Positions 1-43,084 of a stretch of 43,084 bases of DNA are shown piece after piece (positions within the stretch are counted from its first letter, which is position 1; each line of letters begins with the position of its first letter). This stretch comes from a virus. Taxonomy: Duplodnaviria > Heunggongvirae > Uroviricota > Caudoviricetes. The notes below the pieces were generated by a model. That model was not told where the DNA came from. It saw nothing but the letters and a program-made list of their open reading frames with translations, and ran no database searches. The position numbers and the translations under genes were made by a program. The stretch lies in the IMG/VR virus record IMGVR_UViG_2778261355_000014, positions 1 through 43,084 of that record; one strand, written 5' to 3'.

Positions 1-9834: not shown

Positions 9835-9989
9835 ACCGTTATCCCCTCTCTCTTCAGGCTGTCCAACACTCGCTTGTAAATCTCAGAGTTAACAGATCGC
9901 CCGTTCTCTTCAGCTACCTTGCGCACCAAATCCAATACTTCTTTAGGCCACCGCAAATTGAACTGAGGCATTTTTCTTGCACCTTGCAT
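9831..9989 (-). CDS. arc: Arc repressor (ribbon-helix-helix)
   Basis: Hand translation MQGARKMPQFNLRWPKEVLDLVRKVAEENGRSVNSEIYKRVLDSLKREGITV; close to P22 Arc as recalled; under 60 aa so absent from the ORF track. Confidence 0.8.
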   Translation of the reverse strand: MQGARKMPQFNLRWPKEVLDLVRKVAEENGRSVNSEIYKRVLDSLKREGITV

Positions 9990-10012
9990 ATTCAACTCCA
10001 TTTCACTCATTG

Positions 10013-10050
10013 ATAGTACCGTACTACTATTGAAAGTGTACTACTACCGT
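10013..10050. promoter_or_regulatory. immI operator region (Arc/Mnt-type inverted repeats) between divergent arc and mnt
   Basis: ATAGTA-ccgtac-TACTAT inverted repeat and adjacent TACTACTACCGT copy in the 93-bp divergent promoter region. Confidence 0.5.
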
Positions 10051-10082
10051 TCTAGCATGTCAACAAATAAAAGGAGAACGAC

Positions 10083-10325
10083 GTGGCTAGAAATGATCCA
10101 CAATTCAACGTAAGAATGCCTGATGAGATAAAACAGCAACTTACGCATATTGCTGCAACAAATCGCCGCTCGATAAACGCAGAGATTATTTCAGCTATCG
10201 AACTATGGATAAAAATTCATAAAGGGCAGCTAATACCTTCAAGTAGTCGAATCCTGACAAAGTCTGAGCAAGAGGCGTTTGATGTAGCTATTGATGTGTT
10301 AAAACGTGTAAGAGATGGAGGATAA
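10083..10325 (+). CDS. mnt: Mnt-like repressor (ribbon-helix-helix)
   Basis: 80-aa ORF; N-terminal MARNDPQFNVRMPDEIKQQLTHIAATNRRSINAEI resembles P22 Mnt/Arc N-termini; divergent from arc. Confidence 0.7.
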   Translation: MARNDPQFNVRMPDEIKQQLTHIAATNRRSINAEIISAIELWIKIHKGQLIPSSSRILTKSEQEAFDVAIDVLKRVRDGG

Positions 10326-10327
10326 CC

Positions 10328-10561
10328 ATGGAGCAACAACAAGGGTCGCCATTATCATTGATTATTATGGTGATTTTTTTCGTTTTTATCTTTTTTATAC
10401 CTGCGTTAAAAATATCCAAAAAGGCCGGTTTTGACTGGAAGATGGCTGTATGTTTAACAATCCCTGGCTTTAACGTGGTGGCGTGGCTCGCGCTTGCGTT
10501 CATGGATTGGCCAATTCACAAGTATCTACCAAAAGATGTGAATCGTAAGGATGCAAAATGA
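10328..10561 (+). CDS. Small membrane protein (two predicted TM helices), apparently co-transcribed with mnt
   Basis: GGAGGA RBS inside mnt 3' end; hydrophobic stretches LSLIIMVIFFVFIFFIPAL and AVCLTIPGFNVVAWLALAF. Confidence 0.5.
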   Translation: MEQQQGSPLSLIIMVIFFVFIFFIPALKISKKAGFDWKMAVCLTIPGFNVVAWLALAFMDWPIHKYLPKDVNRKDAK

Positions 10562-10767
10562 ATAAAAAACAGCTTATTAAGTCAAAAACGTCAAGCAAGG
10601 AAGAATTAGAGAAGGAGCTAAACTCCCTGAAATATGCTCTGTGTCTGGTTTACTCAAGACTGCCAATGGAAGATAAAAACGCCATTTACAATGAAATGAT
10701 TAGCAGCCTTGATTTTAACGATAGAGACCTAGCATCCCACCTCAACAGCTTCCGCGTCCCTGAGTAA
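10558..10767 (+). CDS. Hypothetical 69-aa protein
   Basis: ATGA start/stop overlap with the upstream ORF; hydrophilic. Confidence 0.4.
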   Translation: MNKKQLIKSKTSSKEELEKELNSLKYALCLVYSRLPMEDKNAIYNEMISSLDFNDRDLASHLNSFRVPE

Positions 10768-10927
10768 TTCTGTTGCGGATTTGCTTCTTGCGGTGGTTTA
10801 AGCTGGAGAGCTTGGCTTCTGCTTCTGATATTTGCGCATCTAGATCTTTAAGCTCAAGATCTGAAAGTCGCTGGTCAAGCAAGGTTTGGTTCAACTCAAT
10901 GTTGTTCAGGCGTTCTTCTATGGTCAT
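10742..10927 (-). CDS. Hypothetical small coiled-coil protein (start taken at MTIEERL)
   Basis: Heptad-like LNNIELNQTLLDQRLSDLELKDLDAQISEAEAKLSSL; convergent with and overlapping the 10558-10767 ORF 3' end. Confidence 0.35.
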   Translation of the reverse strand: MTIEERLNNIELNQTLLDQRLSDLELKDLDAQISEAEAKLSSLNHRKKQIRNRITQGRGSC

Positions 10928-11068
10928 GATTTCTCCTTGTTGAGGTTGATGTGAAACGATTGATTGTATACGCACTCTTTTGTTAGCTAGTAGCTTTGCT
11001 TAATCGCAAGATAAAGTTTCTGATTAATCCCTAAAAATCAAAAAATAAAGTTAAAACAGGTACATGAT

Positions 11069-11272
11069 ATGGAATGGATCATAGGATTTGTTGTTCTTAT
11101 CTTCATAGCCAGTATGTTTAAACCAAGAAGTTGCGATATCTGTGGTGCTGGATTTAAGAAAAAGTACTTCACATGGACTATCGATGGAAAGAAACAGCAT
11201 CTTTGTCCGTACTGCAACAGTAAAATGGAGAGACGCAACAGCGATAGGCGCTTTAAGGATCGATTTGGTTAA
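11069..11272 (+). CDS. Small membrane-anchored zinc-ribbon protein
   Basis: N-terminal TM helix WIIGFVVLIFIASMF then CDICG...CPYC motif. Confidence 0.45.
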   Translation: MEWIIGFVVLIFIASMFKPRSCDICGAGFKKKYFTWTIDGKKQHLCPYCNSKMERRNSDRRFKDRFG

Positions 11273-11288
11273 CCATTTTATCTCCAAC

Positions 11289-11314
11289 AAAAAACCCACC
11301 TGACGGTGGGTTTC
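11289..11314. terminator. Bidirectional rho-independent terminator
   Basis: aaaaaaccc-acctgacggt-gggtttc hairpin flanked by A-run and T-rich tract between convergent ORFs. Confidence 0.7.
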
Positions 11315-11318
11315 ATAA

Positions 11319-12287
11319 TTAGATTTCTGGTTTCATTCTTCCGAAAACCTTTTCTATTCCTTTTTCGTATTCTTCTCTTGTCTCACTCATCGCTGCGACA
11401 CCAAGAAGCTTACCGATATGCTGACGCAAAGCCTTGACACCAATTTCAGAAAGGAACAGATGCAACTTATCAGATTGTTTTCCGTTCTCGTCTCGGCTGG
11501 CTCGAATCTGTTCAAGGATTTTACCTTTACTCTTTGCTAGCGGGGTGTATATCTGCATGTTGGTTAGCTGCCCAAAACGAATAGGCCGTCCTTTCTCTGG
11601 CCTATTCAGGCCGTACAGTCGATACCACTCCTCGTATAGCTCATCTGGAAATTCCTTTTCATATTGACGAGCCTCTTCACGAACAAACGCTTTGAACTCG
11701 TCAATGACAGCCTGAACTTCTGGACGATAACCAGCAAGCGCATACGCAACCCCCTTAATTCCCGCCTTAGCGGAGGCATTAATAAGTCTCTGTGCTGCGG
11801 CGGCTGCCTTTAACCGTGATTGTGGTAGATCGTCATTATCTTTGGCTTCTATTAGTGCCCTACCAATATCAACAATTGCTGTAATGTCATAACCTAACGC
11901 TTGATGAACGGTTTTAGACTTCGAAGTAAGTTGAAATTTATAGGGATTTTCCATTTTTCGCTGCAATTCTAGATCTCGGTATTTGCTCATATACTGAGCG
12001 CCAAGCAGTTGATCTAAATCCCTGGCATGTTCACCAATCCCTAGCAACTGAGATAATCCAGTTTTCGTAACAACGACAGTTTTCGACTCGTCATCCAGTA
12101 CATAACATTCAGCATCAATGCCAAAATCATCTAAAAAGTTACCACGATGAGTTGCCCTGAGAATCTTACTTTTCCATCTTGCAGCAGCTGCTTTCTTTGC
12201 TATTTCAGAACGCTGCTCTTTAGTCAGCGACTTTGCGCGAGCGATCCCGCCCTTAGCTTTCCCTTCGCCACTTTTCTTTTCAGTCAT
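11319..12287 (-). CDS. Hypothetical 322-aa phage protein with basic N-terminus, at the sieA-equivalent position
   Basis: Start taken at MTEKKSGEGKAKGGIARAKSLTKEQRSEIAKKAAAARW; no catalytic motif recognised; family (possibly P63C-like) not verifiable here. Confidence 0.5.
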   Translation of the reverse strand: MTEKKSGEGKAKGGIARAKSLTKEQRSEIAKKAAAARWKSKILRATHRGNFLDDFGIDAECYVLDDESKTVVVTKTGLSQLLGIGEHARDLDQLLGAQYMSKYRDLELQRKMENPYKFQLTSKSKTVHQALGYDITAIVDIGRALIEAKDNDDLPQSRLKAAAAAQRLINASAKAGIKGVAYALAGYRPEVQAVIDEFKAFVREEARQYEKEFPDELYEEWYRLYGLNRPEKGRPIRFGQLTNMQIYTPLAKSKGKILEQIRASRDENGKQSDKLHLFLSEIGVKALRQHIGKLLGVAAMSETREEYEKGIEKVFGRMKPEI

Positions 12288-12443
12288 AATGCAAGCACCT
12301 TTGTTGTGATGTATGCTTGCATTATATGCACTGTACACACATACAAGCAAGCATAAAACTAAAACAAAATGCTTGCATTACAACCGCGCTACTCCAACTA
12401 CACATTATCATCTGGTATCCTGCTCAAAACTAAGGAGGTTGGT

Positions 12444-12671
12444 GTGAAGCGATGGTTCCTCATAATTACTGTTTTCGCGATCATTTATACTATTTTCCCT
12501 GCATTAAAAGCACCAATGCAAATAATTTCGCTAGCAATAATTGCGATTGGTGCTTTCATTGCAGTAGCCGTACTTGTGTTTAAGGTTTTAAAGTTTTTAG
12601 TTTGGCTATCAAAAGATGATGGATGCAAAGTTCATCAAGAAAAAGAAGGCAAAATAACCAAAGTTGACTAA
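12444..12671 (+). CDS. Small membrane protein (two TM helices), divergent from the 322-aa gene
   Basis: GTG start 7 nt after AAGGAGG RBS; WFLIITVFAIIYTIF and IISLAIIAIGAFIAVAVLVF hydrophobic segments. Confidence 0.5.
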   Translation: MKRWFLIITVFAIIYTIFPALKAPMQIISLAIIAIGAFIAVAVLVFKVLKFLVWLSKDDGCKVHQEKEGKITKVD

Positions 12672-14791
12672 CTGTCACTAGCGAGCCATGTAATAATCCC
12701 CGTGCGGGCAATGGTTTTTGCTTCATCTGTTGATAAGGTTTTCTCCCATCTCTTAAATGCCCCAGATTGCATCAGTTTCCTTTCTATTACGCGTCTCACT
12801 TCTGCTCTGTCTACTGGTGCGTTTTGCAGGCGAAATAGCATTGATTTAAACTCAGGAGAAGACAGTAGAGCATCAGCAGCCTTTATCCTGCTTGTTTTCC
12901 CTGACATCAATGCTGACGTTATCACCCCTGTTGCACCTACACCAGGAAGACCAGATAAGCTTGTAATACCTTCCGCCGCAGCAGCTTTTGAGGCTATTCC
13001 ATAAATTTTTGCGAGACTACCCTTTTCTTTCAGAAAGTTATTAACTTGCTGATCCACAAGACTACTAGCATACTGCTTACCAGTATTGAGTCTATTCATA
13101 GCCTTAGCTGCTTGATAAATCGTATCAAGGCGCTTTGATGCATCTGTGCCAATAGCATCACGGAGAGCCTTCATATTGGCCCCATTGCGTGACATTCCGT
13201 TATACCATTTTACAAATCCATCAACTCCTAATTGCTGACCAGGTGATTTGGCATAGCTGGTAAATGCTTTATTCATTGAGGTGAGAGCAACTTCCTGCCG
13301 CATATCCTTTGGAATCGACTTCATTAATTGCCTAAAGTCGCCACCGTTTCCTTTTGCCATATTAACAACAGCACTTTCAACTTTTGGAATTGCTGATTGC
13401 TGAAGTTTTCTACCCAAGACGGTTACAGCATCATCTTCAATGGATTTTCGTTTTTTTACCAACTCCTTACCAAGCGTCCATAATTCACCTGCGCCATATT
13501 TTTCTGCGACAGCCTGTTGGTCATCTGTTATGGCTGCATATAACTTTTTAAGAACACCTGTTTCTTCATCCTTGAATGGACCAGAGCCTTTGCCAATAGC
13601 TTGTCCAACCTGCTTTCTAGCGAGATCTAAACGCCCATACGTTGGCAAGGTGTTTGGATCAAGTCGGTTCAATGTCCGCTTCATTATTGGAGATAATTCA
13701 TCAATTCCACCTATGTCATCAGCAAAATCCTCTAAAAAATTCAATGTATTAGTTGCCTCAATCCGGTCTCTTACAGGAACCTTTTCGGCAATTTTGTTGT
13801 AGATGTTATCTGACTGATTTTGTAATGATGAAATGGTTTTATCAAAATTATCTGCAAGCCTGTCAGAAACCAGTTGCTTATCAAGGCTTCCCCCAAATGA
13901 AGTTATCATTTCATCAGCTTTTCTTCCTAATTCAGTAATAAAACGCTTATGCGCCTCACTAATCTCCGTTCCAGGAAGACTTGCCACTGCATTATCAAGA
14001 GCCCTGACAGCAGGATTATTAGAGATCATGCCTGGAGTGGCATAATTTTCCAGTTCTAGCTCACGAATAGCATTTATCGCGTTAAAATCAGGATTAACTT
14101 CATCGGCGAAATCTTGAATAGCACGTTGCCCACCAATAAATTTATTATCCATTGCGCCAGCAGCTTTCTTTAACGTTGCTTTAGATGATTTACTACCCAT
14201 CCCTACGGATGAACGATAAATATCCCCGGCACTATTTTTAATTTTTCCTGCAATCTTCCCAAGCGCTGGACCAACAATCTCGGCTACAGGGCCAGCCACA
14301 GCACCAATAGCAGCTCCGGAAGCAACATCGCTATTTGTTCCATTGGCTACAATAGCCCCTTCTCCAGCACCAAGCCCTGCGGCGGCAGCCAGCCTTGCCG
14401 CCCCTTTCGGAACCTGAGAAATAATCCCACCACCACTAACAAATGGCGCTGCTTGTCCAACAAACTCACCAACATCTTGTGCGGTTGATGGTTTTGCCGC
14501 TAACTTCTGCTGTAGAGACTGAATTGCGGCTTGCTCTTCTGGTGTCATATCCTGAAACAGGCCAACACCTTTACCAACATCCATCAATCCACTGAGAACG
14601 CCATACATAAAACGGTCGAAACCGTTAGCATTATTAACAACATTTTCCTGTCTGGAATTTTCCTCTGGTGAAACCAAAGGAGATTGCTGCTGTTCTGGTT
14701 GGGAATCAAGCACAAAGCCATCAGGAAGTTGTGAGTTATCAGGCTGTTCATCCAGAACAAAACCCTCTGGTAAACCTACATTGGTTGCCAT
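12668..14791 (-). CDS. Ejection (internal virion) protein, P22 gp16-like
   Basis: 707-aa Gly/Ala-rich protein at the gp16 position of the conserved P22 order. Confidence 0.75.
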
Positions 14792-16125
14792 TGTCCGTTC
14801 CTGTAAATAATTTTCTGACCAGTTTTAGGATTTTTCGCGGTCATACCTTCTCGAAATGTTTGACCGCCAGATGTTGCTTGTTGTGTCTGTTGTTGCGCAG
14901 GCTGCTGAATATCTTCATACAGCTTGGCTTTTCTGGATTGCAATTGCTTAGTTAGTCCGCTGGGGAGAGAATCTCCATAAGTTGAAAGATAATCATCCAT
15001 TTGCTGGTTAAACTTTTCGCCTTCAGTATTTGCCATCAGTTTTGAGGTGTTGATTAAGTCTTGGACTTGCTCATTATTCAGCATCTTGCCGTTAGATAAT
15101 TGGCTAACATAGTTACCAAGTGTGCCGAATATTCCATCAGTGCGTTTTACCTGCACTTGCTCACCTTCGCGTACCACAGATTGCGGATCCAGCGATTTCA
15201 TATAGTTGAAAATCATTCCCAACTGCGCGGCTGGAGTGTTGCGCTTCCCAAGGGCTTGTAGGTTGTCAGAAGCACTGCGCATTGCAGAATAATTCTTTGA
15301 GAACCCATTAATATCACTATTCAGATCTCGAACAAGTTTTGGGTCAATCTTTCCGCTTTCCTGTTGTTTCATCCCTAATTCCTGCAACTTCAGGGCTACG
15401 TTATCATTATGCATTTGTGCCCGCTGAGCCCTGTCTAGTTGAGCGTTTTGGATATTTGCCCATCCTCTCGCGTTCTCCATGTCAGCCTGACGGATGCTTT
15501 CATCCAATCGCCCTTTCTCAAGTTGGCGACCAACCATCTTATCCTGAACAGCAAACGCCTTTTCTGGTCCAAGCGCACCGAGAGACATAGTAGTCAGCAT
15601 GTGTGATAGCTGCTCTGGATTCTGGATACCTGTCTGAATCATCCAGTCAGCATTAGCGCCAACGCGATTTAACCTGTCCTTGTTGTCAGTAATGAATTTA
15701 CTGTAGGCTTCCGGTCCCTGAGAAAGAGCGACGTTAGCCCTCATGGCTAAATCGCCCATATCGTTGCGTTGCTGCTCATTAAGACCGGAAAACGCCTGTT
15801 GTGCCTGTGCAACAAACGCTGGATTTTCCTTGGCAAACTTAAATAGTCCCGATGGATCACCAGAAGCCCATGCATCAGCATGAACCTTATTGAACGCACT
15901 AATAGCTTTCTGTTGCTGTTCCTGCTTATAAATATCAGCAACTCCAGCCAGACCACGTAACGCGGTCAGACCGACGTTATTTGCACCTGATCGAGCCAGT
16001 TCATTGTTTTCGCGAATCAGACCAAGCGTTGCGTTAATGTCGCTTGCCTTTGGTGCATTCTCATTTTGCGTACCAATGCCAGCCAGAAAACCACCAGAAT
16101 TAATACCCTGTTGCCACGTAGCCAT
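14776..16125 (-). CDS. Ejection protein, P22 gp20-like
   Basis: 449-aa ORF between gp7-like and gp16-like genes. Confidence 0.8.
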
Positions 16126-16135
16126 TGATTAACCC

Positions 16136-16828
16136 TTAAAACAGTGAACCAAGCAGACCAAGACCAGCACCAATACCAGCCCCCCACGGAGTTGATAGCT
16201 CGAGAGCACTGGCTATGCCACCACCCAAAAGCGCACCGGATGCAGCACCACTAACACCCTGCTGCAATGCTGACGGTCGGTTGGCGTTTGCCGCCGCCAG
16301 TGCTGCGCTTTGCTGCGAAATCTGACTCATGTTGTTGGCATATGTTTGCCCGGCGTTTGCCTGTCCCTGAAGAGCGCCAAGACCGATATTTGCCAGGTTG
16401 TTGTAATTGTTCATTTGTCCAGATAGCCATTGCTGACCAAGCGTTGGTGCGATTGTTGCTAACTGATTACCGGTTGCAGTGGAACCCAATCCACCTGTTG
16501 CTTCCGCTGCCGCCAGACTCTGATAGCGAGCCTGACCAGCAAGATCTTTGTACTGCTGAGAGTTGTAATACTGGTTAAGCGCCTGACCTTGCCCTTCCAG
16601 AGACGATAAGTTCTCGAGGCTGCCGAGATACTTATCAGCCAGAGGAGTAAACGGCTTCAGGTTGTTCATGATGGTGTTGAACTGCTTATTCTGCAGGTCT
16701 GCGGCATACTTCTGAGCTTCTGCGGCATACTTTGCGCTTTTATCAGAGCTGCCACCTTTCCCGCCTTTTTCAGGGCAATAAGGTTCCTCGCCGCGCAGTT
16801 TTCTGCCCAGCTTAAATGCATATAACAT
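16136..16828 (-). CDS. Ejection protein, P22 gp7-like
   Basis: MLYAFKLGRKLRGEEPYCPEKGGKGG... and Gln/Ala-rich body closely match P22 gp7 as recalled. Confidence 0.85.
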   Translation of the reverse strand: MLYAFKLGRKLRGEEPYCPEKGGKGGSSDKSAKYAAEAQKYAADLQNKQFNTIMNNLKPFTPLADKYLGSLENLSSLEGQGQALNQYYNSQQYKDLAGQARYQSLAAAEATGGLGSTATGNQLATIAPTLGQQWLSGQMNNYNNLANIGLGALQGQANAGQTYANNMSQISQQSAALAAANANRPSALQQGVSGAASGALLGGGIASALELSTPWGAGIGAGLGLLGSLF

Positions 16829-16830
16829 GG

Positions 16831-17286
16831 CTATCTCCCGTGATTCAGGAAGTCGATTAGTTCTTCGCGTGTTGCGCTGTAAAACGTCACGTCATCCACG
16901 CCTTTGAAGTATTTATTGATGGTTCCTACACGCTTAAGGCCAATCATTGCGCAATACATCTGACCGTGGCGGAATTTGCGTGCAGCAAATGATGTGACGC
17001 ACTGAACGGTGGTGTTGGTCAAAATGTATCGCCAAAACGCCAGCCCTATTTCCTTGCTGAATCCGCGAATCTCTGGCAGGTACATGGCGTGGCAATCAAA
17101 GGTCAGCGGCTGAATCTCCTGATAGTAAACAATTCCGCCGAACTGCCCGTGCACGTTCACCTCAAAGTAACGGCATTCAGGTTTGTAGTCGTATCCATCA
17201 CCGTTGTTGCTACCAGCGATAATGTCAGGGTGATTTCCGACAGCTTCTATCAGGTCGATGTTTCGCGTTGGTTTGAATGTAATCAT
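16831..17286 (-). CDS. Tail/ejection protein, P22 gp14-like
   Basis: 151-aa ORF at the gp14 position. Confidence 0.7.
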   Translation of the reverse strand: MITFKPTRNIDLIEAVGNHPDIIAGSNNGDGYDYKPECRYFEVNVHGQFGGIVYYQEIQPLTFDCHAMYLPEIRGFSKEIGLAFWRYILTNTTVQCVTSFAARKFRHGQMYCAMIGLKRVGTINKYFKGVDDVTFYSATREELIDFLNHGR

Positions 17287-17987
17287 CAGTCAATCAGCCC
17301 ATGTAATCTAAGTGCTGTTTCAAGCGCCAGAATACGCTGCCGCGCCTGCTCCAAACCTGTAGCGATAGCTGCGACTTCGGATTGTGTGTACGTAGTGCCG
17401 ACCGTGTATGACTGGTTAGCGTTGAATGAGCCAAGAAGAGGTGTACCTGTGGCTGCAGTCCATCCGGTATTTCTTGCTCCAACAACCTGAATTCCATCAA
17501 CTGAATATGATGTTTTTACATCCAGCGGTGACGCAAGAGACTGCGATTCTGTTACGGTTTTCGATACGTAATCACTCTTAATGCCAGAGACATCGTTTTC
17601 TACGTCATCCAGTCTTTGGTCAACAGTGACCAGATGCCCCTGAATATCGATAACCTCATCCAGCAAGTAATCAACATCGCTACGCAGTACGACTATCTTC
17701 CCTTCGGCGGTTGTTAACCTGACCTCAAGGAGATTTATCGCTTTTGTGTTTGCGGTGATTCTTGCGTCGTGATCAGCCAGTTCGACGTCCTGTTCATCGT
17801 TTTTTACCTGGGCTTCGTAAGCGCCCTGACCAGCATGATTTGCCTTCCCGGCAATTGCGCCGACATCAGCTCCCTGATTTATGACATATAGCAGGTAAGA
17901 CTGGCTGAATATATTGCGTGGCAAAATTGAAGCATCAAGGCGCGTAGCCTGAACCGCGACAGGATTATTCAGTGATGAATCCGCCAT
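17286..17987 (-). CDS. Tail needle protein, P22 gp26-like
   Basis: 233 aa; [25 protein letters not shown]... and C-terminal [28 protein letters not shown] match P22 gp26 as recalled. Confidence 0.9.
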
Positions 17988-19405
17988 TACTCAATCCTTA
18001 TCTGAGCGCCAGACAGAGTTACAGGTGACTTCGTGATAACGCGAAGTTTGAAGCCGACATTTTTCCTGATTCGCCCGACACGCTTCCACAAAACGCGTTT
18101 GTCGTAAACGAACGGTTCATTCTGCTCAATCATCTGCTCACGTCCGTAATTTATGCCGTCAGTGGTTGCAGAGAGGAACAGGCGGTCGGCGTACTGCGCA
18201 ACGCCAGTTGACGATTCAACCTCAAGGTCAAACACTCTTGCGTTATCCGCTGTGAACAATGGAGTAAACAGCAGGTGTTCCTGTTGCTTGTCGTACTGGC
18301 TGCTGATATCGAACTGCAATTTACCGGTAACCGATTCCAGCTTATCGCCGCACGTTATCTGATTGCCTTCGTAAATGAAGTCGATAGCGCGGTACACATC
18401 GTCATACAGGCCTGTTTTCAACACACACCATTGCGGACCATTGGCGCTTGAAGATGCGTCGTATACGAGGACGTGGCGCGGAAGATGGATAATCAGCAAC
18501 TCATGCGCATCAAACCGCAACGATTCCATCACGCCATCAGCCAGTTCATCAGCAGTGTAGGAGCGGAGGATTTTCTCAATGCTCGCGCTGGCGATTGGTG
18601 ACACCTGACCGGAACCGATGATATACACAGACGGCGCACCTGTTGCCGGATTGCTGATAAACGCATAGGAATCAGCAAACGGCGTTTTGCAGTAAGTTCC
18701 GGCAATACCTTTCTGCACCATCAGTGATGGCTGTGCGACATACAGAGCAGCCCCAACAGTGGTTGCACCAGTCAGGGAGAAATATTCAATCGTCGATGAA
18801 CCAAAGCAGACGATGAAGTCTCGCCATGTGCCGATGCCAATGATGCCGTCCGGCTGCGATTCTGCGCGATATTGTGCGCTGTAGCGGTCAGGATGCGATT
18901 CGTCTTCAAGATCAGTGATAAACCATGAATCAGTGCCGTCTTTTGACCACGCATAACGCCCACGTAAGCGCGTAATGTCACGAACCGAACCTAACTCATA
19001 CTGCGTGAATCCGCTGCCTGTAGGCCAGTTTGAGACGGTTTTAACCGTGCCATCATAGCGATACTCAACCAGTTGACCATTAACGCCTACAGCCTGAGAT
19101 GTTCGACCATGCGCCATTGATACGCGACCACTTCCGGCAACATCACCAACCTCGCTTTCTCCTTTGTACAGTTTGCCACCACACACGCGATAAACAGCAC
19201 TCTGCGCCATGTTGTACTCGACGCCTCGCGATACTCCGTTCACATCAGAACGTTTGGCAATGCCCGGGAATGAACGAAGATATCCGCTGCTGTTAAGGAT
19301 TTCTTTGGGTGTAGCCAACATATTCACTGGCAGATAGTCGATATAGTCGGCGTTTCGGAAGTCTTTGCCGACACCTTTCATGAGCGGAAGTTGCTGAATC
19401 GGCAT
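17987..19405 (-). CDS. Tail hub protein, P22 gp10-like
   Basis: 472-aa ORF, same length and position as P22 gp10. Confidence 0.8.
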
Positions 19406-19414
19406 TTATTCACC

Positions 19415-19876
19415 TCACGTACTCGGATCATCTTTCTCGATGTAAAACCGATTCCACGTAAACGCGCTTTTGTTACCACTGCCGCGAGGCATGTCATTTC
19501 GCCGCTCAAGTGGTGGTATTTTGGTTAAAGCGATACAGATTGTTTGATATGCACTGTCAGCAGCGGTAAGGAGAGCGTCTGACGGCTGAATGACGTTGTC
19601 CATGCACGCTTGCACAGCGAGTTTCAAAGCGACGCCATCATTTGCCCATGCAGGGATACCTGAATCATCGTCAGGTAACGGCATGATGCCGTTTTCTGTA
19701 TCAGCAAACTGATACCCAAGCTCGATACCTTTCGCCTGCCATGCTGCCATCATGTCTTCGAGGTCATTAATGGCATCTTCAATTGCCTGAGGGTCAGCAT
19801 CTGTCAACGTGGCATTGGAATACAGCCCGGCTTTTCGTAAAGCCTTAAGAACGAGATCACCCTTCGTTTTCGCCAT
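19415..19876 (-). CDS. Head-to-tail adaptor, P22 gp4-like
   Basis: 153-aa ORF immediately after the coat gene region. Confidence 0.75.
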   Translation of the reverse strand: MAKTKGDLVLKALRKAGLYSNATLTDADPQAIEDAINDLEDMMAAWQAKGIELGYQFADTENGIMPLPDDDSGIPAWANDGVALKLAVQACMDNVIQPSDALLTAADSAYQTICIALTKIPPLERRNDMPRGSGNKSAFTWNRFYIEKDDPST

Positions 19877-20045
19877 CTTCTTCCGCCTTAGCCACTTTTT
19901 GCTTCGTTGCGGTTTCTTCAGGAGTTTTTACCCAACCTTTTTTCAGGTGAGATTTAACTTCTTCGTCATCAACAATGATGTAATCGACAGCAAACTGACC
20001 ACAGGTGATCATGTTGCCCGGCTTATAGAGCATTGTTCGTGCCAT
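19857..20045 (-). CDS. Small hypothetical protein between coat and gp4-like genes
   Basis: 62 aa from MARTMLYKPGN with GGAGAAGA RBS. Confidence 0.4.
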   Translation of the reverse strand: MARTMLYKPGNMITCGQFAVDYIIVDDEEVKSHLKKGWVKTPEETATKQKVAKAEEDGENEG

Positions 20046-20086
20046 TGTCTTCTCCCAATAAAAATGGGGCCGAAGCCCCACCAAAA

Positions 20087-21346
20087 TTACTGCCCGGCAA
20101 TAACGATGCCCGTATATTCAGGAACAAGTACAGAGCAGCCGTACAGAGTGGTGAAACGCGCAGTGGTTACGCCTTTGATGTGGTCGAAGGCGTAAGACAT
20201 AATCAGCGTAGCGCCCTGCTCGGTGGTTGCCGTCATTACCTGTGGACCCTGACCAGTCGGGAACGCCAGTTTGCCGTACATCAGCTCAACAGAACCATCA
20301 GCCCAGAACAGGTTAGCAGGTGCTGCGTTCTTGTTGAGAATGGTGATTGCTGCAGTTTCTGCCGGCTTGGCATCGACGTTTGCATATGGACGGCTCGCAA
20401 CATCGGCATTTCCAACAGGGAGAATCTTTGGAGAGATTGTTACGGTGGTTCCTGCTGTGTCTACTGCCAGAACGCGGAATACCTGCGGCTGCCCGGTGGT
20501 ATCTTTGGTGATCTGGTGTACGGAATTCACACCTGCGATGGTAAACGCATCGCCAACCTGCAAGCCTTTAGCAGATACCGTAATGGTCCCCTGTCGGTTA
20601 TCAACAGGCATGCCATTTGAATCTTTCGCTTCAACCTTGTGTTCAGGTTGATTTGATACTGTCAAGGTTTCAGTGCTTCCTGCCGGTAATCGACCGGAAA
20701 TATCGGTCTTGTAGCTATCAAAGGAAGCAACCGGAGGGATCTGCGCTTTTTCGTATGCTGTCAGGGTTGCGCCCTGAGCGTAGGCACGGTGACCAAGCTC
20801 GCCAGCAAGGTCTTTGTAGTTGAATGGGTTCCAGAAAGAGCGACGGTTGATACCCTGAGGTACACCAATCGCCGTCATGGTGGCATCAATATCTGCCGCA
20901 CCATTCCACAAGGCAAGGCCCCGTGAGCCATTTTCTGAGGCAGGAATTGCGACCACGTTAGTAGCACGCTGCGTGACCATGGAAATCAGGTCAGAGTCAA
21001 TCTGTGCAGCAAGGCGCATACCTGCGGCTCGACCAGCTTCAGTTTTATGTTCCGGGTCACGCATTTCACGCGCATCCAGAGTGTACAGAATGTTTTTCGG
21101 CTCCTTGAACACAGAAGGAACAAGGCGCTGAACCAGTGCTGTTGGTGTTTTTTCGCTGAGGTCCAAGCCCTCCTCAATGTTCATGTGGTAATGCTGCGGA
21201 CGATACAGAACATCACCTGCTCGCTGCATTGCTGTATCACCGGGACGGAATTTTTTAGCGTTACGGGAAACTACGCAGGCGGCCTCAAAGCCTTCAACGT
21301 AGTTTTCGAACATGATTTCAAGGTCTTTTGCTAATTGGTTAGCCAT
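20087..21346 (-). CDS. Major capsid (coat) protein, P22 gp5-like
   Basis: 419-aa ORF following the scaffold gene; strong RBS. Confidence 0.85.
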   Translation of the reverse strand: MANQLAKDLEIMFENYVEGFEAACVVSRNAKKFRPGDTAMQRAGDVLYRPQHYHMNIEEGLDLSEKTPTALVQRLVPSVFKEPKNILYTLDAREMRDPEHKTEAGRAAGMRLAAQIDSDLISMVTQRATNVVAIPASENGSRGLALWNGAADIDATMTAIGVPQGINRRSFWNPFNYKDLAGELGHRAYAQGATLTAYEKAQIPPVASFDSYKTDISGRLPAGSTETLTVSNQPEHKVEAKDSNGMPVDNRQGTITVSAKGLQVGDAFTIAGVNSVHQITKDTTGQPQVFRVLAVDTAGTTVTISPKILPVGNADVASRPYANVDAKPAETAAITILNKNAAPANLFWADGSVELMYGKLAFPTGQGPQVMTATTEQGATLIMSYAFDHIKGVTTARFTTLYGCSVLVPEYTGIVIAGQ

Positions 21347-21364
21347 GCTTAATGCTCCGATAGG

Positions 21365-22258
21365 TTATTTTTTTGCCTTTTTAGCGGCGAAATACGGCGT
21401 CCAGTCACCAGTTTCCAGCGCCTTGGCTTTCAGTTTGTCGAGGTTATTGATTACTGCGCCGTTGCTCCCCTTAACTGTCGGGGTTGTGGCTGCCGTGGTT
21501 TTTGCTTTTGGCATGATTCTGGCCTTCGATTCGATACGTTCCAGCAGACGACCAATTGCTACGGGGTTGGTAGCTTCTGCCAGTTGCTTGCGCAGTTCAG
21601 CGTTGCGACCAAGCGCCAGAACAACGATTTCCGGCTTCTCTGACTCAAACAGGATCGCGCTTTGTGTCTCGATGGGGATTTCCTCGAGTACGGCCTGTTC
21701 TGCTTCCTGATAGCCAGGAACCTTGAGAGCCTTAACACGTTGCTGATATTTGGATAATCGCTCTTGATAGGCAGCCTGAAGCTCCTGCTCCTTCTGCTTG
21801 CGAGCCATCTCCTGTTGCTGGTACTTGCCGTTATCCTCTGCCCACTTAGCCATGCGTTGCTGGTAGATTTCTTCATCGAAACCGATGTCCTCATCGTCCA
21901 GTTTTGGCATTCGCGGTGGTTGAGTGATTACCGGCTGCTGCTCGACGGGTTTCTGAGACTGACGCATCAGCTCTTTCAGCTCGCGGTCTTTCTCTTTAAT
22001 CGTCTTGCGCAGGTGTTTTACCAGTCCATGCTCTGCGCCATCTTCGCTGGTTGGCGAATCCAGCTTTTCGTCACCAAAGTAGAATTCCTGTTCTGATTCG
22101 TCGTCATCAGTTTCAGTAGCTTCCTCTGCATCATTGCCGGAGGACTCACTGCCATCTTCTGTTTCGACTTCTTCAGCCAGTTCGACATCATCAGGAATCT
22201 GCTCTGATGTATCGGTTTCGATTTCAACTTCTGGTGTGTTTTCTGCCATCTGGTCCAT
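21365..22258 (-). CDS. Scaffolding protein, P22 gp8-like
   Basis: 297-aa highly charged protein with acidic N-terminus and helical C-terminus, between portal and coat. Confidence 0.8.
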   Translation of the reverse strand: MDQMAENTPEVEIETDTSEQIPDDVELAEEVETEDGSESSGNDAEEATETDDDESEQEFYFGDEKLDSPTSEDGAEHGLVKHLRKTIKEKDRELKELMRQSQKPVEQQPVITQPPRMPKLDDEDIGFDEEIYQQRMAKWAEDNGKYQQQEMARKQKEQELQAAYQERLSKYQQRVKALKVPGYQEAEQAVLEEIPIETQSAILFESEKPEIVVLALGRNAELRKQLAEATNPVAIGRLLERIESKARIMPKAKTTAATTPTVKGSNGAVINNLDKLKAKALETGDWTPYFAAKKAKK

Positions 22259-22348
22259 TTGTTACCCCTGTTTACTCGATGTTCAGCCCATCGGAAGGCA
22301 ATAGGGTGCCAGGCCTCATAAAGACAGCCATTGCACGTTATGGGTTAA

Positions 22349-24547
22349 TTACTGCTGTGGTTGTTGCTGAGTTGATTTTTGCAGGATGCTGTTGATGTCC
22401 ATGCGCTGCGCATGGCCCTGCGCCTGACTCTTCAGGACAAGCTCTGCATCAGCACGGGCATTGTCTCCTTGCTGTTGCTGGAACTGTCCGAGCAGTTTCA
22501 GAGCCTCGCGGATATCAGATTTCTGCTGACTATCGGCAGATGCGAGGATTTTCACAACATTTGCCGCAGCAACCTGAGCATCAGTCTGTGCCTGGAATGC
22601 TTTAACCTGAATGGCTGCCTGTTCGTTCTGCGCTTTCTGCAATTCAGCCTGACCAGCCAGAAGCTGACCTTGCGCTGCAACCATAGCCGGATCCGGCTGA
22701 CTGGCCTGTTGTTGTTTCGCCTGCTCAACCATCTGCTGTTCTTCTGGTGTTCTCGGCTTGATAACTCCAGACAGAAGCAACTGATTGCGGTTGTATTCTT
22801 TCAGGTCTTCCATCCCTTCGCCGTCCATATTGTCGAGAATAAGAGACGATACAAGGTCATGCTTCGGCGTTCCCGGTGGGATAAGTGCCAGCATGGAAAG
22901 TAACGACTTAACCGTTGCATCACGGCGAGTAGCGAACGACTGACCAACATCGACAGTCACTTCATAGTTACCCTGCGAAAGGTTGTTAAGAGCGATAACC
23001 TGCCCTGTCTGACGGTCAACCACTTCACCAGTCATCAGCGCCACGTCATCGCTGCCGTCCTCATTAACGATACGCATCGGCGTATCACTTCCATAGACCT
23101 CACGCGCCATAGAAAGCCACACAACGCCAGCGCGACGCATGGATTTAGCCATGTTGTCCATGTAGATATAGGACTGCGTGTCCATCCGGTTAAAAATGCT
23201 ATCAACGGTATCGGTGGCGACGTTGCTCGGCATGTTCTCAAGCTGCGACGCACCTGTAATTTGCTGAATAGCCGTTCCGGTGTACTGCAATAGCCCGGCA
23301 AGAGCAGGAGGCATTTGTGTCGGAGGTGTCCAGCCAGCAACCTGAGCCTCTGAAATGACCGTTCCGTTTTTGTCCTTCTTGCTGGTCATGGGAAGAACTG
23401 CAGGTCTTTTCTTATTCCTCTCTGCCCAGTGATTCATTAATGGACCGGGAATGAAATCAACATCCACGATAGGAATGCCATCACCGCCAGCCTGAGTAGC
23501 GTTATCTGCAATCATGGAAACCATCAGGTTCTCAAGACGCTGTGCATCCATCGCTTTTGCAGCGTGGCCTTCGATTCGCTCCTGATTATCAACAAATGAG
23601 CGACGCCCATATACCGGGATGAGAGGAATATGTTCGCCAGGAATACGCTTCGGTTCTTCCAGCCATTCAGCGCCAGAAAGAAGACCGCAATAAACTCGGC
23701 GTTTCTTCACTGTCCGCTCGCCAATCAGTTCGAATGCGCCATCGGTTAGCTCGTCGACAATATCTTTGATTTGCTCTTCATCATAGATTGCCGTTTCTCC
23801 GCTAACAGGGTTGCGCCACGCCGTGAGCTTCACCTTCTCTATGCGAACTTCGTAGTAGCGTCCAACATAGATGGCATCGGGCGTTGACCAGTCATATTGA
23901 GTGCCAGTGTCATCACGAGAAAGGCTTGCCGCGGTGGAATCAGGGTATTCAGCCTCGAACGCTTTGGGCGTCATGGAGAACATTTCCATAGCCCACATAG
24001 CATCAGAGCGGTCATATTGCTTGCTGTCCTGATCGAAGAAGACGCATGTCGCCGGGTCGTAAACAGGAAGAAGGCTGATGCGTCGCTGCTCGTTACTTGG
24101 GTCCATTTCATCTTCGTAATCGGCACACATGCGGAAACAACCGAATCCGCCTGTTACAGCATCATCAAATGCGTTATCACACGCTTCGCCACCGGATGTT
24201 TCCTGATAGTCAGCGCGGAATTTGCCGTTCATCTTTTCGGCTAACGCTTCCGATGCCTTATCGTCCTTCGGCCTGAATTTAACGCTGATGCGATTCTGTC
24301 GATACTCGCCAATGATGCGATCACATTCACGGGAAATCTTATTCAGTTCAAAGCGCGGGTAATGCTCAAACCTGCCTTCATCAAATGAGTAACCAGCGTT
24401 TGTGCTGCCTTCCCACTGTGCGCCGGACACCCGGACGAAACGTTGAGCCTCAATAATCTGCTCACGCATATCCTGCGTTGCTGACCAGGCATTATCAAAG
24501 TTGCACAGCACCTTGCGATGCCAGTCAGTCATCTTTTTTTCTGCCAT
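22349..24547 (-). CDS. Portal protein, P22 gp1-like
   Basis: 732-aa ORF after TerL; Gln-rich helical C-terminal tail typical of P22-like portal barrel. Confidence 0.85.
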   Translation of the reverse strand: MAEKKMTDWHRKVLCNFDNAWSATQDMREQIIEAQRFVRVSGAQWEGSTNAGYSFDEGRFEHYPRFELNKISRECDRIIGEYRQNRISVKFRPKDDKASEALAEKMNGKFRADYQETSGGEACDNAFDDAVTGGFGCFRMCADYEDEMDPSNEQRRISLLPVYDPATCVFFDQDSKQYDRSDAMWAMEMFSMTPKAFEAEYPDSTAASLSRDDTGTQYDWSTPDAIYVGRYYEVRIEKVKLTAWRNPVSGETAIYDEEQIKDIVDELTDGAFELIGERTVKKRRVYCGLLSGAEWLEEPKRIPGEHIPLIPVYGRRSFVDNQERIEGHAAKAMDAQRLENLMVSMIADNATQAGGDGIPIVDVDFIPGPLMNHWAERNKKRPAVLPMTSKKDKNGTVISEAQVAGWTPPTQMPPALAGLLQYTGTAIQQITGASQLENMPSNVATDTVDSIFNRMDTQSYIYMDNMAKSMRRAGVVWLSMAREVYGSDTPMRIVNEDGSDDVALMTGEVVDRQTGQVIALNNLSQGNYEVTVDVGQSFATRRDATVKSLLSMLALIPPGTPKHDLVSSLILDNMDGEGMEDLKEYNRNQLLLSGVIKPRTPEEQQMVEQAKQQQASQPDPAMVAAQGQLLAGQAELQKAQNEQAAIQVKAFQAQTDAQVAAANVVKILASADSQQKSDIREALKLLGQFQQQQGDNARADAELVLKSQAQGHAQRMDINSILQKSTQQQPQQ

Positions 24548-24548
24548 T

Positions 24549-25964
24549 TCAACCTACACCACAAGGAATTGAGTAACTGGAATAGTCGGGTTGCGCAGCC
24601 GACTCCGGGCAATGCATACACATCATCAGCGCATCAGCCAGGTTAGGAGATGGAATACCGAGCTTCTGCTTCATTTCGACCTTAGTCATAAGCTCCAGCT
24701 TCCCGTTGTTATTGAATTTGCGCTGAATCTGCGTCAGTTCTGCAAACAGCTTCTCCAGCATCTTCTCGCCTATCGCTTCTTTGTCGAAACTCAGCATGTC
24801 GTCGGGGTCTGCATACTCACCGTGGACAACCGCCCGATATGTCAGATACAGCCTGTCAGCCAGCGCGTAATAGAATTGCGCTCGCTTATTGCGGAACACA
24901 TCACCAATAGTGCGAACGTTGTCGCCCTGTACGACTTCATCAGCCCATGCTCCGGCCTGATACGGCGCATCTTCATCGAATGGCGATTCGCTGCCCTTGA
25001 ACATCGTGGCGGTGATTTTCTTGCCGGAGAACGCTTCCGTTGTCTGTCTGCGTAGCCCGGCACCAACACCATCACCATCCCACAGGTAATGGTCAGAGCC
25101 GTCTTCAATCGCCAGCGAAGTAGCCCAGTCAGCACCCTCGTTGATGTCCATCAGCAGACCTTCGGCAATGCGCTTAACTACCGAACCGTGACGCGATGCA
25201 TAACCTTTAGCATCTGGCCCTGTATCTGATGGGTCATGCGCAGAAACAACAGCGCCTTTCGCTTTCCATCCGAGTTTCTTGTGCGCATCGGTTGCAGCTT
25301 CAAGCCATTCTCGTTTGATGATTGCCATATCACTTGCGCTTACCGGCTCACCAAGCCAGATGTGACGATACAGTGTCGGATTTCTGCGTTTACACTCTTC
25401 CATCTCCAGACGGAGAACTTCAGGAAAATGCGGATTGTCGGTGTAGTTCACGGTTAGCAGACAAATATCATCGGGAGGATTTACGACGAATCGCTGATAG
25501 GTATCGTCGAGGATGTTTTTCGGGTTAAAGCTCACCCATATTTCGGAAAACGGCTTGCGGATGGTTGGTATCAGGATATCCCATGATTCCTTCGTTACCG
25601 CTTCCGCTTCTTCCACCCAGCAGATATCAATGCCTTCGAGCGATTTAATCTTCGTCGGGTTGTTTTTGATGCCGTAGAACATGAACTCAGCATTCGTTCC
25701 GAGATGACGAATCATGGAACGCTGAATTTCAAACTCAGCCGAATACCCTTCACGCTCGATGGTATCTTCAAGCAACCGGATTACCGAATCGCTGATACTG
25801 TTTTGCAGTTCACGAGCGCAGAGAATACGCACAGGCTGCCGACGCGCCGCTTCAACAAGCAGCCTCGCAATTGCCCATGATTTGCCGCTACCTCGACCGC
25901 CTTTGGCGACTTTGTAGCGATGCGCCTCAATGAACGGTTCAAAGATAGGATTAATCGAGGTCAT
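24549..25964 (-). CDS. Terminase large subunit
   Basis: Walker A VAKGGRGSGKSWAIA near N-terminus; 471 aa; Sf6/P22-like as recalled. Confidence 0.9.
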   Translation of the reverse strand: MTSINPIFEPFIEAHRYKVAKGGRGSGKSWAIARLLVEAARRQPVRILCARELQNSISDSVIRLLEDTIEREGYSAEFEIQRSMIRHLGTNAEFMFYGIKNNPTKIKSLEGIDICWVEEAEAVTKESWDILIPTIRKPFSEIWVSFNPKNILDDTYQRFVVNPPDDICLLTVNYTDNPHFPEVLRLEMEECKRRNPTLYRHIWLGEPVSASDMAIIKREWLEAATDAHKKLGWKAKGAVVSAHDPSDTGPDAKGYASRHGSVVKRIAEGLLMDINEGADWATSLAIEDGSDHYLWDGDGVGAGLRRQTTEAFSGKKITATMFKGSESPFDEDAPYQAGAWADEVVQGDNVRTIGDVFRNKRAQFYYALADRLYLTYRAVVHGEYADPDDMLSFDKEAIGEKMLEKLFAELTQIQRKFNNNGKLELMTKVEMKQKLGIPSPNLADALMMCMHCPESAAQPDYSSYSIPCGVG

Positions 25965-26401
25965 TTTCCGAATAGAGTGCTCATCGGTGATGTTTCAATC
26001 TGGATTGCGCCGCCGTCTTTGCCTGTTAGCTCGTGATCAACCTTGTCGCGCCATTTATCCTTCTGTCGGTTCTTAAGCCAGAAAATGGCAGCAGTTGTAT
26101 CAGGCGGGTAATACTTCTCAAGCGGAGTTTCGACAATTCTGTTTTCAATAACACGAATATCGATATCTGGAGCCACGAAGCCCATAGCGCGTTGATAAAG
26201 ACGATCACTAACTTCTGCATCAGCGACGGCCTTACCCTTTTTTATGGACTCCGAAAACTTAGGATAATCAAGCTTCCACTTGTTAATAGTTGACTCACTG
26301 ACCTCAAAGAAATCAGCAAGTTCTGCATCGGTGTAGCCCAGCAAGCACAGTTTGCGTGCCTGTTCGGCATACGCCTCTTGATACTTTGTTGGGCGCGCCA
26401 T
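25961..26401 (-). CDS. Terminase small subunit
   Basis: 146 aa with N-terminal HTH-like LGYTDAELADFFEVSESTINKWK; start/stop overlap with TerL. Confidence 0.8.
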   Translation of the reverse strand: MARPTKYQEAYAEQARKLCLLGYTDAELADFFEVSESTINKWKLDYPKFSESIKKGKAVADAEVSDRLYQRAMGFVAPDIDIRVIENRIVETPLEKYYPPDTTAAIFWLKNRQKDKWRDKVDHELTGKDGGAIQIETSPMSTLFGK

Positions 26402-26403
26402 GT

Positions 26404-26646
26404 TTATGCTCCGGTAGTGAACAGGTCTAACGCTTCCTTCGATTTACGCACCGCTTCGATAGTGCGGGTCGTGATATCTGAATTAGCGCCACCTGACTGG
26501 AAGTGAATTTTGAATAGCTCAAGCTTCAGTTCGTCAGTGCCAATGAACTGAAATGCTTCCTCTGCTGCTGCGTTCTGGTTCATGACCAGCTTGTAAATCT
26601 CTAACTGGAATTTCTGTTCTTCAGTCATGGGAATAATCTCTGCCAT
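26404..26646 (-). CDS. Hypothetical 80-aa protein upstream of terminase
   Basis: ORF directly abutting terS. Confidence 0.45.
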   Translation of the reverse strand: MAEIIPMTEEQKFQLEIYKLVMNQNAAAEEAFQFIGTDELKLELFKIHFQSGGANSDITTRTIEAVRKSKEALDLFTTGA

Positions 26647-26902
26647 TGTTGGCTCCGTTTATCCGTTAAAAGGGATATCAGTTAAGTTATCCCGTGTAGG
26701 GTATAAGCCATTGTCGAGACCACTCATTGAATGGTCTCTGCAATAACCGATGTCTTTCCATCAGTCCGCCACCACAAAGAATCTTTTTTGCCATCAGGCA
26801 GGAGGTTCATCTTTCAGTGGCTGCCAGTGTTATTTCCCCACTTACTGGCTTGGGTTGTTTCGCGGTACTGCCGTAATGCAAAAACTGGATTAACCTGCGA
26901 AA

Positions 26903-27433
26903 TCACACCATTCCGGGCAAATACATTTGCACTTCATTTGCCGCTCTCTCACGTGCAACATGAAGCAATCTTTTTCGCCCACCAACGCCCCACTTAGCCA
27001 TTTGGCTTGCGCACTGGCTTATCGCTTTGGTTTCAGTATTGATGATGTGATCGATTCTATTCAGACGGGACATTGCGCCAACGCCGAGACGGACAACCGT
27101 TTTGAAAACTTCATAAACTTCGATTTCAAATTCCGGCTTAATCCATGCTGCATATCTGATTGCCAGAAGTTCAACACCCCACACACCTGGTTCTGCACCA
27201 CCTTTGATTATTTTAAGTGGTTGAATTTGTTCCAAAGTGCTTTTTTGCACTTTGGCCTCCAGTGCTTTTATGAAGCGTTTTATCTGCGCGCTACGCAAAA
27301 ACTGGCTTGGGCGCTGTTGCTCTGTAGCCTCTCCATTTGCAACTGCTGCTGCATGGAGATCGTTTAAGTTGTAGCGTCCATCCTCATCAACACGAACGGA
27401 CACACCATTGACAATAACTGTTGGGTACTTCAT
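26903..27433 (-). CDS. KilA-N domain protein
   Basis: N-terminal VIVNGVSVRVDEDGRYNLNDLHAAA motif typical of KilA-N. Confidence 0.6.
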   Translation of the reverse strand: MKYPTVIVNGVSVRVDEDGRYNLNDLHAAAVANGEATEQQRPSQFLRSAQIKRFIKALEAKVQKSTLEQIQPLKIIKGGAEPGVWGVELLAIRYAAWIKPEFEIEVYEVFKTVVRLGVGAMSRLNRIDHIINTETKAISQCASQMAKWGVGGRKRLLHVARERAANEVQMYLPGMV

Positions 27434-27778
27434 CAGTGATTACCTTTTAGTGATGAACCTTGTCACACAGGATTCCGGCCCACAGAAAGGCACCGATTAC
27501 CAAACCGGCATCCTCAAGGGTCATCCTGAAAGGCTCTGTGTTCATAAGTCGCGCGTGTGAAGCGCGTTTGTTGCAGATATAAAAAAGCCCCGCGAATGCG
27601 AGGCTAAATCCTGGTATTTGTAATGACTGGCTCTTATCTCAACGCAGCCCCTTACCGCGCGCCATATGCTTAACTTCAAGCATCAGCAATGAGATGTTTA
27701 ATCTGGTTTCACTCCAGAAGTGATCACCACCCTGTCTACAGAGCCAGATGTGAAGGATGATGAGTAAAATTATCGCTA

Positions 27779-28216
27779 TCATCGAAGGCATTGCGTCCTG
27801 ATGTACTCCTGCAGGTAGTTAACCTGCGCGGTTATCCTGTCGATTCCACTTCTGAGACGGTAATAATTGAGTTCAGCATCTGCTGTAAGTCTTGGGCTTT
27901 CTCCATCGCCCATGCTGCTGGCTCCGGTCGTTGACTTTGCACAGGTGGCGGCGACTTGCAGGCGCTTACGACCAGCAGAAACATCAGCACGGAGACTTTC
28001 GATAGTCGCGTTAGCATCAGCAAGCTCCTTTGTGTATCTGGCGTCGAGTTCTGCTACATCACGTTGACGCTTCTGCATGTCAGCAATTGTGGATGCGGCC
28101 TTATCGCGCTGCTCTTTGTAGGCGATGGCGTTATCACGGTAGTGATTAACAGCCCATGACAGGCAAACGATGATGCAGATAACCAGAGCGGAGATAATCG
28201 CGGTGACTCTGCTCAT
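27779..28216 (-). CDS. Rz: i-spanin Rz
   Basis: [31 protein letters not shown]... matches lambda Rz as recalled. Confidence 0.95.
27832..28023 (-). CDS. Rz1: o-spanin Rz1 (embedded in Rz, +1 frame)
   Basis: Lipobox VVSAC followed by proline-rich segment; nested within Rz as in lambda. Confidence 0.85.
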
Positions 28217-28689
28217 ACCTCAATCTCTCTGACCGTTCCGCCTGCTTCTTTAAATTTTGCAATCAGGTTGTCAGCCTTATGCTCGAACTGACCATAACCA
28301 GCACCCGGCAGTGAAGCCCAGATATTGCTGCAACGGTCGATTGCCTGACGAATATCACCGCGGTCAATCATCGGTAAAGCGCCACGCTCTTTAATCTGCT
28401 GCAATGCCACAGCGTCCTGGCTTTTCGGAGAGAAGTCTTTCAGGCCAAGCTGCTTACGATAGGCATCCCACCAACGGGAAAGAAGCTGGTAACGTCCGGC
28501 TGCTGTTGATTTGAGTTTGGGGTTTAGCGTGACAAGTTTGCGAGGGTGATCGGAGTAATCAGTGAATAGCTCCCCGCCAACAATGACGTCATAACCATGA
28601 TTTCTGGTTTTCTGCCGTCCGTTATCAGTTCCCTCTGACCACGCCAGCATATCGAGGAACGCCTTACGTTGATTATTGATTTCCACCAT
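28213..28689 (-). CDS. R: Endolysin R (lytic transglycosylase)
   Basis: [39 protein letters not shown]... near-identical to lambda R as recalled. Confidence 0.97.
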
Positions 28690-28996
28690 CTTCTACTCCG
28701 GCTTTTTTAGCAGCGAATCGTTTGATAAGCGAACCAATCGAGTCAGTACCGATGTAGCCGATGAACACGCTCGTTATATAAGCGAGATTGCTACTTAGTC
28801 CGGCGAAGTCGAGAAGGTCACGAATGAACCAGGCGATAATGGCGCACATCGTTGCGTCGATTACTGTTTTTGTAAACGCACCGCCATTATATCTGCCGCG
28901 AAGGTACGCCATTGCAAACGCAAGGATTGCCCCGATGCCTTGTTCCTTTGCCGCGAGAATGGCGGCTAACAGGTCATGTTTTTCTGGCATCTTCAT
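28673..28996 (-). CDS. S: Holin S
   Basis: [39 protein letters not shown]... near-identical to lambda S including dual-start MKM. Confidence 0.97.
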
Positions 28997-29238
28997 GTCT
29001 TACCCACAATAAGGGGATTTGCTCTATTTAATTAGGAATAATGTCGATTACTGATAGAACAAATCCAGGCTACTGTGTTTAGTAATCAGATTTGTTCGTG
29101 ACCGATATGCACGGGCAAAACGGCAGGAGGTTGTTAGCGCAGCCTCTTGCCACCCGCTTTCACGAAGGTCATGCGTAGAATGCCGCAGCGTAACTATCAC
29201 TGATGAATTCAGGATAGCCAGTGGCTACGGCTCAGTTA

Positions 29239-29314
29239 TGGTGCTGGTTAACGGACTTGAACCGCTACCCATTCGCTTACAAGGCGACTGCTCTACCATT
29301 GGAGCTAAACCAGC
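29239..29314 (-). tRNA. Phage tRNA, predicted tRNA-Thr (anticodon TGT)
   Basis: Hand-folded cloverleaf: acceptor GCTGGTT/AACCAGC, D-arm GCTC-CAATGGTA-GAGC, anticodon loop CTTGTAA, T-arm AGCGG-TTCAAGT-CCGTT, encoded CCA; one G-A mismatch at the anticodon stem base. Confidence 0.6.
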
Positions 29315-29319
29315 ATATT

Positions 29320-29394
29320 TGGCGGGACAGCGTGGACTCGAACCACGATAAGAAGGTTAACAGCCTTCCGTAATGACCTTTATACGACTGACCC
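29320..29394 (-). tRNA. Phage tRNA-like gene, predicted anticodon GTT (Asn), degenerate D-arm
   Basis: Perfect T-arm CGTGG-TTCGAGT-CCACG and anticodon arm GAAGG-CTGTTAA-CCTTC, encoded CCA; T-T mismatch in acceptor stem and weak D-stem. Confidence 0.45.
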
Positions 29395-29484
29395 AAATAA
29401 AAAAAGCACCGTTGCAACTTAAGAGTCACTAACGGCAGCTTATGCCAATAGTGTTGCTCATTTGCTCAATGATGTCAACACGTT

Positions 29485-29973
29485 CTATGCTACATGTTTA
29501 ATTTTCTCTACACGTTTCCGATTTTTAAACGCACTATCCAGAACCGGGTAAATCATAAACAACGAGGCATTAAGGATTTCGTCAACTTCCCGTCGACAGG
29601 TTGCGAGCGATGGTTTTTGAATGCGCCCGCCGCCACGGCATAACATCTTGCGAGGTCTTGCGACGCGATGATAGTAAGATGCAATGGCGTGCTTGGAAGA
29701 GCCATGAGCGTAGTAGCTGAGGAGGATTCCAAAGGCTTTCTTGTCAATGTACATGACGGAATCGACGACCTGAGAAATCAACATTCCATCATCATCATTA
29801 CACATTGGCCTTGTCATAACTCTTCCCGGCTCTACGCTCTCCATGAACTTAGCTATTACGCTGCTCATGCGCTTTTCCAGACGACCTGAATAAACCCATG
29901 CTCCCCACAGTTCAAGCCAGCCATTCAGCCACTCGTGCTGCTCTTTGGTGAGGTTTAGTTCTCTTATGCCCAT
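29485..29973 (-). CDS. Late-gene antiterminator Q (DUF1133-type)
   Basis: 162 aa with [12 protein letters not shown] and [15 protein letters not shown] motifs resembling E. coli prophage QuuD-type Q as recalled; sits directly upstream of the lysis cassette. Confidence 0.7.
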
Positions 29974-30635
29974 GCGCCTTCTCCCTGTACCTGAATCAAT
30001 GTGAGGTTTCCGCAGAACACTGCGCCGGTATCGATATACATCTGGTTGGCAAATTTGAGTGGTTTCACTGCTGGCGTATGACCAAAGATGAGCGTGTCCG
30101 CGCCTTTGATTTCTTTCACGATCCCGTCTTGTGAGTTGCTGATTCGTTCGCGGTTCCAGATTACCTGCTGATGATCAACTGGCTTTCCAAACTCGTATTC
30201 GTCACAGGGATAATCGGCGTGGCAGATGACATATTTTTTACCTTCGCTCACCAGTTCGATGATTAACGGAAGTTCATCTGCTTTATGGGCAAGAGCTTTA
30301 GCCAGAATTTCTTTGTCGTAATCGAGATTAAAGAACCAGCCACCGCCATTAAACAGCCAGTGATTGACGTTTCCACGCTCTGATAAGCCATCAATCATCA
30401 TTTGCTCATGGTTTCCACGTACAGCTCGGAACCAGGGGAATGTGATTAATTCCAGACATTCGACGTTCTCTGTACCGCGATCAACCAAATCGCCCACCGA
30501 GATAAGCAGGTCTTTTTTGGTGTCGAATCCTATCGTCTCCAGTTTTTTCATCAGGTTCGTGTAGCATCCGTGCAGATCGCCAACTACCCAAACATTTCGG
30601 TATTTGCTGCCATCAATTCTTTCGTAATAGCGCAT
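29964..30635 (-). CDS. Ser/Thr protein phosphatase (lambda PPase / NinI-like)
   Basis: From [32 protein letters not shown]; metallophosphatase GDLHG, GDLVDRG, GNHE motifs; ORF track start is an upstream extension. Confidence 0.95.
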
Positions 30636-30819
30636 CTCTTTCACTCCATCCGCGATGAACCATGAGAACGTCGTTGACGATGGCGTGCATTTTCCCGTCT
30701 TTATCATCAACGTATTTTCTTACCGTGCCACGACTACATTTCAGTCTGCGTGCTACTTCTGTCTGGTTTCCGTATGCTTCAACGAGCATGTCTGGAATGG
30801 TTTTTACTGAGAACGTCAT
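30613..30819 (-). CDS. ninH: NinH
   Basis: [37 protein letters not shown]... matches lambda NinH as recalled. Confidence 0.95.
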
Positions 30820-31421
30820 GCGGCCTCACTTCTGCTATTTCGCAGGTCTTTGAGTTTCTGTTGGTACTCTGCCTTGATCGCCTTGCACTCTTCGATAGTC
30901 CAGCGATGGCGGCTATGGTTTGATTCGATTTCGTCTACTGCTTCCTGCCCGATGCGGTTAATCAGTTCGACGCGATACGGAACGAGATTTCCGCTTTTGT
31001 GCTGGTTGCACACCACGCATTGCTTGTGAATATTGCGTTCATCAAATCGGAGTTGAGGTGCCGCAGCAGTTGTCCGGTAATGTCCGGCATCCCACTGAGC
31101 AGACGTGAGCGTTCCGCACGAGATACATGGTAAGTCGCGGTCTCTTTCTCTGATGAAGGCGTTTACGGCTTGTTGGGCTTGCTTAATCCAGTAACTGCGG
31201 GGCTTTAAGGCGAGTTTTCGAATCTTAAGTTTATCTTTCTGTTTCTGTTCATCTCGTCGTCGTTTCTTCTCTGCTGCTTTTTCCGCTTTTTCGCGTTCTT
31301 TACTTCGTCGTTCGAGTGCTAATTGAGTTCCGTGTTCCGGGCAGCACCACCACTGATTTGAGAATGCCGGGTGAAACCATTCCTTGCATATTTTGCATTT
31401 CCTTCGCGCTGGTTTAGCCAT
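30816..31421 (-). CDS. ninG: NinG (Rap) recombination protein
   Basis: [31 protein letters not shown]... matches lambda NinG. Confidence 0.95.
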
Positions 31422-31590
31422 CGTCTTCTTCCTCGTACATTGAGCTATTCGGATCGCTCATCAGTTCTGCACAGCAGTGCTCACATACGTGAACTTCCAG
31501 CACATGCAGCTTCTGACCGCAGTTAGCGCACGTTAAAGCCCGCTCGACGCTTTCTTTCTGGTATTGAAGGGATTGGGATGGGCTAAGCAT
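31414..31590 (-). CDS. ninF: NinF
   Basis: From [46 protein letters not shown]; 58 aa as in lambda. Confidence 0.9.
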
Positions 31591-31990
31591 GGCTTTCACC
31601 ATTAAAAAGTCGCTTGTAAGCATCAATGTCTCGTTTTGCTTCACCGAGCTTTCGTCTTAATTCCATGTTTTCTGATTCAAGCTTTTCCATGTCTTGTTGG
31701 TATCGATCGCGGTGTTCTTTCCATGCTTTTCGATACGCCTTCATGTATGTCGTTTTGGCCTTTCTCTTTGCCTGACGAACAGCGTGATGGTTTTCTACAA
31801 ACCACTCAGGGTCGTTAAATGCTGCTCTGGCGCATGTAGACAAATAATTTGCGGCCTCCCTGTTTAGCCAACAAATACTGATAAATGGCAACTTGATAAG
31901 CACCATTTTTCGTTGAGACTCTTTCTCGCCAAACATGTGCCATTTTTTGATGCTAAGGCCAAATCCAGGTTGAATTAAAAGCATTGTCAT
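31583..31990 (-). CDS. Hypothetical 135-aa nin-region protein inserted between ninE and ninF
   Basis: ATGA overlap with ninE stop; GAGGAA RBS; basic/coiled-coil C-terminus; not part of lambda nin set as recalled. Confidence 0.5.
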
Positions 31991-32163
31991 TTCCTCGCAC
32001 GATGTCTTAGCCACCGGATATCCCACAGGTGAGCCGTGTAGTTGAAGGTTTTTACGTCAGATTCTTTTGGGATTGGCTTGCATTTATTTCTGGAGCGTTT
32101 CGTTGGAAGGTATTTGCAGTTTTCGCAGATTATGTCGGTGATACTTCGTCGCTGTCGTCTCAT
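31987..32163 (-). CDS. ninE: NinE
   Basis: Hand translation [58 protein letters not shown]; matches lambda NinE; ATGA overlap with ninB stop. Confidence 0.85.
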
Positions 32164-32570
32164 TCGTACCTCCTGTCGGTAAATCTGACACCCTGACCAA
32201 TAGCCCAGGCTGTCGTGTACTCAATCAGACTTGCCATGCGCTTCACGCTCATCTGCGCGCTGCTTTCGCGAATGTTGACGTATTCGCCTTCAAGCCCTGG
32301 CAAAACATCAGCTTCCAGGTTTGTTGCCACTGCATGACCGCTAATCAACAAAACCTTCCATTGTTCCGGTTTTAACCATTTGCCGCACCATTGAACCTGA
32401 CGAGCGATATCCGCCAGCATCACGTGAAATTTTGCGTTCTGGTCAAGGTTGCGCTTGTAGTCAGTAATGCGGATGGTGACTGGCTTGTCTTTATCGAGTG
32501 GTGTTGCGAGGATGGCATTTATTGCGGCTTGCTGTTGTTGCTTAGTTCGGAGGAAGATTGTTTGCTTCAC
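32160..32570 (-). CDS. ninB: NinB (Orf-family recombination mediator)
   Basis: 136 aa with [24 protein letters not shown] motif similar to lambda NinB. Confidence 0.8.
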
Positions 32571-32581
32571 TGAATACTCCT

Positions 32582-32773
32582 TTATTTTTTATGCCTGTAA
32601 CCCCATTCTTCCAGCAACCTTGCGGCGTACCACCCAAGAAACAAAGGAAAGAACATTACAATGAGATATTCCCCGCCACGGTCAATGTTCGAAATTGACC
32701 AGATTACGATGTAACCAGTGCAGGACAGGAATATTACAAACCCCAAAAAGCTACTTCGTCGACTCATGCTCAC
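32582..32773 (-). CDS. Small membrane protein (nin region)
   Basis: 63 aa, two hydrophobic helices. Confidence 0.4.
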   Translation of the reverse strand: MSMSRRSSFLGFVIFLSCTGYIVIWSISNIDRGGEYLIVMFFPLFLGWYAARLLEEWGYRHKK

Positions 32774-33090
32774 TCCTTCACTTTGATTCCAGCAGCGCGG
32801 ATGTTTTCCTCATAAGCATCCATTGCATCACCGAAGCCATTGGAATAATCAACAGTAAACCCTTTGGCTAATGCTTCTCTGCTGTCGATAAACTTTGGCG
32901 CGGTTATTTCAATAGCTGCTCGCGATGCCTGCCACGTTTGCCAGTGGCCTTGAACATCGTCCATCACGTATTGACCACCAATATCACCACTGCCAATTTC
33001 ATGGTGATTTTCAGGGTAACGGATAAGGTCTGAGGATTCGCCTCCACGTCGCAACCAACTTTCTTCAAACTGCTTTCTTGATTCGTCCAT
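32770..33090 (-). CDS. Hypothetical 106-aa protein (nin region)
   Basis: ORF with start/stop overlap to neighbour; acidic. Confidence 0.45.
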   Translation of the reverse strand: MDESRKQFEESWLRRGGESSDLIRYPENHHEIGSGDIGGQYVMDDVQGHWQTWQASRAAIEITAPKFIDSREALAKGFTVDYSNGFGDAMDAYEENIRAAGIKVKE

Positions 33091-33107
33091 CGATACTTAC
33101 CCTCAGT

Positions 33108-33314
33108 TCAACTCACAAAACGCCACGCCATTTTTGCTACAGTGACAGGCATAACACCGATAATCACCCACAGGAAAATGCTACCGAAAAGCACACCCAC
33201 CAGGTCTTTACCTTCGCCTACCAACCGGACAAAACTGCTGGCAACAACAATGAACGTCGCCACCATCCACATAGCACCGAGAATCCTCAATGCAGAGAAA
33301 ATTAACTCAGCCAC
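33108..33314 (-). CDS. Small membrane protein (nin region)
   Basis: 68 aa, two hydrophobic helices. Confidence 0.4.
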   Translation of the reverse strand: MAELIFSALRILGAMWMVATFIVVASSFVRLVGEGKDLVGVLFGSIFLWVIIGVMPVTVAKMAWRFVS

Positions 33315-33330
33315 GATTTACCCTCCCCCA

Positions 33331-33360
33331 AATAAAAAGGCCTGCGATTACCAGCAGGCC
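33331..33360 (-). terminator. tR2-like rho-independent terminator between replication genes and nin region
   Basis: Minus-strand hairpin ggcctgctggtaatcgcaggcc followed by tttttatt. Confidence 0.65.
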
Positions 33361-33386
33361 TGTTACAAGCTCAGTGATGTAGATGG

Positions 33387-34763
33387 TCATACGTCAGCCC
33401 CTTGTGCATATCGTCTGCCACGCGCAGCAGGTGCATTTGATGCTGTGCAAATCTGTCTGGCTTCATCCTGGTCACATGCAACAAAGTGTCCGTTGCAGAA
33501 CCGCTGGTAAACCGTACCAAGCGAGCCAAAACGGTTTTTCGTCACGATGATTTCAGCAAATGGCGCGGCGCTACTGTTCTCGTCATATACAGCTTCCCGA
33601 TAGAGCATGATGATTGAGTCTGCGTCCTGTTCAATGCTTCCAGAATCACGCAAATCTGCGTTTGTCGGGCGTTTGTTTGGTCGCTTCTCAACATCGCGCG
33701 AAAGCTGACTCAGGGAGATAACAGGCGTTTTCAGGTCTTTCGCCATCGCCTTCAGGCTTCCGGAGATGTGAGCAATTGCGAGGTCGTTGCGGTCTGCTTT
33801 CGGCTTCTCAATCAGGCCAAGATAATCCGCCATGATGAGTGACAGGTTTGGATTTTCCTGTTTATGCCGTTCTGCGATTGAGCGTATTTCTTCGACCGAT
33901 AACCGCGAGGCATCGACTACCCATACATCCAAATCTGCAAGCTGACTCATACCGTTAGCAACACGTGCCCAGCCTTCGTCATCCATCGATGCAGGATTTC
34001 GCAGCACACTAACCGACATCCTCCCGGCGTTGGCAATGCTTCGCTCTGCGATCTGCAATGCGCTCATTTCCATTGAGAAAATCAACACTCCGCGCCGGAC
34101 GTCAGAACCAGGAATAACGCGGCTTGCAACGCCTTCGGCAATCTTCAGCGCCAGCTCGGTTTTCCCCATACCAGGACGAGCAGCGATTATCACCAGGTCT
34201 TCCGCGTTCATCCCTCCGGTGATAGCGTCAAGTTCTTCGATTCCGGTCTTCAGGGTATCGGACTCTTCTCCGTTCCTCAGACGCCTGTCAAGCGTGTCAG
34301 TGTAGTCAGTAATGATTTCCCCTAACCGTACAGGTTTAACCTCGTCACGGGGCTTTCTGATGGCTGAAAGACGCTTTACAAGCTCATCCATCGCCTGACT
34401 CGATGCGTCGATGGTTCCGCTCTGAATTGGTTCACGCATTTCATCCATGATTTCCAGCATCAGACGGCGGTGATAGTTATCCGCGACCATTCCGGCATAT
34501 CCCTTCAGGTTTGCGGCGCTCGGGCAGTTTTTGCTGGTCATCAGGATTGACGTGAAATGCTCCTCTCCGCACGCCTCGGCAACCATCAGCGCGTCGATTA
34601 GGTTTCTGTTTCTCGCCTGCTTGCGGATAACCTCGAAGGCTTTCCTGTAGAGCGGAATTGAAAACGCTTCCGGCTCCAGCGTTGCCAGAACGTCGCTGGC
34701 GGTTGGTGTTAATCCACCAATCAGCAGTCCACCGATAACGCTCGCTTCGATATCCTGTTTCAT
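33387..34763 (-). CDS. Replicative DNA helicase (DnaB family; P22 gene 12-like)
   Basis: Walker A ARPGMGKT and DnaB-like motifs; 458 aa. Confidence 0.9.
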
Positions 34764-35707
34764 GCAATCCCCCTGTCTGCAAACTTCCCTTCCCGCACTC
34801 CCGTTAACGAATCTTCCCTCAGCAGGTAATCAAAATCTGCCGTCCAGCCCGTGTCGTTGTCTCCGAAGTAAAACGGCTTGGCCTGATGCACAAACGCCCT
34901 GACATACGCTCTGAAACCGTCCACGTTTGGCGTTTTCAGTTGCGGGATGATTTTCTTCAGGCGGCGTTTTCGTTTCTCGTTGACCGCAACAGCGTGTGGC
35001 AATCTGTCACCGACTTCGGTGTTGTAGGCGTTCAGGAAGGATTCGTAGTCGATTCGTTCTGCCTTGCGACGTTCAGGTTTAACCTGCCCATCGCCTCCCC
35101 CATTGGGGGGTAGGGGGGTATTATTTATATTCTTGTTAATACCTTCTTGTTCATGATGTGCGGTTGTTTGTGCGGCTTTATGTGCGCTTTCATGTGCGGC
35201 ATGTACGCTGGAAGCCGCGCCATTACTGGCTTCATCATGTGCGGCATCATGTGCGGTTGTTTGTGCGGCTTCATGTGCGGGTGAATTGTCCATTTTTTGA
35301 GCATATTCATGGTAATTTGTGATAGTGATCACACGACCTTTTTGCTTCTCTCCATCAATGGAGATCATCCCCTCTTTCACAAAAACCTGAAGCATCCGCT
35401 CAACCTGATCACGGCTTGCTGGCTTGCCATGTCTGTCGCATAACTGAAGACCTAAATCAGCTGCTGTCACAACCAGTTGACCGGGTTGCAGATGCCATTC
35501 ATGACCTTTGAAATTCGCTTTGTATGGCTTTCTGGCGGCATTCAGGAGAAGGTTTTCCCACAGGGTGCGAAGATAAACATCTTTCGCCCATGACTGTTTC
35601 AGAATGCTCCGGTACAACGGAATGTAACCAGTTTTCTGGTTCTCCATCCTGTTGCTCCTGCGCTCGTGTGCGGCGCTGAAATCGTAGATTTTTGCTGTAT
35701 TGCTCAT
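34760..35707 (-). CDS. Replication initiator (lambda O / P22 gene 18-like) with embedded ori iterons
   Basis: 315 aa at the position between cII and the helicase; central His/Ala-rich segment encoded by the iteron repeats. Confidence 0.75.
35154..35281. repeat. Origin iterons: 8 copies of a ~12-bp unit ending TGTGCGG, in two clusters of four, next to an AT-rich tract
   Basis: catgatgtgcgg, ttgtttgtgcgg, ctttatgtgcgc, tttcatgtgcgg, then catcatgtgcgg x2, ttgtttgtgcgg, cttcatgtgcgg; AT-rich tattatttatat at 35119-35130. Confidence 0.75.
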
Positions 35708-35709
35708 AA

Positions 35710-35982
35710 CTACCTGCCTTGACGAAAGACCTTAAGAACATCGTTAAACTGACTTACGGATATGTCTTCTTTGAGAAGCTTTTCCAGAAATGCGTTTGGA
35801 ATGAACGTATATCCCTCCTCTTTTGGTAGAGACGGGAGCAACGCCCTCGCCTCAGCCTTCAGAAGCTCAGTTCTGGCAACTTTCACAAAAGAGATTTGAG
35901 TTCTTTCATCAATGGAACGAAGGAAGCGCAAACGCTTAGCTTCTTTGTGTGTATCAGGTGGATTAAAGCCTTTGTTTCGCAT
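35710..35982 (-). CDS. Hypothetical 90-aa protein between cII and the O-like gene
   Basis: Start taken at MRNKGFNPPDTHKEAKRL just after cII stop; longer ORF-track start overlaps cII and is unlikely. Confidence 0.4.
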   Translation of the reverse strand: MRNKGFNPPDTHKEAKRLRFLRSIDERTQISFVKVARTELLKAEARALLPSLPKEEGYTFIPNAFLEKLLKEDISVSQFNDVLKVFRQGR

Positions 35983-36004
35983 ATAATTACCTCGTTGGAT
36001 GTTG

Positions 36005-36298
36005 TTAAAATTCCATTTGTATTTGATCAGAACGCTCGGTTGCCGCCGGGCGTTTTTTATTGGTGAGAATCGAAGCAACTTGTCGTGCCAATCGAGCCAT
36101 GTCGTCGTCAACGACGCCCCATTCAAGAACAGCAAGCAGCATTGAGAACTTTGGAATCCAGTCCCTCTTCCACCTGCTGATCTGCGACTTATCAACTCCC
36201 ACAGCTTCCGCTGTCTTCTCAGTTCCAAGCATTGCGATTTTGTTAAGCAACGCACTCTCGATTCTTAGAGCCTCGTTGCGTTTGTTTGCACGAACCAT
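36005..36298 (-). CDS. cII: Transcriptional activator CII
   Basis: MVRANKRNEALRIESALLNKIAMLGTEKTAEAVGVDKSQISRWKRDWIPKFSMLLAVLEWGVVDDDMARLARQVA... near-identical to lambda CII (97 aa). Confidence 0.95.
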   Translation of the reverse strand: MVRANKRNEALRIESALLNKIAMLGTEKTAEAVGVDKSQISRWKRDWIPKFSMLLAVLEWGVVDDDMARLARQVASILTNKKRPAATERSDQIQMEF

Positions 36299-36357
36299 AT
36301 GTAAGTATTTCCTTAACAAATAAGAAGTTATGCGCATCAACTTATGCGCGTTGTATT

Positions 36358-36399
36358 CCCGCATTTCGGCGGGAATGAGGACCATGACTGTTAAAGAGC
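36358..36399 (-). promoter_or_regulatory. nutR (boxA GCTCTTTAACA plus boxB hairpin CCCGC-CGAAAT-GCGGG)
   Basis: Minus-strand copy of the same boxA/boxB pair found at nutL; located between cro and cII. Confidence 0.7.
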
Positions 36400-36406
36400 A
36401 ATTTGC

Positions 36407-36592
36407 TTATGCCGCTTTGCGGTAAGCGCTTTCTTGATACTTCAGGGCGCCAGCTGTAACGACTTCCAGTCGATAGGCGTCTTTCTCTGGGATGACTTCC
36501 TTCCACTGAGAGACTGCTGCGTCGCTAATGCCTAGCGCTTTAGCTACAGCACGCTGGGTTCCGAAGTGGTCGATAACATCTTTCTTGTACAT
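36407..36592 (-). CDS. cro: Cro repressor
   Basis: 61-aa HTH protein (QRAVAKALGISDAAVSQW) divergent from cI across the operator region. Confidence 0.8.
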   Translation of the reverse strand: MYKKDVIDHFGTQRAVAKALGISDAAVSQWKEVIPEKDAYRLEVVTAGALKYQESAYRKAA

Positions 36593-36599
36593 AGACTCG

Positions 36600-36668
36600 C
36601 TCCGAAATTAAAGAACACTTAAATTATCCACTAAAGGAATCTTAAGTCAAGTTTATTTAAGATGTCTT
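36600..36668. promoter_or_regulatory. OR/PR-PRM operator region with three P22-type operators
   Basis: AATTAAAGAACACTTAAATT, ACTAAAGGAATCTTAAGT and ATTTAAGATGTCTTAACT half-site pattern between cro and cI. Confidence 0.65.
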
Positions 36669-36672
36669 AACT

Positions 36673-37323
36673 ATGAAAACTCAATTGATGGGAGAGCGCA
36701 TTCGCGCTCGGAGAAAAGAACTCAAGATCAGGCAGGCCGCACTTGGAAAGATGGTCGGCGTGTCTAATGTTGCCATATCTCAGTGGGAACGCTCTGAGAC
36801 AGAGCCAAATGGAGAGAATCTTCTCGCCCTGGCTAATGCGTTGAAGTGTTCCCCTGACTATCTGATGAAAGGAGAGGAAAGTCTTTCAAACATTGCCTAT
36901 CACAGTAGGCATGATCCAAGAGGGTCATACCCTCTGATTAGCTGGGTGAGCGCAGGATGCTGGATGGAAGCTGTAGAACCATATCATAAGCGTGCAATAG
37001 ATAACTGGTACGATACAACCGTAGACTGTTCAGAAGATTCGTTTTGGTTGGACGTGAAGGGAGACTCAATGACGGCTCCGGCCGGTCTCAGTATCCCTGA
37101 AGGAATGATAATACTCGTCGATCCTGAAGTAGAGCCGCGTAACGGGAAACTGGTAGTTGCAAAGCTCGAAGGAGAAAACGAGGCAACTTTCAAGAAGTTA
37201 GTTATTGATGCAGGCAGGAAGTTTCTAAAACCACTTAACCCACAATATCCGATGATCGAGATCAACGGAAACTGCAAAATCATCGGCGTAGTTGTCGATG
37301 CAAAACTAGCAAACCTTCCATAA
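36673..37323 (+). CDS. cI: CI-type prophage repressor (HTH plus S24 LexA-like autopeptidase domain)
   Basis: N-terminal HTH QAALGKMVGVSNVAISQWERSE; C-terminal GDSM...KLEGE...K S24 motifs. Confidence 0.9.
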   Translation: MKTQLMGERIRARRKELKIRQAALGKMVGVSNVAISQWERSETEPNGENLLALANALKCSPDYLMKGEESLSNIAYHSRHDPRGSYPLISWVSAGCWMEAVEPYHKRAIDNWYDTTVDCSEDSFWLDVKGDSMTAPAGLSIPEGMIILVDPEVEPRNGKLVVAKLEGENEATFKKLVIDAGRKFLKPLNPQYPMIEINGNCKIIGVVVDAKLANLP

Positions 37324-37346
37324 AGGGGCATTCGCCCCTTTTTTTT
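37324..37346 (+). terminator. Rho-independent terminator after cI
   Basis: ggggc-attc-gcccc hairpin followed by tttttttt. Confidence 0.75.
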
Positions 37347-37349
37347 ATT

Positions 37350-37440
37350 TCCTTTAAAAATCAAAGCCAAACTTAAGTTACGAAAGAAAATTTAAGTTTT
37401 CTTCAAAAATACTCTTGACCATTAATTAAAGAGATCTTAA
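37350..37440. promoter_or_regulatory. OL/PL operator-promoter region
   Basis: Repeated TTAAGT/ACTTAA operator half-sites; TTGACC -35-like element at 37425-37430. Confidence 0.55.
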
Positions 37441-37488
37441 ATTTAAGCCATCAGCAGGACGCTGGAAGCCAAACGGAACAGATTGGCA

Positions 37489-37529
37489 GGCTCTTTAACA
37501 TTGATGGGATTGTCCCGCCGAAATGCGGG
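37489..37529 (+). promoter_or_regulatory. nutL (boxA GCTCTTTAACA plus boxB hairpin CCCGC-CGAAAT-GCGGG)
   Basis: boxA at 37490-37500, boxB at 37514-37529, upstream of N. Confidence 0.7.
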
Positions 37530-37637
37530 AACCAAAGAGTAGTTGGCTTTGGGGTGACGTGAAGTGCAGCTGCACGACGGCAACCGGAAGATAAGCACCC
37601 GGCGCGTCACCGCCAAAGTCAATCATCGGAGGTCAAC

Positions 37638-37937
37638 ATGACAGTAGTCATTACATATCTTGCTGACGATAACGCCAGAAATCGCCGCAGAGCACGCAGA
37701 CAGGCTCAACGTGAACAGGCAATGCAAGAGCAGCAACTGGCACGAAAAATTGCGCTAAAGCTCTCTGGTTGCGTCAGAGCAGATAAAGCAGCATCACTCG
37801 GAAGCCTTCTCAGCAAGAAGGCAGAAGAAGTCGAGCGTAAACAGAACCGAATTTATTACAGCAAGCCACGCAGTGAAATGGGTGTGACTTGTGTTGGTCG
37901 CCAGAAAATGAAATTAGGCAGCAAACCACTTATTTGA
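37638..37937 (+). CDS. N: Antitermination protein N
   Basis: Arginine-rich motif NARNRRRARRQAQREQ at N-terminus; C-terminus RIYYSKPRSEMGVTCVGRQKMKLGSKPLI resembles lambda N. Confidence 0.85.
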   Translation: MTVVITYLADDNARNRRRARRQAQREQAMQEQQLARKIALKLSGCVRADKAASLGSLLSKKAEEVERKQNRIYYSKPRSEMGVTCVGRQKMKLGSKPLI

Positions 37938-37948
37938 GAGGAATTAAT

Positions 37949-38572
37949 ATGTCATCAATCCGCTTAACTACGAGAATGAAAGAGGAAATCGCTCGTAACG
38001 CTTTAATTAAGTCTGGGGTTTTCACTGAACTTGAAGAAGTAACAAAGTTAAAGAACCAGCTTGCACTTGACGCCAGAGTTATTGCGTTTGGCGGTAAAAA
38101 GAAAACTGAGGAAGTGGATCAGTTATCATCCAAGTTGGTAGCTATAAGTGAAGAACTTGGAAAGATGGGATGTTCATTTTACTCATACGATGTTCGTTCT
38201 ACTTCAATTTATCTGACTGTATCTGGCAGAAGGGTTGGATGGCTTTCATATGGGAAAGACGGCAACGGCGAAGATATATTGCTCCCTACTCCGAACAAAG
38301 ATAAATGCATGTTTAGCGCAGAACACGAAATAACAAAAAGGTTTGATGAAATCTGCGTATTGCAACAAAAACTTGAAGCCAAGAAAAAGGATATCGAATC
38401 AAATGTATGGGCTGCTTTGAACTCAGTCACAACAGTTAAGCGACTTATTGAGGTTTGGCCTGAAAGCAAAGAATTGCTACCAAAAGAAGCAGATAAAGCA
38501 AGTACAGCACTTCCTGCTTTACGGGTAGAAGATTTGAATAAGATGATTGGACTTCCTTCCGAGGCCGCATAG
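37949..38572 (+). CDS. Hypothetical 207-aa soluble protein immediately downstream of N
   Basis: Start taken at MSSIRLTTRMKEEI with GAGAGGAA RBS; no TM segments; no homolog recalled. Confidence 0.5.
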   Translation: MSSIRLTTRMKEEIARNALIKSGVFTELEEVTKLKNQLALDARVIAFGGKKKTEEVDQLSSKLVAISEELGKMGCSFYSYDVRSTSIYLTVSGRRVGWLSYGKDGNGEDILLPTPNKDKCMFSAEHEITKRFDEICVLQQKLEAKKKDIESNVWAALNSVTTVKRLIEVWPESKELLPKEADKASTALPALRVEDLNKMIGLPSEAA

Positions 38573-38590
38573 TCGGCCTTTACTTTTGGC
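38562..38590 (+). terminator. Candidate terminator after the 207-aa ORF
   Basis: aggccg-catagt-cggcct hairpin followed by interrupted T tract. Confidence 0.4.
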
Positions 38591-38706
38591 ATAAACAACA
38601 GAATAAACACTGCACTGTGTATTCATTCCAACGAGTGAATACACGGAGCAATGTCGCTCGTAACTAAACAGGAGCCGACTTGTTCTGATTATTGGAAATC
38701 TTCTTT

Positions 38707-38731
38707 GCCCTCCGATGTGAGGGCCTTTTTA
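38707..38731 (+). terminator. Candidate rho-independent terminator / attenuator
   Basis: gccctc-cgatgt-gagggc hairpin followed by cttttta. Confidence 0.5.
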
Positions 38732-38796
38732 TATGCATACCAATAACGCTTCACTTGAGGCGTTTTCGTTATGCAATCAAACAGAAGGAGCATCCT

Positions 38797-38967
38797 ATGC
38801 AACAGTTCGCTATTGCAGGGGCGGCATCGGTTCGCCCTTTCAACCCGATTTTATCGGTACAGCATTCACGAAAAAATATTTTAACCGGAGCAGACTTTAA
38901 ACAACCAAGAATGAAAAGTTTGCTCGAAAAGCTTTGGGATATTTTGAAACAACAAGGCCGTCCATGA
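38797..38967 (+). CDS. CIII-like small protein (tentative)
   Basis: 56 aa from MQQFAIAGAAS; AAGGAG RBS; helical KSLLEKLWDILKQQGRP resembles the lambda CIII core as recalled. Confidence 0.45.
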   Translation: MQQFAIAGAASVRPFNPILSVQHSRKNILTGADFKQPRMKSLLEKLWDILKQQGRP

Positions 38968-39122
38968 GTTTTACAGATAACTGGTCAGACGAAGAATTCA
39001 TTCGTCAGATGAAAGAATTAATCGGTAACGAAGGAGATATTCATGTCACTTGCAACCACAGTGAAGGAGAGCAAGTTACAGAGACGCATGTACACGCAGA
39101 AAGCTCTCTGGTATCGCCATAA
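38964..39122 (+). CDS. Small hypothetical early protein (kil/arf position)
   Basis: 52 aa from MSFTDNWSDEEF; ATGA overlap with upstream gene. Confidence 0.35.
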   Translation: MSFTDNWSDEEFIRQMKELIGNEGDIHVTCNHSEGEQVTETHVHAESSLVSP

Positions 39123-39223
39123 TGGCGACCGCGAAGGAATGCGGGTATGCCTTAATTTGTCACGAGTCGAAGTATTAAATCAGCGTTATTTTCTTGGGCC
39201 GTGTCCATTCTGAGATCAAACAT

Positions 39224-39829
39224 ATGAGCAAAGAATTTTATGCAAGGCTGGCAGCCATTCAGGAGAATCTGAATGCGCCAAAGAATCAGTACAACTCATT
39301 CGGTAAATATAAATACAGAAGCTGCGAAGACATTCTTGAAGGCGTTAAGCCGTTACTGAATGGCCTGTTTTTATCAATCAGCGATGAAGTTGTGTTGATT
39401 GGTGATCGGTATTACGTGAAAGCAACGGCAACTATTACTGATGGCGAAAACAGTCATACAGCAACCGCTCTTGCACGAGAGGAAGAAAGCAAGAAAGGAA
39501 TGGATTCTGCACAAGTTACGGGAGCTACAAGCTCTTATGCACGCAAGTATTGCCTCAATGGTTTGTTCGGCATTGATGATGCGAAAGATGCAGATACCGA
39601 CGAGCATAAACATCAGCAGAACGCAGCAGCAAAGCAATCAAAACCATCACCTACACCTGAACAGGTTCTAAAAGCATTCACTGACGCAGCAATGCAGAAA
39701 AACACCGTGGAAGAGCTTAAACAGGCGTTCGCCAAAGCGTGGAAGATGCTCGAAGGCACACCGGAGCAGCACAAAGCGCAGGACGTTTACAACATCAGAC
39801 GAGACGAATTAGAAGGAGCGGCTGCTTAA
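39224..39829 (+). CDS. erf: Erf single-strand annealing recombinase
   Basis: MSKEFYARLAAIQENLNAPKNQYNSFGKYKYRSCEDILEGVKPLL... matches P22 Erf as recalled. Confidence 0.9.
   Translation: MSKEFYARLAAIQENLNAPKNQYNSFGKYKYRSCEDILEGVKPLLNGLFLSISDEVVLIGDRYYVKATATITDGENSHTATALAREEESKKGMDSAQVTGATSSYARKYCLNGLFGIDDAKDADTDEHKHQQNAAAKQSKPSPTPEQVLKAFTDAAMQKNTVEELKQAFAKAWKMLEGTPEQHKAQDVYNIRRDELEGAAA

Positions 39830-43084: not shown

Follow-up and report, generated by a model that had tools for sequence, protein, structure and literature searches.

The segment at positions 10326-11314 of the window, i.e., of the whole 43,084-nucleotide stretch of DNA analysed, is the accessory part of an "ant moron" (immI region), in which three independently exchangeable cassettes lie between mnt and the P63C/ejection-protein genes. 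All four of its small ORFs are protein-coding and conserved, and they represent genes that are new to, but of the same sort as, the known ant-moron accessory genes; none has been characterised. We are highly confident of the anatomy and expression logic of the segment, while the best overall explanation, in which a proposed role is joined to that anatomy and expression, is one on which our judgement is evenly balanced.

The segment is 100% identical to ETEC ATCC 43886, and the window represents a P22-like prophage of E. coli, in which ant, arc, mnt and the sar RNA were all identified. A gene 16-like gene (gp16-like; 12668-14791, minus strand) and a tailspike gene (6307-8571, minus strand) flank the region as genes 16 and 9 do in P22, and the late operon runs 7-20-16 ... 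arc-ant-tailspike on the minus strand. Since the segment lies in the interval that runs from ejection gene 16 to the tailspike gene (gene 9) and ant, arc and mnt are present, it belongs by position to the ant moron, a region of P22-like phages described as highly variable (Villafane et al., 2008; PMC2629481). In P22, orf59a and sieA are annotated in the equivalent interval, and sieA is a superinfection-exclusion gene (PMC10883804). Comparison with the P22 immI region (mnt-orf59a operon and sieA; PMC2629481) showed the same gene 16-gene 9 interval and the same core of ant, arc, sar and mnt; here, as in other P22-like immI regions, unrelated small genes with a quick turnover lie 3' of mnt, opposite the late operon. 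The cargo, however, differs from that of P22, as orf59a and sieA are missing and ORF1, ORF2 and ORF4, plus the late-strand ORF3, are found instead. P22 orf59a, which comes next after mnt in that phage, was considered as a homologue and proved unrelated to any of the four ORFs.

The cassettes were delimited by mosaic junctions with other prophages, i.e., the ends of megablast matches, at 10326, 10545, 10938 and 11314. They comprise an ORF1 cassette (10326-10544), an ORF2-ORF3 cassette (10545-10938) and an ORF4 cassette (10939-11314). The Emek match spans 9800-10938 and the Kapi1 match 10545-10937, while those in E. coli genomes span either 10545-11314 or 10326-10938. Among relatives that are otherwise syntenic, gene content varied, as is characteristic of the ant moron, with at least 17 distinct architectures in the 37 ORF2-bearing contigs, and the alternative cargo of related loci included a ClpP-like gene, a gene for a secreted 105-aa protein, SieA, P63C and TM100.

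A first-pass annotation of this DNA had proposed four small ORFs, all of which were present in the sequence with the orientations and coordinates claimed, apart from one start codon (see below). It had also made its reading depend on conservation in related prophages, where we found all four to be conserved. Relative to homologues 60-85% identical, substitutions fell mostly at third codon positions in every case, with ratios for codon positions 1:2:3 of 12:1:37 for ORF1, 12:9:29 for ORF2 (vs. a Serratia homologue), 15:9:26 for ORF3 and 12:5:43 for ORF4. As had been anticipated, none of the four was recognisable: neither Pfam (E<=10) nor NCBIfam contained a family for any of them, and searches of PADLOC-DB 2.0 returned nothing for ORF1, ORF2 or ORF4 and only coiled-coil noise for ORF3 (PbeC, E=7e-4; JetC). 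An ORF4 profile run against PDB sequences gave C2H2-knuckle noise only, Foldseek found nothing at E<=0.001 for the ORF4 model in PDB and BFVD or for the ORF2 model in BFVD, and the match of ORF4 to PHROGs was weak. In the literature searched, none of the four ORFs had been studied experimentally.

The plus-strand operon is headed by mnt (10083-10325, plus strand), which encodes an Arc-family maintenance repressor of 80 aa with a GTG start and a TAA stop (Pfam Arc PF03869, E=1.8e-12; RefSeq WP_000113456.1, "Arc family DNA-binding protein"). A consensus scan placed a Pmnt-like site (TTGAAA-17-TAGCAT) at 10030-10058 on the plus strand and a Pant-like site (TTGACA-17-TACACT) at 10063-10035 on the minus strand, so that the two overlap face-to-face within 10030-10063, and an inverted-repeat search detected an Arc-operator-like repeat at 10007-10033. 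This layout matches the annotated Pmnt, Pant and Oarc of P22, from which we infer a corresponding putative function.

Judging by the start regions, the translation of both ORF1 and ORF2 is coupled to that of mnt, as had been suggested. ORF1 (10328-10561, plus strand) is preceded by a Shine-Dalgarno sequence, GGAGG (10317-10321), inside the 3' end of mnt and 6 nt ahead of its ATG, and the start of ORF2 (10558-10767, plus strand) shares an ATGA with the stop of ORF1 and has an AAGGA ahead of it (10547-10551). Similar coupling to mnt was seen with other cargo, namely ORF2 alone (as in Kapi1-type prophages, where mnt is directly coupled to it), the ClpP-like gene of 178 aa and the gene for the secreted 105-aa protein.

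ORF1 encodes a predicted inner-membrane protein of 77 aa with two predicted TM helices (hydrophobic segments at residues ~9-27 and 39-58; maximum Kyte-Doolittle 17-residue mean of 3.2); the earlier prediction that it and ORF4 are membrane proteins thus agrees with the TM segments predicted for both. It corresponds to phrog_32536, a family of unknown function, and to RefSeq WP_000437781.1. Homologues at 64-97% identity were found in E. coli, Salmonella, Pectobacterium and Pluralibacter, all of them in P22-like prophages and each lying between mnt and gene 16; in the Pectobacterium, Pluralibacter and L135/L136 loci, ORF1 is present without ORF2.

The first-pass annotation regarded such small membrane proteins as exclusion or moron candidates, and they are indeed moron-type accessory genes of the ant moron, but none of the four is a homologue of SieA or T4 Imm. 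SieA is a prophage-encoded inner-membrane protein of ~160-200 aa with several TM helices and a cytoplasmic motif, FxRYPxEAxxFNK, and blocks DNA delivery via the gp16/gp20 conduit (Leavitt et al., 2024; PMC10883804). ORF1 shares with P22 SieA its position, the mnt strand and restriction to P22-like prophages. However, the four ORFs are only 61-77 aa long and have no match to SieA (PF26849) in Pfam, and neither ORF1 (77 aa) nor ORF4 (67 aa) matches it in sequence. sieA was absent from the present prophage and from 16 of the 16 ORF1-bearing loci tested with type A queries, and phmmer with the SieA proteins of P22 and L057 gave no match in ORF1 loci. ORF1 also resembles T4 Imm in its size (~80 aa), its two TM helices and the short basic loop between them, and UniRef names the exact ORF1 sequence "Superinfection immunity protein". 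That label is unsupported, as none of 13 members of the ORF1 family matched the Imm_superinfect profile (PF14373) at E<=10 and hhalign of ORF1 with T4 Imm gave a probability of 0.2%.

ORF2 encodes a soluble helical protein of 69 aa (phrog_16466, a family of unknown function; RefSeq WP_016049822.1), modelled by AF2 as three helices (pLDDT 70), and mostly occurs without ORF1. Convergent with it is ORF3 (10742-10927, minus strand), whose coiled-coil-like product (phrog_7586, also of unknown function; RefSeq WP_000151196.1) has no hydrophobic segment (maximum hydropathy -0.19). The 26-nt overlap of ORF3 with ORF2 (10742-10767) is as first described, but the start is ATG 10927 and not GTG 10975, giving 61 aa; this ATG lies 5 nt downstream of the Shine-Dalgarno sequence AAGGAG (10933-10938), and all homologues, at 72-98% identity, keep the 61-aa length. 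Since Emek homology stops at this Shine-Dalgarno sequence, ORF3 lacks a conserved promoter of its own. Lying on the late-operon strand, ORF3 is not tied to the immunity repressor and is by position not a lysogeny gene. The pair was seen only beside mnt, with the identical overlap in 37/37 loci and in Serratia, and ORF2 never occurred without ORF3 (37/37 loci), an association for which the physical overlap alone suffices as explanation. ORF3 was present without an intact ORF2 at three loci (L014, L021 and L057). Like XhlA (PF10779), ORF3 has a short N-terminal coiled-coil-like segment, and the name "hemolysin XhlA family protein" is given to some ORF3-like NCBI entries that are extended at the N-terminus. 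Membership of that family was rejected, as the 14.1-bit score of ORF3 fell below the gathering threshold (34.7) and the C-terminal membrane segment is missing.

ORF4 (11069-11272, plus strand) encodes 67 aa, comprising an N-terminal TM helix, four cysteines in a CxxC...CxxC arrangement (C22, C25, C46 and C49) and a basic C-terminal helix, with 14 K/R in the C-terminal part. Among 18 ORF4 sequences, C22 is invariant and the other three cysteines are kept in at least 90%. In the AF2 model (pLDDT 83), strands 34-38 and 41-45 lie between the knuckles and a helix begins at residue 47, and with conserved CxxC knuckles flanking a beta-hairpin the modelled domain is a Cys4 zinc ribbon or treble-clef-like finger, predicted to bind zinc. 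A profile search collected 311 representative clusters, and on sequence grounds ORF4 belongs to a family that is widespread but uncharacterised and combines a TM helix with a Cys4 zinc ribbon. Some relatives have a signal peptide or a periplasmic domain ahead of the TM helix, and in other bacteria periplasmic Sel1 or other domains are joined in one protein with the TM-plus-zinc-ribbon module. Further relatives are chromosomal and occupy stable, conserved loci in Enterobacter, Morganella and Photorhabdus, without linkage to phage genes. As a separate observation, RefSeq missed ORF4 in E. coli and Salmonella prophages and carries spurious antisense ORFs in its place.

ORF4 had been described as set apart from mnt, but in other phages its linkage to mnt is the tightest. 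In 22 of the 37 distinct phage-derived loci, a mnt-like gene ends <=45 nt upstream of the ORF4 homologue, by an approximate estimate of the gap; two further loci have a gap of ~50 nt that holds a hairpin, and in 10/37 the mnt-like gene is present but further upstream. This linkage spans myovirus, siphovirus and podovirus types, so the gene seems to travel with the module and not with the virion type. From gene order, the ORF4 homologue is the usual downstream partner of mnt in many unrelated phages, and this pairing appears not to have been described before. The mnt-adjacent homologues have a good Shine-Dalgarno sequence inside or right after mnt, often with stop and start codons abutting. Unlike them, ORF4 of the present prophage has no good Shine-Dalgarno sequence, a difference that, on comparison of the sequences, reads as a loss.

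The hairpin AAACCCACC-TGAC-GGTGGGTTT (11292-11313), evaluated on both strands by folding energies and z-scores, had been called a bidirectional terminator. The hairpin itself is present, and a similar one lies 3' of ORF4 homologues in other phages, but it is strong only on the minus strand (-20.9 kcal/mol, followed by U6), the plus-strand structure being weaker (-14.7 kcal/mol, with a poor U tail). As folded, it would act as a strong intrinsic terminator of the P63C gene on the minus strand and would mark, less strongly, the end of the plus-strand transcript from mnt to ORF4. No intrinsic terminator was predicted between ORF2 and ORF4 or downstream of ORF3, and no usable sigma-70-like promoter was found upstream of ORF3 or ORF4. 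With respect to a strict moron layout, ORF4 thus has the 3' hairpin without a detectable sigma-70-like promoter, and ORF1 and ORF2 use Pmnt by coupling.

In a lysogen, the Pmnt transcript would yield Mnt, ORF1 and ORF2 and, since no terminator or promoter was detectable before the hairpin at 11292-11313, would probably continue to ORF4, antisense to ORF3. ORF3 would be translated from late read-through transcripts crossing the region towards the tailspike gene. The only relevant published lysogen transcriptome is that of the related prophage Kapi1, in which mnt was below the detection threshold and no values were given for the ORF2 and ORF3 homologues (PMC12922286).

Both membrane proteins are expected in the inner membrane of the lysogen, ORF1 with both ends outside and its basic loop inside, and ORF4 with its N-terminus out and its ribbon and basic helix cytoplasmic; the latter orientation fits the signal peptides or periplasmic domains of relatives and the 14 K/R of the C-terminal part. 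Genes expressed with maintenance repressors are the usual place of superinfection-exclusion and lysogenic-conversion functions. To our knowledge, sieA is the only such gene worked out so far in P22-like phages, two thirds of which lack it. It is plausible, and of the possible roles in our view the likeliest, that ORF1 and ORF4 protect the lysogen at the membrane. They might do so by interfering with DNA entry of a superinfecting phage or by a related form of exclusion, thereby filling the role of the P22 sieA that is absent here, although we regard an exclusion function as a tentative assignment that may well be wrong. Several results count against the overall explanation, namely the lack of any match to SieA, T4 Imm, the PADLOC models or a solved fold, the loss of the ORF4 Shine-Dalgarno sequence in this prophage and the failure of mnt to reach the detection threshold in Kapi1. 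The locus offers three compact, well-delimited candidates, ORF1 being specific to P22-like prophages and ORF4 moving with mnt between types of phage; should they show no phenotype, what remains is a more accurate map of a moron region whose hyper-variability is already known.

For ORF4, the chromosomal relatives and the spread with immI across phages with different injection machines make it less likely that the protein excludes a single phage type in lock-and-key fashion, and favour a broader function in the cell or in regulation. One speculative extension, which we consider rather unlikely to hold in full, is that the family is an unrecognised, conserved part of mobile immI (ant-arc-mnt) modules that was drawn from a family of small chromosomal proteins and is made with Mnt in lysogens of Enterobacterales podo-, myo- and siphoviruses, where it would provide a new, broad block to incoming phage DNA at the cytoplasmic face of the inner membrane or membrane-tethered control of the antirepressor switch. 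A narrower form, in which ORF4 (perhaps with ORF2 and ORF3) would be a membrane-tethered regulatory adjunct of the immI switch, made with Mnt and modulating Ant/Arc/Mnt or tailspike read-through, would fit the position of ORF4 homologues, which in phages of three tail morphotypes directly follow the mnt-like gene of the ant-arc/mnt module, and the confinement of the ORF2-ORF3 pair to the neighbourhood of mnt. However, many functional immI regions, that of P22 included, have no ORF4, its chromosomal relatives have no Arc, Mnt or Ant neighbour, some phage copies stand alone inside tail operons (e.g., at L008), and the site 3' of a lysogenic repressor usually takes unrelated cargo, such as orf59a after mnt in P22, which together leave this form improbable. 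Small enterobacterial membrane proteins are known to modulate transporters or sensor kinases, and the two membrane proteins might likewise be lysogenic-conversion factors that tune host physiology through such targets, with no direct role in phage-phage conflict. The conserved chromosomal loci of ORF4-family genes and the resemblance of the Sel1 and other periplasmic fusions to signalling proteins speak for this possibility, but ORF1 is restricted to P22-like prophages and holds a sieA-equivalent position, and we consider it unlikely overall.

We also considered ORF1-ORF2 or ORF2-ORF3 as a toxin-antitoxin or abortive-infection pair, in which a small membrane toxin would be held in check by a coupled or convergent neutraliser. 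The translational coupling of the small, hydrophobic ORF1 to the small, soluble ORF2 and the constant overlap of ORF2 with ORF3 suit such an arrangement, yet the partners do not co-occur obligately, as ORF1 is found without ORF2, ORF2 without ORF1 and ORF3 without an intact ORF2, and no PADLOC match was obtained; such a pair is very improbable. Finally, some of the ORFs, especially ORF4, might be chance ORFs in an intergenic spacer, considering that PGAP leaves 11069-11272 (plus strand) unannotated in the E. coli genomes checked in RefSeq, that antisense ORFs are called there in some of them and that ORF4 has no clear Shine-Dalgarno sequence. ORF4 homologues (59-100% identical), however, remain full-length down to 59% identity and conserve the cysteines, codon changes relative to a Yersinia homologue were 33 synonymous and 12 non-synonymous, the antisense frame holds 2-4 stops in most homologues, and the other three ORFs share the coding signature. 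The substitution pattern thus already refutes this reading, to which we assign a negligible probability.

A further comparison is with the HK97 gp15-type morons (Cumby et al., 2012, as cited in PMC10883804), small exclusion genes for inner-membrane proteins that reportedly each stand alone within a late operon. ORF4 differs from these in that there is no sequence relationship, its bulk is a cytoplasmic zinc ribbon and no promoter of its own was found here, but its homologues resemble them in occurring as lone, oppositely oriented membrane-protein genes in tail clusters, followed by a terminator hairpin, as at L008.

Codon-position tests indicate that the four small ORFs at 10326-11314, downstream of mnt, are all genuine genes. 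With one homologue per ORF, at 60-85% identity, substitutions at codon positions 1:2:3 numbered 12:1:37 for ORF1 (vs. Pectobacterium), 12:9:29 for ORF2 (vs. Serratia), 15:9:26 for ORF3 (vs. Serratia), and 12:5:43 for ORF4 (vs. Yersinia), the last comprising 33 synonymous and 12 non-synonymous codon changes. ORF1-3 are listed in RefSeq as hypothetical proteins and ORF4 is not annotated; over ORF4, PGAP calls antisense ORFs in some genomes (WP_158414285.1, WP_063278160.1) and nothing in others. Since the antisense frame (minus strand, 11051-11299 in the window; 3226-3534 in locus L005 and 2226-2498 in L007) contains 2-4 stops in most diverged homologues, these calls are spurious annotation errors.

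Every element of the gene layout proposed in the first-pass annotation was found. ORF1 (10328-10561) starts 2 nt past the mnt stop, with a GGAGG inside the end of mnt; ORF2 (10558-10767) overlaps the ORF1 stop through an ATGA, and both ORFs are coupled to mnt; ORF3 overlaps ORF2 by 26 nt on the opposite strand; and ORF4 (11069-11272) has the expected hydrophobic N-terminus and two CxxC pairs. The start of ORF3 was corrected to the ATG at 10927, which follows an AAGGAG and gives a 61-aa product, a length kept by all homologues. Its strand is that of the late operon. The hairpin downstream of ORF4 (11292-11313), previously read as a bidirectional terminator, is present and strong on the minus strand (-20.9 kcal/mol followed by U6) but weaker on the plus strand (-14.7 kcal/mol, poor tail). 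Upstream of ORF4, neither a good Shine-Dalgarno sequence nor a recognisable promoter was found.

In gene content, the cluster is a new variant of a hyper-variable region that is already well described. Judging from the neighbouring genes, the window is a P22-like (Lederbergvirus) prophage. The chromosome of ETEC ATCC 43886 and two other E. coli genomes carry 10326-11314 in full at 100% identity, and portions of it are present in 139 of the 5426 complete E. coli genomes. Since the cluster is flanked by the tailspike gene (6307-8571, minus strand, with a P22 head-binding N-terminus), ant (8672-9550, minus), arc (9831-10010, minus), and mnt (10083-10325, plus) and by minus-strand homologues of ejection genes 16, 20, and 7, it is placed in the gene 16-gene 9 interval, the "ant moron" of Villafane et al. 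(PMC2629481). This interval has no role in morphogenesis, occurs as ten types among sixteen genomes of otherwise syntenic phages, and is crossed by the late transcription that reaches the tailspike gene (PMC2629481). In the P22 annotation, mnt, orf59a, and a terminator are followed there by sieA, which has a promoter of its own, and all run antisense to the late operon. At the start of ant is a sar antisense RNA (9552-9617, plus strand; Rfam RF00262, 62 bits vs. a gathering score of 43), so the immI region keeps P22-type antisense control. Consensus scans also placed a Pant-like and a Pmnt-like promoter facing each other at 10030-10063, with an Arc-operator-like inverted repeat adjacent.

Cassette limits were read from where matches to other phages and prophages begin and end. 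The match to phage Emek ends at 10938, that to Kapi1 spans 10545-10937, and E. coli genomes match over either 10545-11314 or 10326-10938. These end points delimit three cassettes, namely ORF1 (10326-10544), ORF2 with ORF3 (10545-10938), and ORF4 (10939-11314), the junctions of which coincide with Shine-Dalgarno sequences. ORF3 and its identical 26-nt overlap occur in all 37 ORF2-bearing viral contigs, ORF1 in eight, and ORF4 in nine; past ORF3 these contigs carry ORF4, a secreted 105-aa protein, a ClpP-like protein, SieA, or nothing. A ClpP-like or secreted-protein gene can also occupy the mnt-adjacent slot with a stop-start overlap, and ORF3 is then kept without ORF2. This alternative cargo, in related prophages translationally coupled to mnt, encodes either a 178-aa ClpP-family protease-like protein (locus L014, 2060-2596; Pectobacterium locus L058, 4269-4805, with a Pfam CLP_protease match) or a signal-peptide-bearing protein of 105 aa (locus L021, 2347-2664).

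ORF1-3 already fall within PHROG families of unknown function. A basic loop (KISKKAGFDWK) connects the two hydrophobic helices of ORF1, the loop and helix 2 being almost invariant. Its homologues (64-97% identity) occur in E. coli, Salmonella, Pectobacterium, and Pluralibacter, in P22-like prophages wherever the flanks allow identification; they occupy the interval from mnt to gene 16 in the orientation of mnt, and are coupled to mnt or preceded by the ClpP-like gene. Type A SieA was found in none of 16 ORF1 loci, which is weak evidence, as sieA is present in only one third of P22-like phages (PMC10883804). The exact ORF1 sequence is named "Superinfection immunity protein" in UniRef; none of 13 ORF1-family members matched the Imm_superinfect Pfam family at E<=10, and T4 Imm gave a null result in profile comparison, the two being alike in size and architecture only. 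ORF2 is predicted to be a soluble protein of three helices (AF2, pLDDT 70, single sequence), for which a fold search of BFVD returned no structural neighbour. ORF3 (61 aa) is charged and coiled-coil-like and has a basic C-terminus; the label XhlA, attached to it in some records, is unsupported (14 bits vs. a threshold of 34.7, and no membrane segment). Serratia keeps the mnt-ORF2/ORF3 layout and overlap at ~77% protein identity, and in another prophage ORF3 lies between sieA and mnt alongside a truncated ORF2. Since ORF3 is retained without ORF2 or beside a truncated copy, it is the constant element, always oriented as the late operon. Emek homology ends at the ORF3 ribosome-binding site, directly upstream of which Emek has a terminator; ORF3 therefore lacks a conserved promoter and would most simply be read from late, antiterminated transcripts.

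As far as our literature searches reached, the reality of the zinc-ribbon gene ORF4, missed by RefSeq in E. coli, its membership of a large uncharacterised family, and its place in phages as typically a coupled downstream partner of mnt are new. Homologues of equal length (59-100% identity) occur in many Enterobacterales. Among 37 distinct phage-derived ORF4 loci, with gaps estimated approximately, an mnt-like Arc-family gene ends <=45 nt upstream on the same strand in 22, where the ORF4 ATG often abuts the mnt stop and a good Shine-Dalgarno sequence lies inside or just past mnt. The gap is roughly 50 nt and holds a hairpin in two loci, cargo separates the genes in ten (including the window), and three have no mnt-like gene. 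Modules of ant-arc/mnt-ORF4 occur in the tail gene clusters of myovirus-type (including Edwardsiella phage Edno5, a Klebsiella KP12 contig, Yersinia prophages), siphovirus-type (one prophage), and podovirus-type (P22-like) phages. In many phages ORF4 is trailed by a hairpin consisting of an A-run, CCCACC, loop, GGTGGG, and T-run (11289-11313 in the window; near position 3000 in loci L025, L032, L041, L046, and L047). Several mnt-like genes just upstream of ORF4 end in a half copy of it (AAAAAACCCACCTGA, encoding KKPT-stop), which resembles a scar left by an old insertion at the mnt terminator, or else a boundary of recombination. The new points on ORF4 are a useful lead, albeit one that would not surprise specialists.

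ORF4 had no significant match in Pfam, PDB sequences, or known folds; its AF2 model (pLDDT 83) has a TM helix (2-16), a beta-hairpin (34-45) between the cysteine knuckles, and a basic helix (47-66). At E<=0.001, a profile search returned 311 representative clusters, among them a few false positives from eukaryotic C2H2 zinc fingers. In some proteins the same TM-plus-zinc-ribbon module follows a signal peptide or a periplasmic domain such as Sel1 repeats; in others it precedes a cytoplasmic extension, in one case a HIRAN domain (fusion proteins P0142, P0125, P0104, and P0087 include the HIRAN fusion and signal-peptide-like N-termini, one with Sel1 repeats). These fusions place the N-terminus outside and the zinc ribbon inside, and may indicate a membrane role connected with signalling or DNA.

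In the lysogen, mnt-ORF1-ORF2 would be driven by Pmnt. As no terminator or promoter was detectable between ORF2 and 11292, the Pmnt transcript probably crosses ORF3 in antisense, reads ORF4, and stops at the hairpin; ORF3 would be expressed after induction, from late transcripts in the opposite direction. ORF1 and ORF4 would thus be inner-membrane proteins of the lysogen. From position, this expression logic, and the precedent of sieA in the slot, we tentatively favour exclusion-type protection of the lysogen at the membrane, a reading we nevertheless consider rather doubtful. Against it, no similarity to known exclusion or defence proteins was found, and in the Kapi1 lysogen transcriptome mnt (Kapi1_063) stayed below the detection threshold both in LB and in simulated intestinal fluid, to the authors' surprise (PMC12922286); the Kapi1 ORF2 and ORF3 homologues (Kapi1_062 and Kapi1_061; locus L002) have no values there and are absent from the non-expressed list (PMC12922286).

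Also against exclusion, ORF4 travels with immI rather than with virion type and has chromosomal relatives: the gene lacks an Arc, Mnt, or Ant neighbour in 26 species-representative genomes, and conserved loci within Enterobacter, Morganella, and Photorhabdus (L064-L088, GTDB genomes; 56-71% identity) have no phage genes nearby, the Enterobacter copy adjoining a sugar:cation symporter-like gene. Rival explanations are a regulatory part for ORF4 in the antirepressor switch and conversion of host physiology. A toxin-antitoxin pair is contradicted by the co-occurrence data.

Several neighbouring genes were also observed. A P63C-domain gene (11319-12290, minus, late strand; phrog_2384) lies between gene 16 and the small ORFs and is shared with 611R6 and E. 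coli A2 but missing from other relatives. Adjoining gene 16 on the opposite strand, the place of sieA in P22, is a gene at 12369-12671 (plus) for a 100-aa multi-TM protein (phrog_7294 over residues 26-100). It did not match the SieA Pfam family, its sole PADLOC match being weak ('4TM effector', E=0.049), and it is a further exclusion candidate, outside the cluster. The tailspike has a long C-terminal part after its P22-type N-terminus, with a very acidic stretch at the end, and adjoins a family-2 glycosyltransferase gene (RefSeq annotation; 4496-6241, plus). Between arc and ant, a 73-aa ORF (orf73; 9613-9834, minus; phrog_11805, WP_001210981.1) overlaps arc by 4 nt at the stop; P22 has no gene at that place, and conservation of orf73 extends to Emek, 611R6, and many E. 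coli prophages.

Follow-up and report, generated by a model that had tools for sequence, protein, structure and literature searches.

The window, by which we mean the whole 43,084-nucleotide stretch that was analysed, belongs to a P22-like (Lederbergvirus-type) prophage of E. coli ATCC 43886, whose integration adjoins tRNA-Arg and intS. The locus of interest is flanked by gp16/gp20-type DNA-transfer proteins on one side and by Mnt/Arc/Ant on the other, and it carries two divergent genes separated by 156 bp (see the table). As an earlier, sequence-only reading had described, one encodes a 322-aa protein with a Lys/Arg-rich N-terminus on the minus strand, and the other a 75-aa protein with two hydrophobic helices on the plus strand. 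The same reading considered the pair to be inserted against the structural operon; this is correct for the 75-aa gene only, because the prophage late operon also lies on the minus strand and the 322-aa gene is thus co-directional with it. The proposed equivalence to the position of sieA in P22 needs a similar nuance: the location between gp16-type and Mnt/Arc/Ant genes is as stated and the 75-aa gene sits in the slot, but the 322-aa gene adjoins the slot as an additional cassette. We consider it probable that the locus consists of two independent mosaic cassettes arranged back to back, a sieA-slot cassette and a self-regulated P63C cassette with a four-box operator.

Table. Features of the P63C and sieA-slot cassettes, with positions counted in the window
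Feature	Position	Strand	Details
P63C cassette, mosaic unit (terminator, ORF and four-box promoter/operator)	11287..12390	-	Approximate limits; matches in other E. coli prophages begin at about 11287, phages lacking P63C share sequence only from about 12391
Rho-independent terminator 3' of the P63C ORF	11285..11313	-	AAACCCACC-GUCA-GGUGGGUUU then UUUUUUG
322-aa P63C-family protein	11319..12287	-	PF10546, phrog_2384, RefSeq WP_000136767.1
Box 4	12290..12297	.	TGCTTGCA on the gene strand, 3' of the Shine-Dalgarno, abuts the P63C ATG
Box 3	12314..12321	.	TGCAAGCA on the gene strand, spans the predicted transcription start
Predicted -10 of the P63C promoter	12321..12326	-	Perfect TATAAT, last T is the first base of box 3
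Predicted -35 of the P63C promoter	12345..12350	-	TTGCTT, inside box 2, 18-nt spacer to the -10
Box 2, degenerate	12346..12353	.	TGCTTGCT on the gene strand (1 mismatch)
Box 1	12370..12377	.	TGCAAGCA on the gene strand
PsieA-type leader of the cargo slot	12413..12443	+	Extended -10 TGgTATCCT 12413-12421, Shine-Dalgarno AAGGAGG 12432-12438
75-aa protein, two transmembrane helices, one allele of the hypervariable sieA slot	12444 (GTG)..12671	+	phrog_7294

Profile searches place the 322-aa protein in the P63C family: it scores 52.7 bits against Pfam PF10546 (cut-off 26.1), it matches phrog_2384 over aa 6-321 (E 1.7e-104), and RefSeq labels it 'P63C domain-containing protein'. The domain takes its name from p63 of phage Mx8 and was reportedly defined by Iyer et al. 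in 2002. At least 1682 homologues are found in prophages, phages and insertion sequences, including Stx2 phage 933W. PF10546 is matched by all 44 aligned homologues, and a Pfam scan of these 44 members detected neither a domain besides P63C nor a recognised DNA-binding domain. NCBIfam and PADLOC-DB 2.0 gave no match for the protein, and the Pfam and PDB searches revealed no similarity to recombinase or nuclease families. The libraries that were searched record no function, operator or IS linkage for PF10546 or PHROG 2384, and a literature search on the P63C domain, Mx8 p63, ISPa14 and ISMhu11 found nothing useful; relative to these records, the window protein is a full-length member, and the box array and IS1 association described below are additions of this work. 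The family is strongly conserved, with 45-50% identity between the E. coli protein and those of Acidobacteriota, Myxococcota or Oscillospiraceae, and 51 invariant columns in which aromatic and charged residues are frequent. Such very high conservation of the protein suggests that P63C could be more than a simple repressor.

The AF2 model of the 322-aa protein (pLDDT 72.9) predicts a basic helical hairpin at the N-terminus (aa 11-38, motif GGxARAxxLTxEQRxEIAxKAAxARW), then an alpha/beta domain modelled with confidence (about aa 43-150) and a helical C-terminal half of lower confidence, which contains the P63C domain itself (aa 199-286). A sequence profile search of the PDB had no matches and Foldseek returned nothing below E = 1 against the PDB. 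Against BFVD, the Foldseek hits were weak (E 0.06-0.3) but kept pointing to phage proteins of the Bro-N, Ant N-terminal and 'repressor domain' kinds, the best with a probability of 0.96 and a target-normalised TM-score of 0.50. Sequence profiles do not confirm this resemblance: hhalign of P63C with the Bro-N domain of the window's own Ant gave a probability of 0.7%, and a profile search with the alpha/beta domain alone recovered mostly fragments of the same family and no other Pfam domain. The modelled likeness to Bro-N is a lead only.

On the other side of the intergenic region, the 75-aa protein belongs to a family (phrog_7294) that is listed as function unknown. Its annotation varies: phage EC.P3 carries a 75-aa CDS for the same protein, while the RefSeq version counts 100 aa and starts within box 1, and is probably over-extended. 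The start region is informative, as window positions 12413-12446 (-10, Shine-Dalgarno and GTG) are 97% identical over 34 nt to the sequence just 5' of P22 sieA, which is an annotated promoter in AF527608.1. PsieA has been located at most 85 bp from sieA (PMC10883804). A 72-nt leader query matched 71 phage records, in which the P22-type rows span the 34-nt stretch; about 260 E. coli genomes matched a query with the locus, and most of these matches span the PsieA leader only. The resemblance to P22 thus concerns the slot, from gene 16 to the immI/tailspike region, and the near-identical leader, whereas the ORF behind the leader is SieA in P22 and an unrelated 75-aa protein in the window (BLASTP against E. 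coli SieA, E = 1.8).

What follows the leader is in fact highly variable. In IMG/VR prophages that encode a 100%-identical P63C, homology to the window usually stops 151-159 nt 5' of the P63C ATG, which is the divergent GTG. The AAGGAGGTTGGT-GTG junction is constant, and at least nine unrelated ORFs follow it, facing identical P63C genes: they encode signal-peptide proteins, proteins with a transmembrane segment and a coiled coil, small proteins with two transmembrane segments, one protein without obvious signal or transmembrane segment, and SieA. In E. coli elppa4, for example, sieA occupies the slot next to an identical P63C protein and the 156-bp spacing is kept. Because the leader is PsieA-like and the cargo is swapped at the GTG, the 75-aa gene, which has a promoter of its own, is best regarded as one of the alleles that fill a hypervariable sieA slot. 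In our proposal, the sieA-slot cassette (about 12391-12671) combines a promoter and ribosome-binding site homologous to those of P22 sieA with one of many interchangeable ORFs for small envelope proteins, joined to them at the GTG; the prophage probably expresses it. Superinfection exclusion, which the sequence-only reading had envisaged for the pair, is plausible only for the 75-aa protein, for which just the slot position and membrane character suggest an exclusion or envelope-modification role; similarity to SieA does not add to this, and in PADLOC-DB 2.0 the protein hits only a generic 4TM effector at an E-value of 0.05, which does not assign it to a known defence system.

Could the two genes nevertheless work as a single dedicated system of two components, be it toxin-antitoxin, abortive infection or exclusion, with operators in common? 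The divergent layout around a common, repeat-bearing 156-bp region, at a site that is a prophage accessory hot spot, invites this idea, but the distribution of the genes speaks against it. Across 5426 complete E. coli genomes, 74 carry the P63C cassette (11319-12390) and 34 the 75-aa gene together with its leader, and only 4 have them side by side; the conserved co-occurrence that would mark a toxin-antitoxin or other two-gene defence module was not found. Phages EC.P3 and E212 carry the 75-aa gene, with its P22 PsieA leader, in the absence of P63C. Conversely, P63C cassettes often have no divergent neighbour or stand beside a transposase, and one and the same P63C gene faces the various cargos described above. 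PADLOC, for its part, had no match to offer. The borders of homology fall accordingly: in other E. coli prophages it begins at about 11287 and continues across the control region, and in phages that lack P63C the shared sequence starts only at about 12391 and runs rightwards. Taken together, these comparisons indicate that the 75-aa and P63C genes are separate cassettes, P63C having its own terminator (predicted fold -20.9 kcal/mol, z = -5.7). The two-component module of the first reading is not supported, since the genes are not co-inherited, the partners vary and the 75-aa gene has a PsieA-type promoter of its own, and we regard it as highly improbable.

The repeats that had drawn attention to the locus are real, and the cluster is stronger than first stated. 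ATGCTTGCAT occurs exactly at 12313-12322 and 12369-12378 and nowhere else in the 43-kb window, and inverted copies with one mismatch lie at 12345-12354 and 12289-12298; of the three copies first reported, the two exact ones and the inverted one are confirmed, and the fourth, at 12289-12298, had been overlooked. Within one mismatch there are five sites in the 43-kb window, four of them inside 90 bp here, a clustering that is not due to chance. The copies pair as inverted repeats (12286-12297 with 12314-12325, and 12347-12354 with 12369-12376) within a larger imperfect dyad. We define a four-box layout as TGCAAGCA/TGCTTGCA boxes in A-T-A-T order, whose starts are about 23, 31 and 24 nt apart and the last of which reaches the start codon; the window has this layout, with one mismatch in box 2. 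A simple promoter scan of the intergenic region found nothing, and the assignments of the P63C, PsieA and (in relatives) transposase promoters thus rest on comparative conservation.

This conservation is extensive. We compared 160 loci that encode P63C homologues, taken from IMG/VR and from genomes of various phyla, and found a recurrent array of the form TGCAAGCA-N14-16-TGCTTGCA-N22-25-TGCAAGCA-N15-16-TGCTTGCA-(0-3)-ATG, with the Shine-Dalgarno within the N15-16 spacer. Among 123 unique P63C upstream regions, 102 contain at least one exact box, 71 three or more and 25 the complete A-T-A-T set in exact form, against a background of 0.023 exact boxes per kb in 1.29 Mb of flanking sequence; with up to two mismatches allowed per box, the four-box geometry is present in 92 of the 123. 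Box-bearing loci span Proteobacteria, Firmicutes, Acidobacteriota and Myxococcota, and the four-box array is kept in loci down to 43% P63C identity. When seven loci from five phyla are aligned (the window, elppa4, ST104, Oscillospiraceae, Rhodanobacter, Acidobacteriota and Myxococcota), nearly all invariant columns are the boxes, the others being isolated bases that include the AG of the ribosome-binding site. Even orf23 of Salmonella phage ST104, only 29% identical to the window P63C, has a terminator and the same boxes upstream. Sub-families can differ in box sequence and retain the layout: 933W has ACGTGCA/TGCACGT, Acidobacteria have TACTTGCyCGrG and others ATGCTTGACA...TGTCAAGCAT. Exact boxes are absent in 21 of 62 distant loci, most of which have related inverted repeats. 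Importantly for what follows, the boxes are retained where P63C is the sole constant gene, and several of these cassettes are shielded by a terminator upstream.

A promoter appears to be built into the array. In 92 unique loci a -10 hexamer lies in fixed register with box 3 (T82 A83 T58 A52 A82 T90, consensus TATAAT). The gap between boxes 2 and 3 is 22-25 nt in these 92 loci, which makes TTGCAw of box 2, present in most relatives, the predicted -35, with a spacer of 16-19 nt. The sigma-70 promoter of P63C would thereby have its -35 in box 2 and its -10 abutting box 3, with box 4 at the start codon and box 1 upstream. We propose that P63C binds the four boxes as two inverted-repeat pairs and represses its own promoter; a protein bound there would lie over the -35 and over the start points of both transcription and translation.

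The boxes are most likely a DNA operator, with P63C itself as the binder. No gene other than P63C is always present, and the boxes are kept where P63C stands alone behind a terminator, which makes it the best candidate; the shift of box sequence with P63C sub-family fits a protein that co-evolves with its own site. The autoregulated operator suggested from the window is the best reading of the motif, given that the boxes follow P63C across phyla and enclose its putative promoter. The boxes might otherwise act in RNA, their inverted pairs forming 5' hairpins that enclose the start codon in a stem and control how the P63C mRNA is translated or how stable it is. Indeed, boxes 3 and 4 are predicted to form a hairpin (-15.8 kcal/mol, z = -6.1) whose loop holds the Shine-Dalgarno and whose stem contains the AUG, and since the late operon is co-directional, read-through transcripts from it would presumably contain the whole hairpin. 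But changes in the boxes break a pair 78 times, are one-sided yet still paired 9 times and compensated only 6 times, and the spacers vary. Moreover, the conserved -10 predicts a start within box 3, so that the mRNA of the cassette itself would lack the 5' arm, and boxes 1 and 2 lie upstream of the P63C promoter. We therefore find control through RNA quite unlikely: boxes whose changes are not compensatory, and which have a putative sigma-70 promoter built in, point to a DNA operator. Another factor might bind that operator, either a host regulator or the helix-turn-helix of an IS1-type transposase (see below). Pfam recognises no DNA-binding domain in P63C, and IS1-like transposases do possess an N-terminal helix-turn-helix; yet the boxes are also retained in enteric prophages devoid of a transposase, their spread over Proteobacteria, Firmicutes, Acidobacteriota and Myxococcota makes a common host factor improbable, and their sequence changes along with the P63C sub-family. 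A binder other than P63C is thus very unlikely.

The wider context of P63C points to insertion sequences. An IS1-family transposase gene adjoins P63C in 36 of 150 loci, in 35 of them divergently across the box array, although some copies are truncated. All 36 belong to the roughly 66 loci whose P63C is less than 60% identical to that of the window. The clearest case is a Kaistiaceae genome that contains four copies, 99.9-100% identical, of a 2.5-kb element composed of the transposase, the boxes, P63C and small ORFs, with IS1-like terminal repeats (GGTGGTGCATCAGTTTGAA / GGTAGTGCGTCAGTTTGAA) and 8-bp target duplications; the flanks of two of these copies are exchanged, as results from an inversion between them. 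At least eight further loci have terminal repeats, usually similar to these, on either side of a transposase and P63C (2.3-3.4 kb); these loci belong to Acidobacteriota, Abditibacteriota, Verrucomicrobiota and Alpha-, Beta- and Gammaproteobacteria, and the ends of the Verrucomicrobiota element are related but different. On the transposase strand, a predicted promoter abuts box 1, its -35 being TTGCAw in the box or TTGACn about 12 nt further, and the array consequently sits between the divergent transposase and P63C promoters. The -10 lies only 6-8 nt before the transposase ATG, which implies a leaderless or near-leaderless mRNA. Pairwise divergence of the transposase and of P63C is uncorrelated (Spearman 0.12, p = 0.11), so the partnership is not one of strict co-evolution. 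The window copy is not itself an IS, as no transposase adjoins P63C and no IS-end motif is found within 11000-12700. Our preferred model is that P63C would also control the transposase from the box array in the IS loci, and that the phage copy is a transposase-less relative of this accessory gene.

We tentatively suggest, as a reading that may or may not hold and to which we give somewhat less than even credence, that P63C proteins are sequence-specific regulators of an unrecognised, multi-phylum clade of two-gene IS1-family elements, acting on the four-box site between the divergent promoters as TnpR does on res or InsA on IS1, and that their autoregulated cassette has repeatedly been captured on its own by temperate phages. 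Once captured, P63C could take on a prophage-expressed role, possibly immunity against such IS elements or phages. Phage copies of the cassette are seen in P22-like phages, in ST104, where orf23 follows cI in the place that rex has in lambda, and in the nin region of 933W.

Known elements offer partial parallels. In Tn3 (res/TnpR) and IS1 (InsA), the element encodes a DNA-binding protein whose target, a set of inverted-repeat subsites, overlaps promoters, and res of Tn3 lies between the divergent transposase and regulator genes. The box array between divergent transposase and P63C promoters is reminiscent of res, and the likeness to InsA would be functional; P63C is nevertheless similar neither to serine recombinases nor to InsA, and its phage copy has no transposase. 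The closest relatives may be IS1-family elements with passenger genes, which we take to include the single-ORF group of the ISMhu11 type in ISfinder: the P63C-bearing elements share IS1-like ends (GGTrGTGnnTCAGTTTGAA) and 8-bp target duplications, and their DDE transposase is encoded by a single ORF and carries a helix-turn-helix or zinc finger at its N-terminus. The Tn3 parallel raises the possibility that the array is a res-like recombination or transposition site and P63C a DNA-processing accessory of the IS, for example in cointegrate resolution or the control of transposition, any repression being a by-product as for TnpR. Several inverted-repeat subsites between divergent genes within an IS would suit such a site, as would a protein so rich in invariant aromatic and charged residues. 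However, P63C resembles no recombinase or nuclease family, the cassette is intact in prophages that have neither transposase nor IS ends, and the boxes keep a fixed register with promoter elements, which together make a processing site unlikely.

We return to the reading that we prefer, an operator that P63C would bind. For PF10546, a widespread family, a candidate binding site, a promoter architecture and an IS1-type transposase partner context can now be proposed, the ancestral context being that of a partner gene of an IS1-type transposase. If this model holds, P63C would be a new kind of IS-encoded regulator and a recurrent temperate-phage gene would be explained; if the IS origin that we tentatively suggest is true, the near-invariant 8-bp box, kept at 29% protein identity, would count among the most conserved cis-regulatory sites known in mobile elements. 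The location of P63C at prophage accessory hot spots (sieA/immI, the rex position in ST104 and nin in 933W) is compatible with a lysogen-expressed accessory or defence role. The sieA region of P22-like phages, for its part, appears as one conserved PsieA leader behind which hypervariable small envelope proteins are swapped exactly at the start codon, and these proteins are candidates for new superinfection-exclusion functions.

The annotated gene starts appear to be over-extended into the putative operator both in the window and in phage ST104. RefSeq lists the 75-aa two-TM gene divergent from P63C (the 322-aa PF10546-family gene) as a 100-aa CDS, its start ATG lying within box 1 of the inverted motifs upstream of P63C, and the annotation of ST104 orf23 begins at an ATG within box 3, with a conserved MSDK start 12 codons downstream. 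In ST104, the P63C paralogue follows cI at the lambda rexAB position, where a terminator insulates it and it has a four-box promoter of its own. The paralogue of the Stx2 phage 933W adjoins roi within the nin region, and different inverted boxes, ACGTGCA-N11-TGCACGT-N4-ACGTGCA, stand at the start codon, upstream of ST933Wp35.

On the other side of P63C in the window, a convergent 67-aa ORF combines an N-terminal hydrophobic helix with a CxxC...CxxC zinc ribbon (Pfam Zn-ribbon matches are weak). The two genes have a hairpin in common, which may terminate transcription in both directions. Morons densely fill this immI-proximal region: three more small ORFs, of 77 aa (membrane character), 69 aa and approximately 61-77 aa (coiled-coil, minus strand), are each assigned to a PHROG of unknown function.

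Coordinates of the features discussed, by sequence
Feature	Sequence	Coordinates	Strand	RefSeq
67-aa ORF	window	11069-11272	+	unannotated
Shared hairpin	window	11285-11313		
Three small ORFs, mnt to P63C cassette	window	10328-10975		
Apparent start over-extension	window	12369-12443		
Apparent start over-extension	ST104 (L165)	3917-3952		
P63C paralogue locus	ST104 (L165)	3063-4996		
Inverted boxes	933W (L166)	2880-2917		
Small convergent ORF	alphaproteobacterial IS copy (L056)	5974-6285	-	
Transposase/P63C locus	Myxococcota (L008)	1980-3200		

A small ORF convergent with P63C is also found in alphaproteobacterial IS copies, the IS1-type elements that enclose a transposase, the box array and P63C (L056, with homologues in L025, L028, L037 and L038). 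Its C-terminal motif is that of the P63C N-terminus, GGKARAKKLTPERRSEIARKAAAKRW, so that the boxes might have a further binding protein, or a competitor for them, in this ORF's product. Two IS copies of Kaistiaceae MAG CAXXUZ010000003.1 (L056 and L074), ~360 kb apart in assembled-contig coordinates, have exchanged their 8-bp target duplications, GCAATTTC and GATGGTTC, which indicates an inversion through recombination between the copies. At the Myxococcota locus, a perfect four-box array lies between P63C and a divergent transposase gene of a type other than IS1-like, DDE_Tnp_1 with a SWIM zinc finger.

The sieA slot itself, examined through the ORFs divergent from P63C in loci L083-L104, is occupied by one or another of at least nine small proteins, secreted or membrane-bound and unrelated to each other, whose ORFs are all joined at GTG to one common leader; these ORFs are ready-made candidates for exclusion or conversion genes.

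Follow-up and report, generated by a model that had tools for sequence, protein, structure and literature searches.

[quoted passage not shown]

The closest described relatives of the locus considered here are the late-control regions of phage 21 (OL657228, AJ237660) and Shigella phage Sf6 (AF547987). In the curated records of both, the gene order is Q, pR', the transcription start and pause, tR', tRNA-Asn, tRNA-Thr and the lysis genes, and a tandem Q-binding element (QBE; ATTGAGCA/AATGAGCA) sits between the -35 and -10 hexamers of pR'. The older phage 21 record, AJ237660, labels the short terminated leader transcript of pR' 'aRNA'. The Asn/Thr pair is already known, being annotated in reference phages and discussed in the literature; the SfI paper describes it in SfI, Sf6, ST64T, PS3 and phage 21, and the phage L paper reports Asn/Leu in the late-operon slot of that phage. 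Among Klebsiella lambdoid phages, we found the same slot to hold Asn-Phe-Thr-Arg in one and Asn, then Asn-Arg, in another. Stx phages of the 933W type carry the tRNA genes ileZ-argN-argO between Q and stx, downstream of Q/pR' and upstream of the lysis genes, and expression of this set is presumed to be Q-dependent.

Two papers from 2025 (PMC12445682 and PMC12409363) report that Toprim nucleases of rival elements attack exactly the two host tRNAs that have counterparts in this pair. In the first, phage Thr(UGU) tRNAs rescue from P2 Old by resisting cleavage, and the tRNA-Thr of phage 21 (tRNA-Thr21) protects against P2-Old toxicity, its resistance arising from C28U/G42A and a shorter anticodon stem. 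Rescue in the P2-Old screen was limited to Thr(UGU) tRNAs, Thr(UGU) being the prime target of the nuclease, and Asn(GUU) was among the tRNAs compared with ThrU in cleavage kinetics (PMC12445682). The same work found tRNA-Thr21 to be functional when expressed from a plasmid, its rescue of ACA decoding in vivo depending on the UGU class of anticodon. In the second paper, AriB of PARIS, a related Toprim nuclease, cleaves host Lys(UUU) and Thr(UGU) and, secondarily, Asn(GUU), cutting between nucleotides 40 and 41 beside a conserved U36-A-A-U39 (PMC12409363). Changing U39, A41 or U16 impairs cleavage by AriB, the U39 change abolishing it, and the Lys, Thr and Asn tRNAs of phage T5 jointly neutralise PARIS.

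The window that we analysed is a stretch of 43,084 nucleotides, positions 1 to 43,084 of IMG/VR virus record IMGVR_UViG_2778261355_000014, and its region 28997-29484 is exactly the intergenic interval between Q and the holin gene (Table 1). ARAGORN called three tRNA genes in the whole window, two of them within this interval and both on the minus (late) strand. The Rfam model RF00005, run with Infernal, recovers the same two, scoring tRNA-Asn at 55.3 bits (E 2e-9) and tRNA-Thr at 61.5 bits (E 5e-11) against a gathering score of 29 bits, which we took as the bar for counting as a canonical tRNA. Both methods agree on the register, with the anticodon at position 34 in each tRNA. These calls bear out the first-pass annotation, which had folded the interval by hand into two adjacent late-strand tRNA genes with anticodons TGT (Thr) and GTT (Asn) and had proposed ARAGORN as a check; the program calls both genes and leaves the anticodon register unchanged.

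Table 1. Features of the Q-holin interval and of related parts of the prophage. Positions are those of the window.
Feature	Position	Strand	Description	Basis
Late antiterminator gene Q, phage 21 type	29485..29973	minus	162 aa	162/162 aa identical to phage 21 Q
pR' -35 hexamer	29473..29478	minus	TTGACA	Transferred from curated phage 21 record by alignment; identical
Q21-binding element (QBE)	29455..29470	minus	ATTGAGCA + AATGAGCA	Identical to QBE annotated in phage 21 OL657228
pR' -10 hexamer	29450-29455	minus		Mapped from phage 21 annotation by alignment
Transcription start	about 29443	minus		Mapped from phage 21 annotation by alignment
Sigma-dependent pause element	29436-29442	minus		Mapped from phage 21 annotation by alignment
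tR' intrinsic terminator	29395..29441	minus	Hairpin + UUUUUUUAUUU	Annotated terminator in phage 21 and Sf6
tRNA-Asn (anticodon GUU)	29320..29394	minus	75 nt including CCA; G73; 4-nt variable loop	ARAGORN and Rfam
tRNA-Thr (anticodon UGU)	29239..29314	minus	76 nt including CCA; A73; G1-C72, C2-G71	ARAGORN and Rfam
Lambda-homologous untranslated leader of the lysis cassette	28997..29237	minus		Alignment to lambda (44945 up to the start of S)
Long hairpin in leader	about 29182-29231	minus
Second, terminator-like hairpin in leader	about 29122-29151	minus
Lambda-family holin S, first lysis gene	28673..28996	minus	107 aa	ORF list; RefSeq 'phage holin, lambda family' in near-identical prophage
tRNA-Arg(CCU)	2833-2907		Integrase gene adjoins	Basis for the argW site

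Both genes encode the 3' CCA and are separated by a 5-nt spacer. Their anticodon loops, CUUGUAA and CUGUUAA, have 7 nt with U33 and a purine at 37, and the T-loop motifs GGTTCAAGTCC and GGTTCGAGTCC are present in the pair, so that U33, purine 37, the T-loop GTTCRA, the D-loop GG and CCA, the canonical loop features, can all be found. The identity set of AsnRS comprises G34-U35-U36 plus G73, and that of ThrRS comprises G1-C72, C2-G71, G35 and U36; as a read-out of the sequence, the first set is present in tRNA-Asn and the second in tRNA-Thr, together with A73. Judged by score, agreement of a second finder, covariation (below), loops and identity elements, both genes have the features of canonical bacterial elongator tRNAs. 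The tRNA-Thr gene is the cleaner cloverleaf of the two, as had been noticed by eye, with the exception of a G27.A43 mismatch at the top of its anticodon stem. It also has an unusual C14. The ORF list places no protein-coding gene in the stretch from the tRNAs to the holin, and the earlier statement that no toxin gene accompanies the tRNAs holds for the whole interval between Q and the holin.

Upstream of the tRNAs, the window closely follows phage 21. The same Q protein is annotated in RefSeq as an antiterminator Q family protein. A generic promoter and terminator consensus scan of the minus strand found neither pR' nor tR', because its rules overlook the weak -10 (AACACT) and the bulged stem of tR'; their positions were instead carried over by aligning the window with the curated record of phage 21. 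The two sequences are nearly identical over the segment that begins at the end of Q and extends about 85 nt past tRNA-Thr; they differ by one substitution at -3 of pR', with G in place of C, and by an indel of 1 nt in tR'. In other words, the -35 hexamer, QBE, pause element, tR' and tRNAs are identical to those of phage 21 or one to two bases off, and they have the same order and spacing, including that between the tRNAs. The tR' sequence folds at -16 kcal/mol (z = -3.6), and its U-tract stops one base before G1 of tRNA-Asn. With Q, the QBE and tR', the tRNA order and the sequence identities all as in phage 21, the window holds the complete late-control cassette of that phage.

Other relatives share parts of this arrangement. 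Sf6 has tRNAs that are 100% identical, the same tR', a lambda-type leader and holin and a P22-like type of genome (the window context being argW), but it differs in the promoter/QBE region, which is AATTAGCC/ATTTAGCC-like; the QBE of the window is exactly that of phage 21. In Salmonella phages L and ST64T, an identical tRNA-Asn occupies this slot, following a Q21-like gp23; these phages differ in that their second tRNA is Leu(UAA) where the window has Thr(UGU). The Stx-phage set occupies the same genomic slot, with the same presumed dependence on Q, but has Ile/Arg rare-codon anticodons, another type of Q and a downstream toxin gene that the window lacks. The first-pass annotation had called a Thr/Asn-like pair a different set from the Ile/Arg tRNAs of Stx phages; the anticodons GTT and TGT do differ from those of that set, but the novelty this implied does not stand: annotations of Sf6 and phage 21 already contain the pair, and publications have dealt with it.

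The pair is also widespread. The 221-bp stretch that contains it matches 71 phage records, 52 of them at 95% identity or more, including phage 21, Sf6, SfI, BTP1, HK446, SPN9CC and Kapi1, and many of the matched records annotate tRNA-Thr / tRNA-Asn. Among 5,426 complete E. coli genomes, 717 also contain a match, and both tRNAs appear in their PGAP annotation. Phage 21 and Sf6 carry copies with 100% identity to each of the window tRNAs. The finding of the pair in itself adds little; tRNA-Thr has already been characterised functionally. The loose end is why tRNA-Asn travels with tRNA-Thr, and the targets of the Toprim nucleases offer a specific, testable answer.

We considered how the two tRNAs would be expressed from such a cassette. 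The constitutive pR' would start transcription 49 nt upstream of tRNA-Asn and, in the absence of Q, transcripts would end at tR', just before that gene. Q21 loading at the QBE and pause site would allow polymerase to read through tR', and both tRNAs would then be the first products of the late transcript, presumably to be released by RNase P and 3' processing. The tRNA-Asn gene lies too close to tR' to leave space for a promoter of its own. We infer tRNA processing and the timing of expression at this locus from how the cassette is built and from the publications on Q21 to which the phage 21 record refers. The BTP1 transcriptome paper describes a lytic operon that runs on directly after the same two tRNA genes and leaves these genes out of its TPM>100 gene list, an exclusion which suggests that they are highly expressed there too.

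Taken as a whole, we consider it highly probable that these are tRNAs of a phage 21-type cassette, expressed under the control of Q, that act both in codon supply and as nuclease-resistant substitutes for host tRNAs. The second part of this explanation is most direct for tRNA-Thr. The window copy is identical at 76/76 positions to the tRNA-Thr21 tested in PMC12445682, and by way of this identical published tRNA its resistance to P2 Old has experimental backing. It has U28-A42 and G27.A43, where host thrU has CUG/CAG and a full 5-bp stem. We suggest that, for a phage genome rich in ACA, tRNA-Thr would add to the decoding capacity of tRNA-ThrU, which the host has as a single species of low abundance, and that it would replace ThrU once this has been destroyed by anticodon-stem nucleases that rival elements encode, namely P2 Old and probably also PARIS AriB; the phage copy could stand in for ThrU because its anticodon stem is altered and shortened.

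The nucleotides at the published determinants were compared in a tRNA numbering that we checked by its reproducing the published T5-Lys mutations U39A and A41C. At positions 36-41, 16 and 28-30/40-42, respectively, the window tRNA-Thr has UAAGCG, A and UCG/CGA, and host thrU has UAAUCA, U and CUG/CAG. The corresponding nucleotides are UAACCU, A and AAG/CUU in the window tRNA-Asn and UAAUCC, U and CGG/CCG, a paired CNG motif, in host asnT. At positions 39 and 41, tRNA-Thr has G39 and G41 and tRNA-Asn has C39 and U41, where both host tRNAs have U39; the validated T5 rescue tRNAs likewise have no U39. As aligned, both window tRNAs are altered at every published determinant of P2 Old and AriB. We infer that either of them could resist AriB, and that tRNA-Asn could have a role, most likely that of replacing in a like manner the host tRNA which these nucleases attack as a secondary target. 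The idea that the phage tRNA-Asn lineage as a whole has lost the CNG motif was considered and rejected, since Klebsiella lambdoid homologs carry CAG/CUG at 28-30/40-42; the loss appears to be a property of the E. coli/Salmonella/Shigella allele of tRNA-Asn only.

The resemblance to the rescue tRNAs of T5 and T4 extends to the anticodons, which are those of targeted host tRNAs, to changes at U39, nt 41, 28/42 and U16, and to a shortened anticodon stem. T5 and T4, however, are virulent phages with large tRNA arrays that have their own promoters, whereas the element in the window is temperate, has only two tRNAs, controlled by Q antitermination, and is without the tRNA-Lys(UUU) that would be required to counter PARIS. 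Because Lys(UUU) is the prime target of AriB and the prophage encodes no such tRNA, the pair alone should not defeat PARIS.

A broader proposal, which we regard as possible rather than probable, is that in temperate lambdoid and P22-like phages of the Q21 type the Asn(GUU) and Thr(UGU) tRNAs form a dedicated counter-defence module, directed against the OLD-family Toprim anticodon-stem nucleases of rival P2/P4-type elements (P2 Old, PARIS AriB), with tRNA-Asn also resistant to cleavage. If this were the case, a location directly behind tR' would make both tRNAs available at the very time of late-protein synthesis, and the long-unexplained presence of a tRNA-Asn with no rationale in codon usage would be accounted for. 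A tRNA-Asn acting as a resistant substitute would place temperate lambdoid phages alongside the T5- and T4-like virulent ones in the use of anti-defence tRNAs, with a bearing on phage-phage competition within enterobacterial lysogens.

The alternative that survives best is one of codon supplementation pure and simple, in which the tRNAs merely raise the number of decoders for the overused ACA and for AAC/AAU and have no part in evading defence. Codon counts were taken from the annotated CDSs of a near-identical prophage (99.9% identity across window positions 15524-35136) and from a host sample consisting of 50 kb of K-12. The ACA codon is used 15.7 times per 1000 codons in the early genes of the prophage and 15.0 times in its late genes, or 35% and 27% of Thr codons, compared with 5.4 per 1000 and 10% of Thr codons in the K-12 sample. 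This enrichment of about threefold in both early and late genes (Fisher p about 1e-9 to 1e-14) favours a supply function, and the SfI paper reports the same ACA bias. Further points on this side are that thrU is the sole UGU tRNA of MG1655 (PMC12445682) and that AAC makes up 24 of the 25 Asn codons in the capsid gene of phage L (phage L paper). For Asn as a whole, however, usage in the prophage barely differs from that of the host: Asn codons stand at 44 per 1000 in early genes and 45 in late genes against 38 in K-12, a weak enrichment (45 vs 38, p = 0.02), and AAC is used without bias. Moreover, Asn supply is unlikely to be limiting because E. coli has several asn tRNA genes.

Two further observations weigh against supply as the sole function. 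First, tRNA-Thr and tRNA-Asn match their host counterparts at only 50/76 and 43/76 positions, and the changes fall on the nuclease determinants. Second, the identical published tRNA-Thr is resistant to the nuclease and rescues, which overexpression of host ThrU does not (PMC12445682). The authors of the SfI paper, for their part, found no reason for the presence of tRNA-Asn. We regard supply alone as an unlikely but not negligible account. In the combined explanation that we prefer, supply retains its place, since the two tRNAs would decode ACA and AAC/AAU during late-gene translation.

A second alternative holds that only tRNA-Thr works, the Asn gene being a decayed pseudo-tRNA or a tRNA-like element, for example a signal in late-mRNA processing or stability. 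The first-pass annotation had raised this possibility, having correctly noticed a T-T mismatch in the acceptor stem and a weak D-stem. In the Rfam alignment these correspond to U4.U69 and U13.U22, the D-stem is missing from the centroid thermodynamic fold, the z-score of the single-sequence fold is merely -1.7, and no codon-usage rationale was found for the gene. Fold z-scores as weak as this are normal for tRNAs, however, and we did not count them against the genes, relying on the covariance model and on covariation instead. The score is well above threshold, and GUU, U33, A37, G73, the T-loop GGTTCGAGTCC and CCA are all intact. Conservation is also strict: tRNA-Asn is identical base for base in phage 21, Sf6, SfI, ST64T, L and HK446, and unchanged among many phages of Escherichia, Shigella and Salmonella. 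Remoter homologs are found in Klebsiella lambdoid phages (87-91% identical) and in T-even-like (Mosigvirus, Gualtarvirus), Stephanstirmvirinae and jumbo phages (80-85%). The window tRNA-Asn is nearer to these homologs than to host asnT (43/76).

Covariation in the tRNA-Asn cloverleaf was evaluated across 7 phage sequences, with slid-partner and 500-shuffle controls. Standard pairs are formed in 93.9% of cells, as against 36-46% with partners slid (n=7), and 10 of 21 pairs have changed on both sides, values that none of the 500 shuffles reaches. The compensatory changes fall in the acceptor, anticodon and T stems. Pair 4:69 is U.U in the lambdoid members, U.G in three relatives (T-even-like or jumbo phages) and C-G in one, and U13.U22 is common to 6 of the 7 homologs. 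Both mismatches are thus traits of the lineage, the 4:69 pair being weak by descent and not by decay. The tRNA-Thr gene has two compensated acceptor pairs, 3:70 and 6:67, in its Klebsiella homolog. Score, intact functional positions (G73, GUU and CCA), identity across phages and covariation together lead us to reject the degenerate reading of tRNA-Asn, to which we attach hardly any probability. The two mismatches could nonetheless lower the efficiency of this tRNA.

It is similarly very improbable that the genes are retained chiefly as recombination or mosaic-boundary sequence, or as what is left of an integration site, rather than for the RNAs they encode: lambda homology does return 1-2 nt after the CCA of tRNA-Thr, and the contents of the slot do vary among lambdoid phages (Asn/Leu in L, Asn-Phe-Thr-Arg in a Klebsiella phage), but strict conservation and covariation point to selection on the RNA itself. 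An origin as an integration-site or attP remnant was rejected, both genes being full length, unlike the 3' fragments typical of att sites, and the prophage being integrated at argW. A 3' remnant of tRNA-Thr in lambda, upstream of the common block, was also sought by local alignment and none was found, the score being 18 against a shuffle mean of 17.6.

The host element is a P22-like prophage, as indicated by a tailspike that has the head-binding domain of P22, Ant together with the sar RNA, and a capsid and portal of the P22 type. Phage 21 differs in this respect, the virion genes of the window being P22-like, and differs again from about 85 nt past tRNA-Thr, where the window follows lambda and Sf6 (S105/S107-type holin) rather than the leader of the pinholin S21. 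The locus is thus a mosaic, made up of a Q/pR'/tR'/tRNA module of the phage 21 type and, joined to it, a lambda-type S/R/Rz cassette. The trailer past the tRNAs is 241 nt long, with lambda homology up to the start of S as in Sf6, and phage 21 has only the first ~80 nt of this leader in common with the window. The two hairpins in the leader fold with z-scores of -3.3 and -3.4.

The tRNA-Asn of the lambdoid cassette (window 29320-29394) is 80-85% identical to tRNA-Asn genes in four phage sequences (L009-L012), whose sources span T-even-like phages (Mosigvirus, Gualtarvirus), Stephanstirmvirinae and a jumbo phage (Eneladusvirus). In contrast, only 43 of 76 positions match the host gene asnT. This difference suggests that the tRNA-Asn belongs to a phage-borne lineage passed between temperate and virulent phages. 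In Klebsiella lambdoid phages, the slot between Q and the holin gene holds larger or different tRNA arrays (1201-1520 in sequence L007 and 1201-2252 in L008): ST16-OXA48phi5.2 carries Asn-Phe-Thr-Arg(UCU), and phage 2b LV-2017 carries Asn followed by a second Asn and Arg(UCU). Thus, the Q-to-holin slot acts as a place where the tRNA cargo varies.

A14 is nearly universal in tRNAs, where its partner is U8. The window tRNA-Thr has C at nucleotide 14 (window 29301, minus strand) in place of the usual A, as does one Klebsiella tRNA-Asn homolog, found in L008. The phage 21 tRNA-Thr, which is identical including C14, works in vivo (PMC12445682).

Between tRNA-Thr and the holin gene, a lambda-homologous leader contains two strong hairpins (29122-29231, minus strand; z about -3.3), the first of which is common to lambda, phage 21 and Sf6. 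A U-run after this first hairpin makes the phage 21 copy terminator-like, whereas the window copy has no U-run. The second hairpin, GGCAAGAGG...CCUCCUGCC and then GUUUUGCC, also looks like a terminator. Upstream of tRNA-Asn, the leader RNA from the late promoter pR' to the terminator tR' is about 49 nt long (window 29395-29443, minus strand) and is labeled 'aRNA' in AJ237660, the older phage 21 record. This short RNA should be synthesized constitutively in lysogens; in Stx phages, according to one paper (PMC7547250), the equivalent terminated leader yields a regulatory sRNA.

The left end of the window (776-9617) shows a P22-like prophage sited at argW, with an immI region; its features are listed in the table below.

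Features at the left end of the window
Feature	Position	Strand	Remark
Host mlaA	776-1531	-	Window left end
Formate/nitrite-transporter family gene	1825-2757	+	Window left end
tRNA-Arg(CCU), argW	2833-2907	+	Attachment site
Integrase	3033-4226		After argW
GT2 glycosyltransferase	4496-6241		Moron
Tailspike	6307-8571	-	P22 head-binding domain and Peptidase_S74 chaperone domain
Ant	8672-9550	-	
sar antisense RNA	9552-9617	+	Rfam, 62 bits

Elsewhere in the window, a 3.5-kb segment of the early region (35136-38612) is absent from the strain 203740 prophage, a relative that is otherwise 99.9% identical, and is another mosaic replacement. An ORF with a KilA-N domain (26903-27433, minus strand) lies between the spanin and terminase genes.

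Follow-up and report, generated by a model that had tools for sequence, protein, structure and literature searches.

This locus raises the question whether two pairs of short sequence motifs, which lie at either edge of a phage immunity region and point away from each other, constitute the nut sites of an N-dependent antitermination system, and, if so, which class of N protein they serve. The initial annotation had reported identical boxA and boxB elements at nutL on the plus strand and at nutR on the minus strand, and searches of the whole 43,084-nt stretch of DNA analysed here (the window) gave exact matches at just those coordinates. The 16-mer CCCGCCGAAATGCGGG (CCCGC-CGAAAT-GCGGG) has two exact copies in the 43-kb window, one on the minus strand (36358-36373) and one on the plus strand (37514-37529), and no further sites were detected in the window even when up to two mismatches were allowed. 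By chance a mean of 0.02 matches per shuffle is expected, and none of 100 shuffled sequences reached two. The boxA 11-mer GCTCTTTAACA, which we take to be the rrn-type boxA of E. coli (UGCUCUUUAACAA), has exact copies at 36389-36399 (minus strand) and 37490-37500 (plus strand). Taken alone and with up to one mismatch allowed, this 11-mer is not significant, at least two matches being found in 21 of 100 shuffles; the pair is nevertheless non-random because of its position, since each copy is located on the same strand as its boxB and 5′ of it, at a distance of 13 nt in nutL and 15 nt in nutR. The two sites are identical over the 11 nt of boxA and over 19 nt around boxB (TCCCGCCGAAATGCGGGAA), and differ in their spacers (TTGATGGGATTGT and GTCATGGTCCTCATT).

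The arrangement of genes and promoters around the two sites was delineated by combining an ORF map, Pfam searches and a promoter scan. A gene for a cI/C2-type repressor (HTH_3 and Peptidase_S24 domains; PF01381 and PF00717) occupies positions 36673-37323 on the plus strand, and is followed by a terminator-like hairpin at 37322-37341 (+). Further downstream, the consensus scan identified a PL-like promoter, TTGACC-17-TAAATT, at 37415-37443 (+), which aligns with the phage 21 region annotated as OL1 and the pL start. The complete nutL site extends from 37490 to 37529 (+) between PL and gene N; the predicted PL start is about 40 nt upstream of its boxA, which is identical to phage 21 boxA-L. On the minus strand, a PR-like promoter, TTGACT-16-GATAAT, which agrees with the consensus at 10 of 12 positions, is found at 36650-36623 upstream of cro, the first gene of the PR operon (36592-36407; P22_Cro family, PF14549, E 8.7e-28). 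The nutR site (36399-36358, minus strand) comes directly after cro, with boxA starting 8 nt past the cro stop codon, and the first gene downstream of it is a cII gene of the lambda type (36298-36005, minus strand; PF05269, E 5e-48).

The PL transcript hence has one site near its beginning, ahead of N, and the PR transcript has the other between cro and cII; the two copies face outward around the cI/cro immunity cassette. Because this gene layout fits, the placement of nutL on the plus strand and nutR on the minus strand is right, and so are the operon directions proposed initially, with the repressor gene, PL, nutL and N on the plus strand and PR, cro, nutR and cII on the minus strand. Together with the identity of both sites to nutL and nutR of phage HK620 (see below), the layout also bears out the earlier assignments of nutL, nutR, N, PL and PR. 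The repressor gene shows about 85-87% nucleotide identity to the immunity regions of phages 21 and P22. Taken as a whole, the window represents a P22-like (Lederbergvirus) prophage whose relatives include CUS-3, E212 and Kapi1.

RNA fold prediction, which had been suggested as a check on the hairpins, showed that both boxB copies form stable structures comparable to the boxB hairpins of lambda, P22 and 21. Each consists of a 5-bp core stem and a purine-rich 6-nt loop, CGAAAU; the stem is extended to 6 bp at nutL and to 8 bp at nutR, where it covers positions 36355-36376. Folded with their flanks, nutL gave -10.5 kcal/mol (z -3.1) and nutR -12.5 kcal/mol (z -3.9), and none of 200 shuffled sequences folded as well. 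The core 16-mer by itself folds at -7.8 kcal/mol, which is in a similar range as the values calculated for boxB of lambda (-7.9), P22 nutL (-7.1) and phage 21 (-7.3). The corresponding RNA hairpin of the HK620 class is CCCGCCGAAAUGCGGG. An Rfam scan of positions 34000-40000 with E values up to 1 yielded no family that matches the nut sites or the leader of N, and a match to the ToxT thermometer in the same interval was dismissed as due to chance.

String comparison showed that nutL and nutR of the window are base-for-base identical, spacers and flanks included, to two features of the HK620 record AF335538.1, labelled "nutL; putative N-utilization leftward" and "nutR; putative N-utilization rightward". 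The HK620 genome is said to have been described by Clark et al. in 2001 (J Mol Biol 311:657), and the prior description of the nut sites rests on the GenBank feature tables (AF335538.1). In phage 21 (OL657228.1), boxA-L, boxA-R, nutL and nutR are annotated at homologous positions. The window and phage 21 share the same boxA 11-mer at both sites, so that on each transcript a consensus-matching element identical to the annotated boxA-L/boxA-R is present 5′ of boxB. The initial annotation had called this element a P22-type boxA, which is only approximately right because the P22 boxA differs at nutL (GCTCTTTAACT, 10 of 11 positions identical to the window) as well as at nutR (GCTCTTTACCA, 9 of 11). 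The element does belong to the same long "CTCTTTA" group as that of P22, unlike the lambda boxA (CGCTCTTA), but the exact 11-mer is that of phages 21 and HK620 and not that of P22.

The gene downstream of nutL, N (37638-37937, plus strand), has a GGAGG ribosome-binding site in front of it. Its 99-aa product gave a match to PHROG 271, "anti-termination protein N-like" (E 1.8e-35). The match to the Pfam N_peptide family is weak, as its score of 18.4 bits is below the gathering threshold of 27.9 bits. The sequence of the protein has the two features of an N protein, i.e. an N-terminal arginine-rich motif and a C-terminal region homologous to lambda N. The motif, DDNARNRRRARRQAQREQ, spans approximately residues 10-27 and includes RNRRRARR at residues 13-20; residues 58-99 align with the lambda N C-terminus present in the antitermination complex of PDB entry 6GOV (E 1.7e-5). 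N is chimeric: over residues 1-64 it shares ~94% identity with HK620 N, and over residues 37-99 it shares ~95% identity with phage 21 N. N and its leader belong to the 21/HK620 lineage, and N is not P22 gene 24.

Comparison with the closest relatives delimits the exchanged parts. Over its first 36 residues HK620 N differs from N of the window at a single position (R33 in HK620, Q33 here), and HK620 has the same N-leader hairpin. The C-terminal third of N is phage 21-like in the window (…ERKQNRIYYSKPRSEMGVTCVGRQKMKLGSKPLI), whereas in HK620 it is P22/H-19B-like (…LPNVAIYAAGYRKSKQLTAR), and the cassette between the nut sites is P22/21-like in the window while HK620 has a different cI and cro. 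Phage 21 shows the converse relationship: nucleotide identity over the region is ~85%, the leader is built in the same way and the C-terminal two-thirds of N are almost identical, but both boxB hairpins differ from those of the window (7-bp stems with CCUAAC-type loops), and so does the arginine-rich motif (GTAKSRYKARRAELIAERR). Motif and boxB, the pair responsible for RNA recognition, have thus been swapped together. CUS-3 (CP000711.1), Gally, IME10, N7 and JEP4 are ~99% identical to the window at the nucleotide level over cII-cro-cI-nutL-N, and CUS-3 and its relatives have the same nut sites and the same chimeric N. CUS-3 carries a ~190-bp insertion, absent from the window, that separates the leader hairpin from the ribosome-binding site of N (CUS-3 locus ~2225-2430 versus window 37620-37630). 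In some IMG/VR loci a different junction was observed directly after the nutL boxB (…GCGGGAACTGAGTTTAACCA).

Evidence that boxB and N work together comes from comparison of N genes with different arginine-rich motifs. The comparison covered 17 N genes, from 16 phages and the window, which represent four classes, and in every one of them the class of the motif matches the class of boxB. Thus, the HK620 motif is accompanied by boxB CCCGCCGAAATGCGGG in the window, CUS-3, HK620, HK630 and Stx2c EH1904; the phage 21 motif by TCTCAACCTAACCGTTGAGA in 21, mEp235, PA28, mEpX1 and HK629; the lambda motif by GCCCTGAAGAAGGGC in mEp213 (gene N1) and Sf6; and the P22 motif by GCGCTGACAAAGCGC in P22, Stx2a EH0505 and ENT47670. 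The C-terminal modules of N, which are 21-like, P22/H-19B-like or of a third type, assort independently of these motif/boxB pairs. The contrasting classes were taken from annotated phage records because the N-anchored IMG/VR loci, which comprise only close relatives, all have the same motif class. Within that set the exact boxB 16-mer is present within 600 nt upstream of N in 78 of 79 loci, 75 of which have the nutR copy too, and the arginines of the motif are invariant across the 79 loci.

Phage mEp213 (NC_019720.1) is a special case in that its PL operon contains two N genes, at locus positions 1516-1848 and 2500-3273. N1 combines the lambda arginine-rich motif with a nutL of the lambda type. 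In N2 the motif is that of HK620 and the leader hairpin is intact, but the nutL of this gene has decayed (CCCTCCGAAATGCGGG) and lacks boxA, and no cognate site for N2 was found in the 6-kb locus. N2 of mEp213 is an orphan or relic antiterminator.

We conclude with high confidence that the two motif pairs are nutL and nutR of a lambdoid, P22-like prophage related to CUS-3 and that they belong to the HK620 specificity class, as specified by the identical nut sites and the cognate arginine-rich motif. The observations that enter directly into this conclusion are the sequences of the sites, where and in which direction they lie, how they fold, their identity to those of HK620, the boxB/motif pairing and the homology of the N C-terminus to lambda N. 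By analogy with lambda, binding of N to boxB, dependence on Nus factors and read-through of terminators would be expected. RNA polymerase starting at PL or PR would transcribe each nut site, upon which the host factors NusB and NusE (S10) would bind boxA on the nascent RNA and the arginine-rich N-terminus of the phage's own N would bind the boxB hairpin. The central and C-terminal regions of N, together with NusA and NusG, would then hold the RNA-protein complex on RNA polymerase, so that the polymerase could read through downstream terminators and the delayed-early genes would be expressed. Such a system is a textbook N/nut system, already known and common; its specificity class was annotated in HK620 in 2001.

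The distribution of the sites supports this conclusion, but parts of it might also be explained in another way. The nut pair was found in more than 150 IMG/VR loci; 156 of these have one plus-strand and one minus-strand copy, 1152-2990 bp apart, and in all 156 the two copies are divergent. The immunity cassettes bracketed by this one pair fall into 12 sequence clusters, which include lambda cI, P22/21-like and HK620-type repressors, and on either side homology between loci stops at the 5′ edge of boxA, across different cro genes. The bracketing of 12 clusters by one pair, the breaks at boxA and the fact that the CUS-3 record labels the interval from cI to N "bsq5; boundary sequence", would be consistent with repeats that act mainly at the DNA level, as boundary sequences for the swapping of immunity cassettes by homologous recombination, with only a secondary role for the RNA. 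We consider this very improbable. It leaves unexplained why the conserved block consists of a boxA consensus plus a stable hairpin in the orientation of the transcript, why nutL and nutR share the two boxes but not the spacer, and why the type of hairpin tracks the arginine-rich motif of N over four classes. A role as recombination junction is more likely to be a by-product of the conservation of functional sites. To the proposal that the hairpins close off the immunity region as terminators, attenuators or operator-like, protein-binding palindromes we attach next to no credence. Both are inverted repeats rich in G+C and located at the borders of that region, and a few unrelated viral contigs do contain the same 16-mer with a T-run behind it, resembling a terminator, but in the window they are not intrinsic terminators because no T-run follows either copy (AACCAAAG, AATACAAC), the terminator scan calls neither of them, both lie inside the PL and PR transcripts upstream of the essential early genes N, cII and O, and the repressor operators are located elsewhere, beside the -35/-10 elements, according to the phage 21 and P22 annotations.

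Under the interpretation as nut sites, the locus provides a natural example of modular evolution, in which N's RNA-binding motif travels together with the two RNA sites that it targets, while the immunity cassette and the N C-terminus are swapped independently of this set. It also confirms the regulatory map of the prophage, showing in which directions PL and PR point, which gene is N and where the immunity module has its borders. Of 5,426 complete E. coli genomes, 526 (~10%) contain the nutL-N segment. Among the matches listed for these genomes, N of the HK620 class is labelled only "hypothetical protein" (RefSeq), an annotation that could be improved.

The region between nutL and the N ribosome-binding site contains a long and very stable hairpin (37542-37623, plus strand). 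For the leader segment that includes it (37530-37645, 116 nt), a folding energy of -44.6 kcal/mol was calculated (z -4.0), and no shuffled sequence out of 200 folded as well. This hairpin is kept in HK620, phage 21 and mEp213, and one-sided changes between them preserve the pairing. In lambda, the N-leader element is processed by RNase III and is involved in N autoregulation; by analogy, the leader hairpin of the window probably corresponds to this element.

Several structures located downstream of the nut sites are candidate signals for read-through by N-modified polymerase. A small hairpin at 36332-36349 (-) comes directly after nutR, at the position of the tR1 terminator annotated in HK620. 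It was not called by the terminator scan because no T-run follows it, and it is a putative terminator. In the PL operon, the scan identified three intrinsic-terminator-like sites downstream of N, at 38561-38580, 38707-38724 and 38745-38764 (all +), and these sites, along with the hairpin at the tR1 position, are putative targets. The first gene after N (37949-38572, +) encodes a 207-aa protein that contains Nmad5, nucleotide modification associated domain 5 (PF18757, E 1.9e-71), and matches PHROG 1965, a family of unknown function. At the position of this gene CUS-3, phage 21 and Sf6 have ral, and the window differs in this respect from its close relative CUS-3. The Nmad5 gene looks like a swapped accessory gene placed directly under N-dependent PL transcription.

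The boxB loop of the HK620 class differs from those of lambda and P22. The latter two have GNRA-like pentaloops (GAAAA and GAAGA in lambda, GACAA in P22), which mimic a tetraloop by flipping out one base, whereas the loop in the window is CGAAAU. What they have in common is a short G+C-rich stem of 5 bp and a purine-rich loop beginning with GA, and the stem plus mismatch of the window resembles the P22 boxB-right, CCGC-C-GACAA-C-GCGG. The arginine-rich motifs of the window, lambda (DAQTRRRERR) and P22 (GNAKTRRHERRR) share the pattern xNAxxRRRxRR, and N of the window has no Trp at the position equivalent to W18 of lambda N. Going by its sequence, the CGAAAU loop allows two readings, a hexaloop or a GNRA tetraloop (GAAA) in which a C·U mismatch forms the closing pair. 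We tentatively raise the possibility, which we regard as somewhat doubtful, that the HK620-class boxB (CCCGC-C-GAAA-U-GCGGG) is a natural true GNRA tetraloop with a strictly conserved C·U closure that is read by a lambda/P22-like arginine-rich motif without a loop-stacking Trp, which would make it a fourth mode of N-boxB recognition after those of lambda, P22 and 21. If the tetraloop reading were true, the HK620-class complex could contact NusA differently; this point would be of modest structural interest and would not make the system one of a new type.

Sequence variation and database searches were considered in connection with the loop. The 16-mer is invariant among the nut sites sampled, and support from variation consists of U-A to U·G changes in the lower stem and of the comparison between classes. 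Variants of the loop-closing C/U (CCCGCDGAAATGCGGG and CCCGCCGAAAVGCGGG) were not found in a nut context among the IMG/VR sites sampled. The search for them yielded 243 sites in 240 stretches, all in unrelated chance or terminator contexts, and therefore provides no covariation information. One variant site with GCTCTT upstream was rejected as a nut site since its hairpin resembles a terminator and its context is unrelated. When the arginine-rich region alone was searched against the PDB, no chain matched the motif, and no solved structure was found for an HK620-class boxB, nor were the boxB sequence and arginine-rich motif strings found in the searchable literature.

Finally, some additional elements were observed in the window. 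A terminator-like hairpin with a T-run is located at 36029-36056 on the plus strand, antisense to the 3′ end of cII, where P22 has its annotated oop RNA terminator; this suggests the presence of a conserved oop-like antisense RNA, and no Rfam family matched the element. A tRNA-Arg(CCT) gene is present at 2833-2907 (+), near one end of the window, and matches to phages begin at ~1825-2910 on that side, so that this tRNA gene may mark the attachment site of the prophage. In addition, the phage itself carries a tRNA-Thr(TGT)/tRNA-Asn(GTT) pair at 29239-29394 on the minus strand.

Follow-up and report, generated by a model that had tools for sequence, protein, structure and literature searches.

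The window, as we call the whole stretch of viral DNA analyzed here (43,084 nucleotides), is a P22-like prophage between argW/intS and torI/dsdC, and the E. coli ATCC 43886 chromosome is 100% identical to its right-hand 10 kb. The gene under study, an Nmad5 family member, lies in the early-left (PL) operon between an N-like antiterminator gene and a cIII-like gene. The features of the region are listed below; terminators and promoters were called by consensus scans.

36673-37323: cI-like S24 repressor gene (LexA family protein in the RefSeq annotation).
37322-37350, + strand: terminator-like hairpin and T-run directly 3' of the cI-like gene; 8-bp stem with 5 G-C pairs, followed by TTTTTATTT.
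37369-37449, + strand: PL-type early-left promoter region, with TTGACC at 37415-37420, a 17-nt spacer and TAAATT at 37438-37443.
37369-37379, 37388-37398 and 37439-37449, + strand: operator-like repeats AAAYTTAAGYY, three perfect copies within 80 nt.
37490-37530, + strand: nutL-like site, with boxA-like GCTCTTTAAC at 37490-37499 and a boxB-like hairpin at 37513-37530.
37638-37937, + strand: N-like antiterminator gene, 99 aa, with an N-terminal arginine-rich motif NARNRRRARRQAQREQ.
37938-37941, + strand: Shine-Dalgarno sequence GAGG, overlapping the region of the N stop codon.
37949-38572, + strand: Nmad5-family protein gene, 207 aa, 23.1 kDa; ATG at 37949, TAG ending at 38572.
38561-38589, + strand: terminator-like hairpin and T-tract (tL1 equivalent), the first terminator-like site after PL.
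38611-38764, + strand: further hairpins, with a perfect 14-bp stem at 38615-38644 and terminator-like structures at 38707-38724 and 38745-38764.
38797-38967, + strand: cIII-like gene (MQQFAIAGAASV...), the right-hand border of the accessory slot.

We take the nutL-like site to be such from its resemblance to the boxA consensus as generally known, and the cIII-like gene presumably encodes cIII, given its resemblance to lambda cIII and the annotation of relatives. The N-like protein gives a weak match to N_peptide (E 0.003, below the Pfam cutoff). A gene-free, hairpin-rich spacer of 224 nt separates the Nmad5 gene from cIII, and kil, an ERF-family recombinase gene, an unnamed gene and a gene for an Abc2-type anti-RecBCD protein follow 3' of the cIII-like gene, on to torI (RefSeq).

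A preliminary description of the locus had pointed to a 207-aa ORF right after N, with a good ribosome-binding site, a hydrophilic, soluble product and a hairpin behind it. All of these features were confirmed. The ORF reads as 207 codons, GAGG lies 7 nt 5' of its ATG, the protein has a GRAVY of -0.32 with no 19-residue Kyte-Doolittle mean above 0.6, and hence no membrane segment by this measure, and the hairpin at 38561-38580 (-11 kcal/mol) carries the stop codon in its loop. The ATG follows the stop of the N-like ORF after just 11 nt, and translational coupling of the two genes appears possible. A longer ORF starting with TTG at 37889 was rejected because all homologues start with MSS/MT-(I/V)RLT, at the same methionine. 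The pI of the protein is 7.6 and its charge is balanced in every segment. An ORF on the opposite strand (38209-38610) lies over the conserved Nmad5 coding region.

When would this gene be expressed? The third operator-like repeat overlaps the -10 hexamer of PL, and a further copy with one mismatch is present on the PR side (36638-36648); we regard the repeats as putative operators. The terminator behind the cI-like gene should insulate the downstream operon from the repressor transcript in a lysogen. With PL overlapped by operator-like repeats and the cI transcript ended by a strong terminator, neither N nor Nmad5 is expected to be made in the lysogen. In lambda, the first terminator, tL1, directly follows N. 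In the window, the consensus scan found neither a promoter-like nor a terminator-like site from PL to 38561, and the tL1 equivalent sits after Nmad5, so that both N and Nmad5 would be made from the N-independent, immediate-early PL transcript. The hairpin itself, GAGGCCG-CATAGT-CGGCCTT followed by TACTTTT, has a 7-bp, G+C-rich stem; with its -11 kcal/mol and the interrupted T-run of this copy, it is modest. Relatives that carry the gene retain it too, mostly with a better T-run (TTTATTTTT).

The preliminary description had also stated that the protein resembles nothing that could be named, and this did not hold. The protein matches Pfam PF18757 (Nmad5) with an E-value of 1.9e-71 (240.8 bits versus a cutoff of 27), residues 4-203 covering profile positions 1-206 of 206, and PHROG 1965, which is annotated as of unknown function, with an E-value of 8.8e-83 (residues 3-207, profile positions 2-208 of 208). 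RefSeq holds the identical protein, WP_032199560.1, as 'Nmad5 family putative nucleotide modification protein', and many orthologues bear the same name. The gene is therefore not a discovery: Pfam already lists the family, and RefSeq has a name for this very protein. Calling it unassigned no longer applies at the family level, where it is an annotated Nmad5 member; a putative role in defense or anti-defense is deduced from position, early expression and one published genetic result on a distant homologue. Nmad5 stands for nucleotide modification associated domain 5, a name taken from gene neighborhoods in hypermodifying phages.

Homology to Ral or SieB, which had been named beforehand as evidence against the preliminary description, was looked for, and neither family appeared in the Pfam scan, which listed matches to E = 1, although the HMMER filters drop most matches above about 0.1. 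Ral as an identity was also rejected because true Ral is a separate upstream gene in relatives, and SieB/gp17 because the peak hydropathy is 0.6 and gp17 is likewise a separate gene in relatives. A DNA mimic of the Ocr/ArdA type was discarded in view of the pI of 7.6, the balanced charge and the lack of a Pfam or fold match. Weak Pfam matches to YfjL_C (E 0.034), DUF7201 and P4Ha_N were dismissed, as they do not recur across 88 family members. The NCBIfam scan gave no match, and PADLOC-DB, which models defense systems and not anti-defense genes, contained no defense-protein family matching at E <= 1.

The family is large. A profile search of 1.84 billion representatives returned 2,299 clusters (50% identity) at E <= 1e-3, 693 at E <= 1e-10 and 147 at E <= 1e-30. 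The best 150 of the 2,299 cluster representatives are almost all 185 to 230 aa long, with a few shorter fragments, and no domain fusions were seen, 100 further matches carrying PF18757 alone. The protein in the window agrees with this picture of a stand-alone phage or prophage protein of about 200 aa: it is a single domain of 207 aa from a P22-like prophage, matches the profile over its full length and contains all of the PF18757 motifs, namely, RL(T/N), the GG turn, TxKKL..WPE..ELLP and LPxxxVxDLNxxIGLP. What sets it apart from the family name is that this copy, like most of the sampled contexts, has no modification enzymes nearby. In RefSeq, no gene of the entire prophage is annotated as a base-modifying enzyme (methyltransferase, hydroxymethylase, kinase, pyrophosphorylase, or other). 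Membership in PF18757 stands nevertheless, because a neighborhood of modification genes is a contextual feature and not a sequence criterion; the function implied by the name is not supported at this locus. We found nothing on this gene in the literature on mEp235, HK542, PhiR12, PF18757, phrog_1965 and the accession; the Nmad5 sequence is absent from the supplements of the accessory-gene screen of Silas et al., and an anti-defense machine-learning preprint does not mention the gene. The 'NMAD' domain of a validated DefensePredictor system was rejected as a lead because it is Nmad2 and not Nmad5.

Across 88 to 150 diverse members, the conserved positions are R5, I14, A18, R43, G48-G49 and G93, and conservation peaks in the C-terminal 45 residues (T162-x-K-[KR]-L, W170-P-E172, E175-L, P178, L188-P, L196-N197, and G201-L-P203). 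The columns of R5, G48-G49, G93, T162, L166, W170-P171-E172, P178, L196-N197 and G201-L-P203 are 85 to 100% conserved. The conserved columns are mainly G, P, L and W, with R5, R43, E172 and N197, and among them there is no recurring constellation of His, Asp, Cys, Ser or Lys; most conserved residues are structural. The motifs are invariant in a family that spans about 30% to 99% identity and phages of alpha-, beta- and gammaproteobacteria.

Remote homology searches and structure prediction, which the preliminary description had proposed, led to the named family Nmad5 and to no relative outside it. The AlphaFold2 model built from 88 sequences has a pLDDT of 92.2 and a pTM of 0.84 (a first model had 85.5). 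It contains three long N-terminal helices (8-22, 24-47, and 50-72), a variable beta insertion at about 76-125 (86-100 plus short strands up to 122), a long helix (127-158), short helices at 163-169 and 171-176, a low-confidence linker (185-189) and a final helix (194-200). Foldseek found no fold relative in the PDB at E <= 1e-3, sequence and profile searches of the PDB gave nothing better than E 0.7, and a structure search of BFVD returned only other Nmad5 proteins. Because of the helix order and single-residue DSSP strands at positions 5 and 162, the N terminus, the turn between the second and third helices and the C-terminal module probably meet at one end of the bundle. Nearly all conserved residues would then lie at one pole and the variable beta insertion at the other, an arrangement deduced from DSSP strings and helix order and not from coordinates. 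We had considered that LxVxDLNxxIGLP at the C terminus might be half of a SAP/HeH/Rho_N or HhH motif but dropped this; SAP, Rho_N and HeH gave no match among the 25 best-supported families that the scan of the 88 members listed.

In IMG/VR, lambdoid prophages carry 80 copies of Nmad5 that are 95 to 99% identical, 77 of them full length. The gene order in the slot is N or Nun, optionally Ral, then Nmad5, optionally p96, p156, gp17, DUF2528 or cc322, and then cIII. Identity to the window starts about 100 nt 5' of the ATG, within the last ~26 codons of N, runs through the hairpin to about 140 nt downstream and then decays; the cassette consists of the 3' end of N, the gene and the terminator, and ribosome-binding site and terminator are conserved with the gene. 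It is found behind five unrelated antiterminators (lambda-type N, the type in the window, the MTVIVYGKSTF type, 933W-type N, and Nun-like), the same N C terminus occurring on four unrelated N types, and is followed by any of four cIII types or by other accessory ORFs. Lambdoid Nmad5 thus appears to be a mobile, N-linked, immediate-early cassette. As the preliminary description had assumed, the interval between N and cIII is home to anti-restriction and anti-exclusion genes, with Ral and gp17 present as separate neighbors in relatives. Ral (PF11058, E 2.2e-48; 66 aa) lies directly upstream of Nmad5, 36 nt away, in 7 of the 80 loci, and P22 gp17 (PF17420, E 7.3e-56; 103 aa) lies downstream in 5. 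Lambda Ral shares the slot and the early expression from PL with Nmad5 but is Cys-rich and has no sequence relationship to it, and because both genes co-occur, the two are unlikely to be alternatives of one function. The P22 gp17/SieB pair also occupies this slot; Nmad5 differs from it in having no homology to it, no membrane segments and no promoter-like site of its own.

The gene is present in 211 of 5,426 complete E. coli genomes (3.9%), and its carriers include mEp235, HK542, Kapi1, PhiR12 and many Stx1 and Stx2 phages; a profile search of genome contigs with close alignment found it in four species only. Some copies are truncated, those of Stx2a phages covering residues 34-207 only. Among 60 distinct, near-identical alleles, dN/dS is ~0.47, which shows moderate constraint only.

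Outside the lambdoid phages, we sampled 78 diverse IMG/VR loci, which at 80% identity fall into 33 clades. Nmad5 shares its strand with the S24/HTH repressor and lies 0.1 to 1.8 kb downstream of it, first or among the first genes of the early-left operon, in prophages of Klebsiella, Photorhabdus, Aeromonas, Providencia, Serratia and Pantoea and in metagenomic prophages. The modules 3' of it there are Kil with integration genes, DUF2800 nuclease-Enc34-type SSB-PolA, Dam-SNF2-SSB, or AAA_24-DUF669-helicase. The recurrent neighbors in the 33 clades are PolA (14 clades), the S24 repressor (13), DUF2800 (12), Enc34 SSB (9) and the SNF2 helicase (6); genes for replication O/P, RecT, YqaJ and ParB-like proteins also recur, and a small methyltransferase occurs in 3. 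Members are also frequent in virulent phages (Dhillonvirus, Schitoviridae, and Yuavirus). Nmad5 precedes replication protein O in Vibrio phage Athena1, follows the helicase-primase in phage eiAU, lies between ThyX and genes leading to SSB in Salmonella phage SP-058, with a polymerase near, and is an opposite-strand insert in structural modules of Dhillonvirus and of Vibrio phage 138, a myovirus. In Yuavirus SN1 it is found between aGPT-Pplase1 and dUMP hydroxymethylase, a site that belongs to a thymidine hypermodification cluster (PMC9476957). This M6-like homologue (SN1_019) is ~27% identical to the protein in the window over the full length, but it is encoded amid aGPT-Pplase, a 5-hmdU-type kinase, radical SAM and PLP enzymes and the hydroxymethylase, none of which is present in the prophage in the window. 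Judged by these contexts, Nmad5 appears to be an early accessory gene adjacent to DNA metabolism. The association with base modification is real but concerns a minority of contexts, and it is inapplicable to this prophage.

Genetic data come from Dhillonvirus. Mutants that escape the Tmn system carry K216E (SM_A8) or K296E (SM_S22) in nmad5, putting back the wild-type residue makes the phage sensitive to Tmn again, and deletion of nmad5 is viable but does not give escape (Yamashita et al., PMC11846954). [quoted passage not shown] K216 and K296 are one and the same residue, the annotation of SM_S22 having 80 extra N-terminal residues that are present in no homologue. The Dhillonvirus proteins (254 aa in SM_A8; CDS6 in SM_S22) are ~33% identical to the protein in the window over the C-terminal 100 residues, with the module TxKKL..WPE...LN..IGxP in common. 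They differ in being ~47 aa longer through a bigger beta insertion and in an N-terminal half that can barely be aligned, and their gene is located, on the opposite strand, within the head-gene module of a virulent phage. K216/K296 aligns with R165 of the protein in the window, in the TxK[KR]L motif, and of 88 members, 78 have K, R or Q there. By this alignment, the one functional mutation published so far falls into the most conserved motif of the family. Escape by point mutation and not by deletion would argue against a simple 'sensed trigger' and would fit a binder with changed surface or specificity.

We hypothesize that Nmad5 in this prophage is an immediate-early, nonenzymatic binder that serves in counter-defense or host takeover, a reading to which we assign a probability of roughly 40%. 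Transcription from PL, controlled by the repressor, would yield the protein along with N, the first N-independent transcript ending at the hairpin that contains the stop codon. As a soluble helical bundle without an enzyme-like fold, it would act stoichiometrically. The conserved pole (R5, R43, G48-G49, T162, K164/R165, W170-P-E172, N197, and G201-L-P203) would bind a host protein or DNA, in either case a partner that many proteobacterial hosts share, and the variable beta insertion at the other pole could tune specificity. The phage would thereby be aided at the very start of infection or induction through counter-defense or takeover, and not through nucleotide modification. Immediate-early expression, the binding mode and the role in counter-defense or takeover are all steps that we infer. 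We favor a binder because Nmad5 has no enzyme fold, a probable conserved pole, a conserved flexible C-terminal segment and very early expression; because it has an accessory distribution and counter-defense neighbors, and the homologue is dispensable and apparently toxic; and because it is independent of any one replication, recombination or antitermination system. The position in the slot is weak evidence of function. Some observations point in the opposite direction, namely, the neighbors with roles in modification or nucleotide metabolism (SN1, SP-058, Dam in the Aeromonas prophage, and the three methyltransferase clades), the location of Nmad5 inside replication modules in many phages and the dN/dS of 0.47 among close alleles.

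That location inside replication modules raises the question of whether Nmad5 is an accessory of DNA replication or recombination, for example, a mediator for SSB, an annealing protein or a polymerase, or a protector of intermediates. The order DUF2800 nuclease, Enc34-type SSB, Nmad5, family A DNA polymerase in 9 to 14 of the 33 clades would fit such a function, as would the proximity to helicase-primase (eiAU), protein O (Athena1) or polymerase and SSB (SP-058) and the operon shared with Erf, an SSB-like gene and Abc2 in the window. However, Nmad5 accompanies unrelated systems (O/DnaB, PolA, Prim-Pol, and VapE; Erf, RecT, and Sak4-like), its own terminator, cIII and kil separate it from Erf, it is an opposite-strand insert in structural modules in two phage groups, and only 3.9% of complete E. 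coli genomes carry it. The homologue is moreover dispensable in Dhillonvirus (PMC11846954), and on balance we consider a replication function unlikely. The name of the family in Pfam and RefSeq suggests instead that the protein would assist a pathway of nucleotide or DNA base modification, for example, as a scaffold, specificity factor or regulator. The SN1 copy in its thymidine hypermodification cluster (PMC9476957), the SP-058 copy adjoining ThyX, the Dam gene two genes downstream in the Aeromonas prophage and the small methyltransferase near Nmad5 in 3 of 33 clades are consistent with it. With no annotated base-modifying enzyme in the whole prophage, a lambdoid cassette that moves alone, no enzyme fold or catalytic motif, and recurrent neighbors that are repressor, nucleases, SSB, polymerase, helicases, RecT and O/P, the small methyltransferase being the sole exception, such a function is distinctly improbable here.

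Could the gene guard the lysogen against other phages by exclusion or abortive infection, in the manner of SieB, Nun or Rex? The interval between N and cIII holds sieB in lambda and P22, an HK022-type Nun is encoded beside Nmad5 in some relatives, and the apparent toxicity of the homologue could fit an abortive effector. Yet from PL to the ATG the scan found no promoter-like site that would serve the gene alone, and the operator-like repeats over PL together with the strong terminator after cI make expression in the lysogen unexpected. In addition, the protein has no membrane segment, unlike SieB, and no PADLOC match, and the family is common in the virulent Dhillonvirus, Schitoviridae and Yuavirus, so that we give this explanation hardly any credence. 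We think just as little of the view that Nmad5 is a hitchhiking remnant between N and cIII with no selected function here. The moderate constraint, the patchy distribution and the truncated Stx2a copies would be expected of a remnant, but 77 of 80 copies are full length, the ribosome-binding site and terminator are conserved with the gene, and the motifs remain invariant from about 30% to 99% identity in phages of three proteobacterial classes.

Nmad5 is found in lambdoid, Stx-converting, P22-like, N4-like, Yua-like and Dhillon-type phages, and a family of ~2,300 clusters carries a functional label that misfits most of the genomic contexts in which it occurs. Solved structures yielded no fold relative, and in temperate phages the gene stands at or near the start of the early-left operon, not far from the early promoter. 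Our analysis adds that little should be read into the family name at this locus, that the lambdoid gene belongs to a mobile N-linked, presumably immediate-early cassette and that the escape residue maps to the most conserved motif. Extending the idea of a binder to the whole family, we speculate, with a good deal of doubt, that Nmad5 is misnamed and comprises widespread immediate-early effectors of a new fold, whose conserved pole binds a shared proteobacterial component to disarm immunity or take over DNA metabolism. One charge reversal (R165; K216/K296) might retarget or extend the binding to the Tmn membrane NTPase, and the lambdoid cassette might be a mobile counter-defense module expressed before N antitermination. 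A role in counter-defense, if true, would bear on the engineering of phage host range, as the Tmn study suggests, and on the biology of Stx phages. The copies in HK542, mEp235 and Kapi1 are about 96 to 98% identical, so that the role is directly testable in laboratory phages.

The N proteins encoded wherever the Nmad5 cassette (the 3' end of N, the Nmad5 gene and a terminator) comes next all share the same C-terminus of about 26 residues (...YSKPRSEMGVTCVGRQKMKLGSKPLI; window 37860-37937 and compared loci L009 to L088), and the N-terminal halves ahead of this common end are of four unrelated kinds, lambda-type N among them. Because unrelated N types end in the same residues before the cassette, the recombination joint must fall within the N gene itself.

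In relatives, the accessory interval between N and cIII also holds uncharacterized ORFs beside Nmad5 (downstream of it in loci L009, L011, L016 and L025, and at 5752-6222 in locus L089), namely, p156, p96, a 322-amino-acid coiled-coil protein and a DUF2528 protein. p156 begins MTKSWSVPFPES..., has no Pfam match and in some E. coli prophages is the only occupant of the slot. p96 begins MEFKGTEGKW..., and the coiled-coil protein is rich in Glu, Lys and Ala and begins MSEVTDLVVIEK....

The gene is probably not intact in every lineage. In many Stx2a-converting phages (LC616032-LC616070), the tblastn match is limited to residues 34 to 207 and the DNA match to the Nmad5 gene is broken into pieces, which suggests that the copy downstream of N is truncated or interrupted there. 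The deposited start of nmad5 in the Dhillonvirus phage SM_S22 (CDS6, locus L091, 1506-2510) adds 80 N-terminal residues that are absent from all homologues, and it overlaps the adjoining scaffold gene; translation probably begins instead at the Met matching residue 1 of the SM_A8 protein in the alignment. Owing to these 80 extra residues, one mutation is numbered K296E in SM_S22 versus K216E in SM_A8.

In the window, the Nmad5 gene is separated from cIII by a 224-nt spacer without genes (38573-38796) that is dense in hairpins and has no match to Rfam families. It includes the following:

38615-38644, perfect 14-bp stem (-21.9 kcal/mol, z -6.4) without a T-run
38707-38724, terminator-like site, then CTTTTTAT
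38745-38764, terminator-like site

The spacer may serve as a set of tL terminators, act as a processing site or encode a small RNA. On the other side of the gene, the S24 repressor and Nmad5 genes of a Providencia prophage (locus L178, 4881-6000) are about 1.1 kb apart, with no gene called in between. The equivalent gap is 0.36 to 0.5 kb in Klebsiella and Photorhabdus prophages, where no N-like ORF is found among the gene calls. Such gaps could hide a small gene missed by gene calling or an RNA element.

Other features of the window prophage are as follows:

9552-9617, sar RNA (Rfam RF00262, 62 bits)
29242-29394, a pair of tRNA genes carried by the prophage (annotated in RefSeq as Thr and Asn)
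2833-4226, int end, integrase gene intS beside tRNA-Arg argW
about 42900-43084, opposite end, excisionase-like gene torI, with dsdC adjoining

The sar RNA adjoins Arc-family and P22 antirepressor-type genes, and together they form the P22-like immI region of this E. coli prophage. The tRNA pair lies between the Q antiterminator and holin genes. With intS/argW at one end and torI/dsdC at the other, the prophage has the KplE1/CPS-53 arrangement; its int end also carries an IS1 element and a 581-amino-acid family 2 glycosyltransferase.
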